64,000 nt of DNA, from contig JAQGDQ010000305.1 of the NCBI GenBank assembly GCA_030141605.1, forward strand, positions 124,001 to 188,000, written 5' to 3'. Origin of the DNA: Tubiluchus corallicola (lineage: Eukaryota; Animalia; Priapulida). The position numbers and the translations under genes are program-made. The notes below the pieces were generated by a model. It was not told the DNA's origin. It saw nothing but the letters and a program-made list of their open reading frames with translations, and did no database searches. Below, piece by piece: positions 1 to 64,000 of this stretch. Position 1 is the stretch's first letter, and every line of letters begins with the position of its first letter.

Positions 1-79
1 TGTAGAATGTGCTGTTCTAAAAATTACTAAATAAATGAGGGATGCGCTTTTTGAAAATTAAATGCATTAATCTACAGCA

Positions 80-360
80 CTGCCACTACCATCATCACCA
101 CCACCAACCCCACCATCATCATCAACATCAATATCAAGGACTGTTCATACTGTAATTGTCACCATCGTCATCATCATTATATCATTGTCATCATTACTGT
201 CTCACCATCATCATCATCTCGATCATCAGCATCAAAATCACCATCATAGCCACTACCTTAACCAAATGCACTGTCATAATCATTATTATCATTATCCTTG
301 TTCTAAAAGTTCTAAAATAATTGCCACTATAATAATCATTATTTATCACCATCACCAATA
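80..360. repeat. Degenerate (CAT/CAC)n trinucleotide tract
   Basis: catcatcaccaccaccaacc...atcatcattatatcattgtcatc. Confidence 0.85.
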
Positions 361-614
361 AGTTTTCAAAATTGGCCTCCTGCTAGATGGAAGTTACTCC
401 ACTCACATTTTCATTACATACAGACTTTCGACAGATTTTATTCTCTAAGTAAATAAAAGCAGACGCTTTTATAGAGTTTATGTTAAAAATTAACAGATGC
501 AAAATCTTTCTGATACTACAGAATAATATCACTGCTGTAGAGAAATAGCAATCAATTTCCTTCTGGATTTTTGTAATTTTTTACAGGCTTAAAACAACTG
601 AATCAATACCGCAC

Positions 615-3600
615 CTAGTGAGTTTGTTATGTGTGATGGATACATTTTTAAGTGCCTGTAGCTTCCGACATTTATTGGGCAACTGCGTCAGTCGGTTGTG
701 GCTCAGGTTTAGTGAGTCCAATCTCTTTAAGTTTACAAAACTGTCAGGCAGAGAAGCTGCAAGAAAACAAATGTTAAAGTGACACTCTCATAAAGTGTAT
801 CTGGCACAACTATGTAATGAGATGAACAATCTATTGCACATAATACAACAATTTACAGTGAAAATCTAAAATGCTCTTGTTATAAACTTTCATATTATAG
901 GCCTACATCAGTGGTGCCTAATTAGCAATTTGCAGGCCAAGCCCAAATCCGCGAATGTGTGGTCTGCCCATGCATACTACTCGCTTTGCTGATCATTTTG
1001 AGCTGTAGATGAACTTAAGTCCGACTTATCATTGCGTAGTTATTAAATTTTAAAATTTACATTGAAAATAAGTCTAGTCTGTTGCTGGTATAGTCTGCTG
1101 CTCATTCTGCTACAGCTACAATAAAGACTAAGTCTCAGTGAGTCATGTAACCTTTGCATGCACACATTCTTCCGTTGCAATTTGGTGTGTACATTCAGTC
1201 AAATTTTCTCATTAAAGGTAAGAACCATTCTTCCATTTTGAAGCACAAAAAGTTTTGTCTAAAAATACTCATTTTCAGCATTCAAAATCATAAAAATCTG
1301 CAACTTTAAGGGTAAAGCACCACTACTGCACCCTAAACGATGGCATCAGTAGCCGCATTACCATTGGCCTGTTCTACTATTTGTTAATTGGGCACAATGG
1401 CCTACATGCTATACCAGCAGACGAAAAATTATTTGTGTAGTCTAACACCTTACTCAAAGTTTAAATTAAAATTTAGAAAACTATTTACCGAAGCATAAAA
1501 GTTCTAATTAATTCTATATAGTTATACAGTTATACTGAGATATGACAGTTATACCAGAGGTCTTCAAAATATTTTATCTAGTTCATTCATAATTACAAAG
1601 AAGCGTTATAACATAAAGTTTGCTAAGTTAAAACACAAGAGAACCAAAAAAAATCATCTTGAAATTTTGTAACACCTACATACTGCCTTATTGCGCGCAG
1701 AGTATTAGTAGTATTTTAGCTGAAAATCTAAACTCCCTCTATCACAGTTAGGCACAGACATTATAAAGGTCAGTCATCTGAAACAGGTTTAGGTGACGTT
1801 TGAAAAAATAATCAGAGCATTCATAGTGCACAGTTCATTAACTAAACCAGGCATAAATTACTACAGCTTGTCAATAAGGTTAAAAATACATTTTTTGTCG
1901 AGCCAGTGGTGCAATATACTAGGACGGTGAGTTACAGTTGATATTTTACCAGTGGGTATGAACAATTTAAATTACTAAAGAATTTTCTTTTCCATTTACA
2001 TAACTTTTTCAAGCAGGTACCGTAAATAACATAACTTGGAAAGTTTCTTGGGTTTTCCAAACTGTAAAATTGGCTTCATTCTCTTTTAAACTTTATTAGA
2101 ACAGTAAAGAAACTTTAAATTTGTTAAATTAAAATCTGATAAAGCTTTTGCTTCTTAGACATAAATAGCAGCAATAAAAGATCAGGATTTAGAAATGACT
2201 TTACAAGTGTTTTACTACACTTAACAATTACTGAAAAAACTCTATTTCTAGAATAAACCTGCTACTAAACTTTTGGAAGCAAACATGGCCAAAAAGTGTG
2301 GAAAAAATCAGCACTGCAAAATATAGGAGTTGCAAAGTTTCCACATTAAAAACCAATGGACCACTCAGTCTCCTAAACATCTAATCAGCTGCATACATAA
2401 AATTCTAAAATGCAAGTCAAACTTCTGCCTCAGTTCATATTTTTTGCATGTTCTTCAACCATGTTTAGTTTCACAAATTTCCTGAAATGCCCAAAGGTGT
2501 ACATGAGTAACAGTTTGAAGGAAACTTTCAACTTTGACTCACCTAAACGATTGTTGTTCAGTTGGAGATTTTTTAAAACTTGAAAATTTCCAAAGTTGTG
2601 TGGCAACTGTGAAATTTTGTTCTCCGAGAGGTCGAGTGTGCGAAGATTTCCAACAAGACGCATTAGAGAAGTTGGAATCTGAAATATGTAAACGAATAAA
2701 GATATTGTAACTTAGTCAATCCACTGTAAATAAACAAAAATTACACGAAGATTCAGGTAATACGTAGATGGTACACTTTTTTGCACAATAGAAGATTGAT
2801 TCAAAATCATGAGAGACAATTTAAAATTTTGAAAAGACCGAATGATATAATCTTTTTCTTTGGAGAGTAGAGAATGAGTAGAACAGTTCAATAAATTTTT
2901 AAAATCATGGCTGTATAACGGTATGTTATTAAAAGTATAAAGCACTATAAAAAGTGCAGGACTATTGAACATATCATTGTTCTGACAAAATTTAATGCAA
3001 TGTATTGTCTGTTAACTTGAGAGGCCATTTTATGGTGCTGTGGCCAGATCCATTAAGTTAACAGTGATGAAAGTACTTCATGCTCTCTCATAAGGAAGGA
3101 GTGTAAGAGCACTATGACTTCAATTGTGCCAACACTCCCCTCTGTCACTTTGATTACATCGTACTTGTGACGTAGGCATTACTACTTAACTACATCAACT
3201 TTAGGTGGTAATGTCACAGCTCGCTTACAACAAGGAAGCCCAGATTGGGCAGGGGCTAACAGTTAAGTAGTAATGCCTACGTCACAAGTAGGATGTAACC
3301 AAAGTGACAGGGAAGTGTTGGCACAATTGAAGCCATAGTGCTCTTAAAATGGTGTTAGTCAAGTCACATTACTATACTAACATCCTGAAGTATTTTCTTT
3401 TGTAATTGAGTCATTGATGTCAGGAACACTCTACTTTATTAAAAGATTGCATACCATTGGACCACGTAGAAGAAAAAATTGGCATTTAGCTGCCACTATT
3501 GTCATGAACGATAGATTCTTCAAGTACTAAGTACGAGGGTCTACAGGGTAAAAATAAAATGCAAGTAAATAAAAGTGCTATTAATTTGAACCAATCATCA

Positions 3601-3930
3601 ATCAGTACGTATAAATATGCAAAGCACTCATACGGTAGGTAGTAGCAGTTAATTTGCTATTTCATTCACAGTCATTCACAGAGCACTTTGCAAATATAAA
3701 ACGTAAATCACGTTATGCGGTCCGACTTTGAATATATCAATTAAACCGTGCTGAATTGAGGTAACCAAGAAGGTACCAAAGTAACTAGCAAAATAGAGTA
3801 ATTCCCGACGTGTAAGCTACTGGTCTAGGCCTTTTAATATTCTTGCCTCTTCTATATTTTGCTTGCTCAGTTGGCACACGCCTGTCTTCTCTGCACTTTC
3901 TATGTGTTGCCGCACAGCTGAGTTTCCCAT
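615..3930 (-). CDS. LRRC57: Leucine-rich repeat-containing protein 57, 5' part (3 exons; remainder lies left of the window)
   Basis: Exons 3930-3847 (MGNSAVRQHIESAEKTGVCQLSKQNIEE, GC donor), 2678-2543 (IPTSLMRLVGNLRTLDLSENKISQLP...LQLNNNRL) and 756-615 (ASLPDSFVNLKRLDSLNLSHNRLTQLP...). Phases join 0/1/2. The N-terminus closely resembles vertebrate LRRC57 ([21 protein letters not shown]) and is followed by LxxLxLxxNxL repeats. Confidence 0.9.
3104..3346. mobile_element. Hairpin MITE with ~85-bp inverted arms, TA-flanked
   Basis: agagcactatgacttcaattgtgccaacact...gtaggcattactacttaact is mirrored by agttaagtagtaatgcctacgtcacaagta...ttggcacaattgaagccatagtgctct; TA on both sides. Confidence 0.85.
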
Positions 3931-4360
3931 CTTTTATGCATATATTACAAAAACATTGAAGATATTCTAAAAATATTTGACTAGATAAAAAATTATTTTT
4001 CACTGGCAGCCATCGATGTTTTGCCTCTCGAAAAATAATAATCTAAAAAGACTACTATGAGCTTAAATACATAAACATCATTTTTGTTTTTTAAAAGGTT
4101 TTCTTATTTTTATAGTGCAAAAAATTTGGTATGATGTTATAGCACAATGTTCAAATTACTTTATTTTGTAATTTTTGCAGTTGATGTTTTCGATCAGTAG
4201 GGAAAGATGGCTGCTTACTTGTGAGTGTGTGTCGTGTTTACCTTAAGTGCTTATGAATTGTGAGTTTTGAAGTTCCGCGTGCAAAGACTTGCTGCTTGTA
4301 CATTGAATTTGAATAAAATTGTAGGGGTTCTCTTGTCACGGAAAGATGGCTGCAAAATAC
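3931..4360. promoter_or_regulatory. Probable bidirectional promoter between LRRC57 and RAD51C/RPAP1, with YY1-like motifs
   Basis: Divergent genes. GGAAAGATGGCTGC occurs twice on + (4201-4214, 4340-4353) and a related GATGGCTGCC occurs on - near 4005-4014; both resemble the YY1 consensus AAGATGGCGGC. Confidence 0.5.
4207..4220 (+). CDS. RPAP1: Candidate leader micro-exon (ATG GCT GCT TAC TT|gtgagt), in frame with RPAP1
   Basis: Strong donor GTGAGT at 4221. Splicing to the AG at 7235-7236 gives MAAYLFRT-MSRRPKPGE in frame. Splicing to the AG at 5806-5807 gives the uORF MAAYL*. Confidence 0.5.
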
Positions 4361-4949
4361 AATATTTTGCTTTGTAACAGATTAAATATTTTGGGGTTAG
4401 TTACTAATCCATTTTTTGTAGTATAGTATTGTATATTTAGTAGCCTATACGCTATATGGTACAAAGTTAATTTGCTTGCGAAAAATGACAGACCTTACCA
4501 TAAGACGGTCTCTTCTCACTGATTTACGAAACTGAGACAAATTTGATGATTCAACGGCTTCACTATTAAAAGAACTCAAATTGGCTAGAGCGTCGTAGAA
4601 CTAGTTCGGAGTTGTGACTTTGTATTTCACCTAGTAGTCTGGAAAAGAACTTACCACCATGTGAAATATACTTACCACTGGTGATTTTAAAACAGTGAAT
4701 AAGATACAGAGTGTTATGGTATTGTTTGAGAGAAGATACGGAATCTGGTTTAAAAAAAAACTCAAGTTTAGGAAATTAGGAGGTTTAAGGAAATGTTTTG
4801 GGCTGTTATAATGATAAAATTCTTTACTCTTCTTACTAACACGACTTTGCAAGATGCTGCTCATATCATTAGTGAGCAGAATGTTAGGCGGGTTTCAATT
4901 CCTGTAAGAAGCGAGTATTAAGTGAAAGTGTTAAAACACAAACTCCCAT

Positions 4950-5510
4950 AAATAAAAAAATCACAATTAAAAAAAGAATAATAAAAACAATAGTCATGAT
5001 TGTAGTTTTTCTTCAAAAAGACCATAGGAGAAGAAACATGGAATTAAGTACTACAACTCTTGATCTATTTTTTGGCAGTTTTTTGTTTATAGCAATATTA
5101 ACGCCTAAAAAAGGATGTCATATTAAAAAGGATACAAGCATGTAGAAAAAACACAGACCTCTGATAAAAACACACATGTTAATAATACAGAAGTATAAAA
5201 TTACTATTCACAGTCACACACCAGAATGGGACACAGTAGAAATGCGGGTTTGTATGTACATAGTTGTGTATTTCTTCTTTGTGTTTTTTCAACCGTACTC
5301 TGTTTTTTAACGAGCTTATTTTTTGTTATTTTTTTTTGAGGTGTTAATAATATAAACAAAAAAACTCCCAAAAATTAGCTGAGTAATTCGTGTAATTCCT
5401 TGTGATTTTGCCTTTTTAGGTTCATCTTTAGAACTGCCATGGTAGTTTGAAATGCTGTACCCTTCATTTCCTTCTCCTTGTTTTTTAATTGTGGGATTAT
5501 TTTGTTCATT
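4950..5510. repeat. Degenerate foldback (inverted repeat) element
   Basis: tttttggcagttttttgtttatagcaatattaacgcctaaaaaa (~5069-5112) is the reverse complement of tttttttgaggtgttaataatataaacaaaaaaactcccaaaaa (~5331-5374); weaker match outward. Confidence 0.65.
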
Positions 5511-5818
5511 GTCACTAGTCTTATTAAAAAATAATCTTTGTTAAATATTCCATATTTTACTGTAGTATTTAATTTTATATCTGTTTCATTGATGCAAAGC
5601 TTTCTATGTTTTTCACATGGACCTAGTTTAATTGCTACTGAAGTTTTAACAAATTCCTTTTCGAAATATCTGCAACTTCATATAATTCATCTTGGGAGCC
5701 TCATATTTTACTCCGTGCTCCGACATGTAGTTTTATACTTCGGCTAATTCTCTTTATTTAAAAGAGAAAAATTAATAATAAGGCTTAAACTGTTTTTGTT
5801 TTTATAGGTAGCCTTGAT

Positions 5819-6685
5819 ATGTCAACAGACTTTGGTGCTTTTGCAACAGTTGCTTCCTCAAAAGTAAGACAAGCCTGTCCTGTGACAGCACTTAGTTTGT
5901 TGCAGCATGAACGCTGCTGTCAACCAATTGTTACATTTTGTCAGAGATTAGACAGTTTGTTAGGTGGTGGTGTACCTTTAGAAAAAATTACAGAAATCAG
6001 TGGTGAAGCAGCAGTGGGGAAAACTCAACTGTGTCTACAGCTTTGTGTTGACGCACAAATTCCACCTGAATTTGGTGGCATCGGAGGGCAGGCCTTGTTC
6101 ATTGATACTGAGGGAAGTTTTCGCCCAGAACGTCTAGCAGATGTGGCCACTGCTGCCGTCACACATTGTAAAAACATAGCAAAATCTACAAGCTGCGAAC
6201 CAAGAATTAAGGCATTGGAATCATTTACCACACAAGCAATTCTGTCAGGAGTTCATTACAAGCGCTGCATAGAGCACATTGAGTTAGTTCACGTGGTGCA
6301 ATATCTGCCACAGTTTCTGTGTGACCACCCACGTGTTCGACTCGTCTTAATCGACAGCATTGCCTTTTTGTTCCGTTACGATTTTGACAACTACATTTTA
6401 CGCTCTAAGTTGCTTCACAACATTTCGCAAACTCTCAGAAAAATTGCTGTAGAAAATAATGTGGCTGTTGTGCTCACAAATCAGGTGACAATCAAGTTCA
6501 GTGGTGACAAGGGGCGTGTTGTTCCTGCCCTTGGTGAAACATGGTCATACACCCCATCGATCAGGGTTATGCTGTATAGACAGGAAAACATTAGATATGC
6601 TTCTTTATTAAAGAGTCCATCACGACAAGGTGGCCTTGCACAGTTTCAAGTTCTGAAAGAAGGCATTCGAGATACTGTGACTTAG
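5819..6685 (+). CDS. RAD51C: DNA repair protein RAD51 homolog C, single coding exon, 288 aa
   Basis: Intact ORF containing TALSLLQHE...IVTFCQRLDSLLGGGVPLEKITEISGEAAVGKTQLCLQLCVDAQIPPEFGGIGGQALFIDTEGSF (Walker A), LVLIDSIAFLFR (Walker B), VVLTNQVT and VPALGETW, all typical of RAD51C. A polypyrimidine acceptor ends at 5807. Confidence 0.93.
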   Translation: MSTDFGAFATVASSKVRQACPVTALSLLQHERCCQPIVTFCQRLDSLLGGGVPLEKITEISGEAAVGKTQLCLQLCVDAQIPPEFGGIGGQALFIDTEGSFRPERLADVATAAVTHCKNIAKSTSCEPRIKALESFTTQAILSGVHYKRCIEHIELVHVVQYLPQFLCDHPRVRLVLIDSIAFLFRYDFDNYILRSKLLHNISQTLRKIAVENNVAVVLTNQVTIKFSGDKGRVVPALGETWSYTPSIRVMLYRQENIRYASLLKSPSRQGGLAQFQVLKEGIRDTVT

Positions 6686-7246
6686 TACATATTGGAAATT
6701 TTTTTAAGTGAGTCATTATCTGTTTTGTTGTGATGCTTTGTAATGTATTGTCATGATTGTATTTATTTACAAATGTGGCATTTTCTGTGGTCTAGTGGTG
6801 TATAGTCTCTGTGTTTCATTCTGGGTACCTTTGAATACGATACTCACTTTTGGCAGTGTCATGTATAAACCTAGGTTGCTTATATATCCGAATTGTGGCT
6901 GAGACACCTTTGCTGGTTTAGTGGCTCATCTCAGAGGTATATTTTTGATAATGAATCATGTACCAGTCATATCACAAACATGCCTTTGAGAAGGCCTTAC
7001 CTTTGATTGCTTTCCAGCATGCAGTGTAGAGTGTCACCATGCATAAAAAATAGGCTTGCCATGCTGGAATTTTAGAAACATGGCTTTCAAGTAATTTGAA
7101 CCAAATGTTCCATATCAGTTTACCTACATGTGATCTCATATTTTTTAATGCCTGTTTTGTGATTTGGTTTACTGTAGCTAACGAAACCATTTTAATTTTT
7201 AATCTTGCCATGTTAATCATGAATTACAGACTATAGGTTCAGAACC

Positions 7247-10200
7247 ATGTCGAGACGCCCGAAGCCAGGCGAAACGGAAAACGATCTGCTTCGTTTTCAA
7301 CGCGAGTTTTTTACAGAGCATCCATCTCCTGCAGCCAGTTGCCAAAGAATACAGAGAGATGTTAATTCTTCCAGAGATTCAAACAAACGTGATGTTGTCA
7401 GCATAGATAACACAGGTATTACTAGAACACAGCATAGTACCGAGTTTTAGGTAGTTGGTGTGTCATAAGCACTACACACCGCATTACCTTTTTTGTGTAA
7501 CTTATTTGCGTAATTTTACTTTCCTGATATTTAACTTGTTTAGTTCTTTAGTTATGGCTTACTATAACTTTAGGTTATGTTGACCATTGCATATGTTATT
7601 TTATGTTCGAATGAAAGTTATTGTACAAGCCAGTATAAACACGAAACAATACAAACAACAAAAACAAGTTAACAACACGTAAATGGAATAGTCTTGAAGA
7701 AATCCAGTTGAGGGATTTTAGCCATGTTAGTCAGACTTTCAGGTTTTTCTTGATTCTTAAATTAATTTATTTGTTTATAGTTCATACTTTGAAAATTTTA
7801 GTTCGCAACTCCATTGACGAACCCGATAAGAAGAAGACAAAAATGAAGCACGATGTTAGAAAAATTGTACATTTTGATCCTGCTGACATTGATCGAGATG
7901 CTGAAGAGGAGCTGGATAGTAAGAAGAAATAAACACAATCATATATAGTAATTAAGAGAAGTGTATACTTCACATTTAAAGTGACTCTTGTGATGCATGT
8001 AAATCATTTCATGTATAGTTAAGCTTGCACTAAAAAGTTCCAATTGCCCAACATTACATAAGTAAAAGTATATGTATTAGGTGAGTACTTAAGTGGTTCT
8101 GTGTGTGCTTAGCAAAGTTAAGCAATGCTGAGCCTGGTCATTGTGAGGTTATAGATGGATGACCATCGGGTTCAAAACTCAATTTGTGCACTTCATGAAC
8201 TTCTGTATACCATACTGATTTTGATTGTTTATTGCATAAAAGGTGAATGTATTCTCACATACGACTGTGTATGACTGAGATACTTTTGCCAGTCAGTTTG
8301 CTCTTGGAGGCTTAGCCTGGATAATGATAATAATGAGATTTCAGCTCTGCTTCAGTAGCCTGCATTGTGCATTGGAAATGTGTAAAAAACAGTTAAAATA
8401 TTAAAGACTAATGACTGTCAAACATGCATTCGGATACACCACTTGCATTGTTTTGAAATTCCTGTCTAAATTTTTAAATGATTTCTAAACCTGACTCAGT
8501 AGTATAATTCTGTATTTTTTCCCTTGTTGTGCTACCTTTGGGATGTTTTGATGAGTGTGTAGGCCAGGTTCAATGCCCATTGTCATTAGTATTTAAGGGT
8601 ATAATGTTTTGTATATAAGTATTGTTTGCTATTTGCTTTTTAGAATATGACACTCATTTGACGGCTGTCCTGCCAAAGATATTGGTAAGTGTGTAATTTC
8701 AACAGTGACATACTGTTCACAAAATGCACAGATTTGCCCAAAACTTGATTTTAGCATGGTTGCCATAATTAAATTAAATGACTGTATTTAATTTTTTTAA
8801 TTAAATATCTGAAGTTAATCAACCTTTGCTTTGCTTTTTTTATAAAGAATGGAATTGCTTAGGTTTTTCTTTATTTTTATCATCGTAAGTAAATTAAAAT
8901 ATGGTTGGATACATACCATCTTCGTATATATATATACGTCGTATTAGTAGCCAGTCAAGTTATTTTGGAGTTTAGTTCCCAGTTGTAGGTCTGTCTTGGC
9001 AAACGTTACACATTTGTGTACGTGAAATTGTATTTTATGATTTGAGATTTTTATAAAGTTTAATGAAAAAGAATTTTATTTACACGCCTAAATTAATGAG
9101 TAATAATAATGCATCTGTACATGTTCCCGCATTGTCAGTATTTTTAATAAATATTTTTACCCTTTACTCTTAATACTTTTAGTTTTTTTAATAAACTACA
9201 ATACAATTGAGTACATGTATTTCTATAAACTAGTGATTTATATTGCATATGCATGCATAAAAATATATTGAGAAATTGTGTTGTTAAGTTGAAATTGTGA
9301 AGTTATTGTGAAATTTTTATCTTAGCAATACAGTTATCTAAACTGCTAATATTATGTACCAGTTCAGTTCGGCATCACTTGATTAAATGAAGATTTAAGA
9401 AACCAGTACAGGAATAAGATTAGTTTTGACTTACTTTTAATTTGTGAATCCATTTTTGTCAATGATAGGAAAGAGAGATGGTCAAAACTTCTATTGCGCT
9501 GCCCCGTCCCACCCAGCAAGCATTTCCGACACCCCTTCATAGAGGGAAGCATGCACCATCACAGCCTGGAAAAAAGAAGAGCATTTTCGCACAGCAGATG
9601 GAACATGCAAAGTTGTCAGATTTTGGTGTGTCAGAATTAACTGTTGTGTCTACTGTACCGGCTGCTTTTCCACATGCCGATGGTGAAGACAGTCCCACAG
9701 AAACTGGTAGAAACCACTCTGACACTGGCGAGATGATTAAAGTGGACACAAGCAAAATTGCAGAAGTAGTTGGTAAAATGTTTTTTCTTTTCCTTGATAA
9801 TACACTAGTACTCTGTTTTTTTATTTTTTAGTCCTCTGTTCTTCTGTTTTTTCTCCACAAAGTGGAATAATCAATTATACGAATGGGCAGCCATAGCTGT
9901 CTGAGTCTGAGCTTGGTCTTGATGGAAGCATTCCCCCCATGTCAGCTTCCACCACTGCGATGTTTTCTCGTTTCACTTTTTGCCTCTTGTGAAACTATCA
10001 TTCAAAGCATTGCGCATGAGTTTAATGAAAACTGCTCATACTTTATGCTATGAACTTACTGGCCAGTCTTGTAATTACTGTATTTCTTATTGGGCATAAA
10101 CTTTTTCTTTTTTTCAGTCTTATAGTCAGAATGTTTTGCAGACTTGTTCCATCAGTTGTTGTTTGCTTGAATTACTTGAAATGACAGCGCAGTAATCCTG

Positions 10201-12120
10201 GCGAATTTTTGTTACGTGACTTGCATTTGTAAAACTTACAGAAAATGAGTTGAAGATGCACAAAAATTTTTTTATTTTATTTGATGTTTCAGGACATAAA
10301 AGTTTCATTTTGGAGGGCTCCAGTTTGGGACCGGCTTTTGGGGAAACAGAAATCGCGAGAATTCACGAAGAAAACATTTCAAGAATTGCAAAAATGAACA
10401 CCGATGAGATTTTACAGGAACAAGAAAAGCTCGTCAATTCAATGGGTGAGAGGTTAAGTATTACAATTACGGAGTTTTATGCTTCATGTAACTTAGTGAG
10501 TAGAACAATTATGTTACAGAGAATGTAAGGGTTTAAGAAACTGATACTTCCTTTTTGCAGACCCAAAGATCCTAGAGTTTCTCAGATCACGTCGTAGAGC
10601 TAAATTGCGACCAAAAACTGAAGAGAAGCTCACTTATAAAGAAAGAGACACAAGCGAGAAAATTTTAGATAAAATGAAAGAAGCTATTGGATTAGATGCA
10701 GAAAGAGCCGAGTTGGATGAGACTAAAGAACCAGAAGATAACTCACAGCTAAACAAACTTGCCATTGAAAAGATGGAGATTGAGGAAATGATTGGTAATG
10801 ATCTTTGTAAGGCTGCATGCTTACTGAGTAGATTTTATTTGCAACTATTGTATTGTCCATTTCCATAATGAAAAAGAATCTTAGATGTTTGTAACATATA
10901 ACATCAACCATATAATCCTTGTTAATACAATTCCTTGTAAAGTAAAAATTTATGTCATGTGCACACATAAGCAAGAAAAACTCAAAACACAAAACAAAAA
11001 ATATCTAATTTGATGTTCCTGTGAGCTAAAGAAAAACAAAACAGGTAACAGAAAATGTTTCACAAAACAAAAACAAATGTTTTGCCTGCCATCTGTATTA
11101 GCTAAAATTGCTATGCTTTTATTTGCTTTTATTTTTTACGCTCACTGTGCACTGATTTTTACTTTGTAATTTGCTTTTTGCTTAATCTTTTGCTATATAC
11201 TATTCAATTCGAATAACTGGTACATGCAAAATGTGTAGATTTTGTTTGTGTGTTGCTCACTCACCTGAAACAGGATAAGAAATTGGCACCTATATTAATG
11301 CTTTTCACTTTTTATTTTGTCTGATATATATATGTGTATATACATCATTTATGTTTTTTCTTAATTTTGGTTTTATAAGTTTGTAGTTATATTTGTTGTT
11401 GCTATATTAGTCTAGTTTAGCTTTGTTTTTATAATAATGGTATGTGCAACAGCATTGCTTTAAGGTTAATTTTATTGCATTTTAGAATTCGTTTTTTAAG
11501 TTCATTTTACTCCTTATCTGCTATGTAACTTTATAGTACAAAATAGAATTAAGTCTAATCTTGCTATTAAGAACATTGTCTCTATTCTGTTAACCTCATT
11601 ATAATCTTTAGATCCTGAACTAACGAACAAGTCAGATAAAAAATGGATGCACATGGACAAACCGGAGTATGATAAGATGCAGTGGATGAAACCGCTGCCG
11701 CCTCTCGACAAAGGCAAGGTAAGAGTCCAGAATTTGGTTATTTAATAATACCTAAATCATTTTAATAATTGAGTGTAATTTTTTACTAACTAGTGAGTTT
11801 TTGTTTAGACAAATTATGCAGCTCGATTTGATTTTGAGGGCAACCTAATACCGAGGAGTCTCGAGATTGATGTGTCAAAAGGGTTACACCATCATGGTGA
11901 AGAACCTGAGGTAAGATTGTTTGTATATTTGAGTTATGTAGTTTGCTTAACTTGTGCAATAGGTAACTTAATGAGATAGACTTGTAAATCAGAAGTGCAA
12001 AAGAAAAACTTTTTTTGCAGCATTATTTTCTAGTTATAAAAAATTGCAAGCTGCTAATTTGTCTGTGCTTTATTGGTATATTTAATAACTTCATCATTTT
12101 CAGGCATTGTAAGTTGTTTT

Positions 12121-12184
<64 letters not shown>

Positions 12185-15100
12185 ACCTGCTTTCTGTTTC
12201 TTTTCTTTCGCTTTCTTTCTCTCTTTTCCTCATTTTCTTTTTCTCTCTCCTCTCTCTCTCTCTCTCTCTTTCTAATTTTCTTTCTTTCTCTTTCTCTCTC
12301 TCTCTCTCGTGTGTGTGTGTGTATATGTATTTTGTCTTAAACGATAATTGTTAAAGAGCTAGGTTCCGATCCTGCCACATCCATGCACATTCAGTAGGCA
12401 TTGTTTTCAAGAGCTAGATTTCAGTGGCCTTGTTTTCAAGAGCTAGATTTCGGCTTGCTGTTTTATAAACTATATAATAAGTTAATGGACTATTTTTTAC
12501 TTTATTTTCAATTTAGCTTCTATTCTTGTGCTGTGCTGCATCGTCGTGTCATAATATTATTTTCTACACTAAAATGAAGTATTTATCCTACAGGTAGGCT
12601 AGGTTTCTTCCTCTCTAAGTTTTTTTGGGAGTGTACGATCACATTATATATCTTTGTAAAATATAATGACCTAGATTTTCTTCAAAAGTTGGTTTCTATT
12701 TGTTTTTATGTTGTTTAGGCTGCAGGCTACAGCATCGAAGAACTGTTTCACTTGACAAGGAGTTCTGTCACCCACCAGCACCTATTTGCTTTAGAAATAT
12801 TGACAAAGATAATTAATAGGGTATGCTTGACACAAATCAGTTTTTTTAATTTAAGAACAATAATAATATATTTGTTCATGGGTAATCAACATAAATTATG
12901 GGTACAATTTTTTAATTAATCATTGTTCAACATGCATTTCAATGATCTTCTGAATTTTATTTCTGTAAATTTTAGGAAATAAATTGTGTATTTTGACCTT
13001 TGTATTATTCACGTTTTTAACAACCACTTTTTAACTACTTGTACATTATCTACTTGTATTTACATCAAGTGTGGGCCTGTTTTGGTTGTTTTGCTTTTAT
13101 TTAAAAATCAAAAGCTCATGACTTGATTTACTTGTGGACCTTGAAATTTTTATTTGTCAGAAGTACTCTCAAGATTGCTTTCGCTAATGTAATGTTGTTT
13201 AAATGTTTCAATATTAAGTTTTCTTATCAGTCACATTGGTGAACACAGACTTTACACATAATTAATGAAAACCATTTTAACGTCATTTAATTATACTTGC
13301 TATTTTTTGTATTTTATGTTGTTTTTGTAGCTCTGTATTTTAACTTTCCTTTTACTATTTCGTGAATGAGGTTCTTTTTATAGTTTAATTTTACTATTTT
13401 AGTGAAATTATCATTTTCATTTACTATTCCAACAGACTTGGTGTTATTAGAAATTATCAGTAATACGATGTATATGCTATCAATTTAGTTCCTTAATAAT
13501 TATTGTTAAACTTCCATTTTTAGGCACATTCAGGTAATTACGATGGTTACCTTTCCCAGCCTCTTCTTCCAATGATGGTTGATTCTGGTCTGGCTTTTCT
13601 CTTGCGGTTTTCTCTAGATAGTTCAGCCATGTCTATTGTTAGTGCGGCTATTCAAGGCATTGGAGAGCTGATTGCCCCATCAGCTGATGAGGTATTATTG
13701 CTTTTAAACATGCACATGCATCACAAACTAAGAAAGGTCTTTATTTTTTGGAAAAGTTTTACATAATTTGGCAGAAAGTTAATTTTTTAATACGATTTCT
13801 TTTACTGCAGATGTATGTATTGATAGGTTTTAGCTTCATTAGTGATCTATTAATTGTGGTGTGATCCTGAATTTATGAAGGGGCTTTTTGTTTAAGCTAT
13901 GAGAACACTCTCTGAAACAGTGTTACCAGTATCATTAAATCTCCATCAGGTTTATTTCATACTGCTGAGCACCCTGAACTAGAACTGTTAAACATGCAGA
14001 CAATGCAGTTAGTCATCTGAGCTTACTATTGGTATTATATATAGTGATGGTTTTGGTGCCATTGCATTCACAAGTCTCGAATGCCGAGGGCGCTGATGTG
14101 ATGCCATTAGTGTGGTACACTTCCAATTTTTAGCTATATACGTGAATCATATATAATGTTCTTCATCTCGTAAAAACTAAAACCCATCCTAAAAACTAAC
14201 TACTGCCAGTCCAAACTGTTTAATTAACACCATACTTTACTTATTCCATTTTATAGGTTTGCTTAGACAGTGTATTTGTGTGGTTTCGTGGTACCGAAGC
14301 ACCTTCTAGTTTTGTGCCAGAAAAATGTAGTGAAAATACCAATGAAATTTCAGAAGCATCACAGTCATCTGATGAAGAAATTGTGAAGCATGATCTTATT
14401 AAGGTATCTTTTACATTTTACATTGTGTGTAAACAAAGTGCATGATTCTCAAACATTAATTTAGCAAAATATTTTTACTAGGGTGAGAAGATTACTTTGT
14501 GCATAAAAATATCTAGCAAATTAAACAAATGTGTTTAATTTTTTAAGAAGAAAGCATGTTTCTATTTTTATGCAAAGGTTATAACTAAGGATACATTCTA
14601 CTACTTAATGTCTTGAAAAACTTGATGATATAATTTGCTTTGCAAAATTTAGTGAATTCATAGTCAAAATCAAAACTATCAGTTTAACAGTCCGCTGCTA
14701 TAATATGATGCGGCCATTTAAATTTTGAATAAATCTATTATTTCGACCATGTCTTTGCTTATAATAGGTCTAATTGTTATGTAGCAAATGTGCTTTTTAA
14801 TGTTGAACTACAAATGAGAAAGTTCTTGCACCCTGTGCTATATTTTTTGTATCCACTTATATTATCCACATCCTAATAAACAGTTTCGCAAAAGTAAAAA
14901 ATTACTTTAAATTTTTTTCTAGGGACTATTGAACATGCATCTCTTGTCTCGTTTCCGCTACATTTTTCACAAATGCTCACCTGATGTCACTACCGTGTGC
15001 AAGATGGCTGACATTCTCACTTGCATTGCGAGGCACTCTGCTAGCTCTGCTTACCAAATATTTAAATGCACAGGACTTTTGGATACCATTATTCTAAACT

Positions 15101-18100
15101 ACTTACCTTTATCGTGGAAAGAAACAGGTATCAAACAATTAAAAAGGTACAAAAAATAATGCAAACTGACAAAGTGTAATGGCGGAGAAATATTCATTAA
15201 CAAATACATTTGAGAAGTCACTTGTTTAATTGCATGTTGCAGTTGGATCCTTTTGTATGTGCTGGACTTTCAAACTACAACAGTTGAAAATCCCAGTAGC
15301 TGAAGTAGTTCATATAGTTTTGTGTTTAACATGTGTGTTGCATAAAGATCATTATAATACTGGACAGACATTGCATTTGCTTTTGATATTTCTGAGAAAA
15401 AATAATAGGTAAAATGTAATTTTTTGTTTTAATTAGTGTACTAAGAATCTTCGTTAGCAAACATACCGTTGGTGGCTAAAAACCCACTTTCTCGTCTGTT
15501 TTACATTCATACGCCAAGACTTCATCTCAGCAAAAATCTGTCCAAAATGTTGAACAAGAGCGAGGACAATCTACTCTTGCATTCAGACACGTAGTTCCTA
15601 GAAATAGCAAGAATGTCTTTTTGCTGAACAAGTCTGCGCATCTGAACTTGGTTTTATTGTCTCCTCATTGATGAAAGAAGGTCCTAGTGAGTGTTTTAAC
15701 ACAGTTTGACACACTGCAAATTTTACACCGGGACTCAAGAGGCTGGGCCTACATGATGTAAGTGGTTGTGGCACGAGCAAAACTGGAAAAATAGCTAGAA
15801 TTACTATCAGCAAATAAAGCTATCTGGACAATTAAACAAACTTCACGGTCATCCATTCCTCTACCGATCGTGCTTAACTTCGGTATTTAGCACACACTAG
15901 GGTACTTAAATGCAATTTTAATGATGCCTGAATATTTTGTTTTTCAGCAGTCTAATGATTTGCTATTAGATTATTCTTTGTTTGTAGATAATCAGCTACC
16001 TGAGCACACAGTCCTGAAACTGTTACGGGTTCTGGCAATGGCTGGAAGAAACATGGCATCAATGTTGATCTCCAAGCATTCAGTCATGCAAATTGTGATA
16101 CGATATGTTGCAGTGGAACCAGTGGAGCTCCTTCCGGATCTGGGCGACGGGTTCATACTCAGTAATGAGGCTTTGAGGACATGGATTGTTTTTTGCTCAT
16201 ATGGATTAGCTTGTGATGAATTCCGGTAATTGAGGTTATGCTTAAAAAATCTGAGGATTCTTGTGAATTTTCTTTCAATCTGTCAGAGGCATTTGAATGC
16301 CCAGCTGTGTGATTTATGGTCACAAAAATTATTTAGTTTATTGAGAATAACTTTTGTTTATGGGAAATTTTTCTATTTTTTTGGGGAAACGTCACAGCAT
16401 AAATTGGTTAATCTGTAACAGTATGTAAACTTTACTCTTTACTTTTTTCGAACTCATTAAAGGTTTGTAGCAAATTTATCACCAAGGTGATATACAAACA
16501 TCAACATAATTAGATAATTGATATAATTCACATTTTTACGTGCCCAAATTTGTGCATCGTGTTAGTCTCTGATGTGATTAGCTTGCCCAACGTGAACAAT
16601 TTACTTTAGTGACGAGTTTATTTATTTCTTGCTTGATGACAATTTTCCACCTTTTACCTGTCATACATTAGGTATTTGTAGCTTTGTAGTTAGTTATATT
16701 GCAACTTACCTGCTGTATACCTTTTTGCTATTAACATGAAAGGCTACAAAATTTCACCAAATAGAATAATTTATTTTGGTTAACAACATAAACAACATAA
16801 AAGATCCCAGATGTATTACTAAATAACAAAAAGTGCAGTGCTGAAGACCAAGTACCTAGTTTTATTAAAGTGCAGCATACTTTTACAAGTCTGTCAAACA
16901 GTTGAAGTTGATTATTTGTGAAGCGTATAAGTATTATTTTGGTTTAATCATTCTATTAGCAATAACTGGTTTATCAATAAATATTGTAATTGATCCGTTT
17001 TGAAAGTTCAGAATGCCTGAAGCAAAGAGTTTAGTTAGAAGTTGCATGCACCTCAAAGTAAACACCACAGCTCTTATTAATGTGCTCTGTAGTTTTTGAG
17101 TGGCTGTATAGTACATCGTGCAGCAAGCAAAGTGACCAAACTCACTATCAGTAAGCCCGAGTTGGTGTCTAACCTTATTTGTTTTATTATTTGACGTGTA
17201 GGGAACTATATCCTGTGATTATGAATAATCTTCATCAGTCAGTGGTTCACCATTCTTCTGCTCATCTCTCGCCTGCATATTTGATAAGAGTATCTTTAAT
17301 TATTCACCTGTGTGAGTCTGCAATGCATACAGCTGCAACCAGAGAGCAACTTTTGCAAAATGTGCAAGCTGGGTATGTTTAGTTTTGAGCTTTTATGAGT
17401 ATGAAGCATGATCACAAAGCAAACATCTAACGAGTTGTGAAATGGTGGTACCTGAGCAGTATGAAAATCAAGCTATAATGTACTGTATTCTTCCTCCTTC
17501 TTATTGGCAGCTCATAATTAAAATTAATGGGTGTGATGCTTCAGAAAATTATTAGCAATTGTTTTAGTATTGTGTAAAACGAAACAAACATAAAAAAGGA
17601 AATTTGGTCAAAAACAAAGCAAATATCTAACGAGTTGTGAAATGACAAATACCCTGATAGTACCCGAGCAGTATAGAAATCAAGCTGTAGTGTTCTGTAT
17701 TCTTCCCCTTTCTTAGGGGCGGCTCATATAGCTAAATTATCGGGTGTGCTGCTTCAGAAAATTATTAGCCATTGTTTTAGTATTACGAAGAAACGAAACA
17801 AACATAAAAAAGGAAACTTGGTCAGAAAGAAACACTACCTTATGCTTGCACAACAGGGTCTGCACTTCGTGAGTGACAGTGCTTTGTCTACCTAGTGAGT
17901 AGCTTCTTATCTTGGACATGGTGGCCATGCGTATAACAACCAAACACTGCATTGCTGGAACTATGAAGCACACAGTTCCATACAAGGATTTTTGTAATTT
18001 TTTCATGAACTAGGTAATGGCTTCTGACATTAAGCTTAAGAATTATATAATGTACAAGTATAAAGAAAGAAATACAGACTCATTGCTTTGAATGTTATCG

Positions 18101-21100
18101 ATAATATTGAGTGAAAATAGGGGGTGCGCTACAATTCCGCAGTGCCTTAACACAAGCCGCCATTGCCCTTTCTTTATTAGTAATATCTACGTGGAGATGT
18201 TATGCAAATGTTGAGAAGGATGTGCTGTGACTAATGCATGACCTTACTAGCTTTCAAAAGGATCCAGCGTGAAGATCAATTGTATTCTAGTTATCTTTAC
18301 CTTGGTATAAATTAGCTATGATCCACATAGGATTGGCTTGGCTGCAAAGGCCTTAGAGATGTTATATAGAATCATTAAATGTATGTACAAACATATGCAG
18401 ACTCCGGCATTTTTCGCGAAGGTTGCATTGTAACTCCCACTACACTTTTCTAGGGTGGAGAGTGGAAATAATGTATGAAATTATTTATTTTCAAATGAAA
18501 CAAACTGTCAGTTTTTGGAAAATAAAGCACTTGCCAAAACATTGTCAGTTGGTTTATACTTGGTTGCTCACGTTTTATCATAACTTAAACAGGATGATAT
18601 TGATCACAGTTTATTGCTTGGCTTTTGTCACCTTTTCTTTTTTATCTTTTTGCCAGCTTAATTCCTCATTAAGCTAGTACCGAATAACGCGTATAATTTT
18701 TACAGATATCTACATATCTAGATGGTATAGGGGTAGTTCAGAATCATAAATATACAGTACACATTGTTTACAGATCTGCTATACCATACGTTGTTTACGA
18801 ATGTGTGTGGTATATCAGCTTAGTTTTTTGTATATTTGGAGGACAAGCAACACATATGTACATAATACAGTTATCATTTTGTCAGCAGTCTTCTACTTGT
18901 GTAGCAAGTTTTACTGAATCTTTGGTGGAGTTGCTAAATTGTTTGTGCTATTTATTTATTTGTTTATTTTTCCCTAGTTTACGAAATTCTACTGAGGAAT
19001 GCTTAGTCCCGCCTTCACTGGAATGGAGCGAGGTGATTGGTCTAAGGCAACCAATAGAATCATGGCTGAAGCTCTTGCTTAGAGAATGGTTGCATACTGC
19101 AGATGTTGACTTACCTTCCTTGCAGTTAACAGCTGCTTGTCTTAACTATTTGTCGTCTTTCTTTAAAAAGAGAACTATGCAAGTAAGTGCAAGCCATCTT
19201 TTGTTTTGTTCAGCAGTTGTTTTTTTATTATAGATTTCTTTTATAATATTGTAACATAGGTCTCGATCTTGCAAATCGCATTATTGTTAGCCCTGACAAA
19301 TTAGCAATTAGCAAATTTTTTAGCTCAGAACATATATTTAGTGGCGCATTTGTAAAAAATTAATTTGAAGACATTAGAACTAGACAATTTCTCTTATAAT
19401 GCTGTGAAGAAATTACTCAACTGCTACAAGTGGCACTGCTGTCATGCTTTTTTATCTATTTGTTACTGACTAGTTTACGGTGTTTTATGTGTTAATGTTG
19501 TTGATGAATGTTAATTTATTATTTTTAGTTTTTCCAGCCTTGCTACTGTCATGTAGTCACTCTACCGTTTGCATTGAGATTTTATTGTTATATTTTGCAC
19601 AGTTTGACCTTTCCTATAGCATCTGTTGTACTAATCTTGTATTTATATTATATACTTGCAGTCAAATTATCAAGCAGTAGAGTCATTACAGGAGATTGAG
19701 GTTTTCCATAATGATGTACTTGTGCCTTTTAGTTCTGCTCCCGGTTTCCACACTGCACTGAAACGATTACAGTAAGTATGAGTTTAAAAAGACAACTGTC
19801 CTTTTTTTATTTGTAGCTTAGTTAGCTATTCTAAAATTCGTGGAAGGTGCGACTCCTGTTCGATTTCCGTTCCTGTTGTTACTCGAACAAAAAATACGAA
19901 TATTCCAGGTTAATTCAGCCCCTAAGTTTGTGTGTTTTTCTTTACGGTCCACTCAAATTCCAACTGAAGAGATTGCTGCAAATGAGCAAAGTTAACTAAG
20001 TTGCTACGTACAGTCACCAACAGAGTAATGTTGTATCTGTGATTTCTGAAATTTAGTGCTTGTTCCTTTTTATTTATTGTTTCTTTTCTTGTTGTTTGTG
20101 CATTACTAACAATTAACTGAACCATGTATGTGTATAGAATAGGATAAATAATAAATAATAAGTGTTTCTTTATCTGTACATAGAGTGGACTTTAACTCTA
20201 GCACTTGGATTGACAAATATAAAAGGACACTGGCAGGTGATGGCAAAAATAAAAAGCAGTAGTATAGTACTATGTTCACTGTTGCCAAAATGAGTTTTAA
20301 AAACCACTATTGGTTTCCTGACCAAGTCGCATTCAATTATGCATCTGTATTTGCAGCAGCTGCACATCTTTCAAGAGCAAATCACTTGATGCAATAGCAG
20401 CTTCGTTGAAAAACCTAATGTTGCTTGGATGCTCCCGAAGTGCATCCTTATGTCCTGTTATTCGAGCTGATTCACCGTTTGTTATAGTCACTGCTTATGC
20501 TCGGTTACTGTTTGTCCTGCAGTCGATACATCGTGCATTACAGCCAAAGGTGAGTGCAATAATCCCGGCATTTGTGACATGGTATTTTGCTGTTTGTGTT
20601 ATTTTGAATGTCAAAACTGTTTGCTTACTTGCTTACTGCTTATATTTACAATGCAGTCTAAGCCATTCTAAATTGCTTCGAAAGTTACTGCCTCAATAAT
20701 GTTCCATTATTTTGCATATTTCTCTCGATTCCTGACTTGTGGTCCAAGGGTATGTAAGTTCACTCTGACTGTTTTGGTTTAGAGACGTCCTTGAGCAAAG
20801 TTGCTTTCCTGGTGCTCTTTGGTGGAAAGGAGACATGAGATTGACAGCGAAAGATATTATCTCAGCATTTTAAGCACCTCGTGGTTGTAAACAGCTGCCC
20901 AGGCTCATAAGCTACCCAGGAGTTGAGAGTGTACTGGAGTGAACTGGCCAGTTAATTAGAGGTAGCTTTGCAGAGATGGGCAAGTGTATACATACGTGCA
21001 ACGGCACAATTAGGACGAACAAATATTTGCTTAATTACTGCAGTATGTTTTTCTAATTTCAGATATTTGACAGTCTTTTACAAAACCAAGAGCTCTTAAT

Positions 21101-24100
21101 GTACCTGCAACATGTTGCTATGACAATGAATGAGTGCATTTCCTGGGGATGGTTTTCAAGATACGAAACCCATTTTCTTTATTTTCTCTGCAAACTATCC
21201 GTGATTATGGTAAGTGCTATTAATAACAATTTTGGCATAATGTAAAAAATTTTTCATCTTTTTATTGTTGTATCACTTCACAGCATTTTGCAAAACAAAA
21301 TCAAAGCTCGTATTTAACTTTTATAAATTTACTGATGTATCCTGAAAAGCTTGTGCCCTGGAAAGTATGATACGCTTTAACCTATGTTTGACCTATGACT
21401 GAATCTATGTTTGAATCTAATCTAATTCAAATTTAAAGTAAGGTAAATCTTTTAAAAAGTGGTATAGATTTATTTAAATAAATTTGTTATGAAAGTGCTG
21501 CATGTATTTGCTAGAATAACTGTTGAAACCAATTCAGTTTTTATTGGTGCTTGTAATGGATTTTCATCCACACGAGTGTGCACAATAATTCAAAATTACT
21601 CTGACTACAATTCTTAATTTTTGGCACAATATGTACCAGTTCTAATAAACTCACTGACTTGTTCTGTAAACTTCTGAAAGTGTAACACTACTTTTACTTC
21701 GCCCTGTATTTTGTCTTGGGTTTTGTCTGTCCCTTAATTAAACTTTTTTTCATTTAATTTTACATTTATGACTTGTCACTAAAAAGTACATGCTTACAAC
21801 TTAACAGTTTTTGTGTTTTTACATTGTACCTGTTTCTCTTTCTGTTAGTAAAACAAATTTAATGTTAGCTTGGGCAAATGCCAGGCTATGAAAAGACCCC
21901 GCAGGATGGCACAAGTACCAGCCTGTATGAAATTGTTTATAATGTTACCTGACTAGTTATCCGTCATGATGTAAAGTGGAATGAATTAAAGTATTAAAGT
22001 TTTTATATATGATTTGGTAATACTTTTCTTTTTCTCAAATGATTGTAATTTGGCTTTCAGAAACCAGAAAGATCAATGGCGACATACTGTAGAGTGTCTG
22101 TCAAGCTGCTGCCTAACTTGCTAAATGGTGATGAGTCATATGCTTATGATTTACTTTCCACTGTGATTTTTAATGATGTGGTACGGTAAGTGAAACTGCT
22201 TTTGTTGACGTGTTTTGTTTTTGTTTCACTTTATTTAAATAATTTTTTGTATGATTTTGTAATTCAAAAGGTACAATAAATATTGAATGCCATCAGTCGG
22301 CAATTTCTATTATGCTTCGTTGAGGGGTCCTTGGTGAAACTTATGCATTAATTGCAGTGCTCAGCCTGCTTATTTAGCTCAGTAAAATGTTTGGCTGAAT
22401 TTTTATTTACATATGTACTGGCTGACCTACCTATCTACCTCTGTGAGCCCCTCCTGCTTTCTGTTTACCTTTTTTATACTTTCTCTTTCTCTCTCGATTT
22501 CTGTCTGTCTCTCTCTCTCTCTCTCTCCCTCTCTCCCTCCCTCCATCCATCCATCTGCTCATGGACATGGGCATGCACCAGGGTTATAAAGACTGAAATC
22601 TATCCATTGCTGTTGTATAGCGTTGTCAATGTCTAACAATCTGTGCAACATTATTGTCATTTTGCCCCTGCAAAAGTAGTTGCAAACTAGTTGAACTAGT
22701 CAAGCTGATCTAAAATCATTTAGCAAGAATGCTCAGAGAGCTCCAAATGTATCTTCCAGTGGAATAATTTAACGTTTAGTGATTCCTTTTAGTATACTAT
22801 GGGTAATAATCTCGTCCTTGTGACAGGTTTCACTTCTGTAAATTATATAACCCAAGTGTGAATAAACTTATAGACAGGAAGACTAAAAAGTTTTATATAA
22901 CAGTGTAAAGGTTTACTCTGCACCTATAGTTTCTCATATTTATTATTTTAATAGGTCAGTTTTGATTGACGATGATGTAATTTCATCCAATTTTAATGAA
23001 ATGCAGCTTTCCAATCATGAGGTTATTGAGAGTGCAGCCTTGTTTGAAACTCATGCAACCACATCTGAATTGTTGCGAGATGGCTGCAGTAACTTAGCAA
23101 CCATTCGAGGCACATATATGCAAGCAGCACAGCAGCTTGGTGCTTTAGCAGAGAAGACCAGGTACTTAAGCCAACTTTAAAGCTGAGTGTGTGTGTGTGT
23201 GTGTGTATGTGCGTGTGTGAGTGCGTGCGTGTGTGTGTTGCATTCAGGTGTTTACAAATCACCAGTCTTAGCCATTAGCTGCTCAAATTTCAATAGCTTT
23301 CCAAGATTTTTTTTTGATGAACTACTTTCTCAGTTTTGAAATGATGCAACCTTAATTTTGATTCAAGCAAATAGTAAATTTTTAACCAGGTGCCTTTGTT
23401 TGAAAACTTGTCTGTCTTCTTAAATTTTCTGTGCAGCCTACTTTTCACCATTGTAGATGCTACCTTCAACAGTCAATGGTTACAGAGTAGTGGCTTATAT
23501 TGCTTTTCTTTCTGGCCACTTAATATCATTAAATTATGCATTTTATGTTATACCAACACCGTCTGCAATGCTAGTGTTGCTGTTTCCTAAAATTATTATC
23601 GAACTAACTGGAACTAATGTACTTTTAAAGACTGTGATTGCTAGGAGGTGACTGCTACGAGGATTTGTTAAAAGATTTTGTTGTTTTCAGTAATCAATAC
23701 TGGATAGTATGCTGTGTATGTAGAGTGAAAATTGTACATTTAAACATGGAAGAAATATGATTTCTTTTGTCACATTACAGTGAGGATAATTTACTGGTTT
23801 TATTTTTCCTAGTATGCTAGAATATTACTTCTGATTTGTAGGATGTCCGTGCTTTGGTTTTACTTGAGATTTTTTTTGCGCATTATGCAGTGATATGTTT
23901 TGATAGTATTCACAGGATAGTAGTAAGTCAGTTTCTTTTTTTCACTATTTCAAGCTGAGAAATGAACATTTTTTGCTTTATTTGTAGACCTCTGGCAGAA
24001 CAGATACCATATGCTGTCCAATCACAACTCTTGTTACATTCGGTGCAACCGGTATTACCTCATGACTGGGTCTTTTCACCACTAATTGATCTTCATGCAA

Positions 24101-27100
24101 AAGCCATGAACCTGTAAGCTTACATATTTGACTTCTTTCTGTTGTTATCCTACATTTTGCAAATATTTTTATTCTGATTAGAAGTTTGGTTGTTTAATTT
24201 TCACTCTAGGCCTTAAATAATGGTTGTAGGAATATGGTTAGAAAAAGCAAATAGTAGTGAACATTGTGCCATAAATATTTTGATATTTTATTTGCAATTA
24301 ACAATTTTACTGTGCATTGTGTACCACCAATGCAACGTCTTAAATTAGGCTTGCCAACACAGATGAATCACAGACAAAAGAACCAATATAAACACAAGTT
24401 CATGTTTATAAAATGATTGGTTCTTTTGTTTATGATTTGACTTAAATTAGGTGATTTATTTCCTGTAAACTTGTCGCCTGATGGAATTTAGATTTTCAGC
24501 TTAGAAATGATATATTTCATGTAATAACAAAATTGTGGAAAGAAAAGTTAGCATTAGCTCTATTTGGATTTGATAATGAATTTCCAGTAAAACATGTGCT
24601 TCGTCTTTGTACCTATTAATGGTTTTCTTCATCAGTGACTTTAATGAAATGTTCTGTACTAAAGTCTAAAGTTCTGAAAAAAATGGGTGTTGTGTGCAGG
24701 GAGCAAGCTGGAGAATTTGTCGGTGGTGTCACTTCCGTAGCAGTTGCCATGGTAACAAACTGTTTACGCTGTGCATACCTGTTCATGGAGTGGCATTGTG
24801 GGATATTTGCCAGCGTAAGCCCAGCTTCTGTCTATACTCGCTTAGCCTGTGTTTTTCTCTGTGGTAAGCATTTATGCAAATTCAGATTATAGATTTTATT
24901 ATTTTATAGAATAAGAGGATTACATTGATTTTTATAGGTTTTTGCCTTTACCTGTGCTTTTTAACTTGAGTTTTTTCTCCAATTTTATTAAGCCATGTTT
25001 GTAAATAACATAAAAATTGAAGTAGGTATGTCATTTAGTGATATCAAGGTTTCCTTCATCTTCTAAACTATCCTACTGATTTTTATGATGATTTTTTATA
25101 CAAATGATCCATAAACTCTAAACAAGTAGCTAAGTCAATGTGTGTCTTATTTTGAATTTCAGGACCAGACTTGTTTCTGAATAAAACAGTTAGCTTATAC
25201 ATGAAAGCCCTATTATGGATTTTAGGCAAATCGGATCCATCCAAGCTCGACTTTGACGGGAGCATTCCCGGAGTCCTTTCATTTCCTGACTTGTAAGTTG
25301 TATGCATATCCGTAACTTCAAAAATTCAGTATTTTTTAAGAGACCCAATTTTAAATAATTGCCTTGAATAATTTGCTAAACATTATTTTTAATGTACCTT
25401 TAAACATTGTTTTTCTGCAAGCAGAATAGCTAGTCATCACGTTGTGTGCGTAGCAACCGTAGTTAAACAATGCTGAGTTTCCACAACAAATGATGTGGCT
25501 GCCAAGAAAACTGCTTCCAGATGGTTTTTCCTCTTCTATACTGCTTCTTACTACATTATTGAAGAAGAATGGATGCATGCAACCATGGCAGACATCTGTG
25601 CTGGTTCCGGATCTCATCTTAGTAATTCTTCTTAATACTTAGATAGGAGCTAACCCTCTGCAACCATCAATATAAGAGGAGGTCCATACCTGCATAACTT
25701 ATCTACCAAGATGTAGCTAGCCTTTTCACAGTGCCAGTGATGCATGATGATCTTGAAAAGGTCAAAGGTTAAGTGACCTAACAATGTTATCTGAACCATG
25801 CAACTCATTTGATTACACTTGCCAACACTTTGCAATTCATGCTATTGTATTAGGAACAGTTCTTGGCATTAATTTTGTTAACATGTTAGTTTAAAACTAT
25901 ACACTTGTAGTGTAATAATAAAAAATAACTGTGTTTCACCCGTTTCACCTACATGTTGTTACATACGTAAGGTCACGTGACGGTTGTAGTTAAGTAAGAT
26001 GCAGTTGATTCACTTAATCTTTGACCTGCAACAACTGTGCGTGTGCATAGCAAAACTGTGAACAGGCTTATTTATGTAACTATCAATATAATAAGAAAGC
26101 TGTGCTGTTGATTGCTGGATAACAGTTTGTAAAACAAAGTGAAAATGACATGGAAACTTAGGCATATCATCATTGATGTAATAATGGTCATTGCTGTTAT
26201 AAATATAAGCTTATCTTTAGGTATGCTTTGCTTCTGGAACATTTCGAAAGCATTTCTTTTGGTGACTTGCTGTTTTCTTGCTACGTCTTGTTTCCGCTGC
26301 AACAGCGATTCAGTGCTGAACTGAGAAAAAAACTGTGGGGGGAGCATGTGCAGGCATTGAGAATAATCAAGTTATCTTGGAAACAGGTAAAATTTCGAAT
26401 TTTTGCTTCACTTCATATTGCAGTCACTTCATTCTTTGATAGGCAAGAAACAAGTGGAACAAAATTCAGAAGCTGTGTGGTTAAATTTTGAGTACTTTTG
26501 TGCTTGTTGTTACTTTCATCGCAGAATAAGTGTAACTTTTAGTCGCACATAGCTTTGTTAACTCACGGTGGTATAATGCTACTAATGTATGTCTGTTATT
26601 TCAAAGAAACAAACGTAGTAATCTAGACATCCACTAGCAATTCACTTTCTTGATTTGCAGTTACCAGTGCCATTGAAATTGTTCCTTGAACCGGCAGAAC
26701 AAGATGTTGATCTGCTCACGCTCTATTTCCAATGTCTGATGGGAGAATTTGTGCGACCAGAAACATCGCCCTTGTTGTACCTCATAGCAGTACATCACAC
26801 TTCAAGCTTCTTTAAGCGAATTGCTGAAAACCAGGTTGCCGGGGTTACAGAATTTAGCAATCTGAACCAGGATGAGATTCATGTGCAGCAAAAAATGCTT
26901 AGAGCCTTGACTCGAAGTAAAAATCAAGTACGTGTCGGATAGTTGATCTGCTACCCATGTTTTTATGATTTGCCTATTTTTTGATGGTTAGGAGGTTTCT
27001 TAATTTTTCACAGTTTTTCACACATTTTGGGACATGTACTTGTAACACAAAGAATTGAAATTTGAAATTTCATTGCATGTTAGCAGTAAGGAGACTGTTT

Positions 27101-27723
27101 AGTAAGTTTGGTTGCACCTAAAATGTGTGACAATATGTGTAGCATTGTATGTGTACTTAGTGAGTGAGTAACGAGATATTCTCAGTAAGTAGTAGCATTA
27201 GTTTCAATTATTGGAACTCTTCTTAAATGTGAAATGAGCAAACTGATTAGCTCTTGTAAGGCACTATTAGTTAGAATGCTTCGATGTTTAAGCCGACCAC
27301 CAAGGTAAAGAAATTTAATGCAAAATATAAGAAATAAAAGATCTCTTTATTTGCAGTCATTTGTCATTGATGCTAAAATCTTGAATAACCCAAGAGTCAA
27401 CAGTCAAGTAACTGACGTTTTTTGTATTGATGTATGGCAATTGACCCATACATTAAAATTAATTTTACCTCCTGCTTTCAATTATGTAGCTGTTTGATGA
27501 TTGGTGAAACTATTTAAATGCAGAGGTGAAAGTTCCAAAATTCTTCTAACTAGACATTTCTTGATGAAAGGAATGAACAAGTATACTGATCTTGTCTGTT
27601 TAATGAATGCACTGTCTTCCTTTTTAGATGCTTAAGCAACATCTTCTTCAGTATAAAGAGTTTCTCACGGACAATCCTCTTGGCTTTAGTTTGCACGAGG
27701 ATATTCAAGAACCTCTGTTATAG
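7247..27723 (+). CDS. RPAP1: RNA polymerase II-associated protein 1, 26 coding exons, ~1397 aa
   Basis: GT-AG exons with consistent phase: 7247-7415, 7802(or 7781)-7918, 8644-8684, 9469-9772, 10293-10445, 10561-10794, 11612-11718, 11809-11910, 12719-12820, 13524-13691, 14257-14403, 14923-15127, 15988-16225, 17202-17372, 18978-19182, 19662-19771, 20357-20549, 21063-21209, 22061-22185, 22955-23161, 23988-24113, 24700-24863, 25163-25292, 26221-26386, 26661-26927, 27628-27723 (TAG). Motifs: RPKPGETENDLLRFQREF, IHEENISRIAKMNTDEILQEQ, ARFDFEG...[52 protein letters not shown] near 28785. Confidence 0.93.
8085..8180 (+). mobile_element. SINE fragment containing a 5S rRNA-like segment
   Basis: aagttaagcaatgctgagcctggtca...gatggatgaccatcggg resembles the 5S internal control region (AAGCTAAGCAGGGTCGGGCCTGGTTAGTACTTGGATGGGAGACC). 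Related copies at 15845-15910 (-) and 43055-43125 (+). Confidence 0.55.
12123..12325. repeat. (CT)n / pyrimidine microsatellite plus (GT)n
   Basis: Directly visible; source of the SLSLSL ORFs. Confidence 0.95.
15845..15910 (-). mobile_element. 5S-like SINE fragment (same family as 8085)
   Basis: Reverse complement ttaagtaccctagtgtgtgctaaataccgaagttaagcacgatcggtagaggaatggatgaccg matches the 8085 copy. Confidence 0.5.
17415..17828. repeat. ~200-bp tandem duplication in an RPAP1 intron
   Basis: caaagcaaa(c/t)atctaacgagttgtgaaatg...cgaaacaaacataaaaaaggaaa(t/c)ttggtca present twice, head-to-tail. Confidence 0.9.
19811..19880 (+). mobile_element. tRNA-derived SINE head (A/B boxes)
   Basis: TAGCTTAGTTAG (A-box-like) and GTTCGATTTCC (B-box-like); no tRNA cloverleaf. 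Confidence 0.4.
20740..20830 (+). mobile_element. CORE-SINE-like fragment
   Basis: gtccttgagcaaagttgcttt resembles the CORE domain GTGTCCTTGAGCAAG, preceded by a degenerate B box. Confidence 0.35.
23186..23238. repeat. (GT)n/(GTGC)n microsatellite
   Basis: Directly visible. Confidence 0.9.
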
Positions 27724-27999
27724 TCATGGACTCATATATAGCCGTCATTGTGCGACACTAATCCAAAGAAAGGCAGAGAACAACCAGAGAACTTTCACTG
27801 TATATTCTTATTAATGTATATATGCAATTATATACGTGTGTGTACGTATGTAATGATTTTTGTTTTCACTTCATCCAAGCAACCAAGCAATGCATTTGGT
27901 GATTTTTTGTGTATCTTGTAAACAAATTTAGAAACATTTCCTAAAATTGTTTGAACTGACTTTGTATGCTTCTTTTCAACAATCCTATTCTAATGTACA

Positions 28000-30900
28000 C
28001 TGTATTTGAAAGCAAACATAAGTTCTGACATGTTCCACAGGTGCTACACTTGTTTGCCAAATCAGCAACAACTGGCAATCACAGCAGCAAATGATTCATT
28101 GAACCATGTGAAGTTTTGCATACCAAATCTTTGCACATCTGATAGGCTAGTTGAAATGCCGGCTATCAGTTTTTCAACTGAGCAGGGCAATTTTCGTGAC
28201 TTTTTCTTCTGACTGTTATACATTGCAGATAACAGATTTTCTGTCTGCTGCATGATTGAGCAGTAAACAGTCAAACATTTATTACTACAACGTGCCCTTG
28301 TAAGCGAAGAAAAGTGACTAAACTTCCAACGAGAATTGGCAGATGGCACTATTTCTGACATCTACATTTTAAGAAGGAAACAGCTAATTGACACATTTGT
28401 AAATATTGTAAAAGAAAGTTTTATTATTGACATATGTTGTAATATCTACATGCTTAAATGATTTGCAATGTTTAGTTCATATTATTGGGGTACTGAAATT
28501 TTCAATGGTATAACTCAATTGCAAACTAAGCCTACATCTGCTTACATAGATACAAAAATTCTTTCTAATGATTATAATAAATACCACATGTTAATTAGCG
28601 ATTTGGCATATTGCGTAACAGTTTTAATAGCAGCAAACATATCTTCCTGTTTGTAATTTTTGACAGTTGTAGTAACATTCTGTTAGCTATACTTTTTAAC
28701 GTTGTATCAAAAATGTGCCATGTTATTTATGTGTAATTCTTCGCCTGCAACTAGAGGCCTATTTATTTAGATATATATTTCAAAATAAAAGATTTATAGT
28801 CATTTTCATCATCTCTTTCAAACTGGAGTTGCTAGAAGATGGTAAAAGGGATTGCGAGTGAGAGAGAGGGGGAAGGAAATCAGGGAAGGAAAGAGGAGAC
28901 AAAGAGAGATATACCAGGTGTAGAAATTAGACTTGTTTTTCAGTCATGCATGCGTCTAATATAAATTCATAAAGACGCTTCTCGAAGTAAAATTTTCATT
29001 GAACTCCAAAGCAAACATTCTTACAAAGTATGCACAAAAATTCCACAACAGCTTTAGCAAAATAAATACATACAATTGCTGGCTGCTATATGCATATATG
29101 CACGGGTGTTTTGTGTGTATCCAAATTTTTATAATCATCAAAAAACTATGATTTTGAATTACCAGTCAAGCAGGTAACTTCGTTTTCATTCACTGCTTTC
29201 GTCATATGAGATTAGGCGATCTGAAAATATATGCGAAATTATAAATGCTCTAAAAAATGCAAAATTAGTAAGTATGAAAATTTTCACTCAAATGGGACTC
29301 GAACTAAGACAGTCTGCTTCTCAGGAGCTATACTACCTATCATGACACGAAGGTACTGTTAAGTACACTCTCCGTCACTAGAAGTCTATGAATGTGGAAT
29401 CACAGCGCGCACCTTAGCAAGACAGTGTGAGATCAATCCAAGAATCGCACGATTTCAAGCAATACTAAATTAGAAAGTCTGGAAGAAAGTTTGCATTTTA
29501 CTTTGACTTGAGTTGTCGGGCAACTACGCTAACTACTACATTACTACTTTACAAGCTCCTGGGAACCACAACTGTGTGAAATCACTGTACGGTGTCAGTC
29601 ATGTCATGAAAGTTACCATCTTTTTGTGGCACATTTATAAGAAAATTCAGCAGTACATACAGAATACTTCACCTTGTCTCACAAAAACGGCACCGAATAT
29701 ACTGCGTAAGCGATACGGAGTTTTGCATAAATGAGATATGGTCACTAGATCCTGAATAAAGAAATTTGGTGTTTCCGGTAGACACTGGTTGTGTAACATT
29801 TGTGCCGCCTGGGCTGCTACTTGAGTCAACACCACATCTTTGTGTGTGGAATAATTTATAAAACTTAGCGGTGTAGTAGGAGGACAATTTTTTGTGGAAT
29901 TAATTTCGACACAAATGTTCTTCGGTTTTTTTGAATCAGTATGTTATGAATTCCTAATCTAATCGGTATTTTAGAGGTTTGTGTCAGATGTAGGCTTATT
30001 GTCTACGCATGCGTTTGTAGGATACATATTTTCTATGATACATTTTTGGTACAAAGTACGGAAATTGTTACACACATTGCATCTTTAACTTGCATATAAT
30101 CATCATACAAATATTGCCCACATGCCACTATTGTTTAATCTAATACTGCCGAATATATAAAAATTCTAGCAAGCTGTACTTTAACATTATCTATAAGAAT
30201 TAACACAAGTAATGAGTCTATTGCTGAATTATCACTCAGAACCAAACGGTTGATCCTGCCGAGAAGGCAGGTCTGTTTTTGCTGAAAATTTGGACTGTAT
30301 ATGGCCTGCGTGAACAGACTGTGGGAACGTCTTGGTTGAGGAGCGTCTTTTAACTGCTTGTCACAGCCGCTAATATATACTTTTCGATTTGGCAGAAATA
30401 TATCAGTCATTAATAACTTGATAACCCCTATAACCAGTATAATTAATTGGTTAACTATACTGAGTTGGGAATATGGATACTTGATTAAAACATCCTGTCT
30501 GTCCTTACTGTTATTGCAAACTAGAATGGAAGCACTAATGTGCTTCGATCCAGCATGCGCTACTAGTTCACTTCCATAAGAAAATCTTGGGAAACATTTA
30601 CGGTTTTCATGATCTGTTTTTTTTTCGTTATAGTTAATATTGCGCATTCTTAGGCCAGATTCATTTAACGAGCGCGGTCCATTTAACGGGCATATTTGAT
30701 GGTTGTATTACGAACGTAACAAATCAGGTTCCGATACCACGTAATCGTCCGTAGTATCTTTGCTCTAAATTTCAGGCACCTAAGATAAAAATGCGGCATA
30801 TGATAGCCTTTAATGATAATTGTGCCACCATGATGACACGGGAGCTACCGATATCCAAAAAAACATTGGATTTGTTATATCGGATTGTAATATTACATGT

Positions 30901-31093
30901 ACTTCATAGAATGACACACTTGGAATACATACCTAAATATTATGGCATTTTGAATAAACTTGTGTGTAACCAATATCACACACACAGTGATGTTTGTTAT
31001 AAGGATAAGTATTTGAGACGGAATCTTGGTCACAAACGCTGTAGTCATCCACACACTGGGCACTCGTTAGACACTGATCTCCTAAATATGCGT
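28000..31093 (-). pseudogene. Decayed gene: EB/EGF-like Cys-rich exon followed by Sema-domain (plexin/Met-like) sequence
   Basis: Exon 31093-30933 encodes AYLGDQCLTSAQCVDDYSVCDQD...HCVCDIGYTQVYSKCHNI* with TAG directly before a GT donor. A large frameshifted exon (~30779-29673) contains DVPTVCSRR and SIFGAVFVRQ. It joins in phase 1 to an acceptor at 28361, giving DVRNSAICQFSLEV*, like the Sema motif SA(L/V)CxxSL. Many stops and frameshifts. Confidence 0.5.
29285..29355 (-). mobile_element. tRNA-derived SINE head
   Basis: Reverse complement contains the B box GTTCGAGTCCC. Confidence 0.4.
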
Positions 31094-31697
31094 CTGAAAA
31101 GAAAAAAGAAACACGGAGCTGCCAGAGGAAAATTGACCATTTGGTGGATATGACGAATTTAAATTACATACATTTTTGCCTTTGGCTAATTATTTTTTGC
31201 CTGAGAGAGTCTTAATAATATGAGCTTTGTGATACAGAAATCAATTTTGAGATGCTAGTCAGGTTATATGTGACACGATTATTGTAACTTGATTGTGTAA
31301 TTCGGAAGATAATCATGAGTTATAACTTTCTTAAAATTTTTATGCGTGTAAAGCGGCAGACTGATTATTAGTGTAGAGTGTCCACTCTATTTTGTAGTAT
31401 GTGTTTAATGTACGCCAGAATCTTCGTATTTAGGTCAGAGTATAGTTTTATTTGTAAAAAGCGTCTTTATTATGTAGAACAAAAATACCGAGTGCACCGA
31501 AATTGAATAAATATTATCTCCGTGACAAAGATTTTGAAAATAAAACATTGAATTGATGAGATGAGAGATTTTCGAGGCTTGCAGTAAATAGAGGGCTTGC
31601 AGTAAAATAGTTTAAACTTTGAACTATGCTTAAATTATATTCTTGCAGGGTGTATTCTGTGTTATTTTCGCCTTCCTTTGACATAAAAAATGTTGGC

Positions 31698-31836
31698 TAA
31701 AGTTTAAAATTCCCACACATAAGAAATTAGCTCATGAAGCGGATTAGGGTTAGGATTTGGAATAGGGTTACGGCTAGGGTTGGGTGGGTTAGGGTTAGGG
31801 TTAGTGTATTTAAGTTGTGTGGGGAATTATAAACTC
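31698..31836. mobile_element. Small MITE-like element with internal degenerate (TTAGGG)n
   Basis: Inverted ends agtttaaaattcccacaca / tgtgtggggaattataaact enclose ttagggttagg...ttagggttagggttag. Confidence 0.6.
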
Positions 31837-32567
31837 CTTCCAAAATCTTCCCTTACACATAGATTTTATAATACAAAGAAGCTTTTATATTTACAATTAA
31901 AATACAGTTTAACTTTGATAAGCCAGGGTTAATAAAGTCTATATTCAAGAAGAATTAATCTCAGTAGCCGCGAATGAGTTGGAGAAAGAAGACACCAGAA
32001 ACCAGTTTTACATTTACGCAGTATTTCAAAAGCTTTGCAGACATTGTAGTACCTTACCTACGAAGCTGAATGGCCTTTGCTAATAACCCACACCAATTCT
32101 GTTTATATTGAAAATTAGTTTGTTAATATATTATCGTGAAACAATACACCTGCATAATAATAATAGTTGTGCTAGATATTATTCATAATATTTTTCCTAA
32201 GCTGACCTGCACTAGAATTAATAATAAGTCAAGACAGTAATACTGGTATCAATTAGACCTAAAGTATTTGACACACTATATTAATTAGGTCACAAGATGC
32301 TTCTCCATTTTGGTAATATTTATTCCAGATTAGCTATATACCTAATGGTTTTGGCTACGAAAAATTATTAATAAGACCATACAGGTATCAATTAGACTTT
32401 CTGCATTAATTAGATCGTAAGGCCCTTCTTTATTAGGCAGCAACATAAGGGTGGAAGTCAAAGCAAATGCATTTAAAAGAGGAATTTAACGCAGAGTGGA
32501 TATCATATCACATCTGCTTTCCACCGAGGAAATTCTTCACTGCTCATAGTACATTCGTCTATTCATC

Positions 32568-33901
32568 ATGCACAAATCAGGAGTGATTGCAGTGGCTCTG
32601 CTTGTTATATTCCTTGTGTGTAAGTACAACTACTTTTAATAGTAATACAGGTTCATGCTAATAGGACATTTCTGATAGCTGTGTAATATGCACTGATATC
32701 TAAAGGCAATAAACTACCTGAATTGTCAATATCAATTTGTGGTTTTATACGTGATTTTAGTTATTGAGTTAATAGTAAGACTTGTAGTGCTTTTGAGATA
32801 AATAGACTTGACGCGCAACCGACCTCCGTAGAAATATCTGTTTAATATTCTACATAGCAGAAATTTGCATGGAATTTTTTGTTTCAGTGAGTACACAAGA
32901 GACTGAAGCACGTCGTGTTGTAAGTATCTTTCAGTTGTGAGCTTAGCTGGTTTCATGCAAAGTCTTGTTTTATTATTTATAAATTATTATTGTCTCAATT
33001 CCATAGATTTTATTACTTGTGCATATTTTTGGAGACTTGTAGGTATAGGCCTGCAATATCATAAGTGCACTACGGGTATTGTAAATGCACGTGTTAGTAG
33101 GAATTATAGGAAGTATTAAATGACTGAATTTACCGATTAAATTAATGAATGAATTAATCAACGCACTAAGGAATGAGTGAGGCGAAATTGAATGAGTGAA
33201 TACATGCGTTAATGTACGTTCAGATATATTTGCAAGTGCTCCCACGATGTTGCACTTTTGATCCGTAACAAAAAACTTGGTTGTATGAAAGTACATGTCC
33301 TCTAATAACAAAAACGCTTGCAAATGTAAAAAACAATAGGGTTAAATGGGATGAAGGCTACAAAATGGTAAATACTGAGACTGAGAAGTGAAACTAAGCA
33401 TAGCTGCGCATACAAACGCAGTAGTAATATACCGTAGTATATATAATAATAATTTATTATTTGACAAAAGTTATATACAATCCCTCTATTTGTACGGAAT
33501 GCGTGAATAATGCTAGCGTTAATTAATTAACATTTATAATGCGTTAATTAACTGATTTGCGCAAAAGGAGCAATGATATACTGATTTCAATTTTTTGGCA
33601 TTTTGTAGCATTTTTTGGCATTCTGTGGCATTTTTTGGCCTTATCTCAGTAGTTTCTGAGACGCGTAATGATGTGATAAAATAGATCTTTATTTCCAAAA
33701 GAGAAACAGCATACAACGGAAAATAAATTTCATTTTCATTTTCATTTTTAGGCTGGTCGCAGAACAGTTGTTGCTGGTTCCCGGGGAGCGGCATCCAGAA
33801 CAGTTGTGGGTGGTCGCCGGGGCGTGGCGGCTAGGGGACGTAGAATCTACCGAGACTTGAGCGAACTTGAAGATGAAGACGACTCGTATGAAGATGAATA
33901 G
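32568..33901 (+). CDS. Small secreted Arg/Gly-rich peptide precursor with acidic C-terminal propiece (candidate antimicrobial peptide), 77 aa, 3 exons
   Basis: Exons 32568-32619 (|gtaagt), 32888-32919 (tttcag| ... |gtaagt) and 33752-33901 (ttttag|...TAG) join in phase 1 and 0 to give MHKSGVIAVALLVIFLVLSTQETEA-RRVAGRRTVVAGSRGAASRTVVGGRRGVAARGRRIYR-DLSELEDEDDSYEDE*. TATA-like CATTTAAAAG at ~32470; AATAAA at 34359. Confidence 0.82.
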
Positions 33902-34439
33902 TTGCAAAACAGTTTGAACATGGACTGGTTATACATACAACCTCATGGAGAAAAAGTTGGACTTTGACTGGGAAATCTACAATATCAGACATTCTAGCCC
34001 GTATCACCTGTCATTCTAGGCACATCTCACCTGTGTGAATTAAGTTAAATTCATTCTGGTGCAAAGCACCAAAACACGTGAAATACTGTTCACGTAATAA
34101 TACTATCATATTAAAGAAATTTACTGGAACAATTACACTGGTTGGTGTTTTTTTTTTGGGGGGGGGGAGGGCGGAATTGACTGACTATATTTCAATTGTA
34201 TTGCTTTTTGTAATTGTGCATTTAATTTTTATCAAATATATTTTTATAATGATTGACTGTCTATATAGGCCGGCCTATATGTTTTAGCTTTTTCCGTGGT
34301 GTTTTGTCTAATTTTTTAACTACACATTTTTTAGTATTTGTATCTGTATTACTTTATGAATAAATAGCTAAATTTAAAATAGTTTCTTATAATGTGTTTC
34401 AATTGATTTCAATATTTGAGTATTTTCAGTATGTCAGAT

Positions 34440-35250
34440 GTTCTATGCATAGGGAACACATGCCCACAAATAAGCTATTAACAAGGTGTCTGAATAACGG
34501 TTATTCCACAGTGATTCAACATAAGCTAGAAGTCGTCCATTTTGAGCATCTTGGCCATGAACGTTGGCCATTCATTTTTCATGCATAAGAGGAACGGATG
34601 TTCAGATTCATCAGTTAATGCTGTGATCAGTGTAATGTCCTGTGGCAATGAAACACCTCTCGCAGAATCAAAGTGAACAGTAAACTCAACAGATAACATT
34701 ACCAAAATTAAACATCACTTTCCAGAAAATAACACAACACTTTACCAAAGCAAGATTTCCAGCACGTTCGAGTGATACAAGGAAACTCGGTCATTAGTCA
34801 TGGTTAACTACATAAGTGTTCTCTTTTGGCCTACTTAGTGGACAGCAGGATTGCCTTAGTCCAATAATGTTCCCAAGGTTCCTATCAAACTGGTAATTCT
34901 TAGATTATAAACTGAAGGAAATTTTCAGAGTTTGCCATAGCAATGACGGCTTCTCGCTTCCAGTCTCCTTTGTGAACGGAAGCGACATAATCCATTATCA
35001 AAGACGAATTCAAGGATGTCGACGTTTTCAACGGAGCAAATGTTATTGTGCCACGAATATTATTTCAGCAATCCGATTATAAGTGAAGGATGATGTTGCA
35101 CCAGTGAGTAAAGATATTATAGTGTTGACCAAGATTGTCCTCAGGCAGCAGGAACAACTCATTAATTGATCGACGCTCATCATAGCAAAAAAACTAAATG
35201 TGATACAATACAGTTTATATTCGACTGTTTCAAACATTGGCTTCTCTACC
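34440..35250 (-). mobile_element. Ty3/gypsy pol relic (RNase H region)
   Basis: Frameshifted LLTGATSSFTYNRIAEIIFVA, KETGSEKP and KNYQFDR resemble gypsy LTSAPVLAYY...GxERPIAYASR...KNYSQIDKE. Confidence 0.45.
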
Positions 35251-35934
35251 CTTTCCCTCGCATGCTCAATAACTGTATGTCTAAATCTATCTAAAGATAT
35301 ATAGAATTATCTATATATCTACAAATATTTACATCTGGGCCACGGAAGCTAGTAAACCACTCAGAGATGAGATCTATGTGAGATACCTTCATAGTATAAT
35401 GATAACGATTCACGTTTGGACAAAGTTACATCTGAAAATTGCTACTTTCTATTCATAAGTTATGTACAGACATTGTTAACTTTGCGCAAAGATAGTGATT
35501 TACAAACATAAAAGAATCTGGCTTCGTTTGATAAACTATTGTTTTATAAAGTTTCTCCCAAAAAAAGTATTTCAAAATGTTGAAGATGGAAATTGACATT
35601 TTCACGACAAAAGATAAAGTTCACAATGGCAATTATGAAGAATTAGTTTGCTACTTAATTCATTACTTGCATACAAACTCGGATAAGAGAACTGTAAAAA
35701 GAAATAAACTAAATACGGTTAAACCAACTTTATTACAAGACAACATCAAAAATATAAACTTTGATATAGCAGCGTAGAAAAGCTAACAAAATTATTACTC
35801 TGAGACCTTCACTGATACTCCTCGCTTTTAGGTCGTTCTACTTATTCACTGTTCAATGCATCACCAGCAAAAGATTTTGAGCACCTGCGATATGAATTGA
35901 AGTGTAAAATAATAATGCGGACAAATTAAGTGCC

Positions 35935-36670
35935 CAGTGACGCACATGTCTTTGCCAGTACGGCATTTTGCCGTTATATTATTTCGCCAGGGTATTATTT
36001 TGCCGGTGGATATTAGAAATAGTACAATACATATTTAAACAGTGCCATCTTCGCCAGTGTAATATACTAAAAATGACCCATGTTTGTGAGAGACTAGGTA
36101 CCTTTCTATAAAATTCTTCGTGAAATACGCACAGTATCGCTTTTTAACCCTTTCATGACTGTGTTTAGAATGTGTTCAACTGCTAATATTCAATGTGTGA
36201 GGTTTACTAGTGTCTTGCAGTTTTTTTTCAAAAAAAGTCTCCTCTCCCATGAAGAAAGACACTAGTAAACCTCACACATTGAATATTAGCAGTTGACACA
36301 TTAGCACATTCTAAACACAGTCATGAAAGGATGAAAAGTGATAAAAGACTGCGTCACACACTCACAGAAAGCGAAATTTAAAACCTATGCAAAAATAACT
36401 TCATCGTTTATATGATGTATGGGACATTCCTGATCATTGTCGAATTAGTTCATCAAGATCACGTTTGATGTTATCGAAATCGGGCGTCAGAAATGATAGA
36501 CTGGCAAAATGATAGACCGACGAAATGAAGCACTAGCAACGAGATAAACTGGCGAAATGATAGAGCAGCGAAATGACATACTGACAAAATAATGCACTGG
36601 TGAGAAAGTAGACTGGCGAAGCGAAATGACAGACCGACGAAACGATGCACTGACGAATTTTACCAGGTAC
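35935..36670. repeat. Foldback element with tandem ~17-bp subrepeats (ACTGGCGAAATGATAG)
   Basis: tttgccagt/tttcgccag units at 35950-36060 are inverted relative to actggcgaaatgatag units at 36490-36660. Related array at ~58790-58950. Confidence 0.65.
36144..36335. mobile_element. piggyBac-like hairpin MITE nested in the foldback element
   Basis: TTAA|CCCTTTCATGACTGTGTTTAGAATGTG...ggtttactagtgtctt mirrored by aagacactagtaaacctcacacattgaatattagcagttga...cacattctaaacacagtcatgaaagg. Confidence 0.75.
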
Positions 36671-37624
36671 AAACGAACATTGGCCGTTCACTTTCTAGGC
36701 ATAAGAGTAAACGGATATTCAGATTCAGCAGTTGAATACGTTACAAATAGTTACTTATCGATACAGATGCGTCACATCTGTGTTCAGTAATTGTAATGCT
36801 CAATCCTTTCAATTCATATAATAATAACCAATACTAATAAAAGGAAAATGTTACATTCGTGGTGCAGAAGAAAGGATAGACTGTGTGGCTTGTGGATTAA
36901 GCTACACCATGAAAAAGTGTACACTACACTTACAAAATAGCCCCAACCCATTGTTATACAATTAAATTAGCATCCTGGGTATTTCTGATGATGGCGTAAG
37001 AATAAAGCGTATTGTAATTAGGCATTATGTGGGCGTCTGTCCTCTTTTGCATCATTAAGCTGCGGGTTCCCCCAGAACAGGCAATTAAATTGTGGTTTAC
37101 TGACGCATAGATTATGACGCATAGCTAAATTAGTTGTCTTTTTGGCAAATATGGCATAGTTAAATTGGCCCATTTTTTATTGATGATTATGAATTTGCCC
37201 TTAAGCGTTTGTTTGAGGAAATCATTTCAGTTGTAATAACTGTTCGTCTTTTGAACACATTTTCTGCGACATACACAGTGTCATAAATTTATACTTAACA
37301 ACAGGGGGGCTATATATTAAAACTTTCGTTAACGCGTCCCTAGCTGGCGTATACGAATAGCTTTTTCTAAAGCAATTCCTGAAGGACATTATTACAACCA
37401 ACGTTAACTGTTGAAAAAAAACATGTTTATGATATTTATGGGCTCGCTAAACAGTTCCTGGTTGAACACCATTCCGCTCTGTATTTTAGCACAATTACCC
37501 ACATTTTATGTTAGAACTCGTGGGTGGACGTAGTTATACTCTTGCTTTTTATATGTCTCAAAAATTATGAACAAAATCGAGCCATATTTGGCTGAGAGAA
37601 TGTTTGGGCTTTTAACATGTGTTC

Positions 37625-37905
37625 CACCCTGATTTACTGCACGTTAGGTCTATGATCTGTTACCCTAATTTACTGGTTTAGGTCTATGAATACTTGCTCT
37701 GATTTACTAGTTTTAGTCTTACTAAGTTCCCTGACTCACTACTTTAGGTCTATTATAGTTAGTTACACTAAGTCTATGGTTAATTACCCTGATTTACAAG
37801 TTATTCTGATCTAAAATAACATCCTATATTAATTTTATTGTTAATTAACCTGATTTACTAGTCTGAGTCTATGGTTAGTTACATTCATTTTCTAATTTAG
37901 GTATA
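37625..37905. repeat. Degenerate minisatellite (~32-bp unit, ccctgatttactggtttaggtctatg)
   Basis: About eight diverged tandem units. Confidence 0.7.
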
Positions 37906-38237
37906 CGGCTAATTATATAGCATTATTATTTGTATAAGAATATTTACTCACTTTTTAGCCGATTTGCTAGCAAGCTTTTGCGAGCACGTTTCTGGCAAAC
38001 GCCATGTCTATGAAAAAATAATAAATAAATAAATAAAAATGTTGATTAGATGATTATGTTCTCGTCAGTTTATTGTTTTTCCAGATTATTTTTGCCAAGC
38101 AAAATGGAACGCAATTTATTGCGATTTTTTAAACATATTTTGACCGAATTAACATTAAAAACACATCACGCATTTCTTCCATTATTTAATTTTTTTAACA
38201 AATGTGCGTACATATCGGTATAATTAAGATGTCTTAG

Positions 38238-41200
38238 CTATTTTGTCACAGTCACATACAAACGATGTACACAAAAAATTCTGAAAAACATAGTAATTAT
38301 ATAAATTTTCGATAAGCAACTGACGTACATATATCGTCCTAACTGTTGATTCTGCTGAAGGTACTTTTTTGGGTGCCTGCATCGTACAACAAATTTCTGT
38401 GGTTTGCCAATACTTTCTACTGAAATGACATTTTCAAAAGATTCTAGACCCTGAAAAATTATAAGCTTTTTATTAGGCCTAATTACAAATAATACACAAA
38501 TGTAGCACGAAACTCTGACAGTTTTCAAAAACTTTGTTTTTGTGACGTCATTGTTATGTAAGTCATATTTTTCAGGTAATGGTGGTTATAAACATGGTAG
38601 ATGTAAGGCATCGGATGATAGTAGTTATAAAGTATAATTTTAGATGATTATAAAGCACACTTTTCAAAAGATTCAAGTTACAGGACATACTTTTACCATT
38701 AACTTATGGGTCAAATTTTCAATTCTTATTCCATGACAACACTTCTTGAACCGTAATGATACATTTAACTGCTGTTTCCTGCATTATGTACATGCCTAGG
38801 TCTTTTGGTATTCTTTAATTATTACAGGTCAATCTGCTTTGCTGAAGGATTTCACACAATATTATGAGATGTAGGTGTTGTTAGCCAATTAAAAACTTTC
38901 AGTAGACGACTCTGGTGATCTTTAGACTTTTTTATATAACTTGCTATATTGAAGACATAAGACCTGATCAATAAATTACATATTTATTCATAGGAGGAAT
39001 GAGACTGTGGTTCAATCTTTTATTTTACCTTTTGAATTCTGAACTTTATAAAATTATTGTGTTTTAGCATACAATAAGTATTTTCATTTTTACTTATCCT
39101 AATAGTGAACTACGTAACTTATGCTGTTGGTTTTAGATTATGAATTTATTTGCTCTGATGGTTTCTTAATGCTCCGTGCCTGTGTGGCTTTCGCTTTCGT
39201 AAATAAAATCCTAAAAAATCTAAAGGAAACGATTCCAAAGAATTGTCAAGGCATCGCACATCATTTACACCACATATAGCGATACCGGACTCAGAACCTG
39301 GCCAAAGTTCGAGTTTTCTGGATTCGAACTTAGACGAAAACTTGTAACAATTAATCAGTGAACTTACTTTGTGGTATGACATTGTTGTTCCGCAACCGTA
39401 ATACGGTATGACCATATTTAGAAACTTTCGACCAGTCCCGTATACAGAACAACGCGGGTCATCTTCATTTGCAGTACTTCCGTGTCCGGTTAGCCTGTTC
39501 AAAGTTAGAGCGTCCGTGCGAACTGTTCCACGGAAATTGCCGTCGAATTTCAATGTCACTTGAATTTGACCGCAGTACATATAACACTTGGCTTCCAGAT
39601 CTGAAGATTATAAAATTAAACAATGATCGTTTGTGTATTTTATTTAAATTGAATTCGAATTGAACAGAATCGAATTAAAGCGAGTTTTCATCTGGGGTCA
39701 CGGAGTGCTCAAAGCATAGTAAAGAGAATGTTAAGATGGATAGAACATGTTATACGACTTCCAGACGACAGTCCATTAAAATTAGCTTTCAAAAAAGCAC
39801 AGCAGAAAGAAAAGAAACCGCAAGAGGACAGCTGTCGACTTACATCAATTTTATCCAAAAAATCTTATTAACATACCATTAGATATCAAAAATACAGAGA
39901 CATGGAAGGTTGCGGGTGACAGGGCAGCGTAGTCTAAAGTGATTGAAGGGTCATGTCAGACTACGTGTGACTCCTGAGATGATACGAGCAAGAGTTTGCT
40001 AAATATAGGGCGTTTCAGAAACTCTCACTAATTTTCTGTTTTCTTCTAAATTAATCGACCAACGGCATTCATCTTGCGATAAAGTCTGAAGTCTGTGGCG
40101 CTTACCAGACATGTTGAATTGCGTTTGCGTTATTGCGTATCCAGGTTGTCTATATCTATCGGGCAAATAGCAAGCGCAATTACAGATTCAGGTAAACGCC
40201 TCTAAATTCAATAATTGAGAACTTTTTTGAATCTACATGTGAAGTTTTGCGGCACCGTTTTCGTCTACCAACGTGGAAACTAGTGCACAGGTGAAAAATT
40301 TTTGCAATTGATGCGCAAAAATTTTCATTACTTTTGACTGAGCAACTAAATTCTCATTTCAAATTTCTCAAGAATTAGAATAATTGCTGCTTCAACAATT
40401 TTTGAAAATATAAAATAACTAAAATTCAAACACTAACATGCTTAGATTCAGCACTTTTTACTTGCTACTTTCATGTAAAGTTAACGAAATACAGAGTTAT
40501 GGAAAACGTGTGGGCATAAAGATTTTGAAAACATATTAGTGGGGGAATGTAAAACTAGTGAATGAAACCCCAAGAATATACACGTACGTAGGGCTGATCC
40601 ATTTAACAGGTGTTTTTTGAGGAGCATGTTGGGAAAGTTACGGTATTTTTAAACGTCCGACGTCTGGCACATGCATTTAGTATAAATTTTAATTTCGTCT
40701 TTGTGACCGACAAGCTATGATTAATCACTTTTCTCGCCTCCTAACTTTTGAGATGCTTTTGAATAATGCATTTCAGTGTTTTTATGTTTATCTTGTGATT
40801 TATAGAATATTCCCATTTGAATTTACTTAATTTTAACTACTGCTATTATTAATTTTACAGTCATAACATTGAAACTCGTTCCACCTCTTCAACTTTATTG
40901 ACTTCTCTTGGCTGTTATTGATTGTCTGCTATGAGAATTTCTTTATTTTTAGATCCGCATAGAAGTGCCGGATCCCTAAAGCTTGGATAAGATGTTGTTG
41001 TTGTTTTGGTGGTTATATTGTTGTTGCCACATGTATCTTTGAAAGTTGTCACAGGCGACAATTTTCATCGCAGGAGGCTGGAATTTTGCATTAAACTACC
41101 ACGGAGCAGTGCGCAGGCCGTAACAGACTCCGATTTTTCACTTTCCCAATAAGGCCCTCAAAAATACCCATTAAATAGAGCTGCCCTACGGGTGTGTACA

Positions 41201-44200
41201 TTCTTGGGGTTTCTTTTATTCTAATGCATAAATTTATAAGCTCCAGTAATGTGCATTCAAAGTTTTTGCGCGTGAATGCCTCCCATAACTTTCTGGAAAC
41301 CGTTAACTTTACAGGAAAGGAGCAAGTAGGACGTGCCGGATCCAAGTATATTAGTGTCTGAATTATGGTTAATTTATGAACTGCTAGAATTTATCTTTAC
41401 AAACTAGTTTCTGGTTAGTTTGCCATTTTTAAACCCACAACGTGTTCCACTTTTTGCTACTAGTGAAAATTATGACTTAATAGCTTTTCTATATTGTATA
41501 TTTTACGATTTGACAGAAGTTTAAGAAAAAAACTTGACTATTTTCGTATACTTGTTAAATGCTAAATATTTAAATGTGGGACTTGCTCCATTTTTGCCTT
41601 ATCCAGTCACAGTTAATAAACTTTTTACATTTTTAGTTCTGTTATTTTGTATATCCGAGCGTCAAGGTTTGCAAGGATTAGTAAATAATTAATGCTGTTG
41701 GTAACGTATCCGTTCAAATAAACATACATAAATTACTGACATATTCATTAACTAAATTAAAGCAACTCTAATTAATTAAGTAATAGAGGAATTACTACAA
41801 GTATTTTGTTTTGAAACCAGGACATCCTAACTAATTATTCCAGCAAATTCCAACTGAGGAGTCGAAAAAAGAGTGACGGACTAAGTGAATGATTGAATCA
41901 GACGCTCGGGAATTATTTGTTAGTTAAACACAGTAAAATTATATACGTTTAGCTTTGGCGACGTGTTGGTATCTGGGTTGTCTTGCATAGCTGTTTCCTT
42001 GACCTCTCTCGCTGAACCTGTCGAAACGTGAAGTAAAGCGTCTATTGCCCATCTGAAAACTATAACAAAAGAGGAATATCAGCTTTATCGACCATTTCTT
42101 CCTTTACATTCTTTTGCATACTTCGGCAAAATCTTGCAAGCAGGAGCCTAGCATACAATGGCATGGTTAAGGCTTTACTTAGTGTTGACGTTTGTAGCAA
42201 GACGGTGTGGCTTGTTAACAAGACTAGCCTCTCCCCTCTACCAGGTAAACGGCCTAAGTCAGTATGGCGAATGGCGAATATTGAATCCAGGTGATCACGA
42301 ACCATTCATTGACCAGTCTTGGCGTTGTTTTACGAAGCACACGTTATGAACATCCGCCTATTCCACTAATGATATCTCATAACTGAAGATAAAATTTGCA
42401 AATTTTATCTGCCAAACCCAATGATGTTCAGTTGTAGGCCTAAGCAGTTAGTTGAAGCTTCAGACACACATGTGAGAAGGTTTATATTTGTTTCCCGTTT
42501 CTGTTTTTATTTACTCTTGCTAGTAACAAAAAAGTAAAATGACCAGAAGCCAAGGGATAACCACAGTAATTAAGATCAGAACTCATAGTCGAAAGGCGAC
42601 ACCTGGTAAGCTAACATCATTGTGCTTATTCCGAGGCATCTCTGCCGAACACGCCAGAAATGATAGTACCTATTTAGGTAATCATATAATTCAAGAAGAT
42701 GTGTGAAAAGGTTTAATTACTTGAGTGGATGTCAGCTCGTTGATTGGTACGTCCATCACAGTGACCACTGAGCATTGCTACAGCACTGTGAATAGACCAG
42801 ACGGTATGATGTAGTTTTAACGCGTTCCCTTTCCACCTGGGAGTTCTTGAGATCGATGCTGCGGCTGGTTCATACCGAAGCCTTCAGAAATGGTACCGTT
42901 TTGCCCTGCCTGGCGCGTCGTATTTAGAGTAAAAGTGGCGTAATAATAGTATCTGGTGTATAAGCGTAGTTCTGATAAAAGCCTCGTGGCAGGCTTGTGT
43001 TATCTGTTGAATTTAAAGGCTACTTAAGATCAAGGTTATCATCATTATTACAACAGTTAAATGGCCACTGTGCCCCCGAAGTTAAGCAATGCCAGATGTG
43101 GTCAGAAAGTGGATGGATTAGGGGGTTTCACTCGCCATACTGTTTCTAGTTGCTACTTGTTTAGTGACCCACCTTACAAGATGGCGTTGCTTAATTCACA
43201 TTCCTGACCTACCACAATCAACTACATTAAGGATATCGAATACGTGGTTTACAAATTAATTATATTTAAATTTAAAAATGATTTGTGCAAAATATCTAAT
43301 GAAAGTCATTAATCAAATTTCGTATGAGTTGTAAGAAATTTCTTACTGTTGAAATAACACGTTCGTCAGATAATGCTTGACCAACTTTCTGTTAGCGCCA
43401 ATCTGTTTATACCAACATTTAGGTCAACAGAAATTACTCAACTCAATTGCAATATACATTTTTGACTGTCAGCTGGTGTTACGACCTCCACGCCCATTTA
43501 AGGTTTGTTCATACAAGGAAAGTTCATGTAGCTAGCTAGCGCAAGTCTGTCGCCGCCTGAGGCACTTTTTAATATTATACGTGCCATGTATAAACATTCC
43601 TCATGTATCAAAATGGAGGCGTATGACTGGACAATGCAGATAATTTTATTTGCTTCTTATTAAACATTAAGCATAATGAAATGTCTTTACTGCGACTATA
43701 TGAGGCATAATAGCACAATTCTTTGGAGTTAAAAGCTAAAAAGTTTTAAAGTTCTTAATCTTAAAATTCTCTGGCCTCAGTGATGATTCCTACGTATTTA
43801 TTCTTTCCTGGAAAAGTATTTTAAGCATTTGGAAAAGACATTTCTTTAACGCTACTGACCAGCAGTACCCACAGCAATATGCATAAATTTTACCCTTCCA
43901 CTTAAGCCTTATTAAGGTTCATTATGTAACAAAAGGCGTTTTTATGTAACAATCATTATATAATATAAATGATGCATTATGTAACAAACAAATGGGAGTT
44001 GATCGTGGTCTGTGGATAGGCTCTGTCATGGTATGGGTTTGCTCCGACTATTGGGCTGGGTCAGTTCCTTTCTGTTCGTCTCCTGCTTAGCCTGGTCTGG
44101 CTTGTGACACCGGTCTTCCTGGCGTCTGCCTGAAGTCTGGTTTGTTTGATCCGTAGCTGGGGTCTAGTCTTCTTTGGCGGCTCAGTCTGAAATCTGGTCT

Positions 44201-46068
44201 CCAGTGATCAGGTCTATCTAGGGTTGGTCTTCAGAGGTCGATAGACAAACATGACCATTGACAGATCGTACTCCATGCAGACCAGCCAGATCAGACTTCT
44301 GAAGATCAGATTCCAAACAGTCTAGCCAAAGCCCAGACTTGCATAATCAATGAGACCTCAGACAGACCAGATTTTGAACAGAGTTGCAGTAGACCTAGCC
44401 AGACCTAGCTGCAGCCAGCCCAGGACTAGAACAGAAAGAAACTGACTCAGTCCACTAATTAGAGCAAACCAGGCCGTGACGAAGCTTCCACAGGCCACCG
44501 GCAACCTCTACATAATGCGTCATTTTTGTTACATAATGACGAATCTTGTGATTTACTGCGTTGTTACGTAAAATACAAATGTATAGCGTTTTATGCAAAT
44601 AATAACAGACCCCAATATTTTTATCCGCGACTGCTAGCGTCGCTTATCTAGAAGAACTGCCGTCACTGACTTTTCAACATTCATTATGTTAGGCATCTAG
44701 TTTTTCACTTTTTAATTCATGTTAACTTGCGAAACTTGCGGGGTGGATGCCTAGGGTAAAGGCCTTGACAGTGGTGAAAGTTGAAAGTTGGGTGAAATGT
44801 GATCTCGGTTAAATGGACACTGAACTTTGGTCAGGTTTTTGATTGATGTTCAACTCCCGCAAGGACTTTGAGTTAAATTAAATATTTTTTCACGAGTATT
44901 ATAGGGCAGGCGTGTATCTGGACTTTTAAAAAGTTAGGATTCTTTAACTAAGAGCCCGAGATGGTCCACAAAATGCGTAACATTGGGTAACTCTAAAACT
45001 ACAGTTACTAAAGTCACGAAAATCACAGGGATGAGCGGTAGGGTAGAGGCTGAGCCAACAGCATGGTTTAAAAAGGTGGGATAGTTAAAGGGCCCGAGAT
45101 AATAACCAAAATATGAAAATTAGGGCATCCAATTTAAATTCATGTTAACGTCCAAAAGCAGAGGGCTGGAGTAACGAAACTTTCAGGGTAGGTACCTGGC
45201 GTAGGGGTATTGAAAGTGGTGCAGTGAACGTTGAGCAAGATTAAGGACACTGGACATCCCTCGGTTTTTCGATTTCCGTTAAACCCCTCTAGGGCGTAGA
45301 GTTCATATTTATTTACGTGTTGTGAGATGGTACGTGGAGTTTTAACAAAGTTGTGATTTTCAAGGGCCCGAAATAAGATCCAAAATCCATAACAATGAAT
45401 AGCGCTAAACTAATTAGAATCACGAAACTTATAGGGTAGACATCTGGAGCACGGATCACGGACAAGTGGTGACGTGTGACAATCACACTCGACTATGTAT
45501 GCTCAGGTGTAAATACGATCATGGCGTCACGCTGGCAGATTTGAATCTGACGCTTGCGCTGGCATAAACTCAACTAACGTAGTGCACTGAGGCAATTCAT
45601 CTTCTAACTTAAATGATGCTAGTGATTTAAGTCGTAAACGTAACGACTTTATATTTGAAGCTAATAATGTAATTAGCAATTTTTTGTTTTCTCAACAGTA
45701 GCATGAAAACAAAGGTATTTATGACCTATTGCCATGCATTTTAAGATAGCCTGGAAACTTCATAATAAAACATTAGTAGTTTTAACATAGCCTGGAATGT
45801 ATCCATCTGTAAACTATAGAACGCACAGGTTCGTTTTACCACACATCAGAAAATTTCTTGCCCAAGTAACCATTTTTAAAAGCTTTCCGTTAAATTTTAT
45901 GTAACTTGCATGAAGAGTGACAACACATTAATTAGTTATTTTGCTAGGCAAGCCGAATTTTTAACAAGATTATGTCATTCGTTATAATCTACAGTTTCTT
46001 AACTTGTGTGCCGTACTTTTATAGTACTAATATCTGTATAGTGATTTTTTCCACTTGACCTTATTTGT

Positions 46069-46142
<74 letters not shown>

Positions 46143-48492
46143 GTGTGTGTGTGTGTGTGCGTGTGCGTGTGCGTGTGCGTGTGCGTGTGCGTAGATTTTG
46201 TAATCCAATCCTGTAAATTTTTTTCTGTGAAATCTTGTATTTTTATACTGTACTGTTCGAATTTAATGGTATAATTAACACGAAAATGGCTTTTACTAAA
46301 GGTTTAGTATATCTTTTTATTGTTATTATATAAACAACTATTTTGTTTATTACAAAGAAGACATTTTTGCTAAATTGTCAAGGGTAACTGATATACTTCA
46401 ATCTTTATTTCTCCTAAGAACTGAAAAATAGCCAAAAAATTTACAATTTCTTATAAAAAAAACTTTTTAGCGTTCCTAACCTGTTCACCCTGCATTACAC
46501 ATGTACGTTCAATGTGAGCAGGTGTGGCTTAAAAGTGGATAAAACATATAGCATCCAAGTCATTGATCAGTTCCAATGACAAAAATCAGTTATGCCAGTA
46601 TCTGCAGTTTGGCCCTTAGTTCACGAAACCAGAACAAGCATTTTTGTAATAAATAAATAAATTACTCTTTTAAGTCGTGTCTCCGAAACTTGAATGTAAC
46701 TTATATAACTTATAATATAAAGTCATCTCATGAACATAAATTTCATAAATTTTGTTACATTTTTTGTGCCCTACCCTTACGTTCACCTGTTTTAGACGTC
46801 CAGATTCACAATCATTAAACACATTCATTGTTTTCAGTTCTTCAGAAAATCACTAATGCTGAAATTTTCTTCACTATTTTTATCGTACTGCAAGTCACGT
46901 TAAATTCTCTGTTACGTTCGGTTTTTGAAACCTTTACGAATTTGGAATGAAATTTTTTAGTAGAAGTAGTTGTATTTTTTCTTCGAAAAAACTTAACTAT
47001 AAACACGCCGGGCAAACAAGAAAATGAATGGACGTTTTGAAACGATTTGTCGCTTATTCCAAAAAATGTGTCATTGCTATACTAACCTGTGACAAGAAAT
47101 AACAGTATTTAATCATTTCTTTCAATATTATGTGCGTGATATCAAGGTTTTATGTGAAATGTTAAATATTATTACTTGTCGATCTGAATGTTTGTCTTCA
47201 GTGAAAAAGGCCTATCGCCGCAGCAACTTGTTGCAAAAATAAAATTACAGATATTTTGACAAACGTCTGCAGAAAAACTGTTTTCCGATGTCCTGGGATA
47301 AAAGTTCAGCATGAAAATTGAAACTTTATTATGAATCTGAATTCTCCAACAAAAATCTTGCTTGGTGGTAAAAAGCTAATTTGAATTTTAGCTACTGATA
47401 AGGATATTTCAATTATATTTATTTATAGTTAAAAAAATACAAATAAAACGACTTAGACATGACCAGTTTAGAAGACGTATGTAAGCATTACGGTTTTAAA
47501 CAACCTAAGCTGTCCCGTCAAACTTTGTGATTATAATAATAAAGAGGGTCTATTAAGTAACAGTTTTAGTAAATATCATTTTGCCCTCGTACAATAGCAT
47601 CTGGCAACCTCCTGCTGTGCTTGTGCAGTTTATTGTACAGTTCTGAAGTCGGTATATTATATTCTTAATTATAGAACAACGTCAAATTTCAAATTTGAAA
47701 AAATAGAAACTAGAAAGCTAACTATCTTGGAACAGATAGCACGCCGTTTTCATTAATTTTCAAAGGGTTCAGTTTTCGTGACGTGTTTCGCACGTTTGAT
47801 CCATCGGCAACATTTCTTTTCGCAGTATATTTGGTATGTTAAAGTATATTATTCTCCTCGCTCGTTTAAATTGCTGTTTATGAGGAAGCTTCAGAGGTTG
47901 TGGAGCAGTTGAGCCAGTTAAAGCGCCTGACTGGTCATTGTGAGATGGACACCCGCTGGTCCGCTGGTTGACTGACATTTCGCGATCCCGGTATTCTAAC
48001 TTGGTTTTAAACTAAACTCAAAATTTTACCCTCCAGAATACCCTACAGAACATTTTATTGTCTAAAAATATTGCTTCTTTACCTAATCATTCATGTACTT
48101 TTTCTAATACGGCTTTTTTTATCCCTGATTATTGTTTCTATGGATAATCCTAGTTTTGTCACGAATGTTTTTGTTTTTTCCCCAATTTCAAATAAGTCTT
48201 TATTTCCTGAGATCACTGTTAGTGTAAATGGTGTATTTTCCTAATAAAAATTTAATAAAATTTATTATTACATTTACGAAACAGATATTGTTCTTGTTAT
48301 AAGGAATTTAATAATCTTTTTCAAAGTCATTTATGACGTTAGAATTGCGTCACTGCTACCATAAATCTACTGTAAAAATTTACTCTCTTGTTAAGTAACT
48401 AAAATAAAATCATCATCTTACCTTGGTATTATTAAAACTGATACTAAAATAATTAGAACCTGAAGACAAGATAATTTACTCAACAACAGCAT
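38238..48492 (-). CDS. ZP-N domain protein, paralog B (ZP exons firm; 5' and 3' exons tentative)
   Basis: Exons 39600-39368 (LEAKCYMYCGQIQVTLKFDGNFRGTVRTD...PRCSVYGTGRKFLNMVIPYYGCGT) and 38450-38329 (GLESFENVISVESIGKPQKFVVRCRH) give the ZP-N cysteine pattern. Candidate signal-peptide exon 48492-48422 (MLLLSKLSCLQVLIILVSVLIIP|gtaaga). Candidate internal exons ~42054-41947 and 40155-40106. The end is either read-through to 38238 or a splice to ~35883. Confidence 0.62.
39730..39960 (+). mobile_element. RTE-type non-LTR retrotransposon 3' fragment
   Basis: WIEHVIRLPDDSPLKLAF...WKVAGDRAA resembles the C-terminal WxGHVxR...AxDRxxW motif. Confidence 0.5.
42790..43125 (+). mobile_element. tRNA-derived SINE with Meta-like central domain and downstream 5S-like segment
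   Basis: Degenerate tRNA head, then ggttcataccgaagccttcagaaatggtaccgttttgccctgcctggcgc (like the MetaSINE GGTCATACCAAAGACT...AATGGTAC...CCTGCTTGGC), then ccgaagttaagcaatgccagatgtggtcagaaagtggatgga. Confidence 0.55.
43915..44575. mobile_element. Large diverged foldback element (~300-bp arms)
   Basis: cattatgtaacaa subrepeats at the left and ttacataatg at the right; gggtcagttcctttctgttc mirrors gaacagaaagaaactgactc; ggtttgctcc mirrors gagcaaacc. Confidence 0.7.
44615..45560. repeat. Element with diverged ~420-bp tandem units (Helentron/DINE-1-like)
   Basis: aattcatgttaac...cgaaact...ggacactg...aaagtt...agggcccga...caaaat...acgaaa repeated at ~44714 and ~45137; starts after a T-run with a small hairpin (cgactgctagcgtcg). 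Confidence 0.5.
46071..46192. repeat. (GT)n/(GTGTGC)n microsatellite
   Basis: Directly visible. Confidence 0.95.
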
Positions 48493-49093
48493 TTTTTAAA
48501 GATTTCTTCCGGACACAACCTATGTGAAAGCGCTGCTATTACGGTCAGTGCAAAAACCAATAATTCCGCGAGAAAGTTTTTCGCATTTCCATAATCTAAA
48601 ATCACAAAGAAAATAGACAACCCATTTTATCCACTCCAAAACGCATTACCCAGAACATGTGGCCCAGATCTAAGCCAGATTTGAACACCATAAATAAAAA
48701 CTATTGCCATAAAAATTATTAACTATGGTGCTCATTTTATAATAAGACGTGAGGTGAATAAAAAATTACATTAAGCCATTGAAAATCATGGCGTCACTGA
48801 AAGGATTAGTCATCTGTTCTATTGGTACAGATGAACCTTGCACGACTATAAGCATAAGAATTATTTAGAGCCCTCAAGGAATTATTCGGATCAGTAGTAT
48901 GCGCATGTAGGTCAGTAAAAATTAATTAACTTTACAAATCAAATTAATGTTAAGTGTTAGGTTAATTGCTTATTACTTGTTATTCACTTTTATTTATATT
49001 ATTGTACATAAATTGTTTTTCTTTAGTAGATCTCGTATTATGTTACAAGAGCTGTTATAAATTAAGTCAAAAGTGCATTACTTGTAAAAATAC

Positions 49094-49319
49094 TAAAGTG
49101 GCGTTTACCTGGCACCCGGAATGCGTAGCGTATGCGTTATGTGTTATCCACATGCGAAATAGCTGCACAATAAAAAAAATCAACATGAAATAGCTGCAGA
49201 AAAAATTGCACATAACTCAAATCTAATAAACGGGTGCATTGAAAACAATATAAACCTATTTTACCCATTCCGCTTCCGCATAACGCATACGCATTCCGCA
49301 TGCTAGGTAAACACCACTT
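49094..49319. mobile_element. MITE with ~50-bp terminal inverted repeats
   Basis: aagtggcgtttacctggcacccggaatgcgtagcgtatgcgttatg vs cataacgcatacgcattccgcatgctaggtaaacaccactt. Confidence 0.8.
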
Positions 49320-51679
49320 GAGAGAAACAGAATAAAACTACTCCTTAGTGAACAACGAATTAATGCACAAAAATAAGAATAAAAACTGTTCAGTTAGTTT
49401 TATAGAACACATGATAAGAATGTATTGGATCATCATGACAAAGTAGTCTATTGAATAATTTGCCCATGGCAATGACAGATAGTCGACTTGAATAAAACAT
49501 CTAAATCTGAATATTAAAACGCTGACCTAAAACTGTTTTTAATTAATGTGAATATTTTATTTGTCAGAGACTAAACAGTGTAAATATTAACATTAGACCA
49601 GTGTAGATTGGCTCACTTTGTTTTCTGATAAAAACCAATTTAGAATGGAGCAAGACCCGTGTGCCTTGCGTTAACGCAAATGTTACATAAATGTAAAAAT
49701 ACTGATTTTCTTTAGTAGCTTAAATGGTTTATCATTATTGAATGGAAACCGTTACAATCAAGACTTTTACTGAAAATAAGAACTTTTTAATGGCGGTGTT
49801 CAATTCGTTCATGGTGAAAGGAGAATTTAAGAGAAGACGCCCGCGGATCACTGGTGTCATTCAACAAACTAACGCTACCCGTTATTGAAATTTGCGTCTG
49901 AAACTAGTTCGTCTCTGAAAAAAGTCATTATAAAAAACTTTGACATAAGTTTTGCGGATCCGTTTAAGTTTGTGAACTAACGTTGCATTACAAATGTTTT
50001 AATTAATCCCTTTTATAATGGCAAACTGTATTAGACAAGTAACAAGTTAGTTAGATTTTCCACTCAGAACGGTTTTAAATGCCTACGTACTACATTTCAT
50101 GTTTAACCGTTAATCTTTGGTTCTCAAGAAATAGACTTATAAATGCATTCCAAATTTCATGGGGATTTTGCTATTGAATAGCAGCTTCACGCGTGAGAAT
50201 TACTGTTTTTAAAATCAAACGCAGTTCAAAATATTTAAAAGAAACCGTGAACGATTTTTAACAGATAAGACGTCACAGAGCTTTCGAATTGCCGTTTATG
50301 AAATTTAACCGAAAACTGTAATGTTGTTTCTCAGTAATAGCCATCCTACTCATCCTGCAGTTATGGCACTGTGAAGATCACTTGAGCAGCATCTTGAAGT
50401 CACATACGAATAGTGTTGAGCAGTATACATAAAGTGTAAAGTGTGGAATGTTTAATGTAAATGTAAAGCACGAAGTGTGTACAGATAGTGCAAGGTGTGT
50501 AAAGCGTGAAGTGACTTCTGAAAATGCCCACTTTTGTTTCCAAATCACATGTGTATTTGCTATGTAGCGCCTGGTCAAGCACAATAAGAGAGAAATCCCA
50601 AGGCGCAAGGATCTTCTGATCCTGGGACTGGTTCATGATTTGTTGAAAGTTCAGTCGTGGGGAGATCAATTGCAGAAGGATAAACCAACTTTATTAGCCC
50701 ACTGTTTGGTCTAAAGAACAGCGTGCTCGAGCAAGCAACAAAAGTAATTGTTTTCCTACTTTTGGCTTAGCAATTCAGCATCAATTTCTACTGACCACTA
50801 TTGGCCTAATTCATCTGCCACCATTATAGATGGTCAGGAATCTTGACTCCTCAATCCAAGCTGATTAATTTCTTGCTTCATGTCATTTAGTGATGCTGCA
50901 TGTACAGTGCGATAGTTAAGGCAACAATTATCATGACAATCAATTTACAAGAAAATATTGTTTAAATTATTACTTATATGCTAGCCAAGGTACCGCAAAG
51001 TTTTTGCTCATAAATATACTTGTAATCAATAATGAGCGAACATCCTACATAGTCTTGCACTTTAATAGGCTGTTAGGATTGCAGTACTGCCTTTATTTAA
51101 TAATGCAACCCTGCAGCATAAATTATATGAACCAGAGTGCAATGGGATGCGTTTCTTCATTGTAGCTTCGAAGCGAGAATCTTTGGAAAATCTCCAGTTA
51201 ACTCGCAGCCGTTCCTGCTGGCAGAGGCGTCCTAAAAAGCGACAAGCATCAAGATAATCGTCCTTCCAAAAAGCTATAAATCTCCTTCCAAGAGCTCCAC
51301 TGGGCGCCGTTTTCTTCTATATAGTATTCAGTTAAATAAACCGTTCTTTCAATAAATGGAGCTCAGTACTAACCTTTCTTATGCACTTTTAAACTAACTT
51401 GTGCTCTTTTTTGAACAGTTTCGTTCTTTTTTGTATAGCCTCATATTGTGTATTATTTTGCTTAGTGTAATACCGTGTAGTACATAACGTTTTGCTAGGG
51501 GCCATAGTAGGGTGTACAAAAACAATAAGTAATAGTACTGAACATTTTATTACATCAAAGTATTGCTGAAACACTAGTGAACCTATAAAGGCCTCTATCA
51601 AAATTTCGTATGACTTGATTGATTTGATATGATTTGATTTAACTCTTTATTGCAAACTCTAGGTTCATATATACAAAAA

Positions 51680-52020
51680 TACATTCAGGACAAAAGTTAC
51701 GTGAAACATTTACAAATGTTTCCAATTACGACTTTTTTTATTATGGCAACTTCACGGGCCTCACACAGCCTACAATACTGAGGGTATGTTTTGAGCAGCG
51801 ACTCGATGGATACAGCACATCTTGAACAAACGTTTTTGTTGAATACTGATCAATGGCATGTTTTTAATCATCTTCACTCCATCTTTCAGGATAGCTCCAA
51901 TGTGTTTGCCGGGGTTGAGGTCCTGTGAGTTTCCAGGCCATTCAGTTCGATCAAAAAAATAAATCCCAGTGTGTTCAGTTCCCTGCACCAATCATAGCTT
52001 CAACATTGCAGGCAGTGCAC
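51680..52020 (-). mobile_element. Tc1/mariner transposase C-terminal relic with terminal repeat
   Basis: EWPGNSQDLNPGKHIG corresponds to the WPxNSPDLNPIExxW motif; ends in aacttttgtcctgaatgTA. Confidence 0.8.
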
Positions 52021-52444
52021 AAGGCTTTCTCATTAAATATTGAGGGTGCGACTGGTTTTACGTACACACGCGCTACGTACACACCGTAGCAAAATGCTAT
52101 GTACAACCCGATACTACATGTATCGATTTAAAAAATAAAAAGTTGTTCTCTTGTACATCTCTCTGTAGTTAGGCATACTGTGTTTAAATAACGAAAGACA
52201 AAAAATATTTTATTTCCATAAATAGTAAGAATTAGAAATTCGGTATTCATTTTTAAGTAAAAAGATAGGTACAATTATAATTACAGGGCATAACAAAAAA
52301 AGTATAAATATGCAGTATAATTAATTTGTAATTACTACGGACTAGTATGCCATGTATAAATATATAGTACAAAAAGGCTCCGCATTATGTGGTGAAATTG
52401 CAGTATAAACTCCACAAAGAAAGTAGATATCAATAAAATTATCA

Positions 52445-55400
52445 CTATAGTATCTTTCTTTGCATCCTTCTTCTGGAAGACACGCGCCTGAATAAATTTA
52501 TAGGTTTCCTACATGTCACAACCAACTTGACGTCCGATCCCTCTACAAATATGACGTTTTCAAAAACGATGGTATTCTAAAAAATAAAGCACATACATTT
52601 CATTAACAGAGTGTTTCTTCAAACGCTAAAGTCAAGATACAAACTAATATTCGCTTTATTGGTTTATTCTTTTTATGGGTATAATGGTAAACATGATACT
52701 GAAAAACAAACAATGCCAGAGATAAACAGCCAGCCTGGCCAGTCCAGTCTAGTTCAGACCAGCCCACTCAGTGATCCGTTCAAATCCACTCCATCCACCG
52801 AGTCCAGTCCAGTCTAGTCGAGTCCTGTTCAGTTCAGTCAGGTAAAGTCTAGCTTCAGTCCTTTCAAATCCAATATAGTCTATTCCGCTGAATCCAGTCC
52901 AGTCCAGTTCAGCCCACTCAAGTCCAATCCAGTTCAGAAATATCCAATCCAGAAATATTTGTGTTTCACTGAATCTCCGTTGTTATATACTTAAAATCCA
53001 GAATTTTGGATTACAATGTACCCCGGAATTCATAGAATCTATTTAAAATAAAGTAAACAGCATGTACATAATTTATGTGTCCACTACATCTCGATATCAA
53101 CGCCACGCCCATCCGGGTTTGATAGTCTTGTTTGTCATTGTCTGGAGTGCGGACACTGGGCATTCGTTTTTGGAAAAACTTAGTTCTGTTCAAGACACGT
53201 CGACTTTTTGACGGTTAGGTATTGTTTCAATGAAAAAGATTCTTTGGGCAGCCTGACGTCATTGACGGCATGGTACTCGGTCTAATTAAATGTAGGTATT
53301 TTAGCAGTTCAACAGTTTAATAATAAAGTTCGCCATGCAAACTAAATAACTACCATGGGAGAGAGAGAGGGGAAAGTGAGAGAAAGAGAGGGCGAGAAGA
53401 AGCGTGAAAGAAAGAGAGAGAGAAAAAAAATAGAAAGCAAGAAGAGAAAGTGAAAAAGAAGGATCCTTGGCAGAGAGGTGAGAGAAAATGAGAAGAGTGA
53501 GAGAAAAGATTATTATTACTATAGCTCTTTAAAAATATATATTGATACGATACATACTAATTACATATACATATGTCTCTATTTGCAAGTGATATTTCTG
53601 TCAGTAGTTGTAAATTTTTTGCTACTGCATGGATTTTTATGCTGCACACAGAATGTATTCAAATTCTAATAGTCAAGAAATAATTTTAGTACCTTTGATT
53701 TTTATAATATTCTCAGTTATTTAAATAATCTCAATTATTTTATATAATGCCTACGCATTTTGGGAAAAGTGTGAAATAAATGTTTTTGCTGTGACACTTT
53801 TCCTCGACGTCTTGTACAATAAATAGGATTTATACAAAATGCGTAGAGTGACTTTGGAAATATGTAAAATGAACATTGAATTAAATTTTTCCTAGCTGTT
53901 ATATACATTACCTAGGCTTTGCATGGAACGCATAATACAACATAGCTAATGCATTAAGTTAAGCAAAGTAATTCAAGTAATTTATTGTAAGTTAACTGTT
54001 TTATTTGCATGGTTGCAACGTCACCATCTCTGACATGCTGCGCGATCAGGTAGATCACTTTCCATTTTGCTGGGTTCACTATTGTTCTTACGAATAATAT
54101 TTTCATCAACTTTTTGTGTGTGTGTAAGAATTTTTTAACGCTATGTACGAATTCTATGCACAGGCCAGTTTTCCTGAAAATCTTCTTAAAGCTTGCGTAA
54201 ACATTGTTTAGCATTTTAGCATATTGTGCTCAGTTTAACTAGTTACACTGGTGTTGTAATGGAAGAAGAAGAAGAAGAGGTTAAACTCTCTCTCTCCCCC
54301 TCTCTCTCTCTCTTTCTCTCTCTCTCCCTTTCTCTCTCTCTCGTTTGCCTGTCCAACTACCTATTTATCGCTTAGTCTGTCTGCCTGTCTATCTACCTGT
54401 CTGTCTATTCATCTAGCTACATAAAATTTATTTATTTATTTGTCTATCCACCGACCAACCGATTGAATTAATTTTTAGATTAACTACGATTTAATCAGCA
54501 TTTCGTAAAATGTCCAGGAAAAACATATTCAAAATCTAAGAATTACACTTTGCCTATACAAACTTATGCATTATATTTAACACCTAGAAAAATGTAGAAG
54601 GAACTATTTAAGACACTTTACCTGGTTTGTTTTGGCACTCTATAAAATGCCTAGACATTCTACAGAATACCCGATTTCACAGCTTGCCAGTAACATATAC
54701 TAATATAAAAAATCTTCGTTAAAATTATTACATAGTATTTGTAATCATGTATGTTGTCAATATAATCTATTGTCAATACATTTTTCTCATTTTCTTAACA
54801 TCAATTATTACACACTGTTGGACTCGTAATTTGCACAGCATCCATGTTTAACAAACGTAGCTCAACTAAGTCTTTTTCACGTTTACTTAGCATTTTTGAC
54901 ATAAATTTTACTTCAATCGTTTTGGTATACTATGTCTAAGCGAAGTACGAAAGTTTGCCCACCATCCAGGCTGTTGACACATACTGAATTATTGGTAAAA
55001 TCAGCATTTTGTAAACCACAGTAACAGTTGACAGAGTTAATCCTTTAAAATCTTGCAACACTTCTTTTTTATCATTAATCATCTGTTCAAGGCAAACTTT
55101 TTAAATTCTTCTGTGTGTTCTACAAAATTTAATTTTTTGTCGATGACTATACGCAAACTTTGCTTTTGTCTACATAACTGATTTCCTCATTACCTATTTA
55201 CCTATTTTGATTTTACTCAATCAATTTAATTCTCGTCACAACTATTTGGAATTATTTCTATTTTGCTTGGTTGGCAATTTACAGTAAGGTGCCATTTATA
55301 GCATCAGTTTTAAAGTTTATCGTAACAAAGCTGCATAATCTGTTGGCAGTTTTGCATTGTTCGACTACAAATAACAATGGTGATAGTATGGAACATTGTA

Positions 55401-58400
55401 TTAATCCTGTTTTGATTAGATAATCATTTGGTTCGTTGTTTCTGATTTTCAAGGTAAAAAATTTTCTTATCTAAAAAGTTTTTTATAAGTCCTAATATGT
55501 TTCCTTTTTAACAACCTCTAAGAGTTTGTACAACAGCTCACTTGTCTACACGCTGTCGAAGGCGTTCTGAAAATCGCAGCACAACATCATTGTCTTATTG
55601 CCTTGTAGCATAAAGTCTTGCGCAGTAAAGATTAGTCGTAATTTTCTGAATCTGTTTGTTATCATTTCCTCTATTAGTTTCCATAATATGACGATATGCT
55701 GATTGAGTGATAGGTGGACAGAGAGCTGTGCGATTCTTTACCAAGGAAAAGTGAAATCTTGAAAATCACGTTTTTCTAGGAGAAATCTCTTTCATACAGT
55801 CATACATTTAAGTGCGTGATCTCAAGCATAAATTACTTAATTTTACTTGAAATTTAATTGCAGCATGACGGTCTTAGGCAAAACCCGTTATTCTTTATTA
55901 TAACTGGATGTGAGGCATCTATATCTACACTTTTTCCATTGGTGTTAACTTCTTTTTTGCACACAATACAAAATTCCGATTGATTTCCAATAAACAGTGA
56001 TGCGGACCTTTATATTTTGTTCTCAACGTAAAGCTTCTAGTTTTCATTGAAATTACTATCGTAATCGTCATTGTTATTAAAAAATATTTTGTAAAAGCTT
56101 CGCACTTGTCTTTACTATCACTTAGGTTTTTGTTGTCGGTTTAGGTTGTCGTACTTTCTGATGTTAGTTGCAGAACTCATGTATTGTGTGCGTAATTTAT
56201 GATATCTTTTGCAAAATATGCTTCCACTATGTACATTTTTAATAATCTGGAAAGCTCGGGCAATCAGAAGGTTTCGAATAGCTGCACACTTTCTTGTTTA
56301 ACAAGGTTTCTTCTTTAGTCTCCCCAATCAAGCGCTTGAATAATCTCCACGTTTCTGTCATTCCTTGATTTATGTATTCCACAAACTCGGGGAATACTGC
56401 ATGAACTTTAGTTCTTGACCGATATATCCAATTATTTTGCTTAAAAACATAAACAGTTTACTAGATGATGGACGAGAACCCATTATTTTTATCACAACAG
56501 GGTAATGTCCCAAAGGGTAACTCCACTAAACAACTCTTCGTCTTTTTCTACTTTCTTGCATGATAACGTGGTGCTAAAGTAATGTCTATTTTGTTCTTTC
56601 CGTTATATGTTATAGATGTTTCTTCTGCAATTGCTTTAATGTGCAATGAAGAGTTATTTGCTCTAACTGCATTTATCAGTATACTTCAAAAGTGTATTTC
56701 ACTTGTAGTCCCATTGTATTTAGGTGTCTGGCGTTGTAGTCGCCTATGTTATAGCTATAGTTAATAGGTAGGCAGTAAATCATGTTTGCCCACAAAAAGT
56801 CACTAACTTTTTTGCAACGAACTAATAAAGCTTCACATTTGGCTTTGTGTTTCTGCTGGTGGATAAACAGATGCAACTAGTGTTTTCAGGCCTCTGTTTC
56901 TACCATATCCCAGGTGGAATCAATTGCATTACCCTCTAGCTCGGATATTCTGCTACTGATGCAGATTCTTACTATGAAAAAAGCAGTTCCACCTATTGGG
57001 GGATTTCTAATTAAATTTAGTCATGCAACTTTTGCATTTACATCTTTTAATTAAAACTTGTTAGAATATAGTTTGCTTTATTTTAATCTAACTAATGCCT
57101 TTTGTTCCAGGTTCGTTTATTTAAATGCTTGTCTATTTTCCTATTTGAAAATAGTCTGCAGTACTTTATTTAACAGTTATCTGGTTTATAGTAAATAGCA
57201 ATAACAACTTACGCGATGTCGTCGCTTTTTGGTACCACAACTGTGAAAGGGTATGATCATATTTAGATACTCCTTGCCGGTTCCATGGGTTGAACACCTT
57301 GGACGGCCAGCATGTCGGCTGGATGCTCCATTATATGGTTCCTGCTCGTTTAGACTTTCAGCGTCAGTGGAAACTGTCCCATAGAAATTCTTGTCAAACT
57401 TCAGTGAGACTCGTAATTTATCGCAGTATAAGAAACAGTTTGCTACAAGAAACAAAAAAGAGAGACAACACTTATTACTCCATCAAACTCGTGAATTTTA
57501 TTGACATAATCATTACATTTGTTCTAATTTTGGGAAAATTGTATCACTTGCTACGAAATTTCACAAACCTACAGCATTTAAAGAGCCGAACATGATAAAT
57601 TTTAGAATTTGAAGAGGAAATTCATTGCGGATAGCTTTCAAAATGGCTTCCAAGTTTTTCTGTGCTTCTCCAAGGAAAGCTGCTAAATCAACTCTGACAC
57701 CACCATTATTAAGAAAACAGTACTACGTTTTAGGTAGGCCTCGGTGTGTTAGCAGTTTCATTCTGAGGCATCTGACAATCGCTTAGAAAATGTCAGTCGT
57801 AATGAATTTTTTTCAAACCTTAACCTTTATCATGCTCGGTTCTTCAGATTGTATGTCTGTGAAAATTTATAGCAAATGATGGACTTTTTGCAAAATTAAA
57901 ATAAATGTAATGTTTTTTGTGATTCTGCTGGACTTTAGTTTTTGAAAAACAGGACTAGGAAAAAGAGTGCACTGTGATTACAAAATCTGTTGTGAATGCA
58001 CAGTAGAAACGTGATACTATCTCTACGGAAAGTAAAAACGCTTACAGGCATTTTATTCTCACGATAAAAGCATATTATTGCATGTCGCTTATATAAGCGG
58101 AAATCAATTCTATTAAATTATGCTCACCACGAATTGAATACGCTGCATTATTAGCCGACAGAAAATTTGTATTACCATCCTTGTCTACATAATAACTTCT
58201 TGAATTTCTGGAATCATCTCCACGACTTCTGTGAAGGATATTAAGTTAAAAAAATCAAGAAAACAACTGAAACTTTTAAACAAAATAGGTACTAAATGTA
58301 TTGACTGGTGCTTGGGTACAATGTACACTTACAAACAAATTGCTTGCCTCTATTGTTTGAAAAAATTGTGTGTATTTGTAATGATATGGACGAAATTGTT

Positions 58401-61400
58401 CGAAATAAAGTAATTCAATCAATCAATCTATCAATCAATGTTCGGTATTGAAACAACTTTTGTTCAATTGTGCACATTTTTCATTTTTGCTGAAAAATGA
58501 CAGTAAGATTTGTCCCCCATTTTTTATTATTTAACTGTGATAATCCTAATTATGGATTTAGATTTTAAAGAAGCTATGTGGATGATCAATAATTCAAAAT
58601 CAGATGTAGATGCTTTTGAAAAGGAAAACATTTTCTGACTACTGGATTTCATTTCTACGTTATTTTTCATGCGCATTCCAATTCGGATTTTTAAGCTAAG
58701 TAAATCAGGCATCCCATAGTGTTTATCTTTTCAAACTAAGGTAATTCTGAATCGTCGTATCTCCAGTCTGTATGCCTTGGGGAAATAATAGATAGCGAAA
58801 TATGGTACACTGGCGAAGTGAACCCTCTCTAAATTTGTATTTGCACTACTTCTATTATATGAATTTACATGCCCAAAAATGCATTAGCGAAATGAAGTGC
58901 TAGTAAAATAATAGACTGACAAAATGATGTATTTGACAACTGCTAGACCGGACTTGTATTCTATCTGTTAGCGATCTGCTAGCTAACTAGACCGTAACTT
59001 AATCGAAAATCTACATTTTAAGATCTTGTCTATAATGTGATAACAACGGTTTTAAAATTCTAAATATGACAACATCAGTAAACCATGATGTAAATCATTC
59101 GTCTCGTGCACGTCATCATGCAAATGTCCACTTTCTTAACTGTTAATGTGTTTTTTAATAGAATAACAATGATTTTTTAGAAACGTCTTATTGTTGAATT
59201 TTAAATCTTAGTTTCTCTAATCAATTCTTTCTTTTTATTTTGAAGATGAACAATTGCTTGTTCAAATCGCATGGCTCTCATATAATATAAACAAATAAAT
59301 AAATAAAATAAAATAAAATAAAATAAATAAATAAATAATGGGCTTTATTAAATACTGAATACAAGACGAATACAATACTGAATACGAGAAAAAGAGTAAA
59401 AAACACAACAAGCAATAAAACATGAAATCCTATTAGAGGCATTGCTTATAAGATAAAAATTTGGAGAAATGGCATCAAAAAGTCAGTAAAACAGTTTAAA
59501 ACCAAATGTGACAATAAATCTTTTACTATAATCTAGAAAGTAGTTTCTCATTACTATTTACTGTTCTAATTACAACAGGTTTGTAAGAATTTTCTAGGAA
59601 CGTGTTTATTATTTCTCAATATCATTTGCTTACCTACCTTAAACTTAACGGATGAATCATGTTCACTTCTCCAGGGATCGTGATATTTTCACTATATTGC
59701 ATTACATTTTTGTCTGCGCTTGCAATACGTGAATCAGAGTTTCTGGTTGTTCCATTTTTTCTTTTACTGTAGGCTAATCGTCCACCAGTGCCGACTTCTT
59801 CGTAAGAGAAATCCATATCACTTCTTTTTAGCAAATTTTTTGCTTTGCGTTGGTCATGGGATTGCGGAGTTTGGTAGAATGGAGCGGTACATCTTCTTTT
59901 GCAAGAATTTCCTCTATGCCTTCTAAAAAGCAATATCATACGTAATTTAATACAAAATGATACGTATGTATACGCAATTGCACATTTGTAATGTACAGGT
60001 GTTATGGTTTTAAGATACATATTCTTACTCAAAATTAAGTGCTCTTTCTTATGGTAAGCAAAATAAAGTGAGTAAGTGATCTCATGGTTTTCTCGTTTGA
60101 TTTTATTTACTCTTTCCATTTCTTTTGACCACGGGAGTGTGTAATCATTTCATGACGCCCTTATAATAATGTGCGTGATACTCGGTGTTTTATGGGCACA
60201 ATATGCTTTTAAAACAATAGTCGAAAACACTTTCATGTAACGGGTAATGATATTACGCTTAACATAAATGAGTTAAAATGATAATTTTACCAAACGCAAT
60301 TTTACAAAATTTAATAATAATGAAAACAAATTTGTATTCACATTTATCTACCTTAGCGTTGAAAGTTTGAAGACTTCGCCAACTGTGAAAGCTTTTTCGT
60401 CGTCTTCAATGAATGGAATGTTGTCTTTTTTTATTAATGGCTCTCCTTCGTTGTACACAGAGAACGAGTAAGCGTTGTTCTTTGTTGATTTCGTACCTTC
60501 TGCATGTGTGAGACGAGATGTCTGGGCGTTGTTTATTCCAGAATTTTGCTTCAAGTCTTTTGGTGAAGCAGGTGCAGTAAGCAAACTAACGTCATCATCT
60601 CTTTTTCTGTGACTAGCGCTACTTCCACTATCCAGTTTGAGGTTACGTACCTGATGACGGGTTTCGCCTGGCCACCTACTACCCTCACTTGTGCCAGCCG
60701 GGAATGAATCACCTGTTTGAAAACTAAAAATGGCAGTCATTTTGACGTATGTCCCGCGATACCCATTCGTTCCAGAAACTGAAGGCTAGTACAGCTGGAA
60801 CCATGTTCAGTCACAATGATACAAGAGTACGTACAATGACAATGTTCGTGCCATGGTTGGGCCAAAGGAAAGTGTGATCTACATAATCATACCACATCAA
60901 CGTGATTCAGTATAACTAATTGATCACCGTTTTTTTAATTCTAGTATCCTATCGATCCCGTCTTCCCCCAAAGCACACTTTGGTGCTTACTTTGGTACTT
61001 TGGTATTAAGACATATACTACCACCCAATTAAACAGTAATTCCTCCATTATTCCTCCAGTAACCCCCCATTACCCTTCCAAAACACATTTCTTGGCACAC
61101 ATAGTTTGCCTCATCAGTTAGCCTAATATTTAGTTATAAAATGTTGTTCGTTTCATAAATGTTAAAGGGTCGAAAAAATCCCAAGAATGAAAATTGTAAC
61201 TAGAATGTAAGTAACCATAATCAGGCGACGACTTTTGAGCTTGTGCACTTCTTAGCTATCTTCAAAACATATGGACTTAACGATACATATAACAACTATA
61301 ATTACTCACACAAATGTTGGTGTTCGAGGCAAGTACATATTACTTAGAGCTTGTTGGCCATGTTGGTCGAACGATGTACGGAAATTTTGCTTGTGGCGCA

Positions 61401-61593
61401 AGTTCGAGGCACTCTTCGCATCGCGAAACCAATCGATGTTGTTGTTCACCGAAAAAGGCGAATTCTTACCATCGGTTGGCGAAAAACTGGTCGCCTGTCG
61501 CATTCTTGGCTGCAGTTTCGCATACCAACTTCGGAGAAAAGGCTGAATATATTTGCCATGAGGACTGTCTAAAATCCGCAAAGATTTAGTCGC
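52445..61593 (-). CDS. ZP-N domain protein, paralog A: long low-complexity N-terminal region + C-terminal ZP-N; 5' end not identified
   Basis: Phase-consistent GT-AG exons 61593-61310, 60723-60352, 59922-59638, 58228-58128, 57442-57213 (ANCFLYCDKLRVSLKFDKNFYGTVSTD...PRCSTHGTGKEYLNMIIPFHSCGT) and 52576-52445 (NTIVFENVIFVEGSDVKLVVTCRKP...*). Confidence 0.75.
52728..52950. repeat. Degenerate (AGTCC)n pentanucleotide tract
   Basis: Directly visible. Confidence 0.8.
53700..54230 (-). mobile_element. Penelope-like element relic (GIY-YIG region)
   Basis: KKIFRKTGLCIEFVHSVK followed by CISYVVLCVPCKA*VMYI...F...H, resembling VIYxIxCxxCxxxYIG. Confidence 0.4.
54600..57000 (-). mobile_element. Degenerate LINE ORF2 (APE endonuclease + reverse transcriptase; CR1/L2/I-like)
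   Basis: In the expected order on -: LVASVYPP, IGDYNARH (APE), CDFQNAFDSV*TSELLYKL (RT), YKMLILPIIQYVSTAW, and a C-terminal Cys/His remnant. Heavily frameshifted. Confidence 0.75.
57505..57915. mobile_element. Diverged MITE/foldback element (~130-bp arms)
   Basis: cattacatttgttctaattttgggaaaa...gagccgaacatgataaa mirrored by tttatcatgctcggttc...tttttgcaaaattaaaataaatgtaatg. Confidence 0.7.
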
Positions 61594-62616
61594 CTGAAAG
61601 CTGAAAAGAATTGTGAAATCTGAAAGGAGTTGCAAATACATTTTCACTTACTAGTTCAATACTTTTTTTAGTTAATATTAGCTTACTTTCGATATCGAGC
61701 AAGCTTGTATAAATTAAAGTAAAACAATCAGCGTTTAGTACGAAAACAGATTTTTCCAAACTGTTATTTTCTTGTTTGTTTGTCCAGCTTGTGATAATAA
61801 TAGAGTTTACTCCGCTGGTCCTAGTAGCTATTTTACTTAGAAAGGTTACTCGACTAGCTTGCTTACTTCTGCTTAGCGCAGTTTTTTGCAGCTGAGATAT
61901 TTTTAGTAATTAAGTTAAACATTCAACCATTGAAATACGGTGAATTGTGGTGAGTTTTCCTCTTTGGTTACGCAAAAATCTTATTGTTACTGTCTTATAA
62001 TCTAAATGAAGAGGTAATCTAAGGCTTTGCACAATATAAGTAATTAGCACTATTTTCACATTGTCTTCAGCACTTTTTTATATTGGCAGTTTAACTACAA
62101 AGTAAGCACAATTCACGTATGTGATACGTGAAGTCATTATCGAGGTAGATGTAGGTTAAGTGACAGGCAAATGCACCTAATTTTGATAATTAAAATTTTC
62201 GTGTCCAACATGCTGATATGAGTCCATTTAATGTTAACATAAAGAGTTAATTAACATTGTAATTATATAAATTTTTGTGAGACTATATATATTTTGTGAG
62301 AAAAATTGCAGTCTTGCGCAAAGAAAATTCCAAACCTATGCTATTATGTAAATAACAGTCAAGTAAATTTAAGATTAAAGTATGGTTGTACTGTAGTTCT
62401 AAACGAAAATGTAAAGTTAAAGGTAAAAAACTCCTTTAAAGATTACGTTTTAAGATACCTGTTATAGATTCTTGCAACACCGTATATTGTGATATATTAC
62501 AAGTGGATACTACAAAGTTGTATTTCTATAGATATGTTACTTTACTAACACCCCATTATCTGTTTTACTAACACCCTGTTGTCCTTGTAAGCTGTATAGT
62601 TTTATGCGAAATGATC

Positions 62617-62736
<120 letters not shown>

Positions 62737-63351
62737 TGTGTAAAAAATCTTAAAAACAGCTACTTCTGCGGAATCAGTATTTATAATTTTTTGTGCTGTT
62801 AATAAATAATAATATGAAAAATATTTAATCAAAATTTTTATTAAAATTTAATCAGAATAAACCTACAGTTATTAATTTCTTGTGACAAAAGAAGACAACT
62901 TAAGACAAGATTGTACACGACACGCCCACAATTACTTAATTTTTGATATCAAACTTGAAAGAATAAAATGTGTAAAGGAGGAATCCAGCATAGATTTCAA
63001 ACTGGGATTATCAGATTTCAACCAAAAAAACTTCAGCTATGAGATCAGATGAGATGAGACAAGACGAGACCAGACAAGGACAAGACAAGATAAGATCTTT
63101 ATTAAAACTCTATAGCTACAATGAGCCATACGCTCCGTTACATCCAGGTCGAGTGTACTAAAACGATACAAAATATAAGTAAACAAAAACATGCAAAATG
63201 AAATACAAATTAAAACCATACAATCTATGCATGCAGTTACGAAATTATCCAAAAAATAAAAGATTTAAAAGATTTTGTTTTTGAGGTTTAAGTTCGATTG
63301 ATAAAATAAATATAAATTGATTAAAAAGAAAAAATTCACCATATGTAATCT

Positions 63352-63367
63352 GTGTGTGCGTGCGTGC

Positions 63368-63401
<34 letters not shown>
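63352..63401. repeat. (GT)n/(GTGC)n microsatellite
   Basis: Directly visible. Confidence 0.95.
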
Positions 63402-63404
<3 letters not shown>

Positions 63405-64000
63405 TGTATAAAAAGACCAAATTTATGAATTTAAAAGCACGTACGTAGCAATATAATTGTAAGCTTACAAGCACATAGTCTTGACCACAAATTAATAGTC
63501 AGATAATTTTACTAACTCAAGCTAAAATATTTTATACGCTCTTAGTTAGATAAATGAGTCTGCGGCTGTCTGAACCTGTTTGAAATCAGTGACAAATAAA
63601 ATATCTAAGTAAGTACCATTGTATAATTTCTTGTCGCTTTACTGTTTAATTAACCATGTCAGCCACAGTTTAATTTCCATTTAGTCCAATATTCTGAGTT
63701 TCAAAATAATACGACTAAACACGTAAACAACACAAATAAATAACAACGGGCACAAACACAAAATACATCAAAAGCAAACAGAAAACAAAGACTAAAAAGA
63801 AAACGTAGATGAAAATTTTTGTACGCTCACATGTTACAATTGCAGCGATACACGACAGCAGTCATAGCACGACGCAAGATCTTAAGACAAAGCGCGAAAA
63901 ATTGTTAAACAAATAATTAACTAACAAAATCAAGACCTTTCAGTGGCCGGGAATGGGAAAATCCGTTGAAGCTGCAGCCGGGACTTCTGCAAGTCTTTTT

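What the first reader, a model, noticed from the sequence alone, without database searches (positions are those of the whole stretch)
4207..7260. One leader exon, two unrelated proteins: RAD51C nested in RPAP1 intron 1 behind a uORF switch
Seen in sequence: RAD51C and RPAP1 are on the same strand only ~560 bp apart. Each start codon is preceded by an AG acceptor (5807, 7236), and the clearest upstream donor is ATGGCTGCTTACTT|gtgagt at 4207-4226. Splicing to 7237 extends RPAP1 in frame (MAAYLFRT-MSRRP). Splicing to 5808 makes a 5-codon uORF whose TAG ends 7 nt before the RAD51C ATG. I found no canonical AATAAA between 6685 and 7236 (only TATAAA/CATAAA variants). Inference: a single promoter makes both mRNAs by alternative 3' splice-site or poly(A) choice, or makes a bicistronic or trans-spliced RNA, with RAD51C dependent on re-initiation or leaky scanning.
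Basis: partly seen in the sequence, partly recalled or inferred. Interest (0 to 1): 0.78.

Follow-up and report, generated by a model that had tools for sequence, protein, structure and literature searches.

The report
Intronless RAD51C tucked before RPAP1
In a likely priapulid worm, an intact, intron-free RAD51C DNA-repair gene sits about 560 bases in front of RPAP1 and likely borrows RPAP1's promoter and first exon, a layout already known from nematodes, flies and mice; no RNA shows the shared exon, a separate RPAP1 start is nearly as likely, and the proposed translation switch is unsupported.

Summary
The coordinates are right and both genes are real. RAD51C (5819-6685) is an open, intronless 288-codon frame lacking the N-terminal domain, with a very strong acceptor at 5807. 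RPAP1 is a 26-exon, 1397-residue model from 7247. An LRR gene faces away at 3930, so 3930-4350 is probably a divergent promoter.

Most likely (0.5) RAD51C is a retrogene in RPAP1's first intron sharing its leader. That is a known kind: unc-17/cha-1, 130 fly genes, mouse Taf9/Ak6. This scan noted the layout before in other genomes, and a nested retrogene in this one.

The specifics do not hold up. The 4221 donor is middling. In-frame joins to RPAP1 are common (6 of 11). The uORF vanishes with the acceptor 4 nt downstream or an ATG at 4184, and appears on RPAP1 with acceptor 7229. Missing AATAAA is ordinary (14 of 28 intron tiles).

A rival leader (motif, ATG, donor at 7077-7091) inside the gap, plus a CpG-rich RPAP1 start, makes an independent RPAP1 promoter about 0.35. 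No RNA covers the decisive junctions. Low interest.

The parts
3847..3930 (-). First coding exon of a leucine-rich-repeat gene (LRRC57-like; that name is recalled, not from a call), GC donor at 3846; faces away from RAD51C and RPAP1
   Evidence: Joins in frame with exon 2543-2678 in a script; exon 2 hits Pfam LRR families; Atlas nearest clusters are eukaryotic LRR proteins, scores 0.91 or lower
3931..4350 (.). Likely divergent promoter region
   Evidence: Head-to-head layout; CpG o/e 0.82 in 3700-4700 against 0.44 in 8000-28000; inference
4201..4214 (+). GGAAAGATGGCTGC copy 1, YY1/TISU-like, contains ATG 4207
   Evidence: Exact repeat; 10 of 12 positions match the TISU consensus printed in PMC3177215 (compared by eye)
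4340..4353 (+). GGAAAGATGGCTGC copy 2, contains ATG 4346
   Evidence: nearest donor 4374 is weak (2.9 bits) but would be in frame with RAD51C
4184..4220 (+). Candidate leader exon ending at the 4221 GTGAGT donor. ATG 4207 is in frame with RPAP1 and out of frame with RAD51C; ATG 4184 (weak context) is in frame with RAD51C
   Evidence: no RNA support
4218..4675 (-). Cluster of strong minus-strand donor sites (4675, 4654, 4498, 4241, 4218) and an acceptor at 4350; possible 5' exons of the LRR gene overlapping the candidate leader
   Evidence: 4 sites of 8 bits or more in 501 nt against 0.4-0.9 per kb background, but one other such cluster exists in the window; unresolved
5788..5811 (+). RAD51C acceptor: strong AG at 5807 and a tandem AG at 5811, which is also the uORF stop
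   Evidence: 12.3 and 4.0 bits; use of 5811 puts ATG 4207 in frame with RAD51C
5819..6685 (+). Intronless RAD51C coding sequence, 288 aa, ATPase core only; no N-terminal domain and no basic C-terminal tail
6708..6713 (+). GTGAGT donor 22 nt after the RAD51C stop; could make RAD51C a cassette exon or end an RPAP1 leader
   Evidence: 5.0 bits; untested
6864..7047 (+). Variant poly(A) hexamers TATAAA 6864, AATGAA 6950, CATAAA 7042
   Evidence: use unknown
7077..7096 (+). Rival RPAP1 leader: AANATGGC-type motif with ATG 7080 and donor 7091; a 146-nt intron to 7237 is in frame with RPAP1
   Evidence: donor 6.9 bits; frames; one of only 2 of 11 motif copies followed by a donor of 4.9 bits or more; one shallow DNA contig of run X1 has a different base at 7084
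7178..7242 (+). Branch-like CTAAC (7178) and three competing AGs at 7229, 7236 and 7242
   Evidence: 7229 turns either leader ATG into a short uORF, 7236 and 7242 keep frame
7237..7415 (+). RPAP1 exon with ATG 7247; the first 20 codons are CpG-rich
7247..27723 (+). RPAP1 coding region, 26 exons, 1397 aa in my hand-built model
   Evidence: Open frame after fitting boundaries; Pfam RPAP1_N and RPAP1_C

Best explanation
RAD51C here is an intact, intronless, N-terminally shortened gene on the same strand just upstream of RPAP1; it is likely an old retrogene that landed in RPAP1's first intron and is likely transcribed from the divergent promoter near 4200, with the leader predicted to splice either to the strong 5807 acceptor (the message would then end at a variant poly(A) signal in 6860-7050) or past it to the RPAP1 exon. 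Shown: gene identities, open frames, absence of introns in the RAD51C frame, splice-site sequences. Inferred: retroposition, promoter position, which donor is used, both junctions, the poly(A) site. For RAD51C translation I favour plain leaky scanning past ATG 4207, or an in-frame route (acceptor 5811, ATG 4184 or a different donor), giving low constitutive output, over regulated re-initiation.
For: RAD51C has no intron over 867 nt while its neighbour has 25, and the Alvinella orthologue has 5 (PMC10366140, passage). The 5807 acceptor is the best in 4230-7300 (12.3 bits), so RAD51C very probably has an upstream leader exon. No exon for the missing N-terminal domain exists in the window: a profile from 112 of 120 homologues gives best E 2.9 over 3521 six-frame segments, while 35-residue control fragments (from the training set) score about 1e-15. 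The only region that is both head-to-head with another gene and CpG-elevated is 3700-4700. The 551-nt gap 6686-7236 has 3 CpG to 20 GpC, like RPAP1 introns (164 to 556, P 0.44) and unlike 3931-4620 (15 to 25, P 0.047). It would also have to hold a 3' UTR, a terminator and a promoter. Precedents.
Against: A second motif-ATG-donor unit at 7077-7091 has a better donor (6.9 bits) than 4221 (4.9) and is in frame with RPAP1 over a 146-nt intron, within the 90-1605 nt range of RPAP1 introns. The first 20 RPAP1 codons hold 9 CpG against 2.9 +/- 1.3 expected, the top of 1378 windows (family-wise P 0.146, window noticed after seeing the data); the RAD51C start shows no such excess (z -1.6). The AT-rich core 3931-4200 is itself CpG-poor (3 to 8), so the CpG test on the gap is weak. 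Stronger donors than 4221 lie at 4129, 4904 and 4681, and the strongest donors in 4200-4700 are on the minus strand. A TISU-like ATG would resist leaky scanning (PMC3177215, passages), which sits badly with ATG 4207 heading the RAD51C message. The parental RAD51C locus could not be looked for.
Confidence: 0.5

Rival explanations
1. Three ordinary neighbours. The divergent promoter serves the LRR gene and RAD51C only. RPAP1 has its own promoter just behind the RAD51C poly(A) site, starting near 7050-7080 and splicing 7090 to 7237 or 7243, or using donor 6708 or 6937. RAD51C is then not nested.
For: Of 11 AANATGGC[GT] copies in the window, only 4204 and 7077 have a donor of 4.9 bits or more within 25 nt, one in front of each gene. 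About 0.05 copies are expected in 551 nt, and a donor follows by chance about 1 time in 10. There is a branch-like CTAAC at 7178, a CpG-rich RPAP1 start and 6 CpG to 8 GpC in the next intron.
Against: The gap is CpG-depleted (3 to 20). The single difference in a 358-nt DNA contig of run X1 falls inside the motif at 7084 (depth 2.9, may be an error). At least some motif copies are background: 43178 has no evident gene start beside it (by eye). The motif definition is recalled and was chosen after seeing the 4204 site.
Confidence: 0.35
2. A dicistronic or cassette-exon RNA: leader, RAD51C exon (5808-6707, donor 6708), then RPAP1 exons in one message, or read-through across a weak poly(A) site.
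For: GTGAGT donor 22 nt after the RAD51C stop (5.0 bits); no canonical hexamer in the gap; 159 dicistronic pairs are annotated in flies (PMC4528330, passages).
Against: Donors of this score occur at 4.4 per kb in introns. Half of intron tiles lack AATAAA. A stop codon upstream of 25 introns would be a nonsense-mediated-decay target (established knowledge).
Confidence: 0.08
3. A dedicated translational switch: ATG 4207 is the real RPAP1 start, and the same ATG becomes a 5-codon uORF that throttles RAD51C by regulated re-initiation or leaky scanning, possibly flipped by the 5807/5811 tandem acceptor.
Against: The same 14-mer recurs at 4340 with no good donor, which points to a DNA motif. Re-initiation after short uORFs needs a minimum spacing (PMC5972666, passages). 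The asymmetry reverses with acceptors 5811 or 7229. The LRR gene's own upstream region also holds ATGs out of frame with its start. No conservation data.
Confidence: 0.1
4. Operon-like precursor resolved by spliced-leader trans-splicing at both acceptors.
For: Both start codons lie about 10 nt behind an AG, and the gap is short.
Against: Conventional cis donors are available upstream of both acceptors, and the 7236 acceptor is weak. One literature search (priapulid, spliced leader, trans-splicing) listed 3 papers, none on priapulid trans-splicing by title or abstract start (listing only).
Confidence: 0.03

Closest known systems
C. elegans cholinergic locus unc-17/cha-1 (PMC3875643, passages)
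   Same: [quoted passage not shown]
   Different: There the sharing is shown and the products act in one pathway, and unc-17 has its own introns. Here sharing is only predicted, the nested gene is intronless and the functions are unrelated.
Drosophila shared-promoter genes, including Su(var)3-9/eIF-2gamma (PMC4528330, passages and section 8)
   Same: [quoted passage not shown]
   Different: Fly cases rest on cDNA and TSS data. In the coding-overlap cases the shared start is in the same frame; an ATG that is a start for one gene and a uORF for the other is not described in the section I read. File S2 not read.
Host-intron retrogenes: mouse Taf9 in Ak6, 13 human and 14 mouse chimeric retrocopies, the 'hitchhike' scenario, rodent Utp14b in Acsl3 (PMC4772013, PMC5408686, PMC5750009; passages)
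   Same: An intronless copy inside a host intron near the 5' end, expressed with the host's upstream exons; orphan retrogenes can replace the parent.
   Different: No parent locus could be checked here, and this copy has lost its N-terminal domain. For Utp14b the passage read gives only its position in Acsl3, not promoter sharing.
TISU element (PMC3177215, passages)
   Same: The ATG 4207 context matches 10 of 12 consensus positions; TISU is a YY1-dependent promoter element that contains an ATG close to the TSS.
   Different: Described in mammals; the TSS here is unknown, and two identical copies are present.
RAD51C of other animals (Alvinella PDB 8GJ8/8GJA, human 8FAZ)
   Same: ATPase core 45-50% identical to 11 aligned homologues, Walker motifs intact.
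   Different: Lacks the N-terminal domain found in 115 of 120 top homologues. That domain is flexible in CX3 but stacked with those of RAD51B and RAD51D in BCDX2 (passages). A Trichuris suis model (P0227, 277 aa) is similarly short.

Membership tests
RAD51C | RecA-type ATPase core closer to RAD51C than to other paralogues | tested here: met
   Top named hits are RAD51C; PDB RAD51C E 1.6e-82 against XRCC3 2.4e-29 and DMC1 1.5e-27
RAD51C | N-terminal helical domain | tested here: not met
   Absent from the ORF and from all 3521 six-frame segments of the window; present in 115 of 120 first-search hits and 86 of 148 representatives under 800 aa. An exon outside the window cannot be excluded but would have to cross the LRR gene
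Retrogene | Intronless coding sequence whose orthologues have introns | tested here: met
   One 288-codon ORF; Alvinella RAD51C has 5 introns; no close relative's gene structure seen
Retrogene | Intron-containing parent, or its loss, elsewhere in the genome | not testable with these tools
   No genome is held for this window
Retrogene | Poly(A) remnant and target-site duplication | tested here: inconclusive
   No convincing flanking direct repeat among the 20 largest of 23 families in 3900-7420; expected to be lost in an old copy
Shared-first-exon nested gene (unc-17/cha-1 type) | Same strand, with an acceptor in front of the nested gene | tested here: met
Shared-first-exon nested gene (unc-17/cha-1 type) | Host gene has no promoter between the nested gene and its next exon | tested here: inconclusive
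   CpG-poor gap against the motif-plus-donor at 7077-7091 and the CpG-rich RPAP1 start
Shared-first-exon nested gene (unc-17/cha-1 type) | Both mRNAs carry the same first exon | not testable with these tools
   No RNA contig on the leader or the junctions
TISU element | Consensus match | tested here: inconclusive
   10 of 12 positions at 4203-4214 and at 4342-4353 (consensus)
TISU element | Position just downstream of the TSS, very short 5' UTR | not testable with these tools
   No 5'-end data
Re-initiation-permissive uORF | Short uORF with enough distance to the main AUG | tested here: not met
   5 codons but only 7 nt; the review says a minimum distance is needed, with DENR-MCT-1 as a possible exception; no numeric threshold was read
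Spliced-leader operon | SL RNA genes and SL-bearing cDNAs | not testable with these tools
   No genome, no covering RNA; Rfam has no hit in 2600-9500 at E up to 1

The most novel reading that the evidence does not exclude
One YY1/TISU-like ATG serves as RPAP1's start codon and, through a 4-nt tandem acceptor whose first AG creates the stop and whose second AG is that stop, acts either as an inhibitory uORF or as an in-frame start for a domain-less RAD51C retrogene. Splice-site choice would then set the ratio of a Pol II assembly factor to a recombination factor and also gate RAD51C translation.
Probability: 0.08. Interest if true: 0.55.

Novelty: new member of a known kind. Interest (0 to 1): 0.25.

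Why it matters
If the shared leader is real, it adds one more case of a housekeeping promoter adopted by a retrogene, in a little-studied animal group. With the CEP290-in-PLPBP note from the same genome (unchecked AI note), it hints that host-intron retrogenes recur there. The side result that this RAD51C lacks the N-terminal domain, which stacks with those of RAD51B and RAD51D in the human BCDX2 structure, may interest recombination biologists if it is the animal's only copy. Only the tandem-acceptor/uORF gate would be surprising, and nothing here supports it over simpler readings.

Tried and rejected
RNA evidence: no RNA holder was listed for 3500-9800. Of 2 runs, X1 behaves as DNA of a close individual. 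X2 (guessed RNA, about 90% identical) laid 2 contigs at both 90% and 80% likeness. One lies on the RPAP1 exon at 7800-7901, with a loose end that matches 7384-7413 at 26 of 30 letters by eye; the other lies on the LRR gene. Neither touches the leader or RAD51C; that blank is no evidence either way.

Synteny: no genome is held. A direct metagenome scan found no relative among 255 pattern matches. An alignment scan kept the best 80 of 447 confirmed stretches; 0 of 80 loci have an RPAP1 hit, but none is a close relative (45% identity or less), so this says nothing.

RPAP1 homologues, sought to see whether an N-terminal extension is conserved: two word searches found none, nor did the Atlas or the PDB. 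All are weak negatives; the question stays open.

Hidden gene or RNA between the candidate leader and RPAP1: 0 of 10 small ORFs reach a Pfam cut-off; no Rfam hit; the gap folds no better than shuffles (z -0.08); flanking inverted repeats are short and were judged chance (not formally tested).

Tree: the careful search did not finish. The quick tree of 58 rows puts the window's RAD51C on a long branch in an unresolved group (support 87) with the Priapulus caudatus model and two long-branch rows. Suggestive of affinity only.

Literature: RAD51C + RPAP1 gave 1 paper, a breast-cancer signature (listing only). One cholinergic-locus search was empty. PMC4528329 was opened first and is the companion paper, not relevant. 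No supplements were read; FlyBase File S2 and Carelli Table S4 list individual cases that I did not see.
Full report
Setting. The window is AT-rich animal DNA with introns of about 0.1-1.6 kb. No genome is held. Earlier unchecked notes call the animal priapulid-like. My own weak check agrees: in a quick tree the window's RAD51C falls in an unresolved group (support 87, unstarred) with a Priapulus caudatus model.

Observation. RAD51C is one open frame at 5819-6685 whose best relatives are RAD51C proteins. RPAP1 is confirmed by two Pfam domains. I fitted a 26-exon model by hand until it read open for 1397 residues. A leucine-rich-repeat gene starts at 3930 on the minus strand, so the stretch between it and about 4350 is the natural place for a divergent promoter. 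CpG o/e is 0.82 in 3700-4700, against 0.44 in 8000-28000 and 0.86 in 30000-64000, the pattern expected of gene-body methylation (established knowledge, inferred here).

RAD51C. It has no intron, whereas RPAP1 has 25 and Alvinella RAD51C has 5 (PMC10366140, passage). It lacks about 60 N-terminal residues and the basic C-terminal tail seen in most aligned homologues. A profile of the missing domain finds nothing in the window (best E 2.9 of 3521 segments), while 115 of 120 top homologues have it. The Walker motifs are intact, CpG use matches distal RPAP1 exons (21 observed, 22.9 expected) and the frame is open, so it is an old, retained gene. Retroposition is the simplest origin, but the parent could not be sought.

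Splice signals. I trained matrices on the 25 RPAP1 introns. The 5807 acceptor is outstanding (12.3 bits), so RAD51C very probably has an upstream leader exon. The 4221 donor scores 4.9 bits, level with the second weakest true donor and with intronic decoys (4.4 per kb at 5 bits or more). Donors at 4129, 4904 and 4681 score higher. The matrix has only 2 GTGAG examples and may under-rate 4221. In front of RPAP1 there are three AGs: 7229 (5.1), 7236 (2.8) and 7242 (4.9); 7229 is the first after the branch-like CTAAC at 7178.

The uORF. It depends on a particular pairing. With the tandem acceptor 5811, ATG 4207 is in frame with RAD51C; with 7229 the same ATG becomes a short uORF in front of RPAP1. 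ATG 4184, in the same candidate exon, is in frame with RAD51C through 4220/5808. Of 11 ATG-donor pairs (donor 4 bits or more, open exon up to 60 nt) in 3950-7236, 6 are in frame with RPAP1. ATG 4207 lies in a 14-mer repeated exactly at 4340 that matches 10 of 12 positions of TISU, a YY1-dependent promoter element (PMC3177215, passages), so it may be there as a DNA motif. Re-initiation after short uORFs needs a minimum spacing, with DENR-MCT-1 as a possible exception (PMC5972666, passages); 7 nt is unfavourable. The missing AATAAA is unremarkable: 14 of 28 intron tiles of the same length lack it, and 11 of 28 lack ATTAAA as well.

Does RPAP1 have its own promoter? Against: the gap has 3 CpG to 20 GpC, like introns (P 0.44) and unlike 3931-4620 (P 0.047), and 551 nt would have to hold a UTR, a terminator and a promoter. 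Only 2 of 11 copies of that motif in the window have a donor beside them, and they lie one before each gene. The first 20 RPAP1 codons are the most CpG-rich of 1378 windows (9 against 2.9 expected; family-wise P 0.146; noticed post hoc). Both candidate elements show a variant in run X1: 4196 (depth 9.5, in an initiator-like TCAGT; that label is recalled) and 7084 (depth 2.9, inside the motif, possibly an error). A cluster of strong minus-strand donors at 4218-4675 complicates the upstream region further. Sequence alone does not decide. I put the shared leader at 0.5 and an own promoter at 0.35; they can coexist.

RNA and relatives. The available data do not reach the decisive places; see Tried and rejected.

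Comparison with what is known. unc-17 lies in the first intron of cha-1 and shares its 5' exon (PMC3875643, passages). [quoted passage not shown] Thirteen human and 14 mouse retrocopies are expressed with host upstream exons, for example Taf9 in Ak6 (PMC4772013, passages; PMC5408686, passages). One search for RAD51C with RPAP1 found no paper on this pair as a locus (1 listing). This scan's notes report the same layout in three other genomes and a nested retrogene in this one; these are unchecked and were used only as leads.

Verdict. A real, tight gene pair with an intronless, shortened RAD51C; likely a shared-leader nested retrogene, a new member of a known kind. The uORF switch is unsupported. 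Interest 0.25.

Noticed in passing
window 4218-4675 (-), acceptor 4350: Five minus-strand donor sites of 7.1-9.8 bits in 460 nt, two of them a 21-nt tandem pair, plus a good acceptor. The two GGAAAGATGGCTGC copies coincide with a minus-strand donor (4218) and acceptor (4350), so the LRR gene may have 5' exons overlapping the candidate leader.
   Followed up: partly
window 5819-6685: RAD51C lacks the N-terminal helical domain and the basic C-terminal tail; similar short forms include P0227 (Trichuris suis), P0207 and P0221.
   Followed up: partly
window 3846 (-): The first coding intron of the LRR gene appears to use a GC donor.
   Followed up: no
window 3931-4020 (-): Upstream ATGs lie directly before the LRR gene's start, one of them in a GATGGCTGC motif at 4014.
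   Followed up: no
window 5030-5400: Imperfect nested inverted repeats (about 72% complementary) and raised depth in run X1: probably a decayed foldback or MITE-like element in the putative intron. A similar repeat with high X1 depth lies at about 3090-3350.
   Followed up: no
window 1-28000 against 29000-64000: Sharp change in CpG o/e from about 0.44 over the LRR gene and RPAP1 to about 0.86 beyond, consistent with mosaic gene-body methylation.
   Followed up: partly
window 39146-39607 (-) and 57186-57482 (-): Two related cysteine-containing exons on the minus strand, 18 kb apart, resembling repeats of an extracellular (ZP-N-like; label recalled, untested) domain.
   Followed up: no
window 31740-31805: Short run of TTAGGG-like repeats inside the contig.
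   Followed up: no
P0124 (Priapulus caudatus RAD51C model): Homology begins abruptly after the Walker A region, so the public model is probably 5'-incomplete.
   Followed up: no
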